Shown here: piece after piece, positions 1 through 64,000 of the stretch
How the letters are laid out: the number at the start of each line of letters is the position of its first letter
Numbering within the stretch: the stretch's first letter is position 1
Source: Sphingomonas sp. 32-62-10
GTDB taxonomy: Bacteria; Pseudomonadota; Alphaproteobacteria; Sphingomonadales; Sphingomonadaceae
Assembly: GCF_002280555.1 (NCBI RefSeq)
Contig: NZ_NCEE01000005.1
Span: forward strand, 55,019-119,018
Length of the DNA: 64,000 nucleotides
Direction of reading: 5' to 3'
Translations under genes and position numbers: made by a program
Notes under the pieces: model-generated
Seen by the model: the letters and a program-made list of their open reading frames with translations, nothing else
Databases searched by the model: none
Told to the model about the DNA's origin: nothing

Positions 1-125
1 GACATCCGGCCCGCGCTGTCGGTTATTTGCATATCGCTTCTCCGTCCATAGGCCGATCGGATTGATCGGCTTTCAATGGCGGAGACGGACAACACGGCGT
101 TGAATCGACAGAATCGCGCAAAAAA

Positions 126-2354
126 TTATGCGGCGGGCGCACCCATTAGCGCAGGGAAGAAGCCCTGATGGGCGGTACGAAGGTCAACCAGGCTGACGAC
201 ATGGTCGGTCGCCGGGCATTCGATGATCAGCCGGTTGGCAATGGTGCGGCCGATCCGCTCGACATTGACGCCAGCATCGATCGACGCATGCAGAAAATCG
301 TTCAGCAGTTCGTCGCGGACGGTCGCGACATAAAGCGCCTGATCCTCAGCGAAATAGGTGGGTGCCAGCCCATACGGCAAAGGCGCGCTGATCATCGCGC
401 CAATGTTCCCCGCGAGCGCCATTTCGGCGATCGTGACGATCAGGCCGCCGTCGGATACATCATGTACCGCGCTGAGCGCGCCTTTTTCGATTTGCGCGCG
501 GACGAAATCACCATTGGCGCGCTCGGCGGTCAGGTCGACGCGGGGCGGGGGACCTTCCTCTCGACCATGAAGCTCGCGCAACCATAGCGACTGGCCGAGA
601 TGATAGGCAGGCGTACCAATGAGTACGATGACGTCGCCGGTGCCTTTAAAGGCAATCGTGGCTGATTTGGTCCAGTCGGCCAGCAACCCAACACCACCGA
701 TCGCCGGGGTTGGAAGGATGGCGCTGCCGCTGCCGTCGTCATTCTTGGTTTCGTTGTAGAGCGACACATTGCCGCTCACGATCGGGAAATCGAGCGCGGC
801 ACAGGCCGCCGCCATGCCCTCGATACAGCCGACGAACTGACCCATGATCTCGGGCCGCTGCGGGTTGCCGAAATTCATGCAATCGGTCGTGGCGAGCGGC
901 TTCGCTCCGACCGCGCAAAGATTGCGATAAGCCTCTGCAATGGCCTGTTTCCCGCCCTCGACTGGATCGGCGAAGCAGTAACGAGGCGTGCAATCGGTGG
1001 TAATGGCAAGTGCCTTGTTCGTGCCGTGGACGCGCACCACCGCGGAGTCGCCGCCGGGGGGCTGGACGGTGTCGCCGCCCACTTTCTGGTCATATTGCTC
1101 CCAGATCCAGCGCCGGCTGGCGAGATCGGGCGAGGCCATGAGCGCAAGCAGATCGGCGGCGACATCGCTGCATTCGGGGACATCGACCAGCGCCTTGGCA
1201 GGCGGGGTGGGCACCCATGGCCGGTCATAGGCGGGCGCATCATCGGCGAGCGGGCCGAGCGGGATGTCGGCAACCGTCTCGCCGTGATGGACGAGAACCA
1301 TGCGACCGGTATCCGTCACTTCGCCGATCACCGCGAAATCCAGTTCCCATTTGCGGAAAATAGCTTCGGCGAAGTCCTCGCGGCCGGGCTTGAGGACCAT
1401 CAGCATGCGCTCCTGGCTCTCGCTCAGCATCATTTCGTACGCAGTCATGCCGGTTTCGCGCTGCGGGACCTTGTCCATGTCGAGCCGGATGCCGACGCCG
1501 CCCTTCGACGCCATTTCCACCGACGAGGAAGTGAGGCCGGCGGCCCCCATGTCCTGAATGGCGACGATCGCGTCGCTCGCCATCAGTTCCAGACACGCCT
1601 CGATCAGCAATTTCTCGGTAAATGGGTCGCCGACCTGGACCGTCGGGCGCTTTTCCTCCGAATCTTCGGAAAAATCGGCGCTGGCCATCGTTGCGCCGTG
1701 AATGCCGTCGCGTCCGGTTTTCGAGCCAACATAAACGATCGAGTTGCCGACGCCGGATGCCGCCGAATAAAAGATCTTGTCCTGATCGGCGATGCCGACC
1801 GTCATTGCGTTGACCAAGATGTTGCCGTCATAGGCCCGATGGAAATTCACCTCGCCGCCAACGGTTGGCACGCCGACGCAATTTCCATAGCCGCCGATGC
1901 CATGGACCACGCCCGCGATCAGGTGGCGCATCTTGGGGTGATCGGGCCGCCCGAAGCGGAGCGCGTTCATGTTCGCAACCGGGCGCGCGCCCATCGTGAA
2001 CACATCGCGTAAAATGCCGCCTACGCCGGTCGCGGCGCCCTGATAGGGCTCGATATAGCTCGGGTGGTTGTGGCTCTCCATCTTGAAGATCGCCGCCTGA
2101 CCATCGCCGATATCGATCACGCCTGCATTTTCGCCTGGGCCGCAGATCACCTGCGGGCCAGTAGTCGGTAGTTTTTTCAGATGGACGCGGCTCGATTTAT
2201 AGCTGCAATGCTCGGACCACATCACCGAAAAGATGCCGAGCTCGGTCAGGTTCGGCTCACGCCCCATCGCGGTAAGGACGCGCTCATATTCTTCCGGGGA
2301 CAGCCCGTGTTGGGCGACGATCTGCGGGGTGATGGCGCTCATCTGCTCGCGCAT
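126..2354 (-). CDS. purL: Phosphoribosylformylglycinamidine synthase subunit PurL
   Basis: Long ORF with PurL-type N-terminus ([29 protein letters not shown]) and duplicated AIR-synthase-like domains. The start is unresolved among GTG 2378, ATG 2354 and ATG 2342. Confidence 0.95.
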
Positions 2355-2597
2355 AGCGCCATGCGGGCGATGCGTCACCCCCGGTTTGCAACCCTGGTGT
2401 CACCACACCTTGCTTTGACCTGATAGTTAATGCCACGAAAGCCATAGATTTAAATGATCAATAAAGATGGTCGATCATGACTAACATTGCTAGTTAATAC
2501 AATATTCGGTAAAACTAAGTCATGATAAACGTCGCAAACAGCATTTAGTGACGTTTGCTTGATAATATCGCCTCGTTCGATTTTGCGAGGGGATAAC

Positions 2598-3149
2598 ATG
2601 AAACGCCAAATCACCATCGATGATGCTTGGGTATCAGACGGTTCGGAGAAGACATCTCAGCGGCTCATCAAGCCGCTTTCCTTTATACCGATGTTCGCAC
2701 GGGGCGGCGACACGCTGCAGCGTCTGGCCGCCGAAGCAAAGCGCCGCCCGGACGATGCCAGTGCGTTCGAGAAGCTTGGCATCGCCTATGCCAATGCTGG
2801 GGATCATGTCCAAGCGGCGCAGGCCCTGACCGAATCAGTGGCGATTGATCCCAGCCGAAGCCGTGCCTGGTCGGCATTAGGAGAAGCGCAGACCCGCGTC
2901 GCCGGGGCAGAGCAGGGCCCGATCCCGCATGCCGCCCGCCGATCGTTCGAACAAGCGCTGGCACTTGATCCGGAAGATGTTCGCGCACAATTCTATCTTG
3001 CGGTCGACAAGGATGCAGAGGGCGCGCGTGAGCAGGCGATAGAAGACTGGATGAATCTGCTTCGCACGGTTCGCCACGGCTCTGGCCCGGACGAAAAGAT
3101 ACGTGCCGCCATTTTGGCCTCGTTATCGCGCGAGATGCAGACCGACTAA
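2598..3149 (+). CDS. TPR-repeat protein (CcmI/CycH-like TPR module)
   Basis: Helical TPR-like repeats (GIAYANAGDHVQAAQALTESVAIDP; FEQALALDPEDVRAQFYLA). ATG 2598 is preceded by GAGGGGA. The track ORF begins earlier at TTG 2559. Confidence 0.6.
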   Translation: MKRQITIDDAWVSDGSEKTSQRLIKPLSFIPMFARGGDTLQRLAAEAKRRPDDASAFEKLGIAYANAGDHVQAAQALTESVAIDPSRSRAWSALGEAQTRVAGAEQGPIPHAARRSFEQALALDPEDVRAQFYLAVDKDAEGAREQAIEDWMNLLRTVRHGSGPDEKIRAAILASLSREMQTD

Positions 3150-3163
3150 TCGGGCAGTCAGGT

Positions 3164-3835
3164 TCAGCCAGTCGCTGGTGCTGTGGTATGGGCACGCGGC
3201 ACCAGCCAAGTGGAAAACCGCCATCCTGCCAAGGCACCGGCGAATTGAGCGATGATGAAACCGGGCGCATCCAGCGGCCGGATTCCCGCAAAACTATCCG
3301 TCAGTGCCCGCGCGATCGTAATCGCCGGATTGGCAAAGCTCGTTGATGCGGTGAACCAGTAGCCCGCAACGATCCACAGCGCCACCAGCGCCGGCACGGC
3401 ATCGGGGCGCTGGCGACTGCCAACGACGATGGTGAACAGCAAGCCAAAGGTCGCGACGAACTCCCCGATCCACTGGCCGGGACCGGTCCGGATTTTCGAC
3501 CCGAACTCGATTAGCGGCATTTCGAACATCGCGTGCACCATCAACACGCCGATGATGCCGCCCGACAGTTGTGCGAGGGTAAAGGGTAGCCAGTCACATC
3601 GTGCGCCGAGCAATATCGTCACCGCCGGATTGAAATGCGCGCCTGAAACCGGCCCCAGCAGCGTGATGAGCACATAGAGCACGGCGCCCGTCGAAGCTGT
3701 GTTGCCGATCAGCGCGACCGCGACATTGCCACCCGCCAGCCGCTCGGCCATCACGCCCGAGCCGACAACGGTTGCGAACAAGATCAGCGAGCCGATGAAC
3801 TCCGCCGCCAGCGCACGGTTGGTCACTGGGTTCAC
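3164..3835 (-). CDS. aqpS: MIP-family aquaglyceroporin, AqpS-like arsenite channel
   Basis: Two NPA boxes (HFNPAVT, FANPAIT) and multiple TM segments. GTG 3835 overlaps the arsC stop (GTGA). It is the last gene of the ars operon. Confidence 0.85.
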   Translation of the reverse strand: MNPVTNRALAAEFIGSLILFATVVGSGVMAERLAGGNVAVALIGNTASTGAVLYVLITLLGPVSGAHFNPAVTILLGARCDWLPFTLAQLSGGIIGVLMVHAMFEMPLIEFGSKIRTGPGQWIGEFVATFGLLFTIVVGSRQRPDAVPALVALWIVAGYWFTASTSFANPAITIARALTDSFAGIRPLDAPGFIIAQFAGALAGWRFSTWLVPRAHTTAPATG

Positions 3836-4188
3836 AAAATTTCGTGCACGGTCTCGGGCGGGCGGCAAAGCCGGACACCCTTGTCGGTTTCGACCAGCGG
3901 GCGCTGTATCAGCGCCGGATGCGCCATCATCGCGTCAAGGATCGTCGCTTCATCGGCATCCTTGAGCCCAAGGTCGGCGACCAGTTCGGCGGCCGGGGAA
4001 TTGGTGGTCCGCATCGCCTGACGGTGCGTCAGCCCAGCGTCGCGGTGCAGTTGCACGAGCTTGTCGCGAGTCGGTGGGTCTTTCAGATATTCGATGACCG
4101 TCAGCTCGATTCCTGCCGTTTCCTGCAGGATCGCGACCGTGCTGCGCGAGGTGCCACAGGCCGGATTATGCCAGATCGTTGCTCTCAT
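3832..4188 (-). CDS. arsC: Arsenate reductase, glutaredoxin-coupled ArsC family
   Basis: MRATIWHNPACGTSR N-terminal catalytic Cys motif. The ATG overlaps the upstream stop (TAATG). Confidence 0.9.
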   Translation of the reverse strand: MRATIWHNPACGTSRSTVAILQETAGIELTVIEYLKDPPTRDKLVQLHRDAGLTHRQAMRTTNSPAAELVADLGLKDADEATILDAMMAHPALIQRPLVETDKGVRLCRPPETVHEIL

Positions 4189-4613
4189 TACGCGCAGCCG
4201 CAGGCCGATTTGGCGGTCAGCGCATCGATCGTCGCCGAGGTGCCATAGGTGGTCGATTCGCCCTGCGTCAGAAAGGTTTCCCAAACCACGCCTTGTGGAT
4301 CGGTGATCCAACTCTTTTCGGATTTGGCATAGCAGCAGGTCGTTTCCCCTTCCTCGACGACGGGCGCATCGGCCTTGGCGATCCGGGAATAGACTTCGGC
4401 GAGTTCGCCGGCATCCTCGACCTGGATGCCGAGATGTTCGATGCCTGCCGCAGTGCCGCGTGCTGAAATCGCAAAATTCACACGGGGGTCATCGAGCATC
4501 CACTTGGCGTAATCGGGCTTGATCACCGTCGGCTCGGTCGCGAACAGCGTCGAGTAAAAGCCGACCGAGCGGTCGAGATCATCGACAGCGACATGGACAT
4601 GCAAGCGTTTCAT
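4188..4613 (-). CDS. arsI: ArsI/CadI-family VOC (glyoxalase-fold) metalloenzyme
   Basis: Glyoxalase-fold N-terminus (MKRLHVHVAVDDLDRSVGFY). Vicinal Cys pair in TTCCYA followed by W..DP.G..WE.F, as in the ArsI C-As lyase/CadI family. ATGA overlap with arsR. Confidence 0.8.
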   Translation of the reverse strand: MKRLHVHVAVDDLDRSVGFYSTLFATEPTVIKPDYAKWMLDDPRVNFAISARGTAAGIEHLGIQVEDAGELAEVYSRIAKADAPVVEEGETTCCYAKSEKSWITDPQGVVWETFLTQGESTTYGTSATIDALTAKSACGCA

Positions 4614-4948
4614 GCGGCGTTCCTTTCGGTGGGGAGTTCGGCTTCGGCAGGCGCGCAATCTGCGCCGCCACAGCAGTTTTCGGTGAGATAGCGAACAAGC
4701 CCAGTCATCGCGGCAAAATCGGCGGTGTAGATGATGGATCGTCCGGCGCGCGTCGGCTGGATCAATCCCGCGCGCTCAAGCTGGGCCAGATGAAATGACA
4801 GCGACGATGCAGGAACCGAAAGCAACACCGCAATCTCGCCAGCCGCCAACCCCTTCGGTCCCGCCGCGACAAGCGCGCGGAATGCAGCCAGCCGGTGTGG
4901 CTGGGCGAGTGCACTGAGCGCGGTGATGATCGGGCCCGAGTCGTTCAT
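4610..4948 (-). CDS. arsR: ArsR/SmtB-family metalloregulator
   Basis: Winged-HTH (LSALAQPHRLAAFRAL...SSLSFHLAQLERAGLI) and a C-terminal Cys cluster (ENCCGGADC). ATG 4948 is preferred over the TTG 4987 track start. Confidence 0.85.
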   Translation of the reverse strand: MNDSGPIITALSALAQPHRLAAFRALVAAGPKGLAAGEIAVLLSVPASSLSFHLAQLERAGLIQPTRAGRSIIYTADFAAMTGLVRYLTENCCGGADCAPAEAELPTERNAA

Positions 4949-4974
4949 TTCGATAATTCGAATAATATCGAAAT
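4949..4974. promoter_or_regulatory. Candidate ArsR operator (inverted repeat)
   Basis: Perfect 8-bp inverted repeat TTTCGATA-N10-TATCGAAA in an AT-rich patch immediately 5' of the arsR ATG. Confidence 0.5.
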
Positions 4975-4983
4975 GATGAAGGG

Positions 4984-5664
4984 TCAATGCCCCGGCTGCA
5001 CTCGCAAATCACGCCCGCTCGCCATCCACCAGGCGATCGCAGCCATCAGAACATAAGCGAACAAACCCAACGGGGCCATTTCAACGGGGGGTGGATCGAT
5101 GATCGTGGTTGGCTGCGGGCCGAACCAGTTGAACGCCTGCAAGCCCGCCATCACGAGCGCGAGCAGCCAGGGGCCAAACCGGCCCGCTGCTCCAGTGGCT
5201 TGGGTGCGGGACAGATACCAGGCAAGCCCGCCATAAGCGAAGAACAGCTCCAGCGGCATTTCGATCAGGGGGTAGTTCCACAGCCCAAACCCGAATTTGG
5301 GGGGAGTGCCGATGATCGTCAGATCTTGCGTATGAACGAGCAGGTCGATCACCCAGTGGGAGAGCACGACGATGCCGCCAATCGCCGCGGTTGCTGTGCT
5401 GCGCGTCAACATCAGGATCAGGATGGCCAGCCCGACGCTCCAGGCGATCGCGCCGACCAGCGAATGCGTCCAGGGCATCCAGTACAGGTCCATCGGGTTC
5501 ATCGCGGTCATGCCCGGCACCAGCCGTGCTTTCTCGATGCCTGCGATCAGGAAACCGAAAAAGCCGAAATCGATCAACTGGGCTGCGACGAACAGCGTGC
5601 CGAGCGGCGGCGCCTTGGGCTGGGTCGCCGCCACGAAAGACACGCCATAATGGCCGATGAACAT
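4984..5664 (-). CDS. Polytopic inner-membrane protein of unknown function (possibly YdjM/DUF457-like hydrolase)
   Basis: 226-aa ORF with about 6 hydrophobic helices and conserved His residues (GHYG, WTHSL, SHWVIDLLVH). TAATG overlap with the upstream hydrolase gene. Confidence 0.5.
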   Translation of the reverse strand: MFIGHYGVSFVAATQPKAPPLGTLFVAAQLIDFGFFGFLIAGIEKARLVPGMTAMNPMDLYWMPWTHSLVGAIAWSVGLAILILMLTRSTATAAIGGIVVLSHWVIDLLVHTQDLTIIGTPPKFGFGLWNYPLIEMPLELFFAYGGLAWYLSRTQATGAAGRFGPWLLALVMAGLQAFNWFGPQPTTIIDPPPVEMAPLGLFAYVLMAAIAWWMASGRDLRVQPGH

Positions 5665-6632
5665 TACTTCGCTCCGGCGGTGGGTCGGGTTTTCAGTTCC
5701 ATGAAGCGGTACACGTCGGCCGCGCTTTGATCGGCGCGTTCTTCCATCGGGATATGGCCGGTTTTGGGATAGATGATCAGTTCGGCCCCGGCGATCCGCT
5801 TGGCGAGCCAGCGACCGGATGAGGCGGGGATCAACTGGTCCTCATCCCCCCACAGGATGAGCGTCGGCGTCTTGATCCTCGCGAGCTTGGCGTCGGTGGC
5901 GTAATCGGGCTTGGTGGCAAACCGATCGATCGTCGCCTCGCGATTGCCGGGATAGCGCAGCAATTCCCAATAGAGATCGATCGCCTTGTCGTCAGCCAGC
6001 TTTGGGTCGCTGAACGCTGCGGGCAAGCCGTCGGCAATCAGTGATCGCGGCGTGATCATCGTCGCGAGATTGCGCACCACCGGCAGCCGCGCGATCCGGA
6101 AGGCGAGCGGAGGGTTCTGGTTATTGGGCTCGGGCTGGCCCGACGCATCTACCAGGATCAACCCGGTCAGATGCTCCGGATACGACAGCGCATAATGCCA
6201 CGCGACGCCGCCGCCCATCGAATTGCCGCCGAGCACCATTTTGTCGACGCCCAGCTTGGCGCGCACTTTCTCGACCACATCGACAAAAGCAACCGCGCTG
6301 TAGAGCTTGGCGGGGCTCGGCCCCGTCAAGCCGTGCCCGGGCAGGTCGAAACGGATGATGCGATACCGTTCGCCCAGTCGTTTCGCCCAGGGTTCCCAGG
6401 TATGCAGCGACGCGTTGGAGCCGTGGATCAGCATCAACACCGGCGCATCGCGCGGGCCGGTGTCGCGCAGATGCACCGTCAACCCACCGCCCAGATCGAC
6501 GAACTGTGATGGCGCTGCGCCATACTTCGCGCGCATCGCCGCCGGATCGGTATCGGGCGTGCGGAAATAAATGAAGGCAGCACTCGCCACGATCAGCAGA
6601 ACGAGCAGCAGCCACCCCAAAAACTTGCGCAT
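5664..6632 (-). CDS. Alpha/beta-fold hydrolase with N-terminal membrane anchor
   Basis: HGSNAS oxyanion region and GNSMGG nucleophile elbow. N-terminal TM segment (FLGWLLLVLLIVASAAFIYF). Confidence 0.85.
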   Translation of the reverse strand: MRKFLGWLLLVLLIVASAAFIYFRTPDTDPAAMRAKYGAAPSQFVDLGGGLTVHLRDTGPRDAPVLMLIHGSNASLHTWEPWAKRLGERYRIIRFDLPGHGLTGPSPAKLYSAVAFVDVVEKVRAKLGVDKMVLGGNSMGGGVAWHYALSYPEHLTGLILVDASGQPEPNNQNPPLAFRIARLPVVRNLATMITPRSLIADGLPAAFSDPKLADDKAIDLYWELLRYPGNREATIDRFATKPDYATDAKLARIKTPTLILWGDEDQLIPASSGRWLAKRIAGAELIIYPKTGHIPMEERADQSAADVYRFMELKTRPTAGAK

Positions 6633-6682
6633 TCGCTATCCCCTGCGGCGTTGCCTATCGTCGATTGATCAGCCCGTGGTGC

Positions 6683-8041
6683 TCAGCTTTGATCGTCCTG
6701 CCGGGCCAGCCATTCCTCGAGCCACTTGATCGTATAATCGCCCTTCTGGAAATCAGGTTCGTCGAGCAGCGCCTGGTGGAGCGGGATCGTGGTTTTCATG
6801 CCGTCGATCACGAATTCCTTCAGCGCCCGGCGCAGGCGGCGCAGTGCGCCATTGCGGGTGGTGCCATAGACGATCAGCTTGGCGATCATGCTGTCGTAAT
6901 AGGGGGGCACGCGGTAGCCTGCATATAGCCCGCTATCGACGCGCACATTCATGCCTCCTGGTGCGTGGAACTGCTTCACCAGACCAGGGGAGGGGGCGAA
7001 GGTACGCGGGTCTTCGGCGTTGATCCGGCATTCGATCGCATGGCCGCGAAACACCACGTCCTGCTGCCGCAGCGTCAGCGGATGCCCCTCGGCAATGCGG
7101 ATTTGTTCGCGCACCAGATCAAGCCCGGTGATCATCTCCGTCACCGGATGTTCCACCTGCAGCCGGGTGTTCATTTCGATGAAATAGAACTCGCCGTCTT
7201 CCCAAAGAAACTCGATTGTTCCCGCGCCGCGATAGCCCATATCGGCCATTGCCTTGGAAACGATGCCGCCCATCCGCTCGCGATCTTCAGCGCCAAGCAC
7301 GGGCGAGGGAGCTTCCTCGAGCACCTTCTGGTGGCGGCGCTGGAGCGAGCAATCGCGTTCCCCCAGATGGATCGCGTTGCCATTGCCGTCGCCAAACACC
7401 TGGAATTCGATGTGGCGCGGATTGCCGAGATATTTTTCGAGATAAACGGTCGCGTCGCCAAAGGCCGCTTTCGCCTCGGTGCCGGCCTGCTGCATCTGGG
7501 TTTCGAGATCGGCAGCGTTGTTGACCACCTTCATGCCGCGACCGCCGCCGCCCGATGCCGCCTTGATGATGACGGGATAGCCGACGCGCTCGGCAATCGC
7601 CTTGGCTTCGGTGATTTCGCTGATCGCCCCATCCGATCCGGGGACGAGCGGCAGCCCGAGCGCGCCCGCAGTGCGCTTCGCCTCCACCTTATCGCCCATC
7701 GTGCGGATATGTTCGGGCTTGGGGCCGACAAAAATGATGTCGTGCGCCTCGACGATTTCGGCGAACTTGGCGTTCTCGCTCAGGAAACCATAACCCGGGT
7801 GGATCGCGTCTGCGCCCGATATCTCGGCGGCCGAAATGATATTCGGGATGTTGAGATAGCTTTCGGTCGCTGCGGGCGGCCCGATGCAGATCGCTTGATC
7901 AGCCAGCCGCACATGCATGGCATCGGCATCGGCGGTCGAATGCACCGCGACCGTCTCAATGCCCATTTCGTGACAGGCGCGGTGGATACGGAGCGCGATT
8001 TCGCCGCGATTGGCGATCAACAGCTTCTTGATTTGCGCCAT
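6683..8041 (-). CDS. accC: Acetyl-CoA carboxylase biotin carboxylase subunit
   Basis: [20 protein letters not shown]-terminus and ATP-grasp motifs throughout. Lies directly downstream of accB. Confidence 0.97.
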
Positions 8042-8042
8042 G

Positions 8043-8528
8043 TTATTCGACGACAACCAGTGGCTGATCGAACTCGACGGGCTGGCCATTTTCGACGAGC
8101 AGCGTCTTCACCGTCCCGCCCGATGGCGCGAGGATGGGGTTCATCACCTTCATCGCCTCGATGATCACCAGCGTATCGCCGGCGGCAACCTTGTCGCCGA
8201 CCGACACGAATGGCTTCGCGCCCGGCTCTGCGGACAGGTAAACGGTGCCTACCATTGGCGATTTGACGGCATTAGCGCTGCTCGGCGCCGGGGCTGCTTC
8301 CATAGGGACAGCGACAGGCGCAGCGGGTGCAGCCGCTGGGGCAGGGGCATAAACCGGAGCCGGCGCCGCGGCCGCGACGGTCATGGTCCGCGCCACGCGC
8401 ACCCGGCGGGGACCATCCTCAACCTCGATTTCGGTCAACTGCGTGTCATCAAGCAGTTCGGCCAACTGGCGCACCATCGCCACGTCGATCCGCATCGGTC
8501 CTTCGTCTGCCCCCGTATTCTCCGACAT
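8043..8528 (-). CDS. accB: Biotin carboxyl carrier protein
   Basis: Ala/Pro linker and biotinyl-lysine motif EAMKVMN. ATG 8528 is preceded by AAGGGA. Confidence 0.95.
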
Positions 8529-8564
8529 GCCTATCCCTTTTTCCCTGTTTGACCGCATGTCCTG

Positions 8565-9047
8565 TCAGAACCGCGCCGCCGCTTCAAGCGCCAGCAGATA
8601 TGAAATCGCGCCGAAACCCGCGATCGTGCCTCGCGCAGCCTGGCCGACAAAGCTGGTGTGGCGGAATTCTTCGCGGGCATGCGGGTTGGACAGATGCACT
8701 TCGATTACCGGGGTGGTGACTGCCTTTACGGCATCGTGCAGCGCGATGGAGGTGTGGCCATAGCCCGCCGGGTTGAGAATAACCGCCTTCGCGCCGGTTG
8801 CCTGCGCTTCGTGGAGCCAGTCGATCAGATGCCCCTCATGGTTCGATTGCCGCATATCGATCGTCAGATCGAGTTTGCGGGCGCGGTCCTCCAGCATCCC
8901 GGCAATGTCATCCAGCGTATCATGCCCATAGATATCGGGCTCGCGCACGCCGAGCAGGTTGAGGTTCGGGCCGTTCAGAACGAAGACGGTATCGGTCAAA
9001 GCGATGGCTTTCGGTTGCGATCGGGCTTCGTACCCCATATCTGCCAC
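8565..9047 (-). CDS. aroQ: Type II 3-dehydroquinate dehydratase
   Basis: [19 protein letters not shown] motif and [13 protein letters not shown]. The start may be ATG 9038 instead. Confidence 0.95.
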
Positions 9048-9049
9048 CC

Positions 9050-10054
9050 ATGCACAACGACAACATGGTTTTAGTCCACATCAATGGCGAGCCGCGCCGC
9101 GTTGGCGCCGGGCTCAGCCTGGCCGCCCTTGCCGAGCAGCTTGGCCTCGCGCCTGAAAAGGTCGCAGTCGAGCGCAATCTGGAGATCGTCCCCAGGTCGA
9201 CTCTCGCCAACGTGTTTGTAGAGCCAGGAGACGCGCTGGAAATTGTCCACTTTGTCGGTGGCGGGGATCAACAGCCTAATCTTGGTGGAGACAGCTGGTC
9301 GGTCGCCGGGCGGACGTTTCGTTCAAGGCTGATCGTCGGCACGGGCAAATACAAGGATTTCGCGCAGAACGCAGCGGCACTGGAAGCATCTGGCGCAGAG
9401 ATCGTCACCGTCGCGGTGCGGCGCGTGAACGTGTCCGATCCCAAGGCACCGATGCTGACCGATTTCATCGATCCTAAGAAGTTCACCTATCTGCCCAATA
9501 CCGCCGGGTGTTTCACCGGGGATGATGCGGTGCGCACGCTGCGGCTGGCGCGCGAGGCGGGCGGCTGGGATCTGGTGAAGCTCGAAGTGCTGGGCGAGGC
9601 GAAAACGCTCTATCCCGACATGGTCGAAACGCTGCGTGCGACGGAGATTCTGGCCAAGGAAGGCTTTCTGCCGATGGTCTATTGCGTCGATGATCCCATC
9701 GCCGCAAAGCGCTTGGAGGATGCGGGCGCGGTTGCGATCATGCCACTCGGCGCACCGATCGGATCGGGGCTCGGCATCCAGAACCGCGTGACGATCCGGC
9801 TGATCGTTGAAGGCGCAAGCGTGCCGGTGCTGGTCGATGCGGGCGTCGGCACTGCGTCCGACGCGGCCGTCGCGATGGAGCTTGGCTGTGACGGCGTGCT
9901 GATGAACACCGCGATCGCCGAGGCCAAGGATCCGATCATGATGGCCGCCGCGATGAAGCATGCGGTGGAGGCGGGTAGGCTCGCCTATCGCGCGGGCCGG
10001 ATGGGGTTGCGGCGCTACGCTGATCCATCGAGCCCGCTTGCGGGATTGATTTGA
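9050..10054 (+). CDS. thiG: Fused sulfur-carrier ThiS / thiazole synthase ThiG
   Basis: N-terminal about 66 aa are ThiS-like and end in VHFVGGG. The ORF continues in frame into ThiG (RLIVGTGKY...) with no stop between the modules. The start may be ATG 9065. Confidence 0.85.
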
Positions 10055-10106
10055 GCGTGTAACCTTGACCGCTCATGGTCGCGCCATTGTTGACCGGAGA
10101 GTTATC

Positions 10107-10262
10107 ATGTTTCGTTTTCTGAAGGTCGCCGTTGTTGGTCTCGCCGTCACCGGCACGGCTGCTTACGCCGCGGCACCGACTGCATTCTCAGCAGCTTGCA
10201 GCGCGGCTTGCTCGGCCGCCTGTGCGGTGATGGGCATCGATTGCGGAATGCCAAACTGCTGA
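10107..10262 (+). CDS. Small secreted Cys-rich peptide (51 aa), function unknown
   Basis: GGAGAG lies 7 nt upstream of the ATG. Sec-type signal peptide with AYA cleavage motif. The mature part is AAPTAFSAACSAACSAACAVMGIDCGMPNC. GC3 is lower than in neighbouring genes. Confidence 0.45.
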   Translation: MFRFLKVAVVGLAVTGTAAYAAAPTAFSAACSAACSAACAVMGIDCGMPNC

Positions 10263-10378
10263 TTTGAACGATTGGGTAGTGAAACCCGATCGAACGCTCA
10301 AATGAGAGTTCGGCTTGCAAGCGCGTCCGGCGCTGCCTGTTTGTGATATAACGGGGGCCGTATCCGCCAGTTTGGCGG

Positions 10379-10972
10379 TTAACGTTTGCGCACGAACCAG
10401 ATTGTTCGACCACCACAGGCAGGGTCTTCGTGGCGGTGATCAATTTCGACCAGGTCGGCGCGCACAAAGGCCTCGCGATACTCATGGGGCTGCAACGCCT
10501 CCTGATACAGTGCGTCGATGCCGCTATTCGCTGATGACGGATTTTTCGCCGGGCCGGTGTTGAACAGTGCACGCCCTTCTGGTGTTAGCCACGCGCCGAT
10601 CCGCTCGATCATCGCGGCTTGTTCGTCTCCGCGCAGATGGTACAGGCTGTCCCACGCCAATACGCCATCGTAAAACCCGTCCATCGCGACGCGGCGCATA
10701 TCGGCGTTGATCCAGCGGTGGCGCGGGAACCGCGTGCGGCAGAGCCCGACCATCTTCGGTGAAACATCGACGCCGGAGATCATGAAGCCCTTGTCGATCA
10801 GGTGCCGCGACACCGGTTCGCCAGCGCCGCAACCCAGATCGAGGATGCGCCCGCCCTTGGGCAGGAGCTGGATGAAGCGATCGAGCCAGGCGCGTTCGGT
10901 GAATGATTTGCGGCGGTCGCTGTCGAACCTGCTGCTGTTGCGTTCATAAAAGGCGGCAATCAGATCAGACAA
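10379..10972 (-). CDS. Class I SAM-dependent methyltransferase
   Basis: Motif I ILDLGCGAGEP and typical Rossmann-fold spacing. Confidence 0.85.
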   Translation of the reverse strand: MSDLIAAFYERNSSRFDSDRRKSFTERAWLDRFIQLLPKGGRILDLGCGAGEPVSRHLIDKGFMISGVDVSPKMVGLCRTRFPRHRWINADMRRVAMDGFYDGVLAWDSLYHLRGDEQAAMIERIGAWLTPEGRALFNTGPAKNPSSANSGIDALYQEALQPHEYREAFVRADLVEIDHRHEDPACGGRTIWFVRKR

Positions 10973-11109
10973 ACTTTATTCCCTGTTATCATGAAGTTGT
11001 CTTCATTCGACTATGCAGCAACGGAACCCAAATGACCGTCGGTCGTTCAATATCTAAGCGTCCCGAACCCGGATTGTCCGGACGACCGGCGCGTGAAGGA
11101 GCATGTGTC

Positions 11110-11280
11110 ATGGGTGAACTCACCGACAAGATCAAAGGCAATGTCAACGAAGCGATCGGCAAGATCAAGCAGAACAGCAATGATCCCGAGACGCAGGCCG
11201 ATGGCAAGGCGCAGGAACTGAAGGGCAAGGCCCAGCAGACCGCCGGCAAGATCAAGGGCGCCCTTGGCGACGATATCTGA
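11110..11280 (+). CDS. CsbD-family stress protein
   Basis: MGELTDKIKGNVNEAIGKIK...GKAQQTAGKIKGALGD, a typical CsbD repeat pattern. Confidence 0.85.
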   Translation: MGELTDKIKGNVNEAIGKIKQNSNDPETQADGKAQELKGKAQQTAGKIKGALGDDI

Positions 11281-11316
11281 TCGGGCGCTAGCCTGCCTTT
11301 AATGTACTGAAGACGA

Positions 11317-11356
11317 TCGGCCGTCCCGGATCCCCGGGGCGGCCGACTTGCTTTGC
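11317..11356 (+). terminator. Rho-independent terminator after the csbD-like gene
   Basis: 13-bp GC-rich stem TCGGCCGTCCCGG/CCGGGGCGGCCGA (one G-U pair), 4-nt loop, followed by CTTGCTTTG. Confidence 0.7.
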
Positions 11357-11638
11357 AGCACCCTGATTGTCGTGGCGATCTATCGCGAATCGGGCTGAAG
11401 GGTGGTTTTCGTTGGTGTGTTCGCGGCTCACATGCGCAGAAATCCGGTCGTAAGCGTGGCGGTACGATCGCGAAAGTGCGATGATGGTTCGGGTATCGAT
11501 TTCAAATATCGATCGAAAATTCGCGCTAGCCCAAATTAGGTACTTGGGGGCTTGCTAGCCCCGAAAACTTGCCGCTCTCGTCGCTGCTCACGGTCTGGGG
11601 GGGCAAGTGCAGTGAGTGATATCGTTGACGATGATTCG

Positions 11639-11965
11639 ATGTCATTTGTGCCCGTTCTTCCCTTTGCGCCCGAACAGTTCCAGGAAATCAGACATTGTGC
11701 CTTGGGCGTAAAGCTTCGCGCTGCGCGGCTCGCGGCGAACTTGTCGATTGAGGCTGTCTCCGAACGCACCCGCATTCGCGCCGTCTATCTGTCGGCCCTT
11801 GAAGAAGGGCGGCTCGACCAGTTTACCGCACCATTATACGCCGTCGGTTTTGCCAGCAGCTATGCGCGTGCGATCGGGCTGGATGCAGAATGGGCGGCGC
11901 AAGCGATGCGGCAGTTCATCGCCGATACCCCCAATAGCTGGCGCCGATCAGGCTGGGTGCACTAA
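11639..11965 (+). CDS. HTH (XRE/RodZ N-terminal-like) domain protein, short
   Basis: LGVKLRAARLAANLSIEAVSERTRIRAVYLSALEEG resembles the RodZ HTH. No TM or C-terminal domain follows. Start uncertain. Confidence 0.5.
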   Translation: MSFVPVLPFAPEQFQEIRHCALGVKLRAARLAANLSIEAVSERTRIRAVYLSALEEGRLDQFTAPLYAVGFASSYARAIGLDAEWAAQAMRQFIADTPNSWRRSGWVH

Positions 11966-11998
11966 AGGTCGTTGCAGACTGCATGTCGACGATGTGGA

Positions 11999-13654
11999 TC
12001 AGCGCTGCCTGATCGCACTGATCGTGGTGCCATTGGTGATCACTTCGATATCGGTTTTGACATGCAGCAGCTTGACGCCGGGTTGCGCAAGCGCGCGGTC
12101 GAGCGCGGGGGCGAATTGCGCAGTGGTCTCGACCGTTTCTGACCACGCCCCATAGGCCGTGGCCAGCAGCGCGAAATCGGGGTTGTGGAGCACTGTACCG
12201 CTAAGGCGTGCGGGATATTCGCGTTCCTGATGCATGCGGATCGTACCGTACCCGCCATTGTCGACGATGATGACGAGCATGTTGGCGCCGTGCTGGATCG
12301 CGGTTGCGAGTTCCTGCCCGTTCATCAGGAAATCGCCGTCCCCCGCCACCGCGACAACGGTCTTGTCAGCGCAGCGCAGCGCGCCTGCGACAGCGGCGGG
12401 GACGCCATAGCCCATCGCACCCGCGGTGGGAGCGAGCTGCGTGCCGGGGCTGCCATAATGCCAGTAACGGTGCCACCAGCCCGAAAAATTGCCCGCACCG
12501 TTGCAGATGATCGTCGCTTCGGGGTGAAGCCGCTCACGCATCGCTGCGACGCAGGGACCGAGATCGAGAGCAACATTGTCGCGCGGTTTGGGGGTCGACC
12601 AGTGGAGCCATTGCTCGTGCGCTTCGGCGCCATCGGATCGCGGCCATGCCGGCGCCTCCGCCCGGGCAAGCATATCGGCGAAATTGAATACCGGCGCGGC
12701 AATGGCCGTGTCAGCGCGGTAGACGCGGTTCAACTCGGCCGGATCGGGGTGGACATGGATCAGCTTCTGGCCGGGATGATCGGGCGTGATCAGCGTATAG
12801 CCGTCGGTCGTCGCCTCGCCCAGCCGCGCGCCAATCACCAGCAGCAGATCGGCTGCCTTGATCCGCTCGACGAGCTTGGGGTTCGGTCCATAGCCAAGGT
12901 TGCCTGCCCAAACAGGCGATGCATTGAAAATGGCATCCTGGCGTCGAAAAGCACCCGCGACCGGAATGCCCCAGTTCTGCGCGAAATGATCGAACGCCCC
13001 CGCCGTCCGCTTGTCCCAACCCGCGCCGCCGATGATCGCCACCGGGCTCTTGGCGGCGACGAGCTGGTCAAGCAGATCGCTATAATCATAGGGATCGAGC
13101 GCCGAGGGATGCCGGGTGACGGCGGATCGATCCGCCGCCTCGACCATGTCGCACAGCATATCCTCGGGCAGCGCGATCACCACCGGGCCGGGGCGGCCGC
13201 TCGTCGCAACATTGAAAGCGTGGGCGATATACTCCGGGATGCGGCGCGCATCCTCGATCCGCGTTGCCCATTTGCACAGGGGCGCGAACATCGCCGGGAA
13301 ATCGACTTCCTGAAAGCCCTCACGGTCGCGCATCCCGCGATCGACATCCCCGATGAACAGAATCATCGGCTGGCTATCCTGCATCGCCACATGCACGCCT
13401 ATGCTGGCATTGGTCGCGCCGGGCCCGCGCGTGACGAAGCAGATGCCGGGTCGCTGGGTCAGTGTGCCATCGGCACAGGCCATAAAGGCCGCGCCACCTT
13501 CCTGTCGGCACGTCACCACATCGATCTCGGGCGTGTCGTGCAACGCATCGAGCACCGCGAGGAAACTCTCGCCCGGTACCTGAAAGATGCGGTCGCACCC
13601 CTGCGCGATCAGGTTATCGACAAGAATGCGGCCGCCGGTGCGTTTGGTGCTCAT
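11999..13654 (-). CDS. Thiamine-pyrophosphate-dependent enzyme (acetolactate synthase-like)
   Basis: N-terminal TPP-Pyr domain (VTRGPGATNA) and C-terminal TPP-binding GDGDF...NGGYG motif. Confidence 0.9.
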   Translation of the reverse strand: MSTKRTGGRILVDNLIAQGCDRIFQVPGESFLAVLDALHDTPEIDVVTCRQEGGAAFMACADGTLTQRPGICFVTRGPGATNASIGVHVAMQDSQPMILFIGDVDRGMRDREGFQEVDFPAMFAPLCKWATRIEDARRIPEYIAHAFNVATSGRPGPVVIALPEDMLCDMVEAADRSAVTRHPSALDPYDYSDLLDQLVAAKSPVAIIGGAGWDKRTAGAFDHFAQNWGIPVAGAFRRQDAIFNASPVWAGNLGYGPNPKLVERIKAADLLLVIGARLGEATTDGYTLITPDHPGQKLIHVHPDPAELNRVYRADTAIAAPVFNFADMLARAEAPAWPRSDGAEAHEQWLHWSTPKPRDNVALDLGPCVAAMRERLHPEATIICNGAGNFSGWWHRYWHYGSPGTQLAPTAGAMGYGVPAAVAGALRCADKTVVAVAGDGDFLMNGQELATAIQHGANMLVIIVDNGGYGTIRMHQEREYPARLSGTVLHNPDFALLATAYGAWSETVETTAQFAPALDRALAQPGVKLLHVKTDIEVITNGTTISAIRQR

Positions 13655-13687
13655 GGTCAGGGGTTTAGCGATGGGCGGATCGATGCG

Positions 13688-15124
13688 CTACGCCTGATGA
13701 ATCGCCTTGGTGACCGTGTAACTCTCAAAGCCCTCGCGACCGCCCTCGCTGCCAAAGCCTGACAACTTCACGCCGCCAAAGGGTGTATCCGCCCCGCTGA
13801 TCGCGAAGCTGTTGATGCCGACCATGCCGGCCTCGATCGCGTCGCCGAGCAGGTTCGCGCGGCGGCCATTCTCGGTGAACGCAAAGGCGGCGAGGCCGTA
13901 GGGCAGGCGGTTGGCCTGTTCGATGGCGTCATCGAAATCCTTGAAGGATCGGCTGACGGCGACAGGACCGAATGGTTCGTTCGACATGATGTCGGCCTCA
14001 TTGGGTACATCGGCGAGCAGGGTGGGCTGGAAGAAGAACCCCTGATTGCCCATCCGTTCGCCCCCAGCCATCGTTCGTGCGCCCTTGGCCTTGGCGTCGT
14101 CGACCAAGCGTTCGATGGCACCGGGGCGGCGACCATTGGCGAGCGGCCCCATGCGGGTGGCGGGATCGAGCCCGTCGCCGACCGGCACCTGCGCGGTGCG
14201 CGCGGCGAACCCGGCCAGGAAATCCTCATAAATCGCTTCCTCGACATAGAAGCGCGTGGGCGAAACGCAGACCTGCCCGGCGTTGCGGAATTTCTGCGGC
14301 ACGACCATGTCGAGCGTCTTTTCCAGATCGCAATCAGCAAAGATCAGCACCGGCGCATGGCCACCGAGTTCCATCGTCGTCCGCTTCACGCCATCGGCGG
14401 CAAGGCGGAGCAGGTGCTGCCCGACCGGCACTGACCCGGTGAAGCTGATCTTCGCGGTGATGGGGGAGGCGATCAGGTGGCGGCTGACGGTGTCGGGCAC
14501 GCCGAACACCAGTTGCGCCACGCCCTTGGGCAGCCCCGCATCCTCCAGGCAATGCATGATTGCGCTGGTGCAGCCGGGTGTTTCCTCAGGCGGCTTACAG
14601 ATCACCGCGCACCCGGCGGCCAGCGCGGGGGCGAGCTTCTTGGCCATCAGATAGACCGGGAAATTCCAGGGCGAGAGCGCGGCGACGACGCCAACCGGCT
14701 GTTGGATGACGATCGATCGCTGACCCGTCGGGCGCACGAGCACGCGGCCATAATGGCGCAGCGCTTCTTCGGCGAACCAGTCGAACATCTGGGCTGAACT
14801 GATCACCTCACCGCGCGCCTCGGCGATTGGTTTGCCCTGTTCGCGCGTCATCAGCGTGGCGATCGCGTCGGCACGCGCGCGGATCAGGTCGGCGGCCTTG
14901 TGGAGAATAGCGGCACGCGCATTGACGTCCGTTGCGCGCCAGATCTTAAAGCCACGCTCGGCAGCGGCGAGCGCTGCATCGAGATCGGCGGTGGACGCCA
15001 GTGGCACTTCGGCGATCGCGTCGCCGGTTGCGGGGTTCACGACCGGTCGGGTCTCGCGGCCCTCGCCCGCGCGCCATGCGCCATCGACGAACAAGGCAAG
15101 GTCGGCGTCATAGCTGGCGGACAT
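13688..15124 (-). CDS. NAD(P)-dependent aldehyde dehydrogenase
   Basis: ALDH motifs FTGSVPVG, ELGGHAP and the catalytic Cys region (GQVCVSP). ATG 15124 is preceded by AAGGAGA. The track ORF extends further upstream. Confidence 0.9.
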   Translation of the reverse strand: MSASYDADLALFVDGAWRAGEGRETRPVVNPATGDAIAEVPLASTADLDAALAAAERGFKIWRATDVNARAAILHKAADLIRARADAIATLMTREQGKPIAEARGEVISSAQMFDWFAEEALRHYGRVLVRPTGQRSIVIQQPVGVVAALSPWNFPVYLMAKKLAPALAAGCAVICKPPEETPGCTSAIMHCLEDAGLPKGVAQLVFGVPDTVSRHLIASPITAKISFTGSVPVGQHLLRLAADGVKRTTMELGGHAPVLIFADCDLEKTLDMVVPQKFRNAGQVCVSPTRFYVEEAIYEDFLAGFAARTAQVPVGDGLDPATRMGPLANGRRPGAIERLVDDAKAKGARTMAGGERMGNQGFFFQPTLLADVPNEADIMSNEPFGPVAVSRSFKDFDDAIEQANRLPYGLAAFAFTENGRRANLLGDAIEAGMVGINSFAISGADTPFGGVKLSGFGSEGGREGFESYTVTKAIHQA

Positions 15125-15200
15125 GCGGGAATTCTCCTTGGCGATATGGTCGTTGCAGCGCAGATAGGGCCACAAAACGATCAATACGAGGGGAGATGCC

Positions 15201-16118
15201 ATGACCGATTTCACCGTGATGGCCAGTGGACTGCGCTTTCCCGAAGGCCCGGTGGCGATGCCCGATGGCAGCGTGATCCTGGTCGAAATCGAGGCGGGGC
15301 GGATCACGCGGGTGCGCCCGGATGGCAGCAAGGTATCCTTGGCGACACCGGGTGGTGGCCCGAACGGGCTGGCGGTGGGGCCGGATGGCAAGCTTTATTG
15401 CTGCAACAATGGCGGCTTCAATTATGTCGAGCACCCGAACGGCCTGCTGATTCCGCACGGCCAGGCCGACGATTATTCGGGCGGACGGATCGAGCGGATC
15501 GATATCGACACCGGCGCGGTCGAGATTCTGTACAAGGATGGCGATTTTGGCTGCGTGTTGCGCGGGCCGAACGACATTGTTTTCGATCATCACGGCGGCT
15601 TCTGGTTCACGGACCACGGCAAAACCCGGCCGCGCGAACGCGATGTGACCGGCATTTTTTACGCGAAAGCCGACGGATCGCATCTCGAGGAAGTCGTGTT
15701 CCCCAGCGAAAATCCCAATGGCATTGGCCTCTCGCCCGATGGCAACACGCTCTATGCGGCAGAAACCTATACTTGCCGCCTGATGGCGTTTCGGGTCACC
15801 GCTCCGGGCAAGGTCGATCAGGCGGGCGGGCTCGGCGGGGCAGGGATGCCGCTTTACCGCCCCGCCGGGTATAAATTCTTCGATTCGCTCGGGGTCGAGG
15901 AATGCGGCAATATCTGTGTCGCGACGATCGGCGAGAGCGGCATCTCGGTGATCTCCCCCGCGGGCGAACTGATCGAATTCGTGCCGACGCCCGATCCGTT
16001 CACGACCAATATCTGTTGGGGTGGCGCGGATCGGATGACGGCATACATCACGCTATCGGGAACGGGTCAGTTGATCACGATGCCTTGGAAGCGACCGGGA
16101 TTGGCGCTCGCCTATTGA
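15201..16118 (+). CDS. SMP-30/gluconolactonase/LRE-family protein
   Basis: LRFPEGPVAMPDGS and PNGLAVGPDG/PNGIGLSPDG beta-propeller repeats. Confidence 0.85.
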   Translation: MTDFTVMASGLRFPEGPVAMPDGSVILVEIEAGRITRVRPDGSKVSLATPGGGPNGLAVGPDGKLYCCNNGGFNYVEHPNGLLIPHGQADDYSGGRIERIDIDTGAVEILYKDGDFGCVLRGPNDIVFDHHGGFWFTDHGKTRPRERDVTGIFYAKADGSHLEEVVFPSENPNGIGLSPDGNTLYAAETYTCRLMAFRVTAPGKVDQAGGLGGAGMPLYRPAGYKFFDSLGVEECGNICVATIGESGISVISPAGELIEFVPTPDPFTTNICWGGADRMTAYITLSGTGQLITMPWKRPGLALAY

Positions 16119-16130
16119 ACTGAGCCTGCA

Positions 16131-16943
16131 TCAATGGCTCAAAAACATCGGATAGCTGGCGACCTCAAGAAATTGTTGCGTCACCCCACCAAAGACGTTC
16201 TCGCGAAGGCGGCTATGGCTGTAGGCGCCCATCACGACCCAGTCCGCTTCGAGTGCGGCGGCGGCGGCTGCTAGTGCAGTGCCGACATTCTGGGCGTCGC
16301 GGGGCCGCTCGATCACGTCGGCATGAATACCGTGGCGCGACAAATAACGGGCAGCGTCGGTTGACGGAAAGAAGGTGGGATCGTCGACTACGGTCACCAG
16401 TTTGACGGTTTTGGCATGGGCCAATAGCGGGATGGCAGCGCGGAGAGCATCGGCTGCCTCATGGCCTCCGGACCATGCGATCATCGCCGTGCCACAGATG
16501 AACAGCGGATTCGTACCCGCCGGCACGGCGAGTACGGGGCGGCGTGCCGTAAGCACGACGTCACCCACCAGTTTTGCCGCAAAGGGGTCGGCCTCGCCTT
16601 CGATCTGGTTGGCCGACAGAATGATAAGGTCAGACAACAGGGCGGCTTCGGCCAATCCATCGGCGGTAAAGCACGTGCTTGTCTGCATATCCCAAGGGAC
16701 ATTTTCAGCGCCGAGCTTTGCGGCGAGCGCGGCAATAAGCGCGGTTTCCTTGCGGTCAGCCTCGGCAAGGGCATCGGTAAGGAGGTAAGCGCCGCCAAAC
16801 GGATCCATCGCCATATATTGCTGGACGGGTGTGTTGACATGCAATGTAATATGGCCGTCAGTCAGACGCGCAATATCGAGCGCGGTCTGAACCCGAAGTT
16901 CATTGGCAGGACCACCATCGGCATACACAAGAATCGATCGCAT
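16131..16943 (-). CDS. Tandem universal stress protein (UspA family)
   Basis: Two Usp domains. The C-terminal motif is DWVVMGAYSHSRLRENVFGGVT. Confidence 0.8.
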   Translation of the reverse strand: MRSILVYADGGPANELRVQTALDIARLTDGHITLHVNTPVQQYMAMDPFGGAYLLTDALAEADRKETALIAALAAKLGAENVPWDMQTSTCFTADGLAEAALLSDLIILSANQIEGEADPFAAKLVGDVVLTARRPVLAVPAGTNPLFICGTAMIAWSGGHEAADALRAAIPLLAHAKTVKLVTVVDDPTFFPSTDAARYLSRHGIHADVIERPRDAQNVGTALAAAAAALEADWVVMGAYSHSRLRENVFGGVTQQFLEVASYPMFLSH

Positions 16944-17097
16944 CGGAGTGCCTTTCGAACATGAATGTCGTCGCCAACGCTCGCCGGTTGAGTCGGCGGC
17001 GGTTCAAAAAGTTTAGGGCGATGTCCCATCATGCGCTTTGACGGCGATCAATGTGGTGGTGGCGATCGTCATCAAGATATTACCGATAGGGGATGCC

Positions 17098-17790
17098 ATG
17101 CCGCGACATACCGAACGCCATCTCGTATCGCGGATCGGGTGGCTGCGCGCGTCGGTACTTGGCGCGAATGACGGGATCGTCTCAACCGCAAGCCTGATTA
17201 TCGGCGTGGCGGCTGCCGCGCAAAGCCCGGCGGCGATCCTGCTCACGGGCGTGGCGGCGCTGGTGGCCGGCGCCATGTCGATGGCAGCGGGGGAATATGT
17301 GTCGGTCAGCTCACAGGCCGATACCGAAAAGGCAGATCGCGCAAAGGAAGCCCGCGAACTAGCGGAAGACCCGGAGTCTGAGCTGGAGGAGTTGACGCGA
17401 ATCTATATGGGGCGGGGGCTCGAGCGCAAATTGGCATCGGACGTGGCTGCGCAGTTTACCGCCCGCGATCCATTAAAGGCGCATCTCCGCGACGAACTCG
17501 GTCTGAGTGCGCAATTGGAGGCAAGGCCCATTCAGGCGGCTCTGGCGTCTGCCGCGAGTTTCATGGTCGGCGCGGCCTTTCCGTTGCTGCTGGTGCTGGT
17601 GCTGCCCCAGCCAGTTTTGGCCTGGGGTGTGGGGATCGGTTCGATCCTGTTTCTAGCGGTTCTGGGCGTCGTCGGCGCGCGGGCGGGCGGGGCACCAGTG
17701 CTGCGCGCCACCATAAGGGTGACATTCTGGGGCGCGCTGGCGATGGCGATCACCGCAGCGGTGGGATTGCTGTTTGGGGCTGCCGTCTAG
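17098..17790 (+). CDS. VIT1/CCC1-family iron/manganese transporter
   Basis: LRASVLGANDGIVSTASLIIGV and the cytosolic acidic helix region (EKADRAKEARELAEDPESELEEL). Confidence 0.85.
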   Translation: MPRHTERHLVSRIGWLRASVLGANDGIVSTASLIIGVAAAAQSPAAILLTGVAALVAGAMSMAAGEYVSVSSQADTEKADRAKEARELAEDPESELEELTRIYMGRGLERKLASDVAAQFTARDPLKAHLRDELGLSAQLEARPIQAALASAASFMVGAAFPLLLVLVLPQPVLAWGVGIGSILFLAVLGVVGARAGGAPVLRATIRVTFWGALAMAITAAVGLLFGAAV

Positions 17791-17857
17791 CCGTTGACCC
17801 GCGCTTGCCGCCGGGACTAAGCGGCATCCGACCCTACCCCGTTTGCGGAGCCACCCC

Positions 17858-18565
17858 ATGAACAAGCTCTATCCCAATGCCGCCGCCGCGCTGGAAGGCG
17901 TGTTGTTCGACGGGATGACGATTTGCGCTGGCGGCTTTGGCTTGTGCGGCATTCCCGAACGGCTGATCGATGCGATTCGCGATGCGGGCACAAAGGATCT
18001 GACGATCGCGAGCAACAATGCCGGAATCGATGGCGAGGGGCTCGGCAAGCTGCTGCGCACGCGGCAGGTAAAGAAGATGATCAGCTCATACGTTGGTGAG
18101 AACAAGGAATTCGAGCGGCAATATCTGAGCGGTGAGCTTGAGGTGGAATTTTCGCCGCAGGGCACGCTCGCCGAACGGTGCCGGGCCGGTGGCGCGGGCA
18201 TTCCCGGTTTCTACACCAAGACCGGCGTCGGCACGCTGGTGGCAGAGGGCAAGCCGGTGATGGAGTTCGACGGACAGGAATATATTCTCGAACGCGGCAT
18301 CCGCGCCGATCTGTCGATTATCAAAGGTTGGAAAGCGGACGAAGCGGGCAACCTGATCTTCCGCAAGACCGCGCGCAATTTCAATCAGCCGATGGCGACT
18401 GCGGGCAAGGTTTGCGTTGCGGAAGTCGAGGAGATCGTGCCGGTGGGGTCGCTCGACCCCGATCAGGTGCATCTGGCTGGCATCTATGTGAACCGGCTGA
18501 TCCTCGGTGCGCCCTATGACAAGAAGATCGAATTCGTCACCACGCGCGAACGGGAGTCGGCATAA
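17858..18565 (+). CDS. scoA: 3-oxoacid CoA-transferase subunit A
   Basis: [14 protein letters not shown]...[10 protein letters not shown] motif. TAATG coupling to subunit B. Confidence 0.92.
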
Positions 18566-19200
18566 TGGCCTGGACACGGGACGACATGGCCGCGCGGGCG
18601 GCGAAAGAGCTTCAGGACGGGTTTTACGTCAATCTGGGCATCGGTATCCCGACCCTGGTGGCGAACCACATCCCGGCGGGCATGGACGTTACCTTGCAAA
18701 GCGAGAATGGGATGCTCGGCATCGGGCCGTTCCCTTATCCCGATCAGGTCGATCCCGATCTGATCAACGCGGGCAAACAGACGATCAGCGAGCTGCCGTC
18801 ATCGGTCTATTTCAGCAGTACCGACAGTTTCGCGATGATCCGCGGCGGGCATATCGATCTGACGGTACTCGGCGCGATGGAAGTCAGCGAAGGCGGTGAC
18901 ATTGCCAACTGGATGATCCCCGGCAAGCTGATCAAGGGCATGGGCGGGGCGATGGACTTGGTCGCGGGCGTCAAGCGCATCGTCGTGGTGATGGAGCACA
19001 CATCGAAAAACGGCGACCCCAAGTTCATCCCGGCCTGTACCTTACCGCTCACGGGCAAGAATGTGATCGACATGATCATCACCGATCTGGCGGTGTTCCA
19101 CCGGCCCGATCATGCCAGTCCGTTCGAGCTGGTCGAGCTCGCCCCCGGCGTGACGGCGAACGAAGTGCGCGCGAAAACGACCGCGCATTATACCGGCTGA
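18565..19200 (+). CDS. scoB: 3-oxoacid CoA-transferase subunit B
   Basis: LQSENGMLG catalytic Glu motif and GAMDLVAG. Confidence 0.92.
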
Positions 19201-19205
19201 CGCTG

Positions 19206-20183
19206 ATGCGCGTCCTGCTCACCGGATCGTCGGGCTGGTTGGGGCGCTATCTCGCGCCGTTGTTGCGCGGAGCGGGGCATCAGGTGACGGGGCTGGATGT
19301 CGCGCCCGGTGCCGATACCGATGTAATCGGCACGGTCGCCGATCGGGCGCTGATCGACCGGATATTTAGCGAGCGATCGATCGAGGCGGTCATCCACGCC
19401 GCCGCGCTCCACAAGCCTGATATCGCGCGGTACCCAACGCAAGCTTTTGTTGATGTGAACGTTATCGGCACGCTCAATCTGCTCGAAGCGGCATCGGCGG
19501 CGGGGCATGACCGGTTTATTTTCACCTCGACCACATCGCTGATGATCTCCGACGCGATCCGCCGGGCCGAGGGTGACCGGGCGGTGTGGATCGACGAGAC
19601 GATGGCCCCGCTCGAGCCGCGTAACATTTATGGCGTCACCAAATTGGCGGCGGAACATCTCTGCCGGCTGTTCCATCAGGAGCGCGGTCTGGCGTGCCTC
19701 GTCCTGCGGACCGGGCGGTTTTTCCCCGAAGACGATGACACGCACAAACAGCCATCGGGCGAAAATCTGAAGGCCAATGAACTGCTCAACCGCCGCCTGA
19801 CGGTGGAGGACGCGGCAATGGCGCATCTGGTGGCGCTGGATAGGGCGCCGGCAATCGGCTTCGGGACTTTCATCCTTTCGGCCCCCACGCCGTTCGCCCG
19901 CGACGATGTCGCCGCGTTGAAGGCCGATGCCCCGGCGGTGATCGCGCGCTATTTTCCGCAGGCGGCAGCACTTTATGCCGAAAAGGGCTGGGTGCTCCCC
20001 GCAACAATCGACCGGGTTTACGACGCCGAGCACGCCGAGCGCGTTCTGGGTTTTCGCGCTGCGACCGATTTTGGCAGCGTGCTCGATGCGCTGACGGCCG
20101 ATGGTCCGCTGCCGATCGCGCATGATGCAGCCTATGTCAGTCCAAAGGAGCAGCAGGCCGCGCGCCAAACTGTGTCAGGATGA
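19206..20183 (+). CDS. NAD-dependent epimerase/dehydratase family protein
   Basis: MRVLLTGSSGWLG Rossmann motif and the YGVTK catalytic YxxxK. Confidence 0.85.
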   Translation: MRVLLTGSSGWLGRYLAPLLRGAGHQVTGLDVAPGADTDVIGTVADRALIDRIFSERSIEAVIHAAALHKPDIARYPTQAFVDVNVIGTLNLLEAASAAGHDRFIFTSTTSLMISDAIRRAEGDRAVWIDETMAPLEPRNIYGVTKLAAEHLCRLFHQERGLACLVLRTGRFFPEDDDTHKQPSGENLKANELLNRRLTVEDAAMAHLVALDRAPAIGFGTFILSAPTPFARDDVAALKADAPAVIARYFPQAAALYAEKGWVLPATIDRVYDAEHAERVLGFRAATDFGSVLDALTADGPLPIAHDAAYVSPKEQQAARQTVSG

Positions 20184-20312
20184 CGCCGATTCTTTGGACG
20201 GGGGCGAAACGACCCACTTTCGCCCGATTCACGAAGCGCGTAAGGCTTGAATACGCAGCGAAGGCTCCAGAAGAGGGCCGCGCGCGGGCGGTCTGAGCGC
20301 GGGGGAAATCGG

Positions 20313-21158
20313 GTGAAAAGAGCATTGTTTCTGTTGGTCGCGGGCACCATCCTCAGCGGCGTTTGCGCCTATGCCGCCAGCGGCCAGCCGACCGGTTCGG
20401 TCAAGCTGTGGCGGCTCGATTGCGGATCGACCTATATCCCCGATCTCAACCTGTTTTCGGATACCCGCGCCTATCCCGGCCAGGGCAAGGCGCTGACGGC
20501 AAGTTGCTATCTGATCAAGAACGGCGATCGCTATATGCTGTGGGATACGGGCCTGCCCGCATCGATGAAGGGCGCCAAGATCGATCCGAAAACCGGCGGT
20601 GCCACGATCACCAAAACCATCGTCGAACAGCTTGGCGAACTGGGTGTGAAGCCTGATCAAATCACGATGATCGGCATCAGCCATTATCATTATGATCATG
20701 TCGGCCAGGCCGAATCCTTTCCCGGGGCTGCGCTGATGATTGGCAAAGGCGATCTTGACGCCTTGAGCGCGACCCCGCCCGCCTTCGGCGCGAACCCGGC
20801 GGCGCTGAAAACCTGGATTGGCGGCGCGGGTAAATCGATGCCCGTCACCGGTGATCGTGACGTGTTCGGCGATGGCAGCGTTACGATGATCGACACGCCC
20901 GGCCATACGCCGGGGCACCACGCGCTGCTGGTCAAGCTGGGCAGTGGCAAGACGTTCATGCTGACTGGCGATCTCGCGCATTTTCAGGAGAATTACGCCT
21001 CAAACGGCGTGCCCACCTTTAACACCAACCGTGCTGATACGTTGGCGTCGTTCGATCGGTTCAAGGCGCTCGCCCGCAATACTAAGGCGACGGTGATCAT
21101 CCAGCATGACCCGCGCGACATCGCCAAGCTGCCCGCTTTTCCGGCCGCCGCCGAATAA
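20313..21158 (+). CDS. Secreted MBL-fold hydrolase (N-acyl-homoserine-lactonase-like)
   Basis: SHYHYDHVG (HxHxDH) zinc motif. Signal peptide follows GTG 20313, which is preceded by GGGGGA. The track ORF starts at 20247. Confidence 0.75.
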   Translation: MKRALFLLVAGTILSGVCAYAASGQPTGSVKLWRLDCGSTYIPDLNLFSDTRAYPGQGKALTASCYLIKNGDRYMLWDTGLPASMKGAKIDPKTGGATITKTIVEQLGELGVKPDQITMIGISHYHYDHVGQAESFPGAALMIGKGDLDALSATPPAFGANPAALKTWIGGAGKSMPVTGDRDVFGDGSVTMIDTPGHTPGHHALLVKLGSGKTFMLTGDLAHFQENYASNGVPTFNTNRADTLASFDRFKALARNTKATVIIQHDPRDIAKLPAFPAAAE

Positions 21159-21261
21159 GCAACTGGACGAAGCCGGTCGGTCGCTGGCAAGGAAACCGCA
21201 TTTATGGTTGGGGGCGGATCGGGATCGATCCTCCAGCTGGCTGATTTGCGGGAGATGATCG

Positions 21262-22263
21262 ATGCGTGCCTTGCTTTCCACCGCCACTGGCGGCCCTGAC
21301 ACCCTCACGCTCGAAACGCTGCCCGATCCCGTTGCAGGCAAAGGGCAGGTCGTGGTCGCGGTCAAGGCGTGCTCGATCAACTATCCCGATGTGCTGATCA
21401 TCGAGGACAAGTATCAGTTCAAGCCCGCGCGTCCCTTCGCGCCCGGCGGTGAGATCGCTGGTGTCGTCGACAGCGTGGGAGAAGGGGTGACTGATTGGGC
21501 GCCCGGCGACCGCGTTGTGGCGACTGTTGGCCATGGCGGGCTGGTCGAGAAGATCGTGGTCGATGCCGTGCGGCTGTATCGACTGCCCGAGGGGCGCAGC
21601 TTCGAGGAGGGATCGGCGTTGCTGCTGACATATGCGACCACGATTCATGCGCTGCTCGATCGCGGGCATCTTGCCGAAGGGCAGACATTGCTGGTGCTCG
21701 GCGCGGCGGGCGGGGTCGGGCTGGCAGCGGTGGAACTCGGCAAGGCATTTGGCGCACGGGTGATTGCGGCTGTGTCCAGCGCAGACAAGGCAGCGGCGTG
21801 CAAGGCGGCAGGCGCGGATGAGACGATCATCTATGGCCGCGCGCCGTTCGACAAGGATCAGTCGCGGGCGCTGGCGGAGCAGTTCAAGGCAGTGCTCGGA
21901 CCGAATGGTGCGGACGTGATTTATGATCCGGTTGGCGGCGATTATGCCGAACCGGCGCTGCGGTCGATCGCGTGGGAGGGCCGGTATCTGGTCGTCGGTT
22001 TCCCTGCCGGCATTCCCCGGTTGCCGTTGAACCTGACGCTCCTGAAAAGCTGCGATGTGTGCGGGGTGTTCTGGGGCGCGTTTGCCGCCCGCGATCCCAA
22101 GGCGAACCAGGATCATGTCGAGCGCTTGTTCCGGCTGTGGAAGGAAGGGGCGATCAACCCGCTTGTCACGGATGTGTTCGCATTTGAGGATGGCGGCAAG
22201 GCGATCGCCAAAATGGCCGCGCGCGGTGCGATCGGGAAGCTTGTTGTTCGCGTAGCGGCATAG
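21262..22263 (+). CDS. NADPH:quinone oxidoreductase (MDR/zinc-ADH superfamily)
   Basis: GGEIAGVV and the VLGAAGGVGLAAVELGK nucleotide-binding motif. Confidence 0.85.
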   Translation: MRALLSTATGGPDTLTLETLPDPVAGKGQVVVAVKACSINYPDVLIIEDKYQFKPARPFAPGGEIAGVVDSVGEGVTDWAPGDRVVATVGHGGLVEKIVVDAVRLYRLPEGRSFEEGSALLLTYATTIHALLDRGHLAEGQTLLVLGAAGGVGLAAVELGKAFGARVIAAVSSADKAAACKAAGADETIIYGRAPFDKDQSRALAEQFKAVLGPNGADVIYDPVGGDYAEPALRSIAWEGRYLVVGFPAGIPRLPLNLTLLKSCDVCGVFWGAFAARDPKANQDHVERLFRLWKEGAINPLVTDVFAFEDGGKAIAKMAARGAIGKLVVRVAA

Positions 22264-22347
22264 TTTGGGACGCCACAGGGCGTTGCTTTAGCGGGACTGC
22301 TTCCCTATCTGGGGCCGCATGATCACCATCACAGGGAATGCCCCGGC

Positions 22348-22671
22348 ATGACAACCTTTGACGACCGCGAACGCGCTGCCGAAAACCATTTCGCGCTTGA
22401 AGAAGATGTCGCCTTCCGCGTGGTCGCGCGCCGCAACAAGCTGGTCGGCCAATGGGCCGCGCAGCTGATGAAGCTGACGCCAGAAGAATCCGAAGCCTAT
22501 GTAAAAGCCGTGGTCCAGTCTGATTTCCAGGAAGCTGGCGACGAGGATGTAATTCGCAAGATTCTGGGCGATCTGACGGCTGCCGGCGTTGCCGTCGACG
22601 ATGCCGGTGTGCGTGCGGCGCTGGCCGAGCAGCATATTGTCGCCCGTCAGCAATTGTCGGACGCGCAATAA
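22348..22671 (+). CDS. DUF1476 protein (alphaproteobacterial F1-ATPase inhibitor zeta subunit family)
   Basis: MTTFDDRERAAENHFALEEDVAFRV...RNKLVGQWAA signature. Confidence 0.8.
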   Translation: MTTFDDRERAAENHFALEEDVAFRVVARRNKLVGQWAAQLMKLTPEESEAYVKAVVQSDFQEAGDEDVIRKILGDLTAAGVAVDDAGVRAALAEQHIVARQQLSDAQ

Positions 22672-22673
22672 TC

Positions 22674-22907
22674 ATGGCGATGCCCGCCGCCGAGATCGAA
22701 CAGCTGATCCTTGCAGCCATTCCCGATGCCGCGGTTGAGATTACCGATCTGGCGGGCGACGGAGATCATTATGCTGCCGTCGTGACCGCAGAAAGTTTTC
22801 GCGGTCTGCCACGGATTAAACAACATCAGGCGGTATATGCCGCGCTGGGTGGGCGCATGGGAGGCGTTCTCCACGCGCTGAAGCTGACCACCGCCGTGCC
22901 TGCCTGA
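22674..22907 (+). CDS. BolA-family protein
   Basis: 77-aa ORF with GDGDHY...[12 protein letters not shown]...HAL pattern, adjacent to a monothiol glutaredoxin gene. Confidence 0.85.
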
Positions 22908-22929
22908 CCTGCCTGAGAAGGAACGACCG

Positions 22930-23262
22930 ATGACTGATGACACTCACGCCCGCATTGCCGAAATGGTGGCGAGCAATGACGTTTTGCTGTTCATGAAGGG
23001 CAGCCCGCTGTTCCCGCAATGCGGCTTCTCCAGCACCGCGGTGTCGATTCTCAACCATTTGAACGTCGAATTCGGCAGCGTCGATGTGCTGCAGGATCAG
23101 GGCGTGCGCCAAGGCATCAAGGCATTTTCCGACTGGCCGACCATCCCGCAGCTCTATGTAAAGGGCGAGTTTGTCGGCGGTTCCGACATCATGATGGAAA
23201 TGTATGACAGCGGCGAATTATCGCAGTTGTTTGCCGACAAGGGGCTGGTCAGCGCCAGCTGA
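22930..23262 (+). CDS. grxD: Grx4-family monothiol glutaredoxin
   Basis: [17 protein letters not shown] active site and [16 protein letters not shown]. Confidence 0.95.
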
Positions 23263-23282
23263 AACGATCGAGGGGTCTGCAC

Positions 23283-24566
23283 ATGTTGCTGGATAAGGGC
23301 GATCTGCAAAGCGGACCCGCCGGCGGCCCTGCGCCGCTACTCATATGCGACCTGACTCAAAGCTATTCGCCCGCTGGCGGCGGCGGTGTGAGCACCTATT
23401 TGCGGGAAAAGCGCGACTATATTCTCGCCAAGACACCGCATACCTTGCTGCAGATCGTGCCCGGCCCGGAAGACAAGGTTGTCGTCAACGGGCGGCACAT
23501 CTGGGCCGAGGTCGGTGCCGATCCCGTCCGGGGCAGCCCCAATTACCGCTTTATCCTCCGCACCAAAATCGTGCGCGAACTGCTGGCGCGCTATCGGCCC
23601 GATGTGGTCGAGTCGCTGTGCCCCTGGGTGCTGCCATGGACCGCGATCCATCATCGTCGCGCTTATCCTGATACGGCGTTGGTGGCCGCCTACAGCACCG
23701 ATTTCCCGAACGCCCATGTTTTTCGGGTCGCGCAGGCCAAGTTCGGGACGACGCTCGGCAAGGGCTTTCGCTGGCTGTCCTACGGCTATGCCGAAATCAC
23801 CTATCGCGAATTCGACTGGGTCTACACGTTGAGCGATGAAGTGTGCGCGGTACTCGCCAAGCACAATGTGCCACGCACCAGCGTGCTGCAGCTTGGCGTC
23901 GACATCGATACCTTCCATCCCAGCAAGCGTGATCCCGGTTTCCGTGCCGAGCTTGGCCTGCCGGGCGATGGGCCGCTGCTGATTTACGCGGGTCGGCTAG
24001 ATAACGAAAAGCGCGCCGACCGGCTGGTCGATATGTTCCGACGCTTACCCAACGATCTGGGCGCCGCCATGGTGTTGATCGGTGATGGCAAGCTGCGCGA
24101 GCGCCTTGCCGAGGAAAGTCGCGATCTGCCAATCCATTTCATGGGCTTCGTTCATGATCGCGATGTGCTTGCGCGCGCGCTGGCATCGTCGGATATCTAT
24201 GTTTCGGGGATGGCAGACGAGACATTCGGCATCTCGATTGTCGAGGCGCAGGCATCTGGCCTGCCAGTGGTCGGCGTTGCGAGTGGCGCGATGATTGATC
24301 GGGTGCCAGACGGCCTCGGGCTGCTCGGGCCGGTGGACGACACCCAGAAGATGGCCGAACATGTGATGGCAATCTGGCATGACGATCATGAGGCGATCGG
24401 TCGTGCGGCGTGCGCGCATGTCGAGGCGCGGTTCAGTTGGGATCGCACGTTTGAACGGCTATTGACGGATATCTACCCCAAGGCGTTGCAAAGCGTTGCC
24501 ATGCGCCGGACCACGGGCGGCAGGCCGCGCGCGACAATCTTGTCCGCGCCAGTGCCGGTCGCCTGA
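23283..24566 (+). CDS. Glycosyltransferase, GT4 (GT-B fold) family
   Basis: C-terminal E-x7-E region (ETFGISIVEAQASGLPVV). Confidence 0.8.
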   Translation: MLLDKGDLQSGPAGGPAPLLICDLTQSYSPAGGGGVSTYLREKRDYILAKTPHTLLQIVPGPEDKVVVNGRHIWAEVGADPVRGSPNYRFILRTKIVRELLARYRPDVVESLCPWVLPWTAIHHRRAYPDTALVAAYSTDFPNAHVFRVAQAKFGTTLGKGFRWLSYGYAEITYREFDWVYTLSDEVCAVLAKHNVPRTSVLQLGVDIDTFHPSKRDPGFRAELGLPGDGPLLIYAGRLDNEKRADRLVDMFRRLPNDLGAAMVLIGDGKLRERLAEESRDLPIHFMGFVHDRDVLARALASSDIYVSGMADETFGISIVEAQASGLPVVGVASGAMIDRVPDGLGLLGPVDDTQKMAEHVMAIWHDDHEAIGRAACAHVEARFSWDRTFERLLTDIYPKALQSVAMRRTTGGRPRATILSAPVPVA

Positions 24567-24597
24567 TTCGGGCGATGTCGTAAGGGAAGCCGGGTTG

Positions 24598-24638
24598 GGC
24601 GGATCGACGCGATACCGGAAAACAGCTGTCGATCCGCC
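24598..24638 (+). terminator. Strong hairpin downstream of the glycosyltransferase gene (terminator-like, no U-tract)
   Basis: Perfect 11-bp stem GGCGGATCGAC / GTCGATCCGCC with a 19-nt loop. Confidence 0.4.
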
Positions 24639-24842
24639 CTGCTAAAGCGTCACCGCTCGGCGTAATCCTGATAAAGCAGCTTGCGTGCCAAGCCGGCAAA
24701 GTCGCGAAAAGCCAAGCCATTCGATGGTTAACGACCATCCCGACCATAGCCCAACTGTAACGATTCCCGACACTTTTTCCGTTCATCTGCCAGTCAGGCT
24801 CATTCGGTCAAAACGCCTGCGTTCCAAACATCGACACAACTC

Positions 24843-24872
24843 TTGACTACATTTGTAATCAATGCGATTACA
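24843..24872 (+). promoter_or_regulatory. blaI-like promoter with BlaI/MecI-type operator dyads
   Basis: TTGACT -35-like hexamer overlapping TACA-TT-TGTA (24848-24857), plus a second perfect dyad TGTAATC-N5-GATTACA (24854-24872). Lies about 25 nt upstream of the ATG. Confidence 0.6.
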
Positions 24873-24894
24873 GGCGTAATCAAGGGAGCTTGCG

Positions 24895-25263
24895 ATGACC
24901 GAACGAATCAGCGATGCCGAGCATGCCGTGATGGAAGTGTTGTGGGATCGTGCGCCGCTTTCCGCGCAGGATGTGGCCGAAGGAATCGCACCGGGCCGCG
25001 ACTGGAACATCAACACTGTCAAGACATTGCTCGGTCGGCTGCTCGCCAAGAACGTGATCGCGCATGAAGAGGATGGCCGTCGCTATCTCTATCGCCCGTT
25101 GGTGGCGCGCGAAGATTATGTCGCGGGGGAATCGCGGCGGCTGATGGATCGGCTGTTCGGGGGCAAGCTGATGCCGCTTGTCGCCCATCTCGCTGAGCGC
25201 GACGCGTTAAGCGCGCAGGACATCGCCGAGATCGAAGCGTTGCTAAAGGATCTGAAATCATGA
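24895..25263 (+). CDS. BlaI/MecI/CopY-family transcriptional repressor
   Basis: ISDAEHAVMEVLWDRAPLSAQDV...NTVKTLLGRLLAKNVI winged-helix signature. ATGA overlap with the downstream M56 gene. Confidence 0.9.
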   Translation: MTERISDAEHAVMEVLWDRAPLSAQDVAEGIAPGRDWNINTVKTLLGRLLAKNVIAHEEDGRRYLYRPLVAREDYVAGESRRLMDRLFGGKLMPLVAHLAERDALSAQDIAEIEALLKDLKS

Positions 25264-26954
25264 TCAGTTGGGCAATCGAATCACTGCTGGCGTCGGCGGC
25301 GTTGATGTTGCTCGTGCTGATCATGCGCGGGCCGGTGCGGCGGGCTTTTGGTCCTGGTATCGCTTATGCGCTGTGGCTGTTGCCGGTCGTCCGGCTCGTC
25401 CTGCCGCCGATGCCGACCGAGTGGCAAAAGGCGGCAGCGCCGCCGATTACGCAAGCGAGCGAAAGTTTTACAGTGCTAGTGATCGAGCCGCTTGGCCTCG
25501 GACAGGCAGCGGCCCCGGTGGCACAGGGACCATCGCTCTTGGTGATTTTAGTTGCTCTATGGGCTGCTGGCGCCAGCGCCTTCATCTTATGGCATCTAGT
25601 TGCGCATTCGCGGTTCTGCCGACGCATTCTCGCAAGTTCACGCCAAGTTTCGCCCGGCCACATTCGGGTTTTACGGAGCGACGCTGCTGCAGGCCCACTA
25701 GCCTTTGGCATTCTGCGAAAATATGTGGCTTTTCCGAGCGATTTTGAAGATCGATACGATGCCGATGAACGCGATCTTGCGCTCGCACATGAGCTTACCC
25801 ATCACGCGCGCGGTGATTTGATCGCCAATTGGGTGGCGCTGGTTGTGCTGGCGCTGCACTGGTTCAATCCGCTGGCGTGGCGCGCGTTCCGGGCCTTTCG
25901 CGCTGATCAGGAAATGGCGTGCGATGCGCGCGTTCTGGCAGGGCGCGACGCCGCCTTCACTCATGCCTATGGCCGCGCGATCGTGAAATCCGCTCATGGC
26001 GGTGCGGTTTCGGCTGCCTGCCACCTTCACACCATCAACGATTTGAAAGGGAGACTGAGGATGCTGTCGACAACGAAGAAATCACCGCTGCGGGTTGCAG
26101 GTGGCGCGCTTTCGGTATGCGCGGTAACGCTGGCCGGGCTGGCGCTGACCGCGTCGGGCACGCAGGCCGCCGAACGGCTGCGCAGCAAGGTCGATTCAAC
26201 AATCGGCGTTGAACTTGCCAAGCTCGATCGGATGGCTGCCGATGCGGCTGCACCGCTGCCGACGCTAACGCCGCTGGCTGCAGTGGCCGGCCAGACCGTG
26301 CCGGTGCCGCCTTCGGCCGTTGCACCAGCAGATCTGCCACCGCCGCCGCCGCCGCCAGTGCCAGGTGTTCCCGATACGGCGATGCCAGCGCCGCCTGCGC
26401 CTCCGGCCCCTCCCGCGACGGAATCACGTACCCGGGTGATCGTGCTCGACCAAGTCGGCAAGTCCGGGAAGGATCCGAAGGGGCACCGCGAAATGAGGTT
26501 CGTTTTCCGCGACAAGGATGGCGTTCGCATGATGGCGCCTGAAGCTGGTGCCTGGACGGCGATGTCCACATCCGGGGAATGCAGCGATGGCAAGAACAAG
26601 GACGGCAAGATCGTCTCGACCAAGAAGTCGGATGGTAAGCACGTGATCATCATTTGCGAACGGCACATTGAGAAAATGGCGATGCGCGCTCGCGATCATG
26701 CCGTGCATGCTGAACTGATGGGCAGGATGGCCGAACGCATGGGCAGGAATGCCGAACGCGATGCTGAGCGCATGGCGTTCCGGATGCCCGATATCGAGCG
26801 TAACGCTTATCGCAGCGCGCTTGAAGGCGTACGCAATGCGCGGGCCGGGATGGTCGCCAATAAGAATCTGACCGGCGAAGCGCGGACCAGTGCCCTTAAG
26901 GCCATGGATGAGGCGATCGCCGAACTCGAAGCCAATCTCGCCAAGGTCAACTGA
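25260..26954 (+). CDS. BlaR1-like M56 peptidase signal transducer with a non-PBP C-terminal region
   Basis: N-terminal TM helices and the HELTHHARGD zinc-protease motif. These are followed by a TM segment, a Pro-rich tract (PPPPPPVPGVP...PPAPPAPPA), a Lys/Asp-rich segment and a helical tail with AERM-type repeats. Confidence 0.8.
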   Translation: MISWAIESLLASAALMLLVLIMRGPVRRAFGPGIAYALWLLPVVRLVLPPMPTEWQKAAAPPITQASESFTVLVIEPLGLGQAAAPVAQGPSLLVILVALWAAGASAFILWHLVAHSRFCRRILASSRQVSPGHIRVLRSDAAAGPLAFGILRKYVAFPSDFEDRYDADERDLALAHELTHHARGDLIANWVALVVLALHWFNPLAWRAFRAFRADQEMACDARVLAGRDAAFTHAYGRAIVKSAHGGAVSAACHLHTINDLKGRLRMLSTTKKSPLRVAGGALSVCAVTLAGLALTASGTQAAERLRSKVDSTIGVELAKLDRMAADAAAPLPTLTPLAAVAGQTVPVPPSAVAPADLPPPPPPPVPGVPDTAMPAPPAPPAPPATESRTRVIVLDQVGKSGKDPKGHREMRFVFRDKDGVRMMAPEAGAWTAMSTSGECSDGKNKDGKIVSTKKSDGKHVIIICERHIEKMAMRARDHAVHAELMGRMAERMGRNAERDAERMAFRMPDIERNAYRSALEGVRNARAGMVANKNLTGEARTSALKAMDEAIAELEANLAKVN

Positions 26955-26993
26955 TCGAACATCCGAATTCGACGCCCCCTCGGCATCGGACGG

Positions 26994-27029
26994 AATCCCG
27001 GCAGGCTGTGCCCCTTGCCTGCCGGGATT
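26994..27029 (+). terminator. Strong hairpin after the blaR1-like gene
   Basis: Perfect 12-bp stem AATCCCGGCAGG / CCTGCCGGGATT with a 12-nt loop. No clear U-tract. Confidence 0.5.
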
Positions 27030-27105
27030 ACTGTGTGGGGGGTATGGCGGCGTGGGACCAATCCCGGGCCTTGTCTTTATTGACGTAAACCGCCATTTCA
27101 GAGCG

Positions 27106-27963
27106 ATGGACGCGCTTCCAACCGGCGATTGCATCGCGATTGGGCCACTCGTGTCGCGGGTCCTGGCGCCGAATCCGTCGCCTTTCACTTTTACCGGTAC
27201 GCAGACCCATATCGTCGGCACCACAGATGTTGCCGTCATTGATCCCGGTCCAGCCGATCCGGAGCATATCGATGCGATCATGCGGGGCATTGCCGGCCGC
27301 ACGCTCACCGCGATCGTCATCACCCATACCCATAACGATCACAGCCCCGGAAGCAGGCCGCTACAGGCGCTGACCGGTGCACCGATCGTTGGTTGCGCAC
27401 CGCTGGTGCTCGACAATCTAGGGCCGCGCGCGGATGCCGCGTTCGATGCCGATTATGCGCCTAATCGGGTGATGGCAGAGGGTGATGCCGTTAAGGGCGA
27501 GGGTTGGACGCTGACTGCAGTCGAAACGCCCGGGCACACATCGAACCATCTCTGCTTTGCCCTGCCCGAAGCCCGCGCCCTGTTTTCAGGGGATCACGTG
27601 ATGGGCTGGTCGACCACCGTGGTTGCCCCGCCCGATGGCGACATGACGGCCTATATGGCGAGCCTCGCTAAGCTGCAGGCGCGCGATGATGCAGTCTATT
27701 ATCCTGCGCACGGCGAACCCATCACCAATCCTGCGCAAAAGGTGCGCGGCTTCCTCGGCCATCGCCGCCAGCGTGAAGCCCAGATCATGCGCCTGATTGA
27801 AGAGGGGGTGGGCACCATCCCCGATCTGGTCGAGCGGATGTATGTGGGGGTGGACCGGCGGCTGTTCGGCGCAGCGGGAGGATCGGTGCTTGCGCATCTG
27901 ATCGATTTGCAGGGGCGCGGGCTGGTAACGGTCGAAAATGACCATTGGTGGAAGGTGGGCTGA
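27106..27963 (+). CDS. MBL-fold metallo-hydrolase (LACTB2-like, with C-terminal winged-helix)
   Basis: THTHNDHS (HxHxDH) motif and TPGHTSNH. ATG 27106 gives MDALPTGD...; the track ORF starts further upstream. Confidence 0.8.
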   Translation: MDALPTGDCIAIGPLVSRVLAPNPSPFTFTGTQTHIVGTTDVAVIDPGPADPEHIDAIMRGIAGRTLTAIVITHTHNDHSPGSRPLQALTGAPIVGCAPLVLDNLGPRADAAFDADYAPNRVMAEGDAVKGEGWTLTAVETPGHTSNHLCFALPEARALFSGDHVMGWSTTVVAPPDGDMTAYMASLAKLQARDDAVYYPAHGEPITNPAQKVRGFLGHRRQREAQIMRLIEEGVGTIPDLVERMYVGVDRRLFGAAGGSVLAHLIDLQGRGLVTVENDHWWKVG

Positions 27964-28643
27964 TGCGGTGCTTTCTGCAGTTTCTCGCGGCAATTGCCAT
28001 TCTCGTGCTGATCGCAGCGGGCGGGCTGTACGGCCTGAACCGCTACGTCCAGAACAAGCTCGATCCCGATGCGGTAACGGTCGCCAATGCCAGCTTGCAG
28101 GGGCTGCGCGAACAGAACCGGCTGTCGGCGTTCGCCGCACGGTTCGTGGCGGTGGTGACGACCAAGCAGACGCAAGGCGTGTTCAGCACGCAGAAGACGC
28201 TGATCATGCCCGGCATGGTGCGCTACGAGGTCGATCTCGCACGATTGCAGGAACGCGACGTGACCTGGGACGCAAGCACCAAATCGCTCACCGTCACTCT
28301 GCCGCCGGTGGAGATTGACGGTCCCCAGATCGACCTGACCCAGATCCGCGAATATGGCGATAACGGATTGCTCGCGCGTTTCACCGATGCGGAAAAGACG
28401 CTCGACGCCGCGAATCGCGCCGCCGGGCAGCAGGAACTGATCAAGCAGGCGCGTGATCCGGTGCCGCTCGGGCTCGCGCGCGACGCGACCCGGCGCGCGG
28501 TGGAACGCAGCTTTGCGATGCCGCTCCGCGCGGTCGGCATCGATGCCAAGGTGACCGTGCGCTTTGCTGACGAAGCCCTGCCGAGCACCGAACGCTGGGA
28601 TACATCGCGCTCGCTGGAAGAAGTGATGGGCAACGCGCGCTAG
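27963..28643 (+). CDS. DUF4230-like membrane-anchored protein
   Basis: N-terminal TM (FLQFLAAIAILVLIAAGGLYGL) and an about 200-aa soluble domain. TGATG overlap with the upstream gene. Confidence 0.5.
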   Translation: MRCFLQFLAAIAILVLIAAGGLYGLNRYVQNKLDPDAVTVANASLQGLREQNRLSAFAARFVAVVTTKQTQGVFSTQKTLIMPGMVRYEVDLARLQERDVTWDASTKSLTVTLPPVEIDGPQIDLTQIREYGDNGLLARFTDAEKTLDAANRAAGQQELIKQARDPVPLGLARDATRRAVERSFAMPLRAVGIDAKVTVRFADEALPSTERWDTSRSLEEVMGNAR

Positions 28644-28713
28644 CAGCGCGCCGCTATTCATTACGCCCCTGAACTTTGCTACCCTCATCACTGGGATTGG
28701 GGGATCATCAATT

Positions 28714-29484
28714 ATGGCGACTTTGGCATTTCCGCAGCCGCGGCAACGCAGCGACGACGGCTTTTTTCTGACCATGGCCTTTGTCATGGCTGGGCTGCTG
28801 ATTGCGGGATTCAGCTTGAATATCGTCATGGGGCGCTCGTCGTTTGAGCGACCGCCCATCGTCCATGCCCATGCGATCATCTTCATGGGGTGGATGGTCA
28901 TCTATGTGCTGCAGAACTGGTTCGCGACTAAGGGGCCGCTGGCGCTCCACCGGCGGCTCGGCTGGCTGGCGCTTGGGTGGCTGGCCCTGATGCTCTATTT
29001 CGGCACCGCCGTTACGGTCATGAACGTGCAGGCCGGCACCGTGCCGTTCTTTTTCCAGCCGCTGCATTTTCTGGTCTTCGATCCGATGTCGCTGATCGGC
29101 TGCATCGCGTTGATCGGCGCGGGCGTATCCATGCGTGCCGATACCGGCTGGCACCGACGGCTGAATTACTGCGGCATGGCACTGCTGGTGGCACCCGGTG
29201 TTGGTCGCTTGCTGCCGATGCCATTGCTGATTCCCTATGCTTATCAATCCGCCTTTGCCGTCGTCCTGCTATTGCCGGTGATTGGCATCGTTGCCGATTG
29301 GTGGCGCGACGGGCGGGTGCATCCGGCCTGGTGGTGGGGGCTGGGCGGCATGATCGCGACCGAAGTGGTGACCGAAGCGATTGCCTTCAGCCCGCTCGGC
29401 CTTTCGCTGTATGAAGCCGTTACTGCCGGCACGCCGGGTGCGGCAATCGCGCCGCTGGCATTTCCGCCGTCACCATTGGGTTGA
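28714..29484 (+). CDS. Polytopic membrane protein, unknown function
   Basis: 256-aa ORF with about 7 hydrophobic helices. No motif recognised. Confidence 0.55.
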   Translation: MATLAFPQPRQRSDDGFFLTMAFVMAGLLIAGFSLNIVMGRSSFERPPIVHAHAIIFMGWMVIYVLQNWFATKGPLALHRRLGWLALGWLALMLYFGTAVTVMNVQAGTVPFFFQPLHFLVFDPMSLIGCIALIGAGVSMRADTGWHRRLNYCGMALLVAPGVGRLLPMPLLIPYAYQSAFAVVLLLPVIGIVADWWRDGRVHPAWWWGLGGMIATEVVTEAIAFSPLGLSLYEAVTAGTPGAAIAPLAFPPSPLG

Positions 29485-29535
29485 TCCTGCGCCCCGCCGG
29501 GGCCATGTGGGCACTAACGACGCGGGAGTAGAAAC

Positions 29536-30546
29536 ATGGACGCACGTGGTGGTATTGGCGGCAACCCGACGGGCACCGATTTGCGCGACGAGATCGATCG
29601 GCTGCGCAAGGATCGCAACGCCGTCATCCTCGCGCATTATTATCAGCGGCCCGAAATTCAGGACATTGCCGATTTCGTCGGCGACAGTCTTGATCTGAGC
29701 CGCAAGGCAGCGGCTACCGATGCCGAAGTGATCGCGTTTTGCGGCGTGAAGTTCATGGCTGATACCGCCAAGATTTTAAGCCCCGAGAAGATCGTTGTCC
29801 TTCCCGATCTGCGCGCGGGATGCAGCCTGGAAGATAGTTGCCCGCCCGAAAAATTTGCGGCCTTCCGCGCCGCACATCCGGATCATATCGCGCTGACGTA
29901 CATCAACTGTTCGACCGAGGTGAAAGCGCTCAGCGACGTCATCGTCACCTCATCATCGGCGGAAAAGATCCTCAGCCAGATCCCGCTCGACCAGAAGATC
30001 ATCTTCGGCCCCGACAAGCATCTGGGCGGCTATCTCGCGCGCAAGACCGGGCGGGAGATGCTGCTCTGGCCTGGCGTGTGCATCGTGCACGAAGCGTTCA
30101 GCGAAACCGAATTGCTCAAGCTGAAGGCGAAGCATCCCGGTGCCCCGGTGGCGGCGCACCCCGAATGCCCGCCTTATATTCTCGATCATGCCGATTATGT
30201 CGGATCGACCAGCGGCATCCTCGCTTTTGCCGCGGCAATGTCCGGCGACACGCTGATCGTCGCCACTGAACCGCACATCATCCACCAGATGGAAAAAGCC
30301 GATCCGACCAAGAATTTCATCGGCGCGCCGGGCGCCGACGGCAACTGCAACTGCAACATCTGCCCGTATATGGCGATGAACACGATGGAGAAGCTCTACA
30401 TCGCGCTGCGCGATCTGGAGCCGCGGATCGAGATCGAGGAAGACCTCCGACTGCGTGCGAAGAAATCGCTCGATGCGATGCTGGCGATGGCGAGTGCGAC
30501 GGTGGGGCAAGGCGATCTGGGGCCGGTGAAGATCAGCGGGGATTGA
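29536..30546 (+). CDS. nadA: Quinolinate synthase
   Basis: AVILAHYYQRPEIQDIADFVGDSL and three conserved Cys regions (CGVKFM, INCS, CNICPYM). Confidence 0.95.
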   Translation: MDARGGIGGNPTGTDLRDEIDRLRKDRNAVILAHYYQRPEIQDIADFVGDSLDLSRKAAATDAEVIAFCGVKFMADTAKILSPEKIVVLPDLRAGCSLEDSCPPEKFAAFRAAHPDHIALTYINCSTEVKALSDVIVTSSSAEKILSQIPLDQKIIFGPDKHLGGYLARKTGREMLLWPGVCIVHEAFSETELLKLKAKHPGAPVAAHPECPPYILDHADYVGSTSGILAFAAAMSGDTLIVATEPHIIHQMEKADPTKNFIGAPGADGNCNCNICPYMAMNTMEKLYIALRDLEPRIEIEEDLRLRAKKSLDAMLAMASATVGQGDLGPVKISGD

Positions 30547-30664
30547 TTATTGAAGATCGGGATCGATACGAAATCTAAATGACAAAACTCATGCCCTCGA
30601 TCTTAGGAAATTGACAATTAACGCATTTATGGATAAATTTTTGTGATTAATTGTGGGTGATGCC

Positions 30665-31048
30665 ATGACTTTGAGGCTCGCGATCCTTTTTTCAGCAGTG
30701 GCGTTCCTTCCAGCGGTAAATCAACAACAACAACCGATTTCGGTGAAAGTTGAGCGGCCCATCGGCGTTGAGGCAAGCCGCTTTGTCCGTTATGTTCAAG
30801 GCGGCGGAAAACTAGCAAAGTCGGCCCATGATATTTTGATATTAGGCAACGTATTGTCGGTTCGGCAGGGAACGCCAACCGACACGATCATTCTTTCGAG
30901 CGATTCTTCGTCTGATCATCTTAAGGCAGAGGTGCAACATGACTGGCGTTTGCAACGCGGCAAGCTGGTCAGCATAGCCTGCCGACAGGTCAATGAGACC
31001 GGAAAGCTCGTTGTGGTTTCAAACTGCAGATTTGTGATCGCGGCTTAG
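30665..31048 (+). CDS. Orphan secreted hypothetical protein in a low-GC islet
   Basis: 127-aa ORF with signal-peptide-like N-terminus (MTLRLAILFSAVAFLPAV). It is visibly lower in GC than its flanks. No motif recognised. Confidence 0.45.
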   Translation: MTLRLAILFSAVAFLPAVNQQQQPISVKVERPIGVEASRFVRYVQGGGKLAKSAHDILILGNVLSVRQGTPTDTIILSSDSSSDHLKAEVQHDWRLQRGKLVSIACRQVNETGKLVVVSNCRFVIAA

Positions 31049-31064
31049 AGAAAGCTGGTCTTTT

Positions 31065-32663
31065 TTAGTCAAACGCCGCGTGCGGTGTATCTTCCTTCGC
31101 GAGCTTGGTCACCGGGCGCTTGAGTAGTAGGACGAGCGGGATCGCGAGCAGCGTCAGGATCATCATCAGGCGGAAATCGTCGAGATAGGCGATCATAGCC
31201 GCCTGGCGGTTCACCTCCGCGTTCATCAGCATCATCACCGATTGCCCGGTTGGCCCGAGGATCGAACTCATCGCTGGGTCAACGGCGCTCAGGCTCGAAC
31301 TGGTCAGGTTCGCGCCGATATCCTGATGGCCCGATTGGATGTTGTACCCGAGCAGCGCGGTGACCATCGAGATGCCGACCGACGCGCCGATGTTGCGTGC
31401 AAGATTCATCAGGCTTGATGCTTCGGTGCGATAGCGCGGGGGCAGCGTCGCGAAGGCGGCAAGATTGAGCGGAATGAAGATCAGCCCCAGCCCGATCCCC
31501 TGGATGAACCCGACGACGATGAACGGCGTCGTACTCATCACCAGCGTCCACTGCGCCATATCCCACAACGACCATGCCGCGATTACCAGCCCGGTGCTGA
31601 CCAAGATGCGGGGGTCGATGCCGCGCTGGATCGCCTGGCCCGCCACGGCCATGCTCAGGACGATACCAATACCGCGCGGCATCAGCAAAATACCCGTATC
31701 GAGCACCGGATAGCCGAACAGCCCCTGCAACATCGGCGGCAACAGCGCCATCGTCGCCATCATCAGCACGCCCACGACGAGCATGAAGCCAAGCCCGGTC
31801 ATCAAGTTGCGGTTGCGGAGCAAATCGCGGTCAAACATCGGATGATCAGCGGTCGCGATGTGGATCACGAACATAATCGCCGCCGTCAGCGACACCAGCC
31901 CCTCGATCAGTACCTCCCAGGACTGGAACCAGTCATTCGATTGCCCCCGGTCGCACATCACCTGAAAGGCTGCGATTGCGATGGCGAGCAGCGAGAAGCC
32001 AAAAAGGTCAAAGCGTCGCGCGGTGATCGGGCGGGAGGGCAGGAGCGCCCACAGGATCGCGAAACAGGCGATGCCAACGGGGACGTTCACATAAAACACC
32101 CAGCGCCAGTCATAATTATCCGTCAGATAGCCACCGATCACTGGACCCAGTACCGGGCCGACCATGATGCCCATGCCCCACACCGCCATCGCCCCCGCCT
32201 GTCGGGAGGGCTTGTTGATGTCCATCATCACCGTCTGGCTGAGGGGGTTCATGAAGGCGGCGGCGATGCCCTGCAGGATCCGGAAACCGACCATCTCGGG
32301 CAGGGTCTGCGCAAGGCCGCACAGCATCGAGGCGAGCACGAAGCCGACCACCGAGATCAGGAACAGGTTGCGTGAACCGATCCGGTCGGCGAGCCAGCCA
32401 GTCACCGGGATCGCCACGGCGGAGGCGACGATATAGCTGGTCAGCACCCAGGTAACGGTATCCGCCGTGGCCCCGAGCGATGCCTGCATGTTCGGCAGCG
32501 CCACATTGGCGATCGTCGAATCGAGGATCTGCATAATCGTCGCCGCCATCACCCCGAGGGTCAGCAGCGCACGGTTGCGGGTGTGGAGCGCGGGTTCGTC
32601 GGCAGGCGTCGTGACGGGACTGGCGGGCGCGCTCGCGGCCGCGCTGGCGCTAGCGCTTGCCAT
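31065..32663 (-). CDS. emrB: MFS DHA2-family (EmrB/QacA-like) multidrug efflux transporter
   Basis: 14-TM-type MFS with LDSTIANVALP and GWLADRIG motifs. Overlaps the emrA stop. Confidence 0.88.
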   Translation of the reverse strand: MASASASAAASAPASPVTTPADEPALHTRNRALLTLGVMAATIMQILDSTIANVALPNMQASLGATADTVTWVLTSYIVASAVAIPVTGWLADRIGSRNLFLISVVGFVLASMLCGLAQTLPEMVGFRILQGIAAAFMNPLSQTVMMDINKPSRQAGAMAVWGMGIMVGPVLGPVIGGYLTDNYDWRWVFYVNVPVGIACFAILWALLPSRPITARRFDLFGFSLLAIAIAAFQVMCDRGQSNDWFQSWEVLIEGLVSLTAAIMFVIHIATADHPMFDRDLLRNRNLMTGLGFMLVVGVLMMATMALLPPMLQGLFGYPVLDTGILLMPRGIGIVLSMAVAGQAIQRGIDPRILVSTGLVIAAWSLWDMAQWTLVMSTTPFIVVGFIQGIGLGLIFIPLNLAAFATLPPRYRTEASSLMNLARNIGASVGISMVTALLGYNIQSGHQDIGANLTSSSLSAVDPAMSSILGPTGQSVMMLMNAEVNRQAAMIAYLDDFRLMMILTLLAIPLVLLLKRPVTKLAKEDTPHAAFD

Positions 32664-33735
32664 TGCCGCGCACGTCGACGGTCACCTTGGCGCTCAGCCC
32701 TGCAATCAGCTGGCGCGGGCTCGCTTCGTCAATGGCGATTCGTACGGGCACGCGCTGGGTCACCTTCACCCAGTTGCCGGTGGCGTTTTGCGCCGGGAGC
32801 ACCGAAAATTCGGAGCCGGTACCCGCGCCGATCGACTGGACATGGCCCTTCAGCTTCAGGCCGCCATAGGCATCGAAGCTGATTTCGGCGGGCTGACCAA
32901 CGCGCATCCGGTTGAGATCGGTTTCCTTGAAATTGGCTTCGACCCAGGCCTTGCCGCCACCACCGACGATGCTGACCGCCGGCAAGCCGCTGAGCATCAT
33001 CTGGCCGACCTGTAGCCGTTCCGACTGGCTGATCGTGCCGCTTGTCGGCGCGAACACGGCTGTGCGCGCCAGATCGAGCTGCGCCTTTTCGCGTTGAACG
33101 CGAGCGGCGGCGATGGCGGGACTTTCACCGGGAACGGCGGCGCCAGTGGCCAGCTTGGCGCGTGCTTCATCGGCATTCGCGATGGCATTGGCGAGCGCGG
33201 CATTGGCCTGCTGCACGCCGTGTTCGGCCTGTTGCAGGCGCGCACGGGTGGTGAAACCCTGCGCCATGAGTGCCGTCTGGCGATCGAAATCTTCGGTTGC
33301 GGCGCGCACCTGATCGCGGGCGGCACGGATATCGGCGGCCGTGCCGCGATAGCTCGATTGCAGCGTGGCCACATTCACCTGGGCAGCGGCGATGGCCGCA
33401 TCAGCCTGCTCAACGGCAATATGATACGGCGCAGGATCAATGCGGAACAGCAGGTCACCTGCCGCGACGCGCTGATTTTCCTTCACCGCGACCTCAACGA
33501 TCCGGCCGGCGACATCGGCCGAAACCGATACCTTTTCCTGCTGGACATAGGCATTGTCGGTTTCGACGAACCGGCCCGACATCAGCCAGACATAGCCAGC
33601 AATCGCCGAGATGATCAACGGCACGGCAATCAGCGCGGCCGTGCGCCGCCATTTGCGTGTTGCTACCAAGCCGCCGGTTGGCACTGCTGGCGCGCTGGCG
33701 GCGGTGAAATTCTGCGCAGGATCGGCTTCAGCCAT
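32650..33735 (-). CDS. emrA: HlyD/EmrA-family membrane fusion protein
   Basis: N-terminal TM, coiled-coil hairpin and lipoyl/beta-barrel motifs (VSADVAGRIVEV, VFAPTSGTI). ATG 33735 gives MAEADPAQ. Confidence 0.88.
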   Translation of the reverse strand: MAEADPAQNFTAASAPAVPTGGLVATRKWRRTAALIAVPLIISAIAGYVWLMSGRFVETDNAYVQQEKVSVSADVAGRIVEVAVKENQRVAAGDLLFRIDPAPYHIAVEQADAAIAAAQVNVATLQSSYRGTAADIRAARDQVRAATEDFDRQTALMAQGFTTRARLQQAEHGVQQANAALANAIANADEARAKLATGAAVPGESPAIAAARVQREKAQLDLARTAVFAPTSGTISQSERLQVGQMMLSGLPAVSIVGGGGKAWVEANFKETDLNRMRVGQPAEISFDAYGGLKLKGHVQSIGAGTGSEFSVLPAQNATGNWVKVTQRVPVRIAIDEASPRQLIAGLSAKVTVDVRGNGKR

Positions 33736-34183
33736 GACGTGCCTCTTGAGGAGTATCGGTTTCGGCCAGATTGGCGCGCAGATGATTGAGCGTGGCGATA
33801 AACGCGGCCTGGCGATCCTCGTCGATCCCGTCGAGCGCCTGGGCAAACAGCTCATCGGCGATGATGTGCAGACGATCGATCAGCGGCCGTGCCGACGGCG
33901 TGAGATAGATCTGCCAAGCGCGGCGGTCATTCGGGTCGCGCCGTCGCTCGACATGACCCGCTTCTTCTAGCCGATCGACCATTCGGCACAGCGTGATCGG
34001 CTCGACCTCAAGCAATTCAGCGAGCTTGCCCTGATTGATGCCCTCATTCCGGTTCAGCATCGCGAGCGTCCGCCATTGAGGTCGCGTGACGCCAATCTGG
34101 CGCGCGCGCTCGTCGAACCGACGACGAAGCAGACGCGACACATCGCTGGTAAGGAAGCCGATATTATCTTGCATGCTGTACAT
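33728..34183 (-). CDS. MarR-family transcriptional regulator
   Basis: GVTRPQWRTLAMLNRNEGINQGKLAELLEVEPITLCRMVDRLEEAGHVERRRDPNDRR winged-HTH. Start is ATG 34183 or 34174. Confidence 0.9.
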   Translation of the reverse strand: MYSMQDNIGFLTSDVSRLLRRRFDERARQIGVTRPQWRTLAMLNRNEGINQGKLAELLEVEPITLCRMVDRLEEAGHVERRRDPNDRRAWQIYLTPSARPLIDRLHIIADELFAQALDGIDEDRQAAFIATLNHLRANLAETDTPQEARHG

Positions 34184-34422
34184 ATAGTAAGCACACTTAT
34201 GATAAACAAGCTGGACTAATTGCGGTATCGGATCATCATAATAGTCAAGCCAGCGTGGTGACTCTGCGCGGGGCTTGATCATCCGGTAAAAACCGATTGC
34301 AATGCGACGCAATGGGCGATGGCCAGTGGACGGAACTTTCGCCGCCGCTTGTCGTTTTGTGCCGACGGATCTCGTTGGCAATACTGCTGACCGAAGACCT
34401 TGGCGGGGGGACGAAAGCCATA

Positions 34423-36837
34423 ATGTCGAGTGCACCCCGTTCGTTATCTGCCCACGACAATGGCATGGCGGCCCGGATCATGGATTTTGATTGGGCGTCG
34501 ACTCCGCTCGGCCCAATCGATGATTGGTCCCAACCACTGAGAACATCCGTCGCGATGTTGTGCGCCGCCGGTCTGCCGATTTGCCTGATATGGGGCAAGG
34601 AAGGCACGATGATCTATAATGATGGCTATGCTGAGATTGCCGGGAAACGGCATCCGCACATGCTGGGGTCGCGCATCATTGACGCTTGGCCGGAAGCGGC
34701 AGCGTTTAACGCCATGATTTTGCGCGAGGGGCTGGCGGGCAAATCACTGTCGTACCGCGATCTTGAATTCACGCTGACGCGCAATGGGGCACCTGAAAAG
34801 GCCTGGTTTAACCTCGATTATGCGCCCGTATTGGGAGAGGACGGTGCACCGGCAGCCATCATCGCTTTTGTAACCGAGACGACGGCGCGGGTGATGGATA
34901 CCCGGGCGCTGGAGCGCAGCGAGGCGCAATTCCGCGTCTTTGCGCAAGCAATGCCCAATCAGGTTTGGGCCGCGCGCGCAAACGGTGATCTCTATTGGCT
35001 GAACGCTCAGGCGTATGCCTATAGCGGGGCAGCAGTCGGCGATATGGACGGGCCATCAGCATGGGGCACCATTGTTCATCCTGACGATCTGCCGATTGCT
35101 GCCCAGCGCTGGACGGCCGCGCTGGCGACGGGCTCGATCTATGAAACCGAATTCCGCATCCGCCGCGCTGACGGCACTTATCGGTGGTTTCTTGTTCGCG
35201 CCGAACCGGTGCGCGATGCATCGGGTGAGGTTGCAAGCTGGGTCGGCACCAACACCGATATCCACGATATGCGTGAAACCGAAGCTGCGCTGCGCATTGC
35301 CAACGAAACGCTGGAGGAGCAGGTGCACGCCCGAACGGCTGAATTGCAGGCCAAGGAAGCGCGGCTCCGGACGGTCTTTGAGACGAGTTTCGGGTTTCAG
35401 GGTCTGCTTGATCCCGAGGGTCGGCTGCTTGATGCCAATGCGACCTCGTTAGCGGCAATCAATTGCGTGCTTGACGATATTGCGGGTCTCGCTTTCTGGG
35501 ACACCCCTTGGTTTGCCAATAATCCGGGTATGGACGAGGCGATCCGGCAAGCGGTGCAGACGGTGGCGGCCGGTGCCGTGGTTCGCCAGGAATTGCTGTT
35601 GAATCTGCCTGTCGGTGGTTGGCGCTGGTTTGATTTTGTGCTGCGTCCGATTTTCTCGGCGCAAGGTGACGTGATTGCGATTGTGCCCGAAGCTCAGGAA
35701 ACAACGGAACGCCGGACGGCGGAAGAAGCGCTGCGTCAGTCGCAAAAGCTGGAGGCGATGGGCCAGCTGACGGGCGGTGTCGCGCATGATTTCAATAATT
35801 TGTTGACCCCGATCATCGGCACGCTCGACTTGCTCAGCCGCCGGGAACTTGGCGGTGAACGCGAACGCCGTTTGATCGAGGGCGGGCTGCAATCGGCAGA
35901 GCGCGCGCGGATGTTGGTGCAGCGGCTGCTGGCCTTTGCACGTCGACAGCCGCTCCAGCCTCAGCCAGTGGACGTCGCGGCGTTGATCCGGTCGATGACT
36001 GATCTGATTGCAAGCACATCGGGCCCGCGTATTCGCATAGATTTGGCCATTGACGAACCGCTGCCCCCAGCGACGGCAGAGGTCAATCAGCTTGAAATGG
36101 CCTTGCTCAATCTGGCAGTGAATGCGCGTGATGCAATGCCGAGTGGCGGCAACCTGACGATCGGTGCTTCGGTTGTGACGCTGGCGGCGGATGCCCGGCC
36201 GGGTCTGGCCGCAGGGCGCTATGTGCGGATCACCGTCAGCGACACGGGCATTGGGATGGATGAGCACACATGTCGGCACGCTATCGAGCCGTTTTTCTCA
36301 ACCAAGGGGATTGGTAAGGGGACGGGGCTGGGCCTCTCGATGGTCCATGGGCTTGCCTCCCAGCTCGGCGGTGACCTCTCGATCGCAAGCAAGGTCGGGC
36401 TCGGGACGACCATCGAATTGCTGCTGCCCGTCTCCGACGCTGCCGTTATCCAGATCGATTCACCCGCTGAGGCTGCAGTGCTGGCGAGTAGCGTCGGAAC
36501 CGTGCTGTTGGTCGACGATGAAGAACATGTGCGGCAGACCACCGCCGATATGTTGAGCGAATTCGGCTATGACGTGATCGAGGCGGAATCGGGCGAAGAC
36601 GCCCTGGCGTTGCTCGGCAAGCGAGGGGTCGACTTGATTATTACCGATCATTTGATGGGCGGGATGACCGGCATGGCGCTGATTGAATTGGTGCGTACCG
36701 ACGTGCCCGATATGCCCGTGCTGGTCATCTCCGGCTATGCCGATGCGGCAGGCATTGCTGCAGACGTGCCCCGCCTCACCAAGCCGTTTCGCAGCGTTGA
36801 ACTGGCGGCAATGCTGGCGAGCCTTCGCCCTCATTGA
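34423..36837 (+). CDS. PAS-domain hybrid sensor histidine kinase with C-terminal receiver
   Basis: Multiple PAS modules, the HisKA H-box (GGVAHDFNNLLTPI), HATPase N/G boxes (NLAVNARDAM, DTGIGM, GKGTGLGLS) and a REC domain (VLLVDDE...DLIITDHLMGGMTG...KPF). Confidence 0.9.
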   Translation: MSSAPRSLSAHDNGMAARIMDFDWASTPLGPIDDWSQPLRTSVAMLCAAGLPICLIWGKEGTMIYNDGYAEIAGKRHPHMLGSRIIDAWPEAAAFNAMILREGLAGKSLSYRDLEFTLTRNGAPEKAWFNLDYAPVLGEDGAPAAIIAFVTETTARVMDTRALERSEAQFRVFAQAMPNQVWAARANGDLYWLNAQAYAYSGAAVGDMDGPSAWGTIVHPDDLPIAAQRWTAALATGSIYETEFRIRRADGTYRWFLVRAEPVRDASGEVASWVGTNTDIHDMRETEAALRIANETLEEQVHARTAELQAKEARLRTVFETSFGFQGLLDPEGRLLDANATSLAAINCVLDDIAGLAFWDTPWFANNPGMDEAIRQAVQTVAAGAVVRQELLLNLPVGGWRWFDFVLRPIFSAQGDVIAIVPEAQETTERRTAEEALRQSQKLEAMGQLTGGVAHDFNNLLTPIIGTLDLLSRRELGGERERRLIEGGLQSAERARMLVQRLLAFARRQPLQPQPVDVAALIRSMTDLIASTSGPRIRIDLAIDEPLPPATAEVNQLEMALLNLAVNARDAMPSGGNLTIGASVVTLAADARPGLAAGRYVRITVSDTGIGMDEHTCRHAIEPFFSTKGIGKGTGLGLSMVHGLASQLGGDLSIASKVGLGTTIELLLPVSDAAVIQIDSPAEAAVLASSVGTVLLVDDEEHVRQTTADMLSEFGYDVIEAESGEDALALLGKRGVDLIITDHLMGGMTGMALIELVRTDVPDMPVLVISGYADAAGIAADVPRLTKPFRSVELAAMLASLRPH

Positions 36838-36961
36838 CCTGGAAGAGAGGTTCGGCCTGGCAAGCGGATAGCGCGTGTTGCGCATCTGCCGGGACAACCT
36901 GTGCGAAATACCGTCTAACGACTAGTGGATTCGTCGCCGATCTTGGCTTAGTACCGCGCTC

Positions 36962-37687
36962 GTGCCGTCGATTCACGCCCTTGCCAATCCCGCGCGCTTT
37001 CTGAAGCTGGCGCGACCGCTGACCCCGGCATTGTTCTGGGCAGGTGTGGCGCTGATTGCGTTCGGCTGCTGGGCCGGGCTCACGCAGACCCCGGCGGATT
37101 ATCTGCAGGGCGAAACCGTCCGGATTCTTTATATCCATGTGCCGACCGCATGGCTTGGCATGGCCGGGTGGAGCGGTATCGCTGTTTCCAGCCTGACCTA
37201 TCTGATCTGGCGACACCCGCTCGCGATGCTCGCCGCGCGCGCAATGGCGCTCCCCGGCGCAATGTTTGCCGCATTGTGCCTCGCGACCGGGTCGATCTGG
37301 GGCCGCCCGACCTGGGGCACCTGGTGGGAATGGGACGGCCGGCTGACGTCGATGCTGTTGCTGTTCTTCGTCTATCTGGGATTCATGGGCCTTGCCCGCG
37401 CCGATGCCGATCGTGGCGGTGATGGCCGTATTCCGGCGCTGTATGGTATTGCCGGATCGGTGCTGCTGCCGATCATCCGCTATTCGGTGGTGTGGTGGAA
37501 CACGCTACATCAGGGGCAGAGCATCGGTATCAACAAGCAGACGATCGATGGTTCGCTCATCTGGCCGCTCTGGTACACGCTGGGAGGCTTTACCCTGTTT
37601 TTCGCCAGCATCGTGTTGATGCGAATGCGCGCAATGCTGGCGACGAGCAAGGCCGAAGCGCGGATGCGGCGGATGGCGCAGGCATGA
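36962..37687 (+). CDS. ccmC: Heme exporter protein CcmC
   Basis: WGxxWxWD tryptophan-rich motif (WGTWWEWDGRL). GTG start. Confidence 0.93.
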   Translation: MPSIHALANPARFLKLARPLTPALFWAGVALIAFGCWAGLTQTPADYLQGETVRILYIHVPTAWLGMAGWSGIAVSSLTYLIWRHPLAMLAARAMALPGAMFAALCLATGSIWGRPTWGTWWEWDGRLTSMLLLFFVYLGFMGLARADADRGGDGRIPALYGIAGSVLLPIIRYSVVWWNTLHQGQSIGINKQTIDGSLIWPLWYTLGGFTLFFASIVLMRMRAMLATSKAEARMRRMAQA

Positions 37688-37797
37688 ACCCGTGGCCGTT
37701 CGTCACCGCTGCTTATGTGATCACGCTGGTCACTTCCGCTGGTATTGCGCTGGTCAGCTATCTGGCGATGCGCGCCGCCGAAAAGGGCAGTAAATGA
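37684..37797 (+). CDS. ccmD: Heme exporter protein CcmD (37 aa)
   Basis: MNPWPFVTAAYVITLVTSAGIAL single TM. ATGA overlaps with both ccmC and ccmE. It falls below the track length cutoff as a separate ORF. Confidence 0.8.
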   Translation: MNPWPFVTAAYVITLVTSAGIALVSYLAMRAAEKGSK

Positions 37798-38252
37798 AAG
37801 CGAAGCATCACCGGTTGACCCTGGCCGTCCTCGCCATTGTCGCAATTGCAGGCGCAAGCGGGTTGGCGCTATCCGCGCTGAAGGACCAAGCGGCGTTTTT
37901 CTATGCACCGGGCGATGTCGCCAAGCAGGGCCTGCCGCTGGGGCGCGCGGTACGGCTGGGCGGGATGGTCGAGGGCGGATCGATCAAGAAACAGGCGGAC
38001 GGCGTGACGATCAAATTCGTCGTCACTGATGGTAAGGCGACCGTGCCTGTGACGTTCAGCGGCATCACGCCCGATCTGTTCAAAGAAAAATCGGGCGTGG
38101 TCGCAGAGGGCGAATTCCAGCCCGATGGCAGCTTCGTCGCCGATAATCTGCTCGCCAAGCATGACGAGCGCTACATGCCCCCCGAAATGGCGGGCAAGAT
38201 GGCGGCCAACATGCCGACCAAGATGCCATCCGGGAAAACATCACCACAATGA
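37794..38252 (+). CDS. ccmE: Cytochrome c heme chaperone CcmE
   Basis: N-terminal anchor, OB-fold and the heme-binding LAKHDERYMPPE (HxxxY) motif. Confidence 0.95.
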   Translation: MKAKHHRLTLAVLAIVAIAGASGLALSALKDQAAFFYAPGDVAKQGLPLGRAVRLGGMVEGGSIKKQADGVTIKFVVTDGKATVPVTFSGITPDLFKEKSGVVAEGEFQPDGSFVADNLLAKHDERYMPPEMAGKMAANMPTKMPSGKTSPQ

Positions 38253-40174
38253 TTGCCGAAGCGGGGCTCGCCGCACTCTGGATCGCTGCCGCGCTCGCGG
38301 CCTTGCAATTTGCGTTGGCTGCGCTTGGCGTCGCCCGGGGTGATCCCGATGTCATGAAGGCTGTCCGCCCGGTCGCGGTGGTGCAGGGCCTGGTCGTGAT
38401 GGGCGCGCTTGCCGTGCTGATGTGGCTGTTTATCCAGTCCGACATGTCGGTGCTGCTGGTCGCGCAGAACAGCCATTCCGCCAAGCCGCTGATTTACAAG
38501 ATCGCTGGCGCGTGGGGCAATCATGAAGGATCGATGCTGCTCTGGGTGACCATTCTGGGGATGGCCGGGGGCGCGGTGGCTATTCTCGAGCGCCGTTTGC
38601 AGCTGTCGACGTTGATCGCAACGCTTGGCGCGCAGGCTTTGATCGCGCTCGGTTTTTATGGCTTCCTGCTCTTCTCGTCGAACCCGTTTGCGCGGCTCAA
38701 CCCCGCGCCGGTCGACGGCAATGGTCTCAATCCGTTGCTGCAGGATCCTGGCCTCGCCTTCCATCCGCCCACGCTTTACATCGGCTATGTCGGCATTTCG
38801 GTGGCGTTCTCCTTCGCGGTCGGTGCGATGGTGACGCGCGATGTTGGCCCCGCCTTTGCGCGGGCAATGCGGCCCTGGGTGCTTGGCGCTTGGATTTTCC
38901 TGACGCTGGGCATTACCGCGGGCAGTTACTGGGCCTATTACGAGCTTGGCTGGGGCGGTTGGTGGTTTTGGGATCCGGTTGAAAACGCGTCGCTGATGCC
39001 ATGGCTTGCAGCGACCGCGCTGCTCCATTCGGTAACGGTGCTGGCAACGCGCGACGGTCTGCGTGCCTGGACGATCATGCTCGCCGTGGTGGCGTTCTCG
39101 ATGTCAATGATCGGCACGTTCCTGGTGCGATCGGGCATCCTGACCAGCGTGCACGCTTTCGCCGTCGATCCTGAACGCGGCAGTTTCATTCTGGCGTTGC
39201 TGGCGCTGTATATCGGTGGTGCCCTTGCGCTGTTTGCACTCCGCGTGAGTACGATCCGGGCGGGCAATACGTTTGAATTTGTCAGCCGCGAAGGCGCGTT
39301 GGTGGCCAATAATTTGCTGCTTTCTGTGATCCTTGGCATCGTGCTGATCGGCACGCTCTATCCGATCGTCGCGGCTGGGCTGTTCGGGCTGCAGCTGTCG
39401 ATCGGCCCTCCATTCTTCAACAAGGCTGCAGGTCCGGTTGCGCTGGCGCTGGTGATGATCATGGCCGTCGGGCCGCTGGTGCGCTGGCGGCGGGATGAGG
39501 CAGGGGCCATCACGCGCCGGATGCTGCTGCCAATCGCGGTGACGGTTGTGGCCCTGCTCGCGCTAGTCGTCTTCGCCGCCAATGCCGGTATTCTGCCGAT
39601 CCTGGGCCTGTGCCTTGCCGGTGGTCTTGCCGTGGCGAGCCTTGCTCCGTTGTGGAAGCGCAACCTGCGCCGCACGCCGTTGTTTACTTATGGCATGGTG
39701 CTCGCGCATTTGGGAATCGCCGTCAGCCTGGCGGGCATGGCATCCGAAACCGCCTTCACGCAGCAGACGCTGGTCGCTGCCACGGTTGGTGTCCCCGAGC
39801 GGGTGGGGCCGTACACGATTACGCTTGAGGGCATTACCCCACGCGCCGGGCCGAACTGGTCAGCGCTGGAGGCGCGGCTGAAGGTGCAGCGCGATGGGGG
39901 CACGGCGTTCACGATGACGCCCGAATCACGGTTTTTTTCGAACCCGGTTACGGTAACAAGCGAATCGGCGATCGCGACGGTTTTCGACGGTCAACTCTAC
40001 ACCGTGCTCGGCCAGCCTGATGAGGCCGGACGCTGGCAGTTGCGGCTGTGGTGGAAGCCATTTGTCACGCTGATCTGGGCGGGCGGCGGCATGATCGCGC
40101 TGGGGGGGCTGTTGTCGTTGATCGGTCGTGTCAGCCGTGATCGCAAGACGGCGTTGCGGGAGAGCTGGGCGTGA
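38249..40174 (+). CDS. ccmF: Cytochrome c heme lyase subunit CcmF
   Basis: 641-aa polytopic protein with the WGGWWFWDPVENAS WWD motif. Confidence 0.95.
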   Translation: MIAEAGLAALWIAAALAALQFALAALGVARGDPDVMKAVRPVAVVQGLVVMGALAVLMWLFIQSDMSVLLVAQNSHSAKPLIYKIAGAWGNHEGSMLLWVTILGMAGGAVAILERRLQLSTLIATLGAQALIALGFYGFLLFSSNPFARLNPAPVDGNGLNPLLQDPGLAFHPPTLYIGYVGISVAFSFAVGAMVTRDVGPAFARAMRPWVLGAWIFLTLGITAGSYWAYYELGWGGWWFWDPVENASLMPWLAATALLHSVTVLATRDGLRAWTIMLAVVAFSMSMIGTFLVRSGILTSVHAFAVDPERGSFILALLALYIGGALALFALRVSTIRAGNTFEFVSREGALVANNLLLSVILGIVLIGTLYPIVAAGLFGLQLSIGPPFFNKAAGPVALALVMIMAVGPLVRWRRDEAGAITRRMLLPIAVTVVALLALVVFAANAGILPILGLCLAGGLAVASLAPLWKRNLRRTPLFTYGMVLAHLGIAVSLAGMASETAFTQQTLVAATVGVPERVGPYTITLEGITPRAGPNWSALEARLKVQRDGGTAFTMTPESRFFSNPVTVTSESAIATVFDGQLYTVLGQPDEAGRWQLRLWWKPFVTLIWAGGGMIALGGLLSLIGRVSRDRKTALRESWA

Positions 40175-40698
40175 AGCGCGGGCTGCTCTGGGTCCCCCTC
40201 GTGGTGTTTCTGGGGTTGTTCGTGGTCGCGGGCTATGCGCTGATCAAGCCTGCTGATCGCACAGTGCGATCGGCAATGGTTGGTCGGCCGGTACCCGAAT
40301 TTTCTTTGCCGCCGATGCTGCCGGGCAAGCCTGGCCTTGACGCGGCCGTGTTTCGCCAAGGCAAGCCGCGCCTGCTGAATGTGTTCGCGAGCTGGTGCAT
40401 CCCGTGCGCAGCAGAGGCAGGGCAGCTCGAGCGGTTGCGCGCGATGGGCGTACCGATCGATGCCGTCGCGATCCGCGATCGGCCTGACGATATTCGAGGG
40501 TTTTTGGCGCGTTACGGCGATCCCTTTGAACGCATCGGCGATGATCCCGAAAGTGCCGTGCAACTGGCGCTTGGCTCGGCGGGCGTGCCGGAAACCTTCG
40601 TGATTGACGGGCAGGGCAAGATCATTCTCCAGCATGTCGGCGAAATCCGCGATGAGGATGTGCCCAAGATTCTCGAAGCGATGGGCAAATCGTCGTGA
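40171..40698 (+). CDS. ccmG: Thiol:disulfide oxidoreductase CcmG/DsbE
   Basis: Thioredoxin fold with WCIPC and the GVPETFVID motif. Confidence 0.93.
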   Translation: MKRGLLWVPLVVFLGLFVVAGYALIKPADRTVRSAMVGRPVPEFSLPPMLPGKPGLDAAVFRQGKPRLLNVFASWCIPCAAEAGQLERLRAMGVPIDAVAIRDRPDDIRGFLARYGDPFERIGDDPESAVQLALGSAGVPETFVIDGQGKIILQHVGEIRDEDVPKILEAMGKSS

Positions 40699-41111
40699 TG
40701 CGCTGGTTGATCGCACTGCTGTTGATGCTGGTGTCGACCGGCCCTGCATTCGCCGATTCGGCGCGCCCGCCAGCGCGGCTTTCCGACACCCAATTGCCCG
40801 ATCCAAAGCAGGAGGCAGAGGCGCAAAAGCTGATGCTGGAGCTGCGCTGCCTTGTCTGTCAGGGTCAGTCGATTGCCGACAGTAACGCCGAAATGGCAGG
40901 CGATATGCGCGCGCTGGTGCGCCGCCAGATTTCCGAAGGATCAAGCCCGCAACAGGTACGTGATTGGCTGATTGCGCGCTATGGAGATTATGTGACTTAT
41001 GATCCGCCCCTGTCGGCCGCGACTTTGCCGTTATGGATCACGCCGATTGCGTTCATCGTGATCGGTTTATGGCTGGCGCGGGCCAGCTTCAAACGACGGA
41101 AGCGCGTCTGA
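40695..41111 (+). CDS. ccmH: Cytochrome c biogenesis protein CcmH/CycL
   Basis: LRCLVCQGQSIADS (LRCxxCQ) motif and a C-terminal TM. Confidence 0.92.
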   Translation: MMRWLIALLLMLVSTGPAFADSARPPARLSDTQLPDPKQEAEAQKLMLELRCLVCQGQSIADSNAEMAGDMRALVRRQISEGSSPQQVRDWLIARYGDYVTYDPPLSAATLPLWITPIAFIVIGLWLARASFKRRKRV

Positions 41112-41788
41112 TGGGTTGGGCCATGCTGATCGGGATCGCTCTCGCGGCGGCCGCGCTGCTCTGGCGGCTAGGGGTGCCGCGCGTGTTATGGACGTCGAGC
41201 GCTGCGGCGCTTGTGTTCGGCGCGGCCGGTTATGCGCTGCAGGGATCGCCAAGCCTGCCTGCCAGCCCGGCCAAGGGCCAGATCTCGAAACTTGATGTGG
41301 CTGCCGACATTGTCGAACTTCGGGGCGCCTTTTTCGGGCGTTTTACCCAGGATGCCGCGTACCAGACAGCGGCTGACGCGATGATCCGCAGCAATGATTC
41401 AGCCGCCGCCGTCAAGGTGACATTGGGGGGTATCGACCGTATTCCCAAAAGCGTGCCGCTCTGGACTGAACTTGGCAGCGTGCTCGTCAAGCATGATGGT
41501 GGCAATGTTTCTCCAGCCGCGCTATTTGCATTCCGGCGGGCGATGTTCATCGCACCGCGTCATCCCGGGCCGCCCTTTTTCCTGGGGCTCGGCTATGCTC
41601 AGTCGGGCCAGTTGCAAAATGCACGGTTCTGGTGGCGGCGCTCGCTCGAGCTTTCGCCGCCCGGCGCGAGTTACCGCACCGCGATTCAAGAACGGCTGAT
41701 GCTGCTCGATCAGTTCATCATGATGAGCCAGCAACAGGGCCAGGGTGGTGCTCCAGCAATGCCGCCCGCTACGGCGCCTGCGCCTTAG
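41111..41788 (+). CDS. CcmI/CycH-like membrane-anchored TPR protein
   Basis: Two N-terminal TM helices and a helical-repeat C-terminus. It is the last gene of the ccm operon, starting at a TGATG overlap. Confidence 0.55.
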   Translation: MGWAMLIGIALAAAALLWRLGVPRVLWTSSAAALVFGAAGYALQGSPSLPASPAKGQISKLDVAADIVELRGAFFGRFTQDAAYQTAADAMIRSNDSAAAVKVTLGGIDRIPKSVPLWTELGSVLVKHDGGNVSPAALFAFRRAMFIAPRHPGPPFFLGLGYAQSGQLQNARFWWRRSLELSPPGASYRTAIQERLMLLDQFIMMSQQQGQGGAPAMPPATAPAP

Positions 41789-41791
41789 GCG

Positions 41792-42262
41792 CTAGGCAAA
41801 TGGCCTATTGAGCCGAACGATCGCCCAGTTAAGCCAGGCAGCAAAGCTGACCCAGAGCAGATAAGGCACGATCAACAGGCTGGCGAAAGACGAGATCGGC
41901 CAGATCAGCGCCACCAGCAGCACCAGTGATACCCAAAGGAACACGACCTCCACCAGCGCCCAATCGGGCCGCTGCGCGCGGAAGAACAGCGGGCTCCATA
42001 AGAAATGGCAGACTGCGTTGGTTGAAAAGAGGCACAGCACGCGGCTGCGTTCCCAATTCTGGTCGGCGGCATACCAAGCAATGATCGCCGACCAGGCGGC
42101 AAGCCCCAATATGATCGTCCAGGCAGGGCCGAACAGCCAATCGGGGGGCTGCAGACTTGGTTTTTTCAGGTTGCGATACCAAGGGCCGATCGGGGTCATC
42201 AGCCCGCCAGCTGCCCCGAGGAAAACGGCGCCGCCAATGCCCACGATTACGGGTGTTTCCAT
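41792..42262 (-). CDS. tspO: TspO/MBR tryptophan-rich sensory protein
   Basis: Five TM segments, Trp-rich, with WFxxLxKPSxxPP-type motif (WYRNLKKPSLQPPDWLFGPAWTI). Classic PGC-associated gene. Confidence 0.9.
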   Translation of the reverse strand: METPVIVGIGGAVFLGAAGGLMTPIGPWYRNLKKPSLQPPDWLFGPAWTIILGLAAWSAIIAWYAADQNWERSRVLCLFSTNAVCHFLWSPLFFRAQRPDWALVEVVFLWVSLVLLVALIWPISSFASLLIVPYLLWVSFAAWLNWAIVRLNRPFA

Positions 42263-42290
42263 GTTGTTCCGCCTAGCCCGTCTTGTGGAG

Positions 42291-42308
42291 TGTCAAACAA
42301 CTGGTACA
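42291..42308. promoter_or_regulatory. TGT-N12-ACA palindrome (PpsR/CrtJ-type site) in the tspO-bchI divergent region
   Basis: TGTCAAACAACTGGTACA lies 9 nt upstream of the bchI ATG 42317. Confidence 0.5.
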
Positions 42309-42316
42309 CGCAAAGG

Positions 42317-43231
42317 ATGCGAGCGTCCTTCCCATTCTCCGCCATCGTCGGCCAAGACGAAATGAAATTAGCCCTGCTGATCGCCGCGATTGATGCGCGG
42401 ATCGGGGGCGTGATGGTGTTCGGTGATCGCGGCACCGGCAAATCGACTGCGGTGCGTGCACTGGCTGCCTTGTTGCCGCCGATGCCGGTTGTTCCCGGCT
42501 GCCGTTATGGCTGCGCACCCGGCCAGGCGGTTTGCCCGACGCCCGAAACGCACCGACCCGGCAAAGCGAGTGCGCCAGTACCGTTCGTCGATCTGCCGCT
42601 GGGGGCGACCGAGGACCGCGTCGTGGGCGCGCTCGATCTCGAAAAGGCGCTTGGCCACGGCGAGAAGGCCTTTGAGCCGGGGCTGCTCGCCCGCGCGCAT
42701 CGCGGCTTTTTGTACATCGTGCGACACGCGGCGCGCTTCGTGCTTGTCGGCAGCGGTAACCCCGAAGAGGGCGAGCTTCGTCCGCAGTTGCTCGATCGGT
42801 TCGGGCTATCGGTGGAGGTGCGGACCCCGCAGGACCTGAAGCAGCGCGTCGAAATCCTGAAGCGATGCGATGCTTATGAACGCACGCCCGACAGCTTTGC
42901 CAAGGAATGGGTGAAGGCCGAGCGCAAGACGCTGAAGCGGATCGCCAAGGGCAAGGAATTGCTTGCCGAGGTGGTGGTGCCGGATGCGGTGCTGACGCGG
43001 GCGTCGGAACTGTGCATCGCGGTGGGCGCGGATGGGTTGCGCGGCGAATTGACCCTGATGCGGTCGGCGCGGGCGCTGGCGGCGCTGGAGGGCGATGTGC
43101 AGGTGACCGAGACGCATCTGAAGCGCGTCGCGCCGCTGGCGCTGCGCCACCGGTTGCGCCGAAACGTGCTCGACGAAACCGGATCGACCGCGCGGATCGA
43201 ACGCGCAATGGAAACCATGTTCGCGGCATGA
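42317..43231 (+). CDS. bchI: Mg-chelatase ATPase subunit BchI, apparently lacking the Walker B segment
   Basis: FPFSAIVGQDEMK, Walker A GDRGTGKST, GSGNPEEGELRPQLLDRFGL and DGLRGELTL are present. However, RGFLYI runs directly into VRHAARFVLVG, where the family has IDE.NLL...VEREG.S. ATG 42317 is preceded by AAAGGA. Confidence 0.9.
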   Translation: MRASFPFSAIVGQDEMKLALLIAAIDARIGGVMVFGDRGTGKSTAVRALAALLPPMPVVPGCRYGCAPGQAVCPTPETHRPGKASAPVPFVDLPLGATEDRVVGALDLEKALGHGEKAFEPGLLARAHRGFLYIVRHAARFVLVGSGNPEEGELRPQLLDRFGLSVEVRTPQDLKQRVEILKRCDAYERTPDSFAKEWVKAERKTLKRIAKGKELLAEVVVPDAVLTRASELCIAVGADGLRGELTLMRSARALAALEGDVQVTETHLKRVAPLALRHRLRRNVLDETGSTARIERAMETMFAA

Positions 43232-44988
43232 CGGAAGCGGGCGACATGCCGCCCCCCATGCAATCCGATATCTGGTCGGATGCGTTGCTGGCGGCGCGGC
43301 TATGCGCGATCGATCCCTCGCTTGGCGGGCTCGTGCTGCGGGGCGGCGGCGAAGCACGCGATGCCGTGATCGCCGCGCTGGTCGAAGGGCTCGGCGCGGG
43401 CGTGCCGGTGCGGCGGGTGCCATCGCATATCGATGATGAGCGGCTGTTGGGCGGGCTCGATTTGGGCGCGACATTGTCGACCGGGCGGGCGGTATCGCGG
43501 GTAGGCTTGCTGGCAGAGGCCGATGGCGGCGTGGTGATCGTGCCGATGGCCGAGCGAATGGCGAGCAGCACTGCGTCGCCGATTGCCGCTGCGCTCGATA
43601 CCGGAGAGGTAATCGCCGAGCGCGAGGGTATGGCGCTGCGCTCGCCAGCGCGCATCACGGTGGTGTTGCTCGACGACGGGGTGGAGCTTGATGAGCGCCC
43701 GCCGGTGGCGCTGGCCGAGCGGTTGGCGTTCTGGTTTGATTTCGGTGACGTGCGGACAGCCCTTGGGGCTGATCCGGACAATGCTGGTTCGGCGCCGACA
43801 CCAATCGGTAGCGACGTCACTGCTGCGCCTTCCTCTGATATTCTCGAGGCGATCGCCGCCACCACGTTGGCGCTGGGAATCGATTCGGCGCGTGCACCAA
43901 TCTTCGCGCTGCGTGCAGCGCGCGCGGCAGCAATACTGGCGGGTCGTTCCGTCATTACCGAGGATGACGTGATGATCGCTGCACGGCTGGTGCTCGGCCC
44001 GCGGGCCACACGGATGCCTGCGCCGCCCGAGGCCGAACCCGAGGGCGAAGCGCCCGAACCGCCACCACCACCGCCGCCCGAGTCGGAAACGAGCGAGCAG
44101 GAAAGCGGCGATCCGCAGCCGCTGGAGGATGTGGTGCTCGAAGCCGTGCTCGCCTCGCTGCCGAAGGACGTGCTCGCGCAGATTGCGGCAGGCGGGCAGC
44201 GGCGCGGACCACAGGGGCGGGGGCAGGGCAAGGGCGCGAAGCAGAAGTCCGCCACGCGTGGTCGCCCGGTCGGGGTGCGTGCCGGCATCCCGCGCGGCGG
44301 GCTTCGGCTCAGCCTGATTGATACGCTGCGATCGGCGGCGCCCTGGCAGCGCGTGCGCGGCGCAGAGGCTGGCCGGGTCAACATCCGCCGCGACGATCTG
44401 CGAATCCGCCGGTTCGAAAAAAAGATGGAGGCGACGACGATCTTCGCCGTCGACGCGTCGGGATCATCGGCGCTGGCGCGGCTTGCCGAGGCGAAGGGCG
44501 CGGTCGAGCTGTTGCTGGCGGAGGCCTATGTGAAGCGCGCGCAGGTGGCGCTAGTGGCATTTCGCGGGACGGTGGCGGAATTGATTTTGCCGCCGACTCG
44601 CTCGCTGGCGCGCGCGCGCAAGTCGCTCGGGGCCTTGCCCGGTGGTGGTGGCACGCCGCTCGCTTCGGGCCTGAATGCCGCGCGTGAACTCGCCGAAGCG
44701 GCACGCAAGCGCGGGCGCACGCCGTTTTTGGTGATCCTCACCGACGGCCGCGCCAATATCTGCGCCAAGGGCACGATGGTTCGTCAGGCCGCCGAGGATG
44801 ATGCCGAAGCCGCCGCCAAGGCGATCGGCCTGTCAGGCATCGGCAGCGCGTTCGTCGATATCTCGCCGCGCCCCCGGCCCGAGGGTGCAAAGCTCGCCGC
44901 AATCATGGGCGCGCGCTATCTGCCCTTGCCTCGCGCCGATGCCCGGGCGATGCACGCCGCCGTCAAGGGAGCGCAACATGCTGACTGA
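43228..44988 (+). CDS. bchD: Mg-chelatase subunit BchD
   Basis: N-terminal AAA-like domain, acidic Pro-rich linker (PEPPPPPPPESETSEQE) and C-terminal vWA domain with MIDAS (FAVDASGSS). ATGA overlap with bchI. Confidence 0.93.
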   Translation: MTEAGDMPPPMQSDIWSDALLAARLCAIDPSLGGLVLRGGGEARDAVIAALVEGLGAGVPVRRVPSHIDDERLLGGLDLGATLSTGRAVSRVGLLAEADGGVVIVPMAERMASSTASPIAAALDTGEVIAEREGMALRSPARITVVLLDDGVELDERPPVALAERLAFWFDFGDVRTALGADPDNAGSAPTPIGSDVTAAPSSDILEAIAATTLALGIDSARAPIFALRAARAAAILAGRSVITEDDVMIAARLVLGPRATRMPAPPEAEPEGEAPEPPPPPPPESETSEQESGDPQPLEDVVLEAVLASLPKDVLAQIAAGGQRRGPQGRGQGKGAKQKSATRGRPVGVRAGIPRGGLRLSLIDTLRSAAPWQRVRGAEAGRVNIRRDDLRIRRFEKKMEATTIFAVDASGSSALARLAEAKGAVELLLAEAYVKRAQVALVAFRGTVAELILPPTRSLARARKSLGALPGGGGTPLASGLNAARELAEAARKRGRTPFLVILTDGRANICAKGTMVRQAAEDDAEAAAKAIGLSGIGSAFVDISPRPRPEGAKLAAIMGARYLPLPRADARAMHAAVKGAQHAD

Positions 44989-45871
44989 TCGCGCGCGCTG
45001 GGATGTCGAGGGGCGTGACTGGCCCAACCGGGCGCAGAGCCGGTTCGTCACGACCGACCGGGTCAAATGGCATGTCCAGGTGATGGGCAGCGGGCCGGTG
45101 ATCCTGCTGATCCACGGCACCGGCGCGGCAACCCATAGCTGGCGTGAACTGATGCCGTTGCTGGCGGCGCATTTCACCGTTGTGGCTCCCGATATGCCAG
45201 GGCATGGCTTCACTGTCGGTCGACCCCTGGGTGGCTTGTCGATGGGCGCGATGGCGCGGGCGGCGGGTGCGTTGCTTGCCGAACTGCAACTCGAGCCTGC
45301 GCTCATCATTGGCCATTCCGCGGGGGCGGCAATCGCGGCGCGGATGGTACTCGACGGGCTTGTAGCGCCGACGGGGGTAATCGGCCTGAATGCTGCGCTT
45401 CAGCCTTTTCCCGGGCTTGCCGCCAAGATGTTTCCCACGCTTGCCCGGATGCTGTTCGTCAACCCTTTTGCGCCGCACATCTTCGCCGGCATCGCCCGCC
45501 AGCGCGGTGAGGCGGGGCGGTTCCTCGCGCGCAGCACGGGGTCAAAGATCGATGCAGCGGGGGCTGACTTCTATGGTCGGCTGTTCGCCACGCCCGCCCA
45601 TTGCGCGGGAGCGATTACCATGATGGCCGACTGGGACCTCGAGTCGCTGGCGCGCGATTTGCCGCGCCTGTCGGTGCCGTTGCTGCTGGTGCATGGCGAT
45701 GACGATGCGGCGATCCCGCTGGCGAGCGCTCAGGCTGCCGTTGCACAGGTGACCGGCGCACAGATCATCAGCTTGCCGGGATTGGGGCATCTGGCGCATG
45801 AAGAGCAGCCGGGGGCGATCGCTGATCGGATCATCGGGTTTGCGCGGGCAATAGGGGTGATGGCAGCATGA
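44978..45871 (+). CDS. bchO: Alpha/beta hydrolase BchO (Mg-chelatase accessory protein)
   Basis: ILLIHGTGAATHSW and GHSAGAA nucleophile elbow. Position after bchD. The start overlaps the bchD 3' end by 11 nt. Confidence 0.85.
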   Translation: MLTDRARWDVEGRDWPNRAQSRFVTTDRVKWHVQVMGSGPVILLIHGTGAATHSWRELMPLLAAHFTVVAPDMPGHGFTVGRPLGGLSMGAMARAAGALLAELQLEPALIIGHSAGAAIAARMVLDGLVAPTGVIGLNAALQPFPGLAAKMFPTLARMLFVNPFAPHIFAGIARQRGEAGRFLARSTGSKIDAAGADFYGRLFATPAHCAGAITMMADWDLESLARDLPRLSVPLLLVHGDDDAAIPLASAQAAVAQVTGAQIISLPGLGHLAHEEQPGAIADRIIGFARAIGVMAA

Positions 45872-46029
45872 TCGGCGACAATATCGGATTACTCGAAATG
45901 GGCCTGGTGCTGGGGCTGACGCTAGTCTTCCTGGTCTACCAATATTGGTCGACTGGCCGCTCGATCGCCCGCGACAAAGCTGCGCGGGAGCGCGCCGCGA
46001 ACAGCGCCCCGAGCGACTCGCAGCAATAA
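45868..46029 (+). CDS. Unlisted 53-aa single-TM ORF translationally coupled to bchO
   Basis: ATGA overlap with the bchO stop. Translation is MIGDNIGLLEMGLVLGLTLVFLVYQYWSTGRSIARDKAARERAANSAPSDSQQ, with one hydrophobic helix and a basic tail. Third-position GC is high, like real genes here. Confidence 0.5.
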   Translation: MIGDNIGLLEMGLVLGLTLVFLVYQYWSTGRSIARDKAARERAANSAPSDSQQ

Positions 46030-46039
46030 GGCAATCGCC

Positions 46040-47098
46040 TCAAAGGATCGCGCGGGGCATCCTGAAGGGCAGCATTGCCTGCACGATCGGCGAGCGGAAC
46101 CGCCCCAGCGACAGGCTTTCATGCACCGCGTGCACGTCTTCTCCGAATAGCCGCGTTGAAAGGGCAGAGCGCGCATAAAAGGGCGCATCGACCCACGTCT
46201 TGGTCACCTTTGGCCGGAAATCGGCATCGGCGCGGGTCAGCCGATCGACCAGCCAGCCCGATCGCGGCAGCTTGGCGGCAGGCGGTTGCATCACATCATG
46301 CCAACGGCCCTGACGATCCATCTTCAATGCGAGATCAAACGGGGTGCCGTCACGGCGCGTGCCTTCGTACAGCACCGCGACATCGTTCTTCAGGTGCGCG
46401 CGCGACCAGTGCCAGTCGTTGAAGCCTTCCTCCAGCGCTTCCTCACCGAAGTTCGAATCGAAATAGCCGCTGCCGTTCCAGCTGATTTCGGGATTGTTCA
46501 TCGTCACTTCCACGCGCGCGCGCGGGGCCACGGGATGCCAGCGATGCTTGCCGGCATTGTCGAGGTGGAAACCGGTCGTCCCGATCATGTCGGGATAGAC
46601 GCGCACCTGCCCGCGCACCGGATAGGGAAGCGGTGCCGATGTTTCGTTGATGTCGATGAGCAGCGAATTGCCGTCCCAATGCAGCCCGCTAGGTCCGACG
46701 ATGAAGTTGTCCGCATCGCGGCGGACGCGGTGCCAGGGGCGTTCGGTCATCGCCCACGCATTGCCGCGCGGGCCGTTCATCGACACGTTGATCGAACAGT
46801 GATTGGCCGGGCTGTGGCGGCCGCTGAGCTTGTAATAGGGTGAAAAGACGCTGCCGATGAAAGCGATGATGGTCAGACCGAAGCGGCCGTCGTCGCTGCA
46901 GGCGTCGATGTACCACCAGGCATAGCCCTGCGCATCGACTTCGACGTCGAAGCGAGGTCCTTGAGCAGGATATCGACGGCTAATCCGCCGCTGAGGGCTG
47001 CCATCGGCACGCCGGCGCCCGGGTGGGTGCTCCCGCCCGCGCAATAGATACCAGGGATCGCTGTCCGGGCGCCCTGCCGGCGGAAGGACGCCGCCCAT
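46040..47098 (-). CDS. crtC: Carotenoid 1,2-hydratase CrtC (hydroxyneurosporene synthase)
   Basis: PRFDVEVDAQGYAWWYIDA...TIIAFIGSVFSPYY...DAPFYARS motifs. Recognisable homology begins near 46957. The start is uncertain: ATG 47098 is the first in-frame ATG, and TTG 47044 is also possible. Confidence 0.85.
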   Translation of the reverse strand: MGGVLPPAGRPDSDPWYLLRGREHPPGRRRADGSPQRRISRRYPAQGPRFDVEVDAQGYAWWYIDACSDDGRFGLTIIAFIGSVFSPYYKLSGRHSPANHCSINVSMNGPRGNAWAMTERPWHRVRRDADNFIVGPSGLHWDGNSLLIDINETSAPLPYPVRGQVRVYPDMIGTTGFHLDNAGKHRWHPVAPRARVEVTMNNPEISWNGSGYFDSNFGEEALEEGFNDWHWSRAHLKNDVAVLYEGTRRDGTPFDLALKMDRQGRWHDVMQPPAAKLPRSGWLVDRLTRADADFRPKVTKTWVDAPFYARSALSTRLFGEDVHAVHESLSLGRFRSPIVQAMLPFRMPRAIL

Positions 47099-48429
47099 CC
47101 GTGCGAGGCCCGTCCATAAAGGGCTCCACCCGTCGAGGGAAACAGGCTCTCGAACGTTGCCGGAGTCGACAGCACCGTTGCCGATGGCGGAAGCTCCAGC
47201 GTAAGGCCCGCTCGCTCCGTAATCTGCAGCATCCGCGATTGGCATTGATTGATCTCCGCTTCGGTAAATCCGGGCCCGTCGCCATTGGCGGGGGCATTGA
47301 CGAGAATTTGCAGGCGTTCGCGCCCGTCCGGCCCCACGCCGCGATCGTCGCGGTCCTGCGCGCAGATATAGACGGTGGGAACGGAGGGCAGGCGGCCGGC
47401 CGCCAGATCGACGAACTCGGCTTCGTAATCGTTGGAAAAAAACACATTATGGTGTGCCAGCGGAAAGCCGCTGGTGGTGGTGTGGGCGGTCCACACCATG
47501 GCGCCGAACGATCGCTCAGACGGGGTCATGCCCGCCACAGCGCTGCTCACCGCTGCTCCGAACCGTCCCTCGGCAATCGCCGCCGGATCGGCGTTGCAGA
47601 TGATCGTCGGCGCGGTCAGGCGCTCGCCACTGGCGAGGACCACGCCCGCAGCGTGACCCTGTTCGACCAAAATCTCGCGGACGGGCTCGCCATAGCGATA
47701 GCGCGCGCCATTGGCCTTGCCGATTGCTTCCAGCCCGCGGGCAAGCGCGTGCATCCCCCCATCGACCAGCCAAACACCGCGCGCCTCGACATGTGCAATC
47801 AGCATCAATGTGCCGGGGCATTGAAAGGGGGAGGAGCCGCAATAGGTCGAATAGCGCCCGAACAGCTGGCGCAGACGCGGATCAGCGAAATAATCACCAA
47901 GCGCGCCCCATAAGGTCTGGAAGGGGCGGGTGGTGAGAAGGTCAGCGGGGTTGGCCTTGCCCATTTCCCAGGCCAGCCGCACCGGGCCTGCGCGCTGGCT
48001 GCGCAGGAAGGGCTTTTGCAGCGAGGTGAAGATTTGCTTCGCTTCCGCACAGAACCGGCGATAGCCATCCGCTGCATCGGCACCGGCGAATTCAGCGATT
48101 GCTGCTTCGCTTTTAGCGCGATCGGCGAAGAGATCGAGCCGATCATCACCCCAGGCATGGCGCGCTAGCGTGGTGCTGGGGGTAAGCTTGACGTGATCGT
48201 CGAGCGACGCGCCGCAGCGATCGAAAATTTCTTCGAACACCTCACGCATGGTGAATACGGTTGGACCACCGTCTACTAGTGCACCACCCGAATCGACCTG
48301 GCGCATCTTGCCGCCCGGAGCATTCGCCGCTTCGATGACCGTCACATCCAAGCCGCGCGCAGAGAGCAGGGCTGCACTGGTCAACCCTCCCACGCCGGCC
48401 CCGATGACGATTACCTTTTCGCGCTGCAT
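46873..48429 (-). CDS. crtD: Hydroxyneurosporene/methoxyneurosporene desaturase CrtD (phytoene-desaturase family)
   Basis: FAD motif KVIVIGAGVGGLTSAALLSARG and C-terminal GGSTHPGAGVPMAALSG. ATG 48429 gives MQREKVIV. Confidence 0.9.
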   Translation of the reverse strand: MQREKVIVIGAGVGGLTSAALLSARGLDVTVIEAANAPGGKMRQVDSGGALVDGGPTVFTMREVFEEIFDRCGASLDDHVKLTPSTTLARHAWGDDRLDLFADRAKSEAAIAEFAGADAADGYRRFCAEAKQIFTSLQKPFLRSQRAGPVRLAWEMGKANPADLLTTRPFQTLWGALGDYFADPRLRQLFGRYSTYCGSSPFQCPGTLMLIAHVEARGVWLVDGGMHALARGLEAIGKANGARYRYGEPVREILVEQGHAAGVVLASGERLTAPTIICNADPAAIAEGRFGAAVSSAVAGMTPSERSFGAMVWTAHTTTSGFPLAHHNVFFSNDYEAEFVDLAAGRLPSVPTVYICAQDRDDRGVGPDGRERLQILVNAPANGDGPGFTEAEINQCQSRMLQITERAGLTLELPPSATVLSTPATFESLFPSTGGALYGRASHGWAASFRRQGARTAIPGIYCAGGSTHPGAGVPMAALSGGLAVDILLKDLASTSKSMRRAMPGGTSTPAATTAASV

Positions 48430-48444
48430 TCCGGCCTTTCGAGC

Positions 48445-48483
48445 GTTGAGCAAGTCGATGGCAATTGACGCCCCCTGCTCAAC
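48445..48483. promoter_or_regulatory. Inverted repeat in the crtD/crtF divergent intergenic region
   Basis: Perfect 8-bp arms GTTGAGCA-N23-TGCTCAAC inside the 73-bp spacer between the crtD ATG and the crtF ATG. An inner GTC-N10-GAC is also present. Confidence 0.4.
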
Positions 48484-48502
48484 CGTCCAACTAATTGGAC
48501 AT

Positions 48503-49633
48503 ATGAAACCGTCCACAACCAAAGACAATAGCTCTTGGCGGGAACGCTGGGTCGCCGCGCGCAACCGGGTGCTTGCCGATCCGGGTTTTCAGCATTTTGC
48601 GGCTCGCTTTTTTCTTACTCGACCGATCGTGCGCAGCAAGGCGCGCACGATGTTCAATCTGGTCGCGGGCTTCACCTATTCGCAGGTGATTGCGGCGTGC
48701 ATCGAGGTGAAACTGCTCGACCTGCTGGCCGATGGCGCGCGCGATCTGGACGATATCGCCGTGCAGATCGACATGCCGCGCGAGGCTGCCGACCGATTGC
48801 TGCGCGCCGCTGCCTCGATCGGGCTGGTCGAGCGACTCGGCGCGGAGCGATGGGCACTGGGTGGGGACGGCGCAGCACTGCGCGGCAACCGCGGCATTGC
48901 CGAAATGGTGGCGCATCACCGGCTGCTTTATGCTGATCTCGCCGATCCGGTGGCACTGCTGCGGCGCGGGGCGGGGGGTGGCCAGCTGTCCAATTACTGG
49001 ACCTATGCCGAATCGGTTGGGCAGGGGGAGGGGCATGAGGTTGCCGCCTATTCCGGGCTGATGGCGGCATCGCAGCCGCTGATCGCGACTCATGTGATCG
49101 ACAGCTATGATTTTACGCGGCACCGCCGGATGCTCGATGTGGGCGGCGGGCAGGGGGCATTCATCGCCGCTGTTGCCGCGCGGGTGCCGGCGATCACGCT
49201 TGGGCTGTTCGATCTGCCAGCCGTGGGCGAGCGCGCCCGCATCGCACTGGATGCCGCGGGATATGGGCCGCGCGTGACGATTCACGGTGGCAACTTCCTC
49301 GATGATGCGCTGCCCGGAGGGCATGATCTGATCACTTTGATCCGCGTGCTGCACGATCATGACGATGCACCGGCACTGCAATTGCTGCGCAACATTCGCG
49401 CGGCGCTGCCGCCTGGCGGACGTCTGCTGATCGCTGAACCTATGGCCGAAACGCCGGGCGCGGAGTCCGCTGGCGACGGCTATTTCGGCATGTATCTCTG
49501 GGCGATGGGGTCAGGCCGGCCGCGCAGCATGAAAGAGATCGCATCGATGCTGAAGGCGGCCGGGTTCAGCGCTACCAAGCGCGTCCCGACACCCTTGCCG
49601 CTGACGGTGAGTGCGATTGTGGCTGAAGCTTGA
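48503..49633 (+). CDS. crtF: Demethylspheroidene O-methyltransferase CrtF
   Basis: Dimerisation/winged-helix N-terminus and SAM motif LDVGGGQGAF. Position between crtD and bchC. Confidence 0.9.
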   Translation: MKPSTTKDNSSWRERWVAARNRVLADPGFQHFAARFFLTRPIVRSKARTMFNLVAGFTYSQVIAACIEVKLLDLLADGARDLDDIAVQIDMPREAADRLLRAAASIGLVERLGAERWALGGDGAALRGNRGIAEMVAHHRLLYADLADPVALLRRGAGGGQLSNYWTYAESVGQGEGHEVAAYSGLMAASQPLIATHVIDSYDFTRHRRMLDVGGGQGAFIAAVAARVPAITLGLFDLPAVGERARIALDAAGYGPRVTIHGGNFLDDALPGGHDLITLIRVLHDHDDAPALQLLRNIRAALPPGGRLLIAEPMAETPGAESAGDGYFGMYLWAMGSGRPRSMKEIASMLKAAGFSATKRVPTPLPLTVSAIVAEA

Positions 49634-49653
49634 CGGCAAAGCGTCCAGAACAG

Positions 49654-49685
49654 TTGACAATAAAAAGTGTCCATATAGGATGACA
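49654..49685 (+). promoter_or_regulatory. Candidate bchC promoter with overlapping TGT-N12-ACA (PpsR/CrtJ-type) site
   Basis: TTGACA (49654-49659), 16-nt spacer, TAGGAT (49676-49681). The palindrome TGTCCATATAGGATGACA (49668-49685) covers the -10 region. Confidence 0.55.
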
Positions 49686-49735
49686 CAAGAGGCGAAGAAT
49701 CCCGTCAAGCATTGGGATCGCCGGGGGAGTGCACG

Positions 49736-50665
49736 TTGGAAACGCTGGCCGTCATTTTGGAAGCTCCGGAAACGCTATCACTGCGTTCCATGGCGCTGAA
49801 TCCGATGGCACCGGGCGATTTACTCGTGGAAGTCGCCTGGAGCGGGATCAGCGCGGGTACCGAAAAACTGCTATGGTCGGGCCGGATGCCGGCTTTCCCG
49901 GGCATGGGCTATCCGCTGGTGCCGGGATACGAATCGGTTGGCCGCGTCGTCGACGCAGGGGCTGAGGCGCATTCGCGAATCGGTGAGTGGGTTTTTGTCC
50001 CGGGGGCCAATTGCTACACCCATGCACGCGGGCTTTTCGGCGGGACGGCACGGCGGGTGATCCTGCCTGCGGCCCGCGCCATGCCGGTCGACGAATCGCT
50101 GGGCGAAGCGGGCATTCTGATTGCGCTTGCTGCCACCGCCTATCACGCGATCGTCGGTGGGCAGGCGCCCGATCTGATTGTCGGTCACGGCATATTGGGC
50201 CGCTTGATCGCACGGATTGTCGTCGCGGTCGGTGCGCCGCCACCGACGGTGTGGGAAACCGCCGCCGCGCGCCGGGTGGGTGACTTCGGCTACCGGGTGA
50301 TCGATCCATCGGAAGATGATCGCAAAGACTATAAGACGATCTGTGATGCCAGCGGTGCCGGGAGCATCCTGGACACACTGATCGGTCGGCTTGCCAAGGG
50401 TGGTGAGGTGGTGCTCGCGGGCTTCTACGACAAGCTGACTTTTTCCTTTCCGCCCGCCTTCATGCGTGAAGCGCGGCTGCGGATATCAACCGAGTTTGTC
50501 ATCGAGGATCTGCGGGCGACCGCGGCGTTGGTCGATGGCGGTGCACTGAGCTTGAAGGGTCTGGTGAGCCATGTGCGGCCAGCTGGTGAGGCCGTTGAAG
50601 CCTATCCCGCCGCCTTTGGCGACCCGGAATGCCTGAAAATGGTTCTCGACTGGAGAAGCGAATGA
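49736..50665 (+). CDS. bchC: Bacteriochlorophyllide a dehydrogenase BchC
   Basis: ETLAVILEAPE...GISAGTEKLLWSGRMPAFPGMGYPLVPGYESVG. TTG 49736 is preceded by GGGGAG. The track start TTG 49712 is also possible. Confidence 0.9.
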   Translation: METLAVILEAPETLSLRSMALNPMAPGDLLVEVAWSGISAGTEKLLWSGRMPAFPGMGYPLVPGYESVGRVVDAGAEAHSRIGEWVFVPGANCYTHARGLFGGTARRVILPAARAMPVDESLGEAGILIALAATAYHAIVGGQAPDLIVGHGILGRLIARIVVAVGAPPPTVWETAAARRVGDFGYRVIDPSEDDRKDYKTICDASGAGSILDTLIGRLAKGGEVVLAGFYDKLTFSFPPAFMREARLRISTEFVIEDLRATAALVDGGALSLKGLVSHVRPAGEAVEAYPAAFGDPECLKMVLDWRSE

Positions 50666-51645
50666 CGATGCTTGATGTCGATGCCCTGCGCAATGAAGCG
50701 TCGCAGGAGCCCGATCCGGTTCATACCGGTGAAGTGACCAAGGAAACTCAGATCATTGCGATCTATGGTAAGGGTGGATCGGGCAAGTCCTTCGCCCTCG
50801 CCAATCTGAGCTACATGATGGCGCAGCAGGGCAAGCGCGTTCTGCTGATTGGTTGTGACCCGAAAAGCGATACGACCAGCTTGTTGTTCGGCGGCAAATC
50901 GACCCCGACGATCATAGAGACGAGTTCGAAGAAGAAGCTGGCGGGCGAAGAAATCGGCATCGAGGATGTCTGCTTCCAGCGCGATGGTGTTTTCGCGATG
51001 GAGTTGGGCGGGCCCGAAGTCGGTCGCGGCTGCGGCGGTCGCGGGATCATCCACGGTTTCGAAACGCTTGAAAAGCTTGGCTTCCATGAATGGGGCTTCG
51101 ATTACGTCCTGCTCGATTTCCTGGGTGACGTGGTGTGCGGCGGCTTCGGCCTGCCGATTGCGCGGGACATGTGCCAGAAGGTGATCGTCGTCGCGTCAAA
51201 CGATCTCCAGTCACTCTATGTTGCCAACAACGTCTGCAAGGCGGTCGAATATTTCCGCAAAATGGGCGGCAATGTCGGCGTGGCGGGCATGATCCTCAAC
51301 AAGGATGACGGCACGGGCGAAGCGAATGCGTTTGCCGAAGCGGTGGGCATTCCCGTGCTCTGCGCAATCCCGGCAAACGAGGATATCCGCAAAAAGAGCG
51401 CCAATTATCAGATTATCGGCAAGCCCGGTGGCCAATGGGCAAGCCTGTTCGAAGAACTCGCGATCAATGTCGCCGAAGCGCCACCGCTCCGCCCTGCGCC
51501 GCTCGATCAGGATGGGTTGCTGAACCTGTTCAGCGCCGATGTGACGGGGGCCGATTTCACGCTCAAGCCTGCAACCCAGGCCGATATGCGCGGCGTCGAC
51601 TTCGTCGTGAAGCCCTCCCTTGAAATCGTTTACGACACGGTTTGA
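50662..51645 (+). CDS. bchX: Chlorophyllide a reductase iron protein BchX
   Basis: NifH-like P-loop YGKGGSGKS, CDPKSDTT and Fe-S Cys ligands (GCGGRG, VVCGGF). ATGA overlap with bchC. Confidence 0.95.
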   Translation: MTMLDVDALRNEASQEPDPVHTGEVTKETQIIAIYGKGGSGKSFALANLSYMMAQQGKRVLLIGCDPKSDTTSLLFGGKSTPTIIETSSKKKLAGEEIGIEDVCFQRDGVFAMELGGPEVGRGCGGRGIIHGFETLEKLGFHEWGFDYVLLDFLGDVVCGGFGLPIARDMCQKVIVVASNDLQSLYVANNVCKAVEYFRKMGGNVGVAGMILNKDDGTGEANAFAEAVGIPVLCAIPANEDIRKKSANYQIIGKPGGQWASLFEELAINVAEAPPLRPAPLDQDGLLNLFSADVTGADFTLKPATQADMRGVDFVVKPSLEIVYDTV

Positions 51646-51648
51646 TCG

Positions 51649-53178
51649 ATGGATCTGGAAAACCCTTCCCGCGAGACTGATCGCATCGACCTCAGCGCTC
51701 CCGAAGCGCAGGGCGCTGGCTGCCATGCGGGTGCCGAGACGATGCATGAGGCAGCCTCCAAGGCTGGTAAATCGGAAATTCTAGAGCGTTATGCGGCGGA
51801 CTATCCCAAGGGCCCGCATGATCAGCCCCAATCGATGTGCCCTGCCTTCGGATCGCTGCGGGTAGGCCTGCGGATGCGCCGCACAGCGACCGTCCTCTCG
51901 GGTTCGGCCTGCTGCGTATACGGCCTGACCTTCACGTCGCACTTCTATGGCGCACGCCGCACCGTCGGCTATGTGCCCTTTTCGTCGGAGACGCTCGTCA
52001 CTGGCAAGTTGTTCGAGGACATCCGCGACGCGGTCCACGATCTCGCCGACCCCGCGCTGTACGACACGATTATCGTCACCAATCTCTGCGTGCCGACTGC
52101 TTCAGGCGTGCCGCTGCAATTGCTGCCTGACCAGATCAACGGCGTCCGCGTGATTGGCATCGACGTCCCCGGCTTCGGCGTACCGACGCATGCCGAAGCG
52201 AAGGATGTGCTGGCAGGCGCAATGCTCAACTATGCGCGCAAGGAGGCCGAGCTTGGCCCCGTTGCCGCGCCCAAAGAACGACCGGACCGGCCGACGGTGA
52301 CTCTCCTTGGCGAGATGTTCCCGGCCGACCCGCCAGGCATCGGCATTATGCTGGAGCCGCTGGGCCTTGCGGCAGGCCCGGTCGTACCGACGCGTGAATG
52401 GCGCGAACTCTATTCGGCACTCGACTGCGCCGTCGTTGCGGCCATCCACCCCTTCTACACTGCCAGCGTGCGTGAATTCGAAGCGGCGGGGCGCTCGGTC
52501 GTTGGTTCCGCCCCGGTTGGGCGTGATGGCACTGCGGCGTGGCTCGACGCGATCGGGGCAGCTTGCGGCATCGCGCAGGACAAGATCGACGCCTCCAAGA
52601 ACAAGTTCCTGCCCGCGATTACCGGTGCGCTCGCCGCGCGCCCGATCAAGGGTCGGATAACCGTTTCGGGCTATGAGGGCAGCGAATTGCTCGTTGCGCG
52701 ACTGTTGATTGAAAGCGGCGCCGACGTGCCCTATGTCGGCACGGCCTGCCCCCGCACCCGCTGGTCGGACCCGGACCGCGAATGGCTGGAGGCGCATGGC
52801 TGCCGCGTTCAATACCGCGCCAGCCTTGAGCAGGACATTGCGGCGATCCACGAATATGGGCCCGATCTCGCGATCGGCACAACGCCCGTCGTCCAGCACG
52901 CGAAGCAGAAATCGATCCCCTCGCTTTACTTTACCAACCTGATTTCCGCGCGGCCGCTCATGGGGCCCGCGGGGGCAGGCAGCCTGGCGATGGTCGTCAA
53001 CGCCGCGATGGCGAATCAGGCGCGGATGGACAAGATGAGCGCGTTCTTCGACGGCGTCGGCACGGGTCACACCGCCGGCATTTGGGAAAAAACCCCAGAG
53101 GATCGCCCCGATTTCAAGGCGAAATTCGCTGCCAAGCGCATCGCGGCCGCGAAGGCCGAGGAGCATATCGGCACATGA
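51649..53178 (+). CDS. bchY: Chlorophyllide a reductase subunit BchY
   Basis: NifD/K-like subunit with [10 protein letters not shown] and [21 protein letters not shown]. Position between bchX and bchZ. Confidence 0.93.
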
Positions 53179-54620
53179 CGCTTGTTCTCGATCATGACCG
53201 CGCAGGCGGTTACTGGGGCGCGGTTTATGCGTTCACCGCGATCAAGGGACTTCAGGTCATCATCGATGGCCCGGTGGGCTGCGAGAATCTGCCTGTCACC
53301 TCGGTGTTGCATTACACCGATGGACTTCCCCCACACGAGCTGCCGATCGTTGTCACTGGCCTTGGCGAGCAAGAGCTTGGCCGCGACGGCACCGAGGGCG
53401 CGATGAAGCGCGCTTGGAAAACGCTCGATCCTGATCTGCCCGCAGTGGTGGTGACGGGGTCGATTGCCGAGATGATCGGCGGCGGTGTGACGCCCGAGGG
53501 CACCAACATCCAACGCTTCCTGCCGCGCACGATCGACGAGGATCAGTGGCAATCGGGCGACCGCGCCCTGACCTGGCTGTGGACGCAATTCGGGCCGAAA
53601 AAGGTGCCGAGCCTGAAGGAACTGCGCGAAGGTGAGAAGCCACGCGTCAACATCATCGGGCCAATGTACGGCACCTTTAACATGCCGTCCGACCTCGCCG
53701 AAATCCGTCGATTGATCGAAGGGATTGGCGCGCAGATCAATATGGTCTTCCCGCTCGGTAGTCACTTGGCGGACGTCAAGAAACTCGCCAACGCGCATGT
53801 GAATGTGTGCATGTACCGCGAATTCGGTCGCGGTCTGTGCGAGGCGCTTGAGCGCCCCTATCTGCAGGCGCCGATCGGGCTGGAAAGCACGACCCTGTTC
53901 CTGCGCAAGCTGGGTGAGTTGACCGGTCTCGATCCAGAGCCGTTTATCGAGCAGGAAAAGCACACCACCATTAAGCCGCTCTGGGATTTGTGGCGGTCAG
54001 TGACGCAGGATTTCTTTGCGACGGCCAGCTTTGCGGTGGTCGCAACGGAAACCTACGAACGCGGCATCCGCAATTTCCTCGAAAACGACATGGGGTTGCC
54101 CTGCAACTTCTCCTATCGCCGCACCGCCGGGGTGAAGCCCGATAATGCCGCCGTGCTTGAATCGATCCGTACCAATCCGCCGCTGATCATGTTCGGCAGC
54201 TATAATGAGCGGATGTACCTGGCGGAGACGGGCGCACGCAGCATTTACGTGCCTGTATCGTTCCCAGGCGCTGCAATCCGCCGTCATACCGGTACGCCGT
54301 ACATGGGCTATGCGGGCGCGACCTACCTCATCCAGGAAGTGTGCAACGCGCTGTTCGATGCGCTGTTCAACATCATCCCACTCGCCGCCCAACTCGACCA
54401 GGTCGAAGCGACGCCGGCGCGAATGGAACGCGAGCTGATGTGGGAAGATGAAGCCAAGGTCGAGCTCGACGCGGTCGTCGAGCGCGAACCGGTACTGGTC
54501 CGCATTTCCGCCGCCAAGCGCATCCGCGATGCCGCCGAACGCGGTGCACGCCGCGCGGGCGAAGCCAAAGTTACCGCCGAGCGCCTGGCGCTCGCGATTA
54601 CCGAAAGCAGGGGTGCATGA
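53175..54620 (+). CDS. bchZ: Chlorophyllide a reductase subunit BchZ
   Basis: [45 protein letters not shown] overlap with bchY. Confidence 0.93.
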
Positions 54621-54756
54621 TCGCCTTGCCCAGTCATTCCCGCGTGATGCGGGTCAACCAATCTTCGTGGTGCTTCGCGCTGCGTGGATGCCGCCGGGGG
54701 ACGCGTGCCGCGCGCCTGATCTCGTCGGGTCGAACGAAGATGAAGGAACGAACGAA

Positions 54757-54981
54757 ATGAGCGACGAAAGACTGGGGCCGGGCACCTACCTGACGCCCGA
54801 CGAAGCGAAGGAATTCCACAAGCTGTTCGTGGTCAGCATGGGGTTCTTCACCATTGTGGCCATCATTGCCCACTTCCTCGTTTGGCAGTGGCGGCCATGG
54901 TTCCCGGGCACGGCTGGCTATGAAGCCACCGCAGCGCTCGTGGTGCCGGTTGAAGCGCCGATCCACTCGGCCAACGTATAA
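54757..54981 (+). CDS. pufB: Light-harvesting 1 beta polypeptide PufB (with C-terminal extension)
   Basis: [13 protein letters not shown]...[15 protein letters not shown] core with BChl-binding His. About 26 further residues follow WRPWF. RBS is GAAGGA. Confidence 0.9.
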
Positions 54982-54996
54982 AAAGGAGACTATGCC

Positions 54997-55185
54997 ATGT
55001 GGAGAATGTGGGTAACTTTTGATCCGCGCAGGGTCCTGACAGCGCTGGCAGTGTTTCTGTTCACGCTCGCGATCCTGATTCACTTCATCCTGCTGAGCAC
55101 CAATCGCTACAATTGGCTCGAAGCACCCAATCCGCCTGCAGCTGCAGCTGCAGCGGCAGTGACTCCGGCAGCGCCGGCGTCCTGA
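54997..55185 (+). CDS. pufA: Light-harvesting 1 alpha polypeptide PufA (Ala/Pro-rich tail)
   Basis: [40 protein letters not shown] core. AGGAG lies 8 nt upstream. Confidence 0.9.
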
Positions 55186-55196
55186 TCAGACCTGCA

Positions 55197-55283
55197 GTGA
55201 CAACTCGTTTGTCACGTTGTTGACAGTCGAGGCGGACGTGACCTGATTGGCGTAAAAAGCGCCCAGGTCCGTCCAGTCCTCGA
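55197..55283 (+). promoter_or_regulatory. pufA-pufL intercistronic stem-loops (mRNA stability/partial terminator elements)
   Basis: Hairpin GTGACAA-N5-TTGTCAC (55197-55215), plus a long imperfect hairpin at about 55227-55283 (GACCTG.../...CAGGTC arms). Confidence 0.6.
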
Positions 55284-55335
55284 CCACCTAATTCATGCCA
55301 TCCCGCCGCATACCGACGGGTGAAGGAGCTGTTCC

Positions 55336-56160
55336 ATGGCACTCTTGAGCTTTGAGCGGAAATATCGCGTAAGGGGAGGCACGCTGGTTGGCGGGGACCT
55401 TTTCGATTTTTGGATCGGCCCTTTCTATGTCGGTTTTTTCGGCGTCACGACGGCGTTCTTCGCCAGTCTTGGTACTGCACTGATCCTGTACGGCGCATCC
55501 CTGGGTCCAACATGGAACCCGTGGTTGATCAGCATCGCGCCACCTGACCTGAGTTACGGGCTGAGCCTGGCGCCGTTGAAGGCAGGCGGTTTGTGGCAGA
55601 TTATCACGATCTGCGCGATCGGTGCGTTCGTCTCCTGGGCATTGCGCGAGGTGGAGATCTGCCGAAAGCTGGGGATGGGATATCACGTCCCGATCGCTTT
55701 CGGCTTTGCGATCTTCGCTTATGTCAGTCTGGTCGTCATCCGGCCGATGCTGCTGGGCGCCTGGGGGCATGGCTTTCCGTACGGAATCTTCAGCCATCTC
55801 GATTGGGTGTCGAACACCGGCTACCAGTATCTCCATTTCCATTACAATCCGGCGCACATGATCGCCGTGAGCTTCTTCTTCACGACGACGCTCGCACTCG
55901 CGCTTCATGGTGGCCTGGTGCTGTCCGCGGTGAACCCGCAAAAGGGCGAAGACGTAAAGTCGCCCGAATATGAAGACGCCTTTTTCCGCGATACGATCGG
56001 TTACTCGGTCGGCACGCTCGGCATTCACCGTGTCGGCTTGTTTCTCGCGCTTTCGGCGGGCTTCTGGAGCGCCATCTGCATTATCATCAGCGGCCCGCTT
56101 TGGACGCGCGGCTGGCCTGAATGGTGGACGTGGTGGCTCAACCTGCCGATCTGGGCTTAA
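55336..56160 (+). CDS. pufL: Photosynthetic reaction centre L subunit
   Basis: [36 protein letters not shown]. Five TM helices with conserved His ligands. Confidence 0.97.
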
Positions 56161-56172
56161 GGAGCGCGCAAC

Positions 56173-57147
56173 ATGGCGACCTATCAAAATATCTTTACAC
56201 AGGTTCAGCTGCGCGCTGCCCCCGAAATGGGGCCGCCGACAAATGATCCGCACGAAACCCGCACGAATGCCGGTGGCTTCTTCTACTGGCTGGGCAAGAT
56301 CGGCAACGCGCAGATCGGCCCGATCTACCTGGGCTGGCTCGGGTCGATCTCGCTGGTCCTGGGGTTGATTGCCTTTGAGATCATCGGGCTCAACATGCTG
56401 GCCTCGGTTGGTTGGAACCCGATCCAGTTCGTCCGCCAGCTGTTCTGGCTGTCGCTCGAACCGCCGGCACCAAAATATGGCTTCTCTCCATTCGTGCCGC
56501 TGCATGAAGGCGGCTGGTTCATCCTGACCGGTCTGTTCTTCTCGGCATCGGTATTGCTCTGGTGGGCACGCACCTATCGCCGGGCACTGGCATTGGGCAT
56601 GGGCACGCATGTGTCCTGGGCGTTCCTCAGCGCGATCTGGCTGATGCTCGTCCTTGGCTTTATCCGGCCGATGCTGATGGGCAGCTGGTCAGAAGCAGTG
56701 CCTTACGGCATCTTCCCGCATCTTGATTGGACTGCCGCATTCTCGATCCGCTACGGCAACCTCTTCTACAATCCGTTCCACGCGCTCTCGATCGCCTTCC
56801 TCTACGGGTCGACGCTTCTGTTCGCGATGCACGGCGCCACCATCCTGGCCGTTGGTCGGTATGGCGGTGAACGCGAAATCGAGCAAATTACCGATCGTGG
56901 TACAGCATCCGAACGCGCAGCGCTCTTCTGGCGCTGGACGATGGGGTTCAACGCCACGATGGAATCGATCCACCGCTGGGCCTGGTGGTTTGCGGTGCTG
57001 ACGACGCTCACGGGCGGTATCGGCATCCTGCTGACGGGCACCGTTGTTGATAACTGGTATCTCTGGGCCCAACAGAATGGCTATGCGCCATCCTATCCCA
57101 GCACCGGGGTCATCGATCCAGCAACTTTGCCGGGAGCACCGCAATGA
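56173..57147 (+). CDS. pufM: Photosynthetic reaction centre M subunit
   Basis: YQNIFTQVQ...GPIYLGWLG...WAFLSAIW...HGATILA motifs. Confidence 0.97.
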
Positions 57148-58244
57148 TCCGCGTCGCCACCATAACCAAATCGGTCCTTGCTGGATCGCTCATGCTGGTC
57201 CTTTCGGGCTGCGAATTCGGCCCGAAAAAGATCGAACAGACGGGATATCGGGGCACCGGTGGTGCGCAGATCATCAAGGCCAGCCGGGTTACCCCGCAGG
57301 ACGTCCCGGCACCGCCCTATGATTTGCCGGAAGATGGCGGACCGCTGGCCAGCGAAACCTACCAGAACGTCAAGGTCTTGGGGAATGTGAGCTCCGAACG
57401 GTTCAACCATCTGATGGCGGCGATTACCCAGTGGGTCGCGCCGCCAGAGGCTGGTTGCAACTATTGCCACAACCCGAACAACATGGCTTCGGACGAGGTC
57501 TATACCAAGGTCGTCGCCCGCAAAATGTTGCAGATGACGATCAACATCAATGCGAACTGGAAACCGCACGTCAAGGAAACCGGCGTCACGTGCTATACGT
57601 GCCACCGCGGCAATGCGGTGCCAAAGAATGTGTGGGCCAGAGCAGACGCACCGGAAGGTTCGACGCGGTCGATGAGCAATCGCCACGGTCAGGGCAAGCC
57701 GGTTGACGCCAATGCATTCAGCTCACTGCCTTATGATCCCTTCACCACCTATCTGGGTGCCAAGAACAACATCCGCGTGCAGTCCGCAGCGGCGTTGCGG
57801 GGCGGTACACCGGGCGCATCGATTGCCCGGACCGAAAAAACCTATGCGTTGATGATGCACATGTCATCGGCGTTGAATGTCAACTGCACCTATTGCCATA
57901 ACACTGACTCGTTCTCGAGCTGGAGCAATAGCCGGCCGCAGCGTGTTGGTGCTTGGTACGGCATCCGGATGGTTGGTGAGATCAACAACAAGTACATCTC
58001 CTCGCTCGCCTCGGTCTTCCCTGCCAATCGCAAGGGGCCTTATGGTGATGTGCTGAAGACCAACTGTACGACGTGCCATCAGGGCCTGGCCAAGCCACTG
58101 GGTGGTGTCAGCATGATCGCGGACTACCCAGCGCTGACAGGGGCACCAATGGCGATGCCGGCAGCGCCAGCAACCGAACCGACCGAAGCGACGCCAGTGG
58201 CGGCCGCGGATGGCAATACGGCGCTGCCCACCGCAGCGCAGTAA
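57144..58244 (+). CDS. pufC: Reaction-centre tetraheme cytochrome c subunit PufC (lipoprotein-type signal)
   Basis: Four CxxCH motifs (CNYCH, CYTCH, CTYCH, CTTCH). Lipobox LSGC in the signal peptide. ATGA overlap with pufM. Confidence 0.93.
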
Positions 58245-58252
58245 TCGATAGC

Positions 58253-58274
58253 GGCGCGCGGTGATCCGCGCGCC
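58253..58274 (+). terminator. GC-rich hairpin immediately after pufC
   Basis: GGCGCGCGG-TGAT-CCGCGCGCC followed by ATTT. Confidence 0.5.
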
Positions 58275-58323
58275 ATTTCGGGTGGCTGGTCTCAGCTGGG
58301 ATAATTGAATGACGAAAACGCCC

Positions 58324-58366
58324 TGCCTATCGATCAGATAGGCAGGGCGTTTTGTTTATGGGGAAC
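58324..58366. terminator. Bidirectional rho-independent terminator between the convergent puf and puh/hemA operons
   Basis: 17-bp perfect stem AAAACGCCCTGCCTATC / GATAGGCAGGGCGTTTT with loop GATCA. T-runs follow the stem on both strands. Confidence 0.8.
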
Positions 58367-58409
58367 GCGTTTGATCCGGTTGCGGGCTAAAGAAAGCCTG
58401 GACCTTCCG

Positions 58410-59159
58410 CTATCGGCTTCTTGCCCAGGCAAAGGCAGTAGCCAGCTCCTCTTGGACATTATGATCATAGCATTTGCCGTGTGACAGGATGATCCGAGCC
58501 GGGTTCCAGGCCGCCATCTGGACGGCTGCCGCGCGGATCACAGCATGATGCTTCCGAGCCGCGTGGCGGACATCCATCGATGTGGTCCCGCGCGGCCCGG
58601 TTGCGCCGCCGATTTGGAGGACGAGTCGGTTGAAGCGCCTGCCGATCCGGCTCGCTTCAAAATTCTGCATCAGATCAGTGACGATCAATGTTCGCGCGTG
58701 GCGATGGAAGAATACGGCCTCTGTAAAGCTGCCTGCCCGTACCAGAAGCTGGTCGATCTCGCTTGCCCAGGCCATGGGCGCAGTATCGTCGAGCAGGCTG
58801 TGCGCCGGCAGCGTGACTGTCAGCTTTGGCGCAAGGTCGGGGGAGACATGACATGCGGCCTCGGGAAAAGCAGCTGCCCAGGCAGCGATGTGGCAATAAT
58901 GAAAGCTATTGGGGGCGACGATCCACGCCACCGTTCCAAGCGCTGCCACCTGCTCGCCGAGCGCGCCTGTATAGGCGGTCGGTGAGTGCAGCCACAGCTG
59001 GCCATCGGCCAGTTGAACGATCGTCATGCGGGTGGGGCAGGGGAGCGTCAGTCCGGCAAATCGATAGGCGACTTCCGGTCCATCGACAGTCCAGATCCTG
59101 TCGGCGATGCGCTGTGGGGTTAATTGCGGCTCATAGGGCCTGTAACCGGGGTCGCTCAT
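58410..59159 (-). CDS. DUF4336-like protein, last gene of the puh-acsF-hemA transcription unit
   Basis: 249-aa ORF with TRMTIVQLADGQLWLHSP...WIVAPNSFHY pattern. Lies 28 nt downstream of hemA on the same strand. Confidence 0.55.
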   Translation of the reverse strand: MSDPGYRPYEPQLTPQRIADRIWTVDGPEVAYRFAGLTLPCPTRMTIVQLADGQLWLHSPTAYTGALGEQVAALGTVAWIVAPNSFHYCHIAAWAAAFPEAACHVSPDLAPKLTVTLPAHSLLDDTAPMAWASEIDQLLVRAGSFTEAVFFHRHARTLIVTDLMQNFEASRIGRRFNRLVLQIGGATGPRGTTSMDVRHAARKHHAVIRAAAVQMAAWNPARIILSHGKCYDHNVQEELATAFAWARSR

Positions 59160-59187
59160 GCCAAAGCAACCCCGGCTCTAAAGTGGA

Positions 59188-60408
59188 TCAGGCAGCCATA
59201 GCGCGGCGAGCGAGTTCGCACTGCGACCAGATTTCGGAAAGCGCAGTCACCAGGCGATCGATATCACCATCGGTGTGTACGGGCGACGGGGTAATCCGCA
59301 GCCGCTCGGTGCCGACCGGTACAGTCGGATAGTTGATCGGCTGAACATAGATGCCATGCTTTTCAAGCAGCCAATCGCTGATCATTTTGCATTTGTGCGC
59401 ATCGCCCACCATCACCGGAATGATGTGGCTAGGGTTGTCGAGCGTTGGAATGCCGGTGGCGTCAAGACGACGGCGGACCTGCGCGACGCGCTCCTGGTGG
59501 CGATCGCGCTCGACCTGGCTTTCCTTCAGATGGCGGATGCTGGCGCAGGCACCAGCAGCAATCGCTGGCGGCAGCGCGGTGGAGAAGATGAATCCGCTGG
59601 CAAAGCTGCGGACGAAATCGCAGAGGTTCTTCGACGCAGCGATATAGCCGCCCATCACGCCGAACGCCTTGCCAAGTGTGCCCTCGATCACATCGATCCG
59701 GTCCATCAGGCCTTCGCGTTCGGCAATGCCGCCGCCGCGCGGACCGTAAAGGCCAACAGCGTGGACTTCATCGATGTATGACAGCGCGCCGTGCTTCTCG
59801 CAGACGTCGAGGATCTCGGCGATCGGGCCGATGTCGCCGTCCATCGAATAAACGCTCTCAAAGGCGACCAGCTTTGGCCGGCCGGGTTCGACCATGCTCA
59901 GCAGACGATCGAGATCGGCCGGGTCGCTGTGTTTGAAGCGGTGGCACTCGGCGCGGCTGTGGCGCATGCCTTCGATCATCGAGGCATGGTTCAGCGCGTC
60001 TGAAAAAATCACGCAATTCGGCAGTCGCGATGCGAGCGTTGAGAGCGCTGCCCAGTTCGAGACATAGCCCGAGGTGAACAGTAAGGCTGCTTCCTTGCCA
60101 TGCAGATCGGCAAGCTCATTTTCCAACTGCACGTGATGGTGATTAGTGCCGGAGATGTTGCGCGTGCCCCCCGCACCCGCACCACAGCTGTCCAGCGTTT
60201 CGTGCATCGCGGCCAGTACTTTGGGATGCTGGCCCATGCCCAGATAGTCGTTCGAGCACCAGACGGTAACGTCTTTCACCCCGTCTTCGGTGTAGTGCTT
60301 GGCGTGCGGGAAGGCACCAGCCTTGCGCTCCAGCTCAGCGAAGATGCGGTAACGGCCATCATCGCGCAGCGTGTCGAGCTCCGACTGGAAAAATGCCTCG
60401 TAATTCAT
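59188..60408 (-). CDS. hemA: 5-aminolevulinate synthase
   Basis: [23 protein letters not shown]...[13 protein letters not shown]...[10 protein letters not shown]...[11 protein letters not shown]-enzyme motifs. Confidence 0.95.
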
Positions 60409-60429
60409 GAAACGACCCTCCCCGAAATT

Positions 60430-61221
60430 CTATTCGATTGTGGCGGCCTTCGCCGCGGTTGGCGGCGTCGGCTTAGACGCAGAAGCCCAGCGCCACATCT
60501 TCGCATCGCGAACCGGCAGGACCAGGAATATATGCTCCACAAGACCGAGCGCTGCAAGTCCGGCGAGCAAAGTCGCGGTAACAGCAGGCCCACTATTGGT
60601 AGCGGCAGCTTCAGCGCTCATCCACGCCGAAATGGCGACGGCGGCACAGCCCGCGACCGAAAAAGGATAAAGCATGCTGATCGATTTCGCGCCAAAATAA
60701 GTTTTCAGATACGCCAGATGCGCAGGAAAAATCTCGTCGCTTAAATTGGGCACGCCGAAAAACAGGTTCAATTTGGCACTGAGGCGCAGGCCGAACAGCA
60801 AGGCGAAGGTGAGCGGGGCAGCCTGATTGGGCTGGCCCCAAGTGATGGCGACGAGCACCAGCAGGTTGGTGGCGATCGCGATTTCGTGATGAATGACGGT
60901 TGATGTAGCCAGTTTGAAACGTTCCCAGCCCTCGGCGCCCGGCGGGCAGGGCGTGCGCAGCGGCCCTGCGACAAACCCCATCAGGAACCCCATTTCGTGC
61001 CAGCCCCAGATCAGGATCGCCGCAGCAAAGCCAACATAGGCACCTTCCCAGCTGGTATCGGCACCATAAGCGTACACCACGCCCATCGCGATCACCGCGA
61101 CCAGTCCGGCGATCCGGTGGCTGGTTTTGAAGGTGTGCTGCGGGCGGCTATCGAGCCAGACGACAGCGCCTGTCCCGATGAACCACATCAGCAATGCGAA
61201 AAAGAGTGGCGGAATTGTCAC
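60430..61221 (-). CDS. puhE: Photosynthetic complex assembly protein PuhE
   Basis: Polytopic 263-aa protein located between acsF and hemA, with N-terminus [22 protein letters not shown] overlap with acsF. Confidence 0.8.
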
Positions 61222-62282
61222 CAGGCCGGCACCAGCCGAACATTGGCCGGCAACGCGTTCTTCTGCACCGGATGGACGTAGAGCCGCGCAAAGTTGACGC
61301 CTGCTATGGCGACATGCCCGATCTGCTTAATCTTGCCGATGATGCCGCCCTGCGCCTTTGCCGCGTCGATCGCCAATGCCGTTTTGCGCATCCGCTCCAA
61401 CCCGGCGCGGAAGGCCGGGCTGTCAGTGTCGAGCGTCATCGGGAACACCTGCTTGGTGATCTCCGAACAAACGCGGAAGACTTGGAAATCATAATCTTTG
61501 GGATCGATTCCCAGCGCCTTGTGGAATTGCGGGCGATTGTGGTCACGAACGTACATCGTCGCATAGACCGCCACGAGGAAGAAGCGGATCCAGAGCTTGT
61601 TGGCACCGGTCAGCAGCTTGGGATCGTTCCGCATCAGCAGCGCGAAGGCTTCGCCATGGCGGAACTCGTCGTTGCACCATTCCTCGAACCAATTGAAGAT
61701 CGGGTGGAAGCGCAGCTCGGGGTGGCGCGCAAGGTGCCGGAAGATCGTGATGTAGCGCGCATAACCGATCTTTTCGGACAGATAGGTCGCGTAGAAAATG
61801 AACTTTGGCCGGAAATAGGTGTATTTCTTGGTTTTGGTCAGGAAGCTCAGGTCCACGCCGATTCCGGCATCCTTCAGCGTATCGTTGATGAAACCGGCAT
61901 GGCGGCTTTCATCGCGACTCATCAGCCGGAACAGCTGCTTGATATCGGGGTTCTTCGCGCGCTTTTGGATTTCTGCATAAAGGATGCAGCCGGAGAATTC
62001 GGCCGTCAGCGAACTGACCAGGAAATCGATGAATTCTTCACGCAAGCCATCGGGCAGGCTTTCGATGACGCCGTCAAACTGGTTGGTTCGCTTGAAATGC
62101 AGCTTGTTGGGATCGGCCACCATTTCCGCGATCAGCTTGTCCCATTCGGCGCGCACAGGCGTAACGTCGATCTTGTCCATCGCGACATAATCGGTGGTGT
62201 AGAAACGCGGCGACAGCACGGTGTTTTCGCGCGCGATCGCCATCGTGTCGGGGGCGGCTTTGATGGGGGTAACGGCGTTCAT
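61218..62282 (-). CDS. acsF: Aerobic Mg-protoporphyrin IX monomethyl ester oxidative cyclase AcsF
   Basis: Di-iron ExxH motifs ([19 protein letters not shown]) and RFYTTD near the N-terminus. Confidence 0.95.
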
Positions 62283-62575
62283 GCGGTCCTCCGCGGCAGG
62301 AAGCTGACTTCGTAGAGTTCGGTCATCTCGAAGTGACCGGCGAACTTCGTCCAGAGGCGTTCGAATGCGTTCGCGCGCTCTACCGTGGCAATACGGTCAA
62401 ACGTCGCACTTTCGCCAAAGCCGATCACGATCGGATCGCCGTGCACCAACACCTTGTCGCCAGGATGGATGGCGATGCCACCGTCCAGTTCGACATGGGC
62501 ATGGAAATGCTCATGGCTGTTTTCAATCTCGATCCGGCAGGGTGTATCGAACCGGGTACGCGAAAGGGAAATCAC
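62279..62575 (-). CDS. Small His-rich protein immediately upstream of acsF (BciE-like cyclase accessory candidate)
   Basis: 98-aa ORF with ATGA overlaps to both puhC and acsF. Contains a His cluster, [23 protein letters not shown]. Confidence 0.6.
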
Positions 62576-63060
62576 CGAGGAGTCTCCGGGCGGGTGAGGA
62601 GATCGTAGAACGTCGCCCGATTGGTCGTGCCGAACGCGTTGAGTTCAATTGAACGCCCCGTAACGGTATCCGTCAATGACAATTCACCATCTTTCCACAG
62701 CGTCAGATCGAACGGTGGCTTCGAATCGATACCCTGCATCCGCCGCTCGCGGGCCAGGCCGCGCATGACGCCGCGAATGAAGCCGCTGTTGGTGCCCGGC
62801 TCGAGCAGCAAGGCAGTGCCACCGGTGCCAACATCCTCAATGATCACGGCCCCGTCCGCCCGATCGCTGAACCGCAATTTGCGGGTTGCGACTGGCGCAA
62901 CCTTTGTGGCTTCGCGCATCAGGACCGGTGATGCGGATGGCGGGATCTGCGCGATGCGCGCGATGCTCGTCACCGTGATCGCCGATACCACTAGCAGGCC
63001 CGCCATCATCAGCGCGCCTTTGGGAACATCAACATGATGGGAATGCGGGGCACTGGTCAT
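62572..63060 (-). CDS. puhC: Photosynthetic complex assembly protein PuhC
   Basis: 162 aa with a single N-terminal TM (LMMAGLLVVSAITVTSI) and the conserved GFIRGVMRGLARER segment. ATGA overlap with puhB. Confidence 0.8.
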   Translation of the reverse strand: MTSAPHSHHVDVPKGALMMAGLLVVSAITVTSIARIAQIPPSASPVLMREATKVAPVATRKLRFSDRADGAVIIEDVGTGGTALLLEPGTNSGFIRGVMRGLARERRMQGIDSKPPFDLTLWKDGELSLTDTVTGRSIELNAFGTTNRATFYDLLTRPETPR

Positions 63061-63710
63061 GCGGCGACTGCCTGATCTTCCGCCTTGTTGCGGCGGGTTG
63101 CGGTTTCGATAGGAACCACGCGGCCGTCGGTCTGGATCGACAGACATGCGCGGGCGAGCAATGTGGCGACTGCATCAACATCGGGCACGGCGCGCAGCAT
63201 TGGCTGGGGTACGGTATAGTGCCAGGCGCGGGCATGTGGCCACAGCGCCGCATAGCCGAGCCGCTGTTCGCTGGTCAGCTTGATCGCGAGATCGCCGGTG
63301 CCGTGGGTGCGGTGGCGCAGATCAACATTGCCGATAATGTTGAGCGGCAGGTTGATGCATTTGGGCAGCGCCACGCCGAAACGCATCACAATGCGGCGAT
63401 CGGTTAGTGTGTAGATCGTCGACCGTGCAACCGCCCAGGCAAGCAGGTGGAGCAAGGCAACGCCAATCACGGCGCCCGCCACCGTGAGGCCGACCCCGGC
63501 AAGATCGGATGGCGCCTCAACCCCGCGCCATACCGCCGCACCCAGCGCGAACGCCGTCAGCGCCGCGAAATAGGCCGATACTGTCCCAGTATGAAACGCC
63601 GTCCGGGCCAAGACGCGCCAGTTTGGCGCGCCCTGCCAGATCATCGTCTCACCCTTGGGCAGGAAACCCGGCAGGCCGGGTACCGGCTCATTCTCATATT
63701 CCGTCATCAT
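63057..63710 (-). CDS. puhB: Photosynthetic complex assembly protein PuhB
   Basis: EPVPGLPGFLPKGETMIWQGAPNW N-terminus, TM helices and a bPH-like C-terminus. ATGA overlap with puhA. Confidence 0.8.
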   Translation of the reverse strand: MMTEYENEPVPGLPGFLPKGETMIWQGAPNWRVLARTAFHTGTVSAYFAALTAFALGAAVWRGVEAPSDLAGVGLTVAGAVIGVALLHLLAWAVARSTIYTLTDRRIVMRFGVALPKCINLPLNIIGNVDLRHRTHGTGDLAIKLTSEQRLGYAALWPHARAWHYTVPQPMLRAVPDVDAVATLLARACLSIQTDGRVVPIETATRRNKAEDQAVAA

Positions 63711-64000
63711 ATCAGCGGCTCCGAGCGGTCGGGCGTAGCATAGAGATAGCCGCCGCCGAAATAGGCCTGAACGCGCTCTTCTTCGTACATCGTGATGACG
63801 TCCGGGCTCTCGATGCCTGGCGCATCGGCGAACTGCGCGGCGGTGATAGCCGTGGTCGTTACCGACTGGCGTCCCCGGCTGATCGAGGACATGAACATCG
63901 GTAACAGCACCTGGCGACCGCCAGTGGTGTCGACCTGCAGATAGCGGATCAGGCGATCGGCCTTGTCGACCCACACATCGCTGACCGTGCCGGCCTTGCG
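63707..64000 (-). CDS. puhA: Reaction-centre H subunit PuhA, C-terminal part (5' end beyond the window)
   Basis: PRC-barrel C-terminal region (GTVSDVWVDKADRLIRYLQVD...). The reading frame stays open to the window edge. Confidence 0.8.
   Translation of the reverse strand, partial: RKAGTVSDVWVDKADRLIRYLQVDTTGGRQVLLPMFMSSISRGRQSVTTTAITAAQFADAPGIESPDVITMYEEERVQAYFGGGYLYATPDRSEPLI

Follow-up and report, generated by a model that had tools for sequence, protein, structure and literature searches.

An in-frame gap over the Walker B block of bchI in Sphingomonas sp. 32-62-10 is probably a local assembly error

P-loop ATPases share a Walker B motif in which an aspartate coordinates Mg2+ and a glutamate is catalytic. 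Loss-of-function alleles of bchI and chlI, which encode the ATPase subunit I of Mg-chelatase, are known from cultured organisms (for example, the barley xantha-h / chlorina ChlI mutants), and most of these are point mutations or nulls. The AAA+ clade 7 features that we used are the H2 insert, the PS1 hairpin, and the pre-sensor-2 arrangement, and our names for secondary-structure elements and inserts (helix alpha-4, PS1 insert i3) follow PMC10653834. A precedent of another kind comes from Chen, Anantharaman, Shaiber, Eren and Banfield (2020; PMC7111523), who described local assembly errors, 13 per 1.13 Mb in their example.

Here we describe a bchI gene from Sphingomonas sp. 32-62-10, a metagenome-assembled genome (MAG). 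The window (the whole stretch of DNA that we analysed, 64,000 nucleotides) has a GC content of 61.9% and contains no Ns. The record title of another MAG in the series (28-67-8, 04302015_28_scaffold_428) shows that such names begin with the number of the sample, and it would fit the pipeline of the Chen et al. laboratory; the middle number of 32-62-10 agrees with the GC content. Going by naming conventions, the coverage of this MAG would be low, at about 10x, and what we take to be its assembler and curation history has the same basis. Upstream of bchI are a cytochrome c maturation operon (ccm) and the divergent gene tspO (41792-42262, minus strand), and this tspO / bchI-bchD-bchO context is common to other sphingomonad phototrophs. 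The deposited BchI shares with the BchI of Rhodobacter capsulatus (PDB 1g8p) the Walker A motif, insert i1 with its cysteine residues, the H2 insert region, sensor 1, the arginine finger, the AAA lid, and sensor 2. Unlike 1g8p, and unlike the alleles in other assemblies of the same strain, it has no equivalent of residues 151-181, which include the Walker B Asp-Glu, helix alpha-4, and PS1 insert i3.

The deposited bchI and its gene cluster

The bchI gene (42317-43231, plus strand) has 304 codons and a stop, and its product is a Mg-chelatase ATPase subunit I without 31 central residues. Across the junction, which lies between nucleotides 42718 and 42719, the translation reads ...HRGFLYI|VRHAARFVLVGSGNPEEG..., and the loss is exactly 93 bp (31 codons), in frame. 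When we compared the protein to the PDB with phmmer, it matched R. capsulatus BchI in two pieces (E = 2e-105): residues 2-134 align to chain residues 18-150 and residues 135-300 to chain residues 182-347. Chain residues 151-181 are left without a counterpart, and with them the Walker B Asp-Glu, the helix after Walker B, and the PS1 hairpin.

The missing block is nearly invariant in related proteins. In all 15 orthologues that we aligned (alignment A1), 31 residues of the form DE(I/V)NLLEDH(I/L)...(V/L)VEREGLS sit between ...GFLYI and VRHAARF... The Walker B Asp-Glu occupies columns 147-148 of this alignment and is present in 15 of the 15 and absent from the deposited BchI, which has no hhhhDE motif because FLYI runs straight into VRH. 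The PS1 beta-hairpin insert (i3), which follows helix alpha-4 and is one of the features of AAA+ clade 7, falls inside the missing 31 residues as well.

The motifs on either side of the junction are intact. The Walker A or P-loop codons (42422-42448, plus strand; G36-D-R-G-T-G-K-S-T44) fit the pattern GxxGxGKS/T, are invariant in alignment A1, and align to 1g8p. The C-terminal part (42719-43228, plus strand) retains sensor 1 on strand beta-4 (GSGN148), the arginine finger (LLDR161FG), the AAA lid (AAA_lid_2, E = 9.5e-17), and sensor 2 (GLR242GEL). N148, R161, and R242 line up with residues 195, 208, and 289 of 1g8p, at an offset of 47, and we take those R. capsulatus residues to have the sensor 1, arginine finger, and sensor 2 roles.

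The NCBIfam family TIGR02030 has a curated cutoff of 466.95 bits and requires a contiguous match to its 337-position profile. The deposited BchI reaches 390 bits in two stretches, the best of which covers profile positions 169-336. It is because of this score below the cutoff that RefSeq labels the protein only as an "ATP-binding protein". With the 93 bp present, alleles of the same strain reach 485.6 and 489.2 bits, in one piece, over positions 1-336 of 337.

At the junction there is a microhomology of 2 bp (C-G), and we found no repeats longer than 8 nt nearby. There is no displaced copy of the missing 93 bp anywhere in the window, and no second bchI within its 64 kb.

The gene next to bchI is bchD (43228-44988, plus strand), whose start overlaps the bchI stop (ATGA), so that bchI has the expected context, immediately before bchD in a photosynthesis gene cluster. 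bchD is full length (586 amino acids) and scores 685 against NF009943 (cutoff 571), across positions 4-583 of 585. The remaining cluster (44978-64000) is intact and comprises bchO, crtC, crtD, crtF, bchCXYZ, pufBALMC, a DUF4336 gene, hemA, puhE, acsF, puhC, puhB, and part of puhA; the edge of the window cuts the cluster at the start of puhA. Those cluster genes that have an NCBIfam model matched it over its full length, nearly all of them above the cutoff. (crtC is full length but does not reach a cutoff that is specific to Rhodobacter, and crtF matches the model of a related methyltransferase only weakly and in part.) Across about 22 kb of photosynthesis genes, we saw no other sign of decay.

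Two small features of the cluster are worth recording. Between bchO and crtC lies a 53-codon open reading frame (45868-46029, plus strand; MIGDNIGLLEMGLVLGLTLVFLVYQ...) that probably encodes one transmembrane helix; it is also a called gene in GCA_027311925.1 (contig L002) and in contig L092, and no family hit is recorded for it. The DUF4336 gene (58410-59159, minus strand), between pufC and hemA, has no NCBIfam match and is kept in the sibling strain 28-62-11.

These results bear out what the original prediction, which was made from the sequence alone, had described. It had placed an in-frame loss of the Walker B and central segment, roughly 30 residues, at 42718/42719, and the position is exact. 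It had described the open reading frame as shorter than a typical BchI, and indeed the product has 304 amino acids against 335 in other assemblies of the same strain. The regions that it read as present (Walker A, the sensor and arginine finger regions, and the C-terminal domain) align to 1g8p, to the orthologues, and to AAA_lid_2, and for the genes inside the window, the family models agree that bchD, bchO, bchCXYZ, puf, and puh are otherwise intact. It had also proposed aligning the protein to the family model and to orthologues, and both comparisons confirm a gap over Walker B, with TIGR02030 split in two and the block present in 15 of 15 orthologues. It is also sound in inferring that a protein of this kind would have no ATPase activity.

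The same gene in other assemblies of the strain

To find further assemblies of the strain, we searched with the exact protein sequence of TspO. This look-up returned four other contigs: L002, a 73-kb contig of GCA_027311925.1; L003, from Sphingomonas sp. 12-62-6, which belongs to the same project as 32-62-10; L004, from GCA_027308375.1; and L005, which is a contig from Logan (run SRR5352531). The bchI gene has 335 codons in L002, L003, and L004 (in L004, the gene runs off the contig and only 334 are called). All three have the 93 bp (GATGAAATCAACCTG...GGGTTGAGC) at the position of the junction (42718/42719, plus strand), as seen with blastn and in alignment A3. Outside the 93 bp, 912 nt of the gene remain for comparison; wherever these align, L003 and L004 match the window at the nucleotide level with 100% identity, and L002 is identical too except for a mosaic patch of 20 nt (42698-42717, plus strand). 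This patch lies directly to the left of the junction and contains 8 substitutions, which change H to N and F to Y. It is similar to the alleles of co-occurring Sphingomonas (L006 and L007). (The patch turns HRGFLYI into NRGYLYI and ends 3 nt before the junction.)

The agreement extends well beyond bchI. The window is 100% identical to L002 over 42718-48169 and 99.91% identical over 35792-42697. Compared to GCA_027311925.1, it is 99.83% identical over 46173-64000 with no indel of more than 1 nt, and all 31 differences are in hemA (59858-60319). Compared to 12-62-6, it is 99.91% identical over 13838-33262, free of gaps. The comparable sequence thus consists of 13838-33262 and 35792-64000, or about 47.6 kb, and across it, at 99.8-100% identity, the bchI gap is the window's only indel of more than 1 nt.

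Two of the places where the assemblies differ have a structure of their own. The 31 differences in hemA fall within 460 bp, with 100% identity over about 13.7 kb on the upstream side and 3.7 kb on the downstream side; either recombination has brought in a tract from a related strain, or the assembly is chimeric here. In ccmG (40554-40576), the window differs from L002, L003, and L004 by a fully synonymous patch of 23 nt that includes a compensated pair of 1-nt indels and leaves the protein unchanged (SAVQLALGS).

Because other assemblies of the same strain have the 93 bp and are nearly identical to the window over tens of kilobases, the organism has a normal bchI: as judged from these assemblies, the strain evidently carries an ordinary gene of 335 codons.

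We also looked for the junction elsewhere. The 304-amino-acid protein has an exact match in OYX40244.1 / WP_374139670.1 (Sphingomonas sp. 32-62-10), and it forms a singleton cluster among about 15 billion proteins. A search with a 74-amino-acid peptide that spans the junction returned only short proteins, none of which has the junction; this is a weak negative, as P0001 itself was not returned. Exact look-ups of the 304-amino-acid product, of a 313-amino-acid version with a GTG start, and of a guessed 212-amino-acid partial product gave no records in an index that does not hold the window's own contig. In the JGI metagenome contigs, a collection from which the strain is absent, neither a 35-mer across the junction nor the undeleted allele was found. 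A scan of genome contigs gave relatives at 93% identity or less, and the source species was not among them.

Gaps in sister assemblies and how the junction might have arisen

The window's bchI is not the only damaged gene of this kind. The MAG 12-62-6 lacks 105 bp of bchD (window 44186-44290), which encode 35 conserved residues, so that its BchD (OYW21535.1) has 551 amino acids. It also lacks 232 bp of ccmG (window 40283-40514, plus strand), which causes a frameshift there. Both segments are present in the window and in GCA_027311925.1. In 28-63-12, BchD (P0130, OYY72684.1) is missing 26 conserved N-terminal residues. In 28-66-16, a "hypothetical protein" of 871 amino acids (P0126, OYY91458.1) consists of BchI fused to full-length BchD, and its BchI part covers profile positions 1-288 of 337, with the C-terminus absent. 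In total, there are five different gaps of about 80-230 bp in four MAGs from one project, all in the ccmG-bchI-bchD stretch, and the window has every segment that the sister MAGs lack. For three of the gaps (bchI of the window and both gaps of 12-62-6), the strain has a second assembly to compare, and each time it contradicts the gap. Public records probably contain more assembly errors, namely the two gaps of 12-62-6 in bchD and ccmG, and the BchD gap of 28-63-12 and the fusion of 28-66-16 are probably artefacts of the same kind. (Scrambled bchI sequences occur in other short-read assemblies too: P0225, a Logan protein of 114 amino acids from an unrelated assembly, is a mangled BchI-like fragment with several internal gaps.)

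Two findings thus speak for an assembly error: independent assemblies of the strain do have the missing segment, and comparable defects are found elsewhere in sister assemblies from the same pipeline. The gaps lie at different places in the sister MAGs, which is the pattern of a pipeline artefact rather than of four independent and simultaneous knock-outs. We therefore consider it quite probable, on comparison of the sequences, that the 93-bp gap in bchI arose as a local error when this short-read MAG was assembled at low coverage, and we infer that no reads in the source sample would support it.

Several related Sphingomonas populations co-occur in the samples and have the gene order ccm-tspO-bchID in common. 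28-62-11 is about 98% identical to the window over the compared regions (96.8-99.1%), and other co-occurring relatives are 28-62-20, 28-63-12, and 28-66-16. Short mosaic patches are found across the assemblies in ccmG, bchI, and hemA. Identity to 28-62-20 is about 91% within the missing block as compared to 84% over the whole gene, and an exact run of 26 nt shared with 28-62-20 (gene nucleotides 475-500) crosses the right edge of the gap. The Logan contig from SRR5352531 is identical to the window and stops at 42622, beside a strain SNP at 42628.

The error would probably have arisen as follows. In co-occurring populations that share the ccm-tspO-bchID arrangement, the missing block is the most conserved part of bchI, so that its k-mers are partly common to the populations, and there are strain-specific forks on either side of it. 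At a coverage of about 10x, an assembler would then have linked the strain-specific flanks wrongly and passed over the stretch in common. The patch in L002 marks such an assembly-graph fork, 3 nt to the left of the gap. A gap bounded by strain forks is in the kind of place where a low-coverage graph mis-joins.

The original prediction had offered three explanations (a strain that is non-pigmented or losing phototrophy, a second copy of bchI or chlI, or a segment collapsed by the assembly). The last of these has gained from the three same-strain assemblies with the 93 bp and from the gaps in the sister MAGs, and the loss of phototrophy, which was its headline, is now less favoured. An assembly fault is favoured, but "collapsed" is the wrong word: there is no repeat to collapse, and an error here would be a local mis-join. 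We rejected a repeat-mediated collapse because the longest repeated word near the site is 8 nt.

Some observations pull the other way. The junction is clean, in frame, and free of Ns and repeats, which counts against an assembly error, as does the finding of only one defect in 47.6 kb of the window. Taken by itself, the junction is neutral evidence, since a real deletion by illegitimate recombination would look alike. Its being in frame is a weak argument for biology, because one deletion in three is in frame by chance and such cases are preferentially noticed and annotated; the ccmG gap of 12-62-6 is out of frame.

Other readings and comparison with known systems

The strongest alternative to a local assembly error is a real and very recent loss-of-function allele in the population of sample 32, which arose by an illegitimate-recombination deletion of 93 bp. 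BchI would then bind ATP without hydrolysing it, and Mg-chelatase and bacteriochlorophyll synthesis would be dead in an otherwise untouched cluster. We think that this is rather unlikely, although the clean in-frame junction with 2 bp of microhomology speaks for it, as does the presence, within the deleted block, of the motif that AAA+ proteins need for ATP hydrolysis. The window's own synonymous patch in ccmG and its patch in hemA also suggest that it may represent a distinct sub-strain, and the other assemblies may come from other samples, which leaves room for a deletion allele that is specific to sample 32. The difficulty is that three other assemblies of the same strain have the 93 bp in a gene that does not otherwise differ (apart from the patch in L002). 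Furthermore, about 22 kb of photosynthesis genes would have escaped decay, and the short form is seen just once in the protein collection. The deletions in the sister MAGs are equally drastic and include the ccmG frameshift, so several independent and recent knock-outs would be needed. The preserved frame helps little, given that chance alone keeps it in a third of cases and that deletions of this sort are the more readily noticed.

If the deletion were real, then the rest of the cluster, which matches the assemblies of the intact strain, would imply that the event was extremely recent and confined to one sample. The protein would be a null or possibly a dominant-negative ATPase subunit, and Mg insertion would be blocked. 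With Walker B lost, and with it the sole crossover connection between strands beta-3 and beta-4 of the core sheet, it would at best be a hydrolysis-dead binder of ATP and would more likely be misfolded. Extended to the sister MAGs, the idea becomes that co-occurring natural populations of aerobic anoxygenic phototrophic Sphingomonas are just now disabling their Mg-chelatase, by deletions in bchI and bchD that arose independently in different populations and samples. We regard this as unlikely; if true, it would be the first step in the loss of phototrophy, with the rest of the cluster still pristine. A real deletion would be a modest and neat case of a wild population that is beginning to lose bacteriochlorophyll synthesis, rather than a new kind of system.

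Two further readings, which even jointly are very unlikely, would have the strain remain phototrophic or the short protein work. In one of them, the short BchI is real and another bchI- or chlI-type gene elsewhere in the genome provides the ATPase. Sphingomonas and Novosphingobium do have BchI-like paralogues of 321-327 amino acids that are about 80% identical to BchI (P0045 and P0058), but the 64-kb window holds no second copy, such paralogues are not known to work with BchD or BchH, and the reading presupposes a real deletion, which the same-strain assemblies oppose; we consider it highly improbable. (P0045, P0058, and similar proteins are annotated as "ATP-binding proteins", do not have the cysteine-rich insert i1, and come from apparently non-phototrophic hosts.) It is barely conceivable that BchI functions in this short form, as a natural variant that does without a canonical Walker B: the preserved frame is all that favours it, while the 31-residue block is nearly invariant in 15 of 15 orthologues, all other homologues listed have at least 313 amino acids (apart from one fragment), hardly anything would be left between strands beta-3 and beta-4 of the ATPase core, and the TIGR02030 score is below the cutoff.

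With a local assembly error as the preferred explanation, the bchI gap is most likely not novel biology, and the main value of the case is as a caution. OYX40244.1 / WP_374139670.1 stands in GenBank, RefSeq, and UniRef as a BchI without Walker B. The truncated BchD and the BchI-BchD "fusion" of the sister MAGs are public records as well, and the fusion could pass for natural. To infer a loss of phototrophy, odd AAA+ architectures, or gene fusions from such records would probably be misleading.

Unlike the barley ChlI mutants, the short bchI was found in an uncultured population, and other assemblies of its strain contradict it. It stands closer to the errors described by Chen and colleagues (PMC7111523), with differences. 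Theirs were generally unsupported sequence and errors in repeat number, not specifically clean deletions free of repeats, and their defining test is that no read supports the sequence perfectly, whereas the bchI gap was judged by comparing assemblies. The frequency is of the same order, with one in 47.6 kb here and roughly one per 50-90 kb there. As in their cases, a short wrong consensus would sit in an otherwise correct scaffold of a low-coverage MAG, among related strains, and it is absent from independent assemblies.
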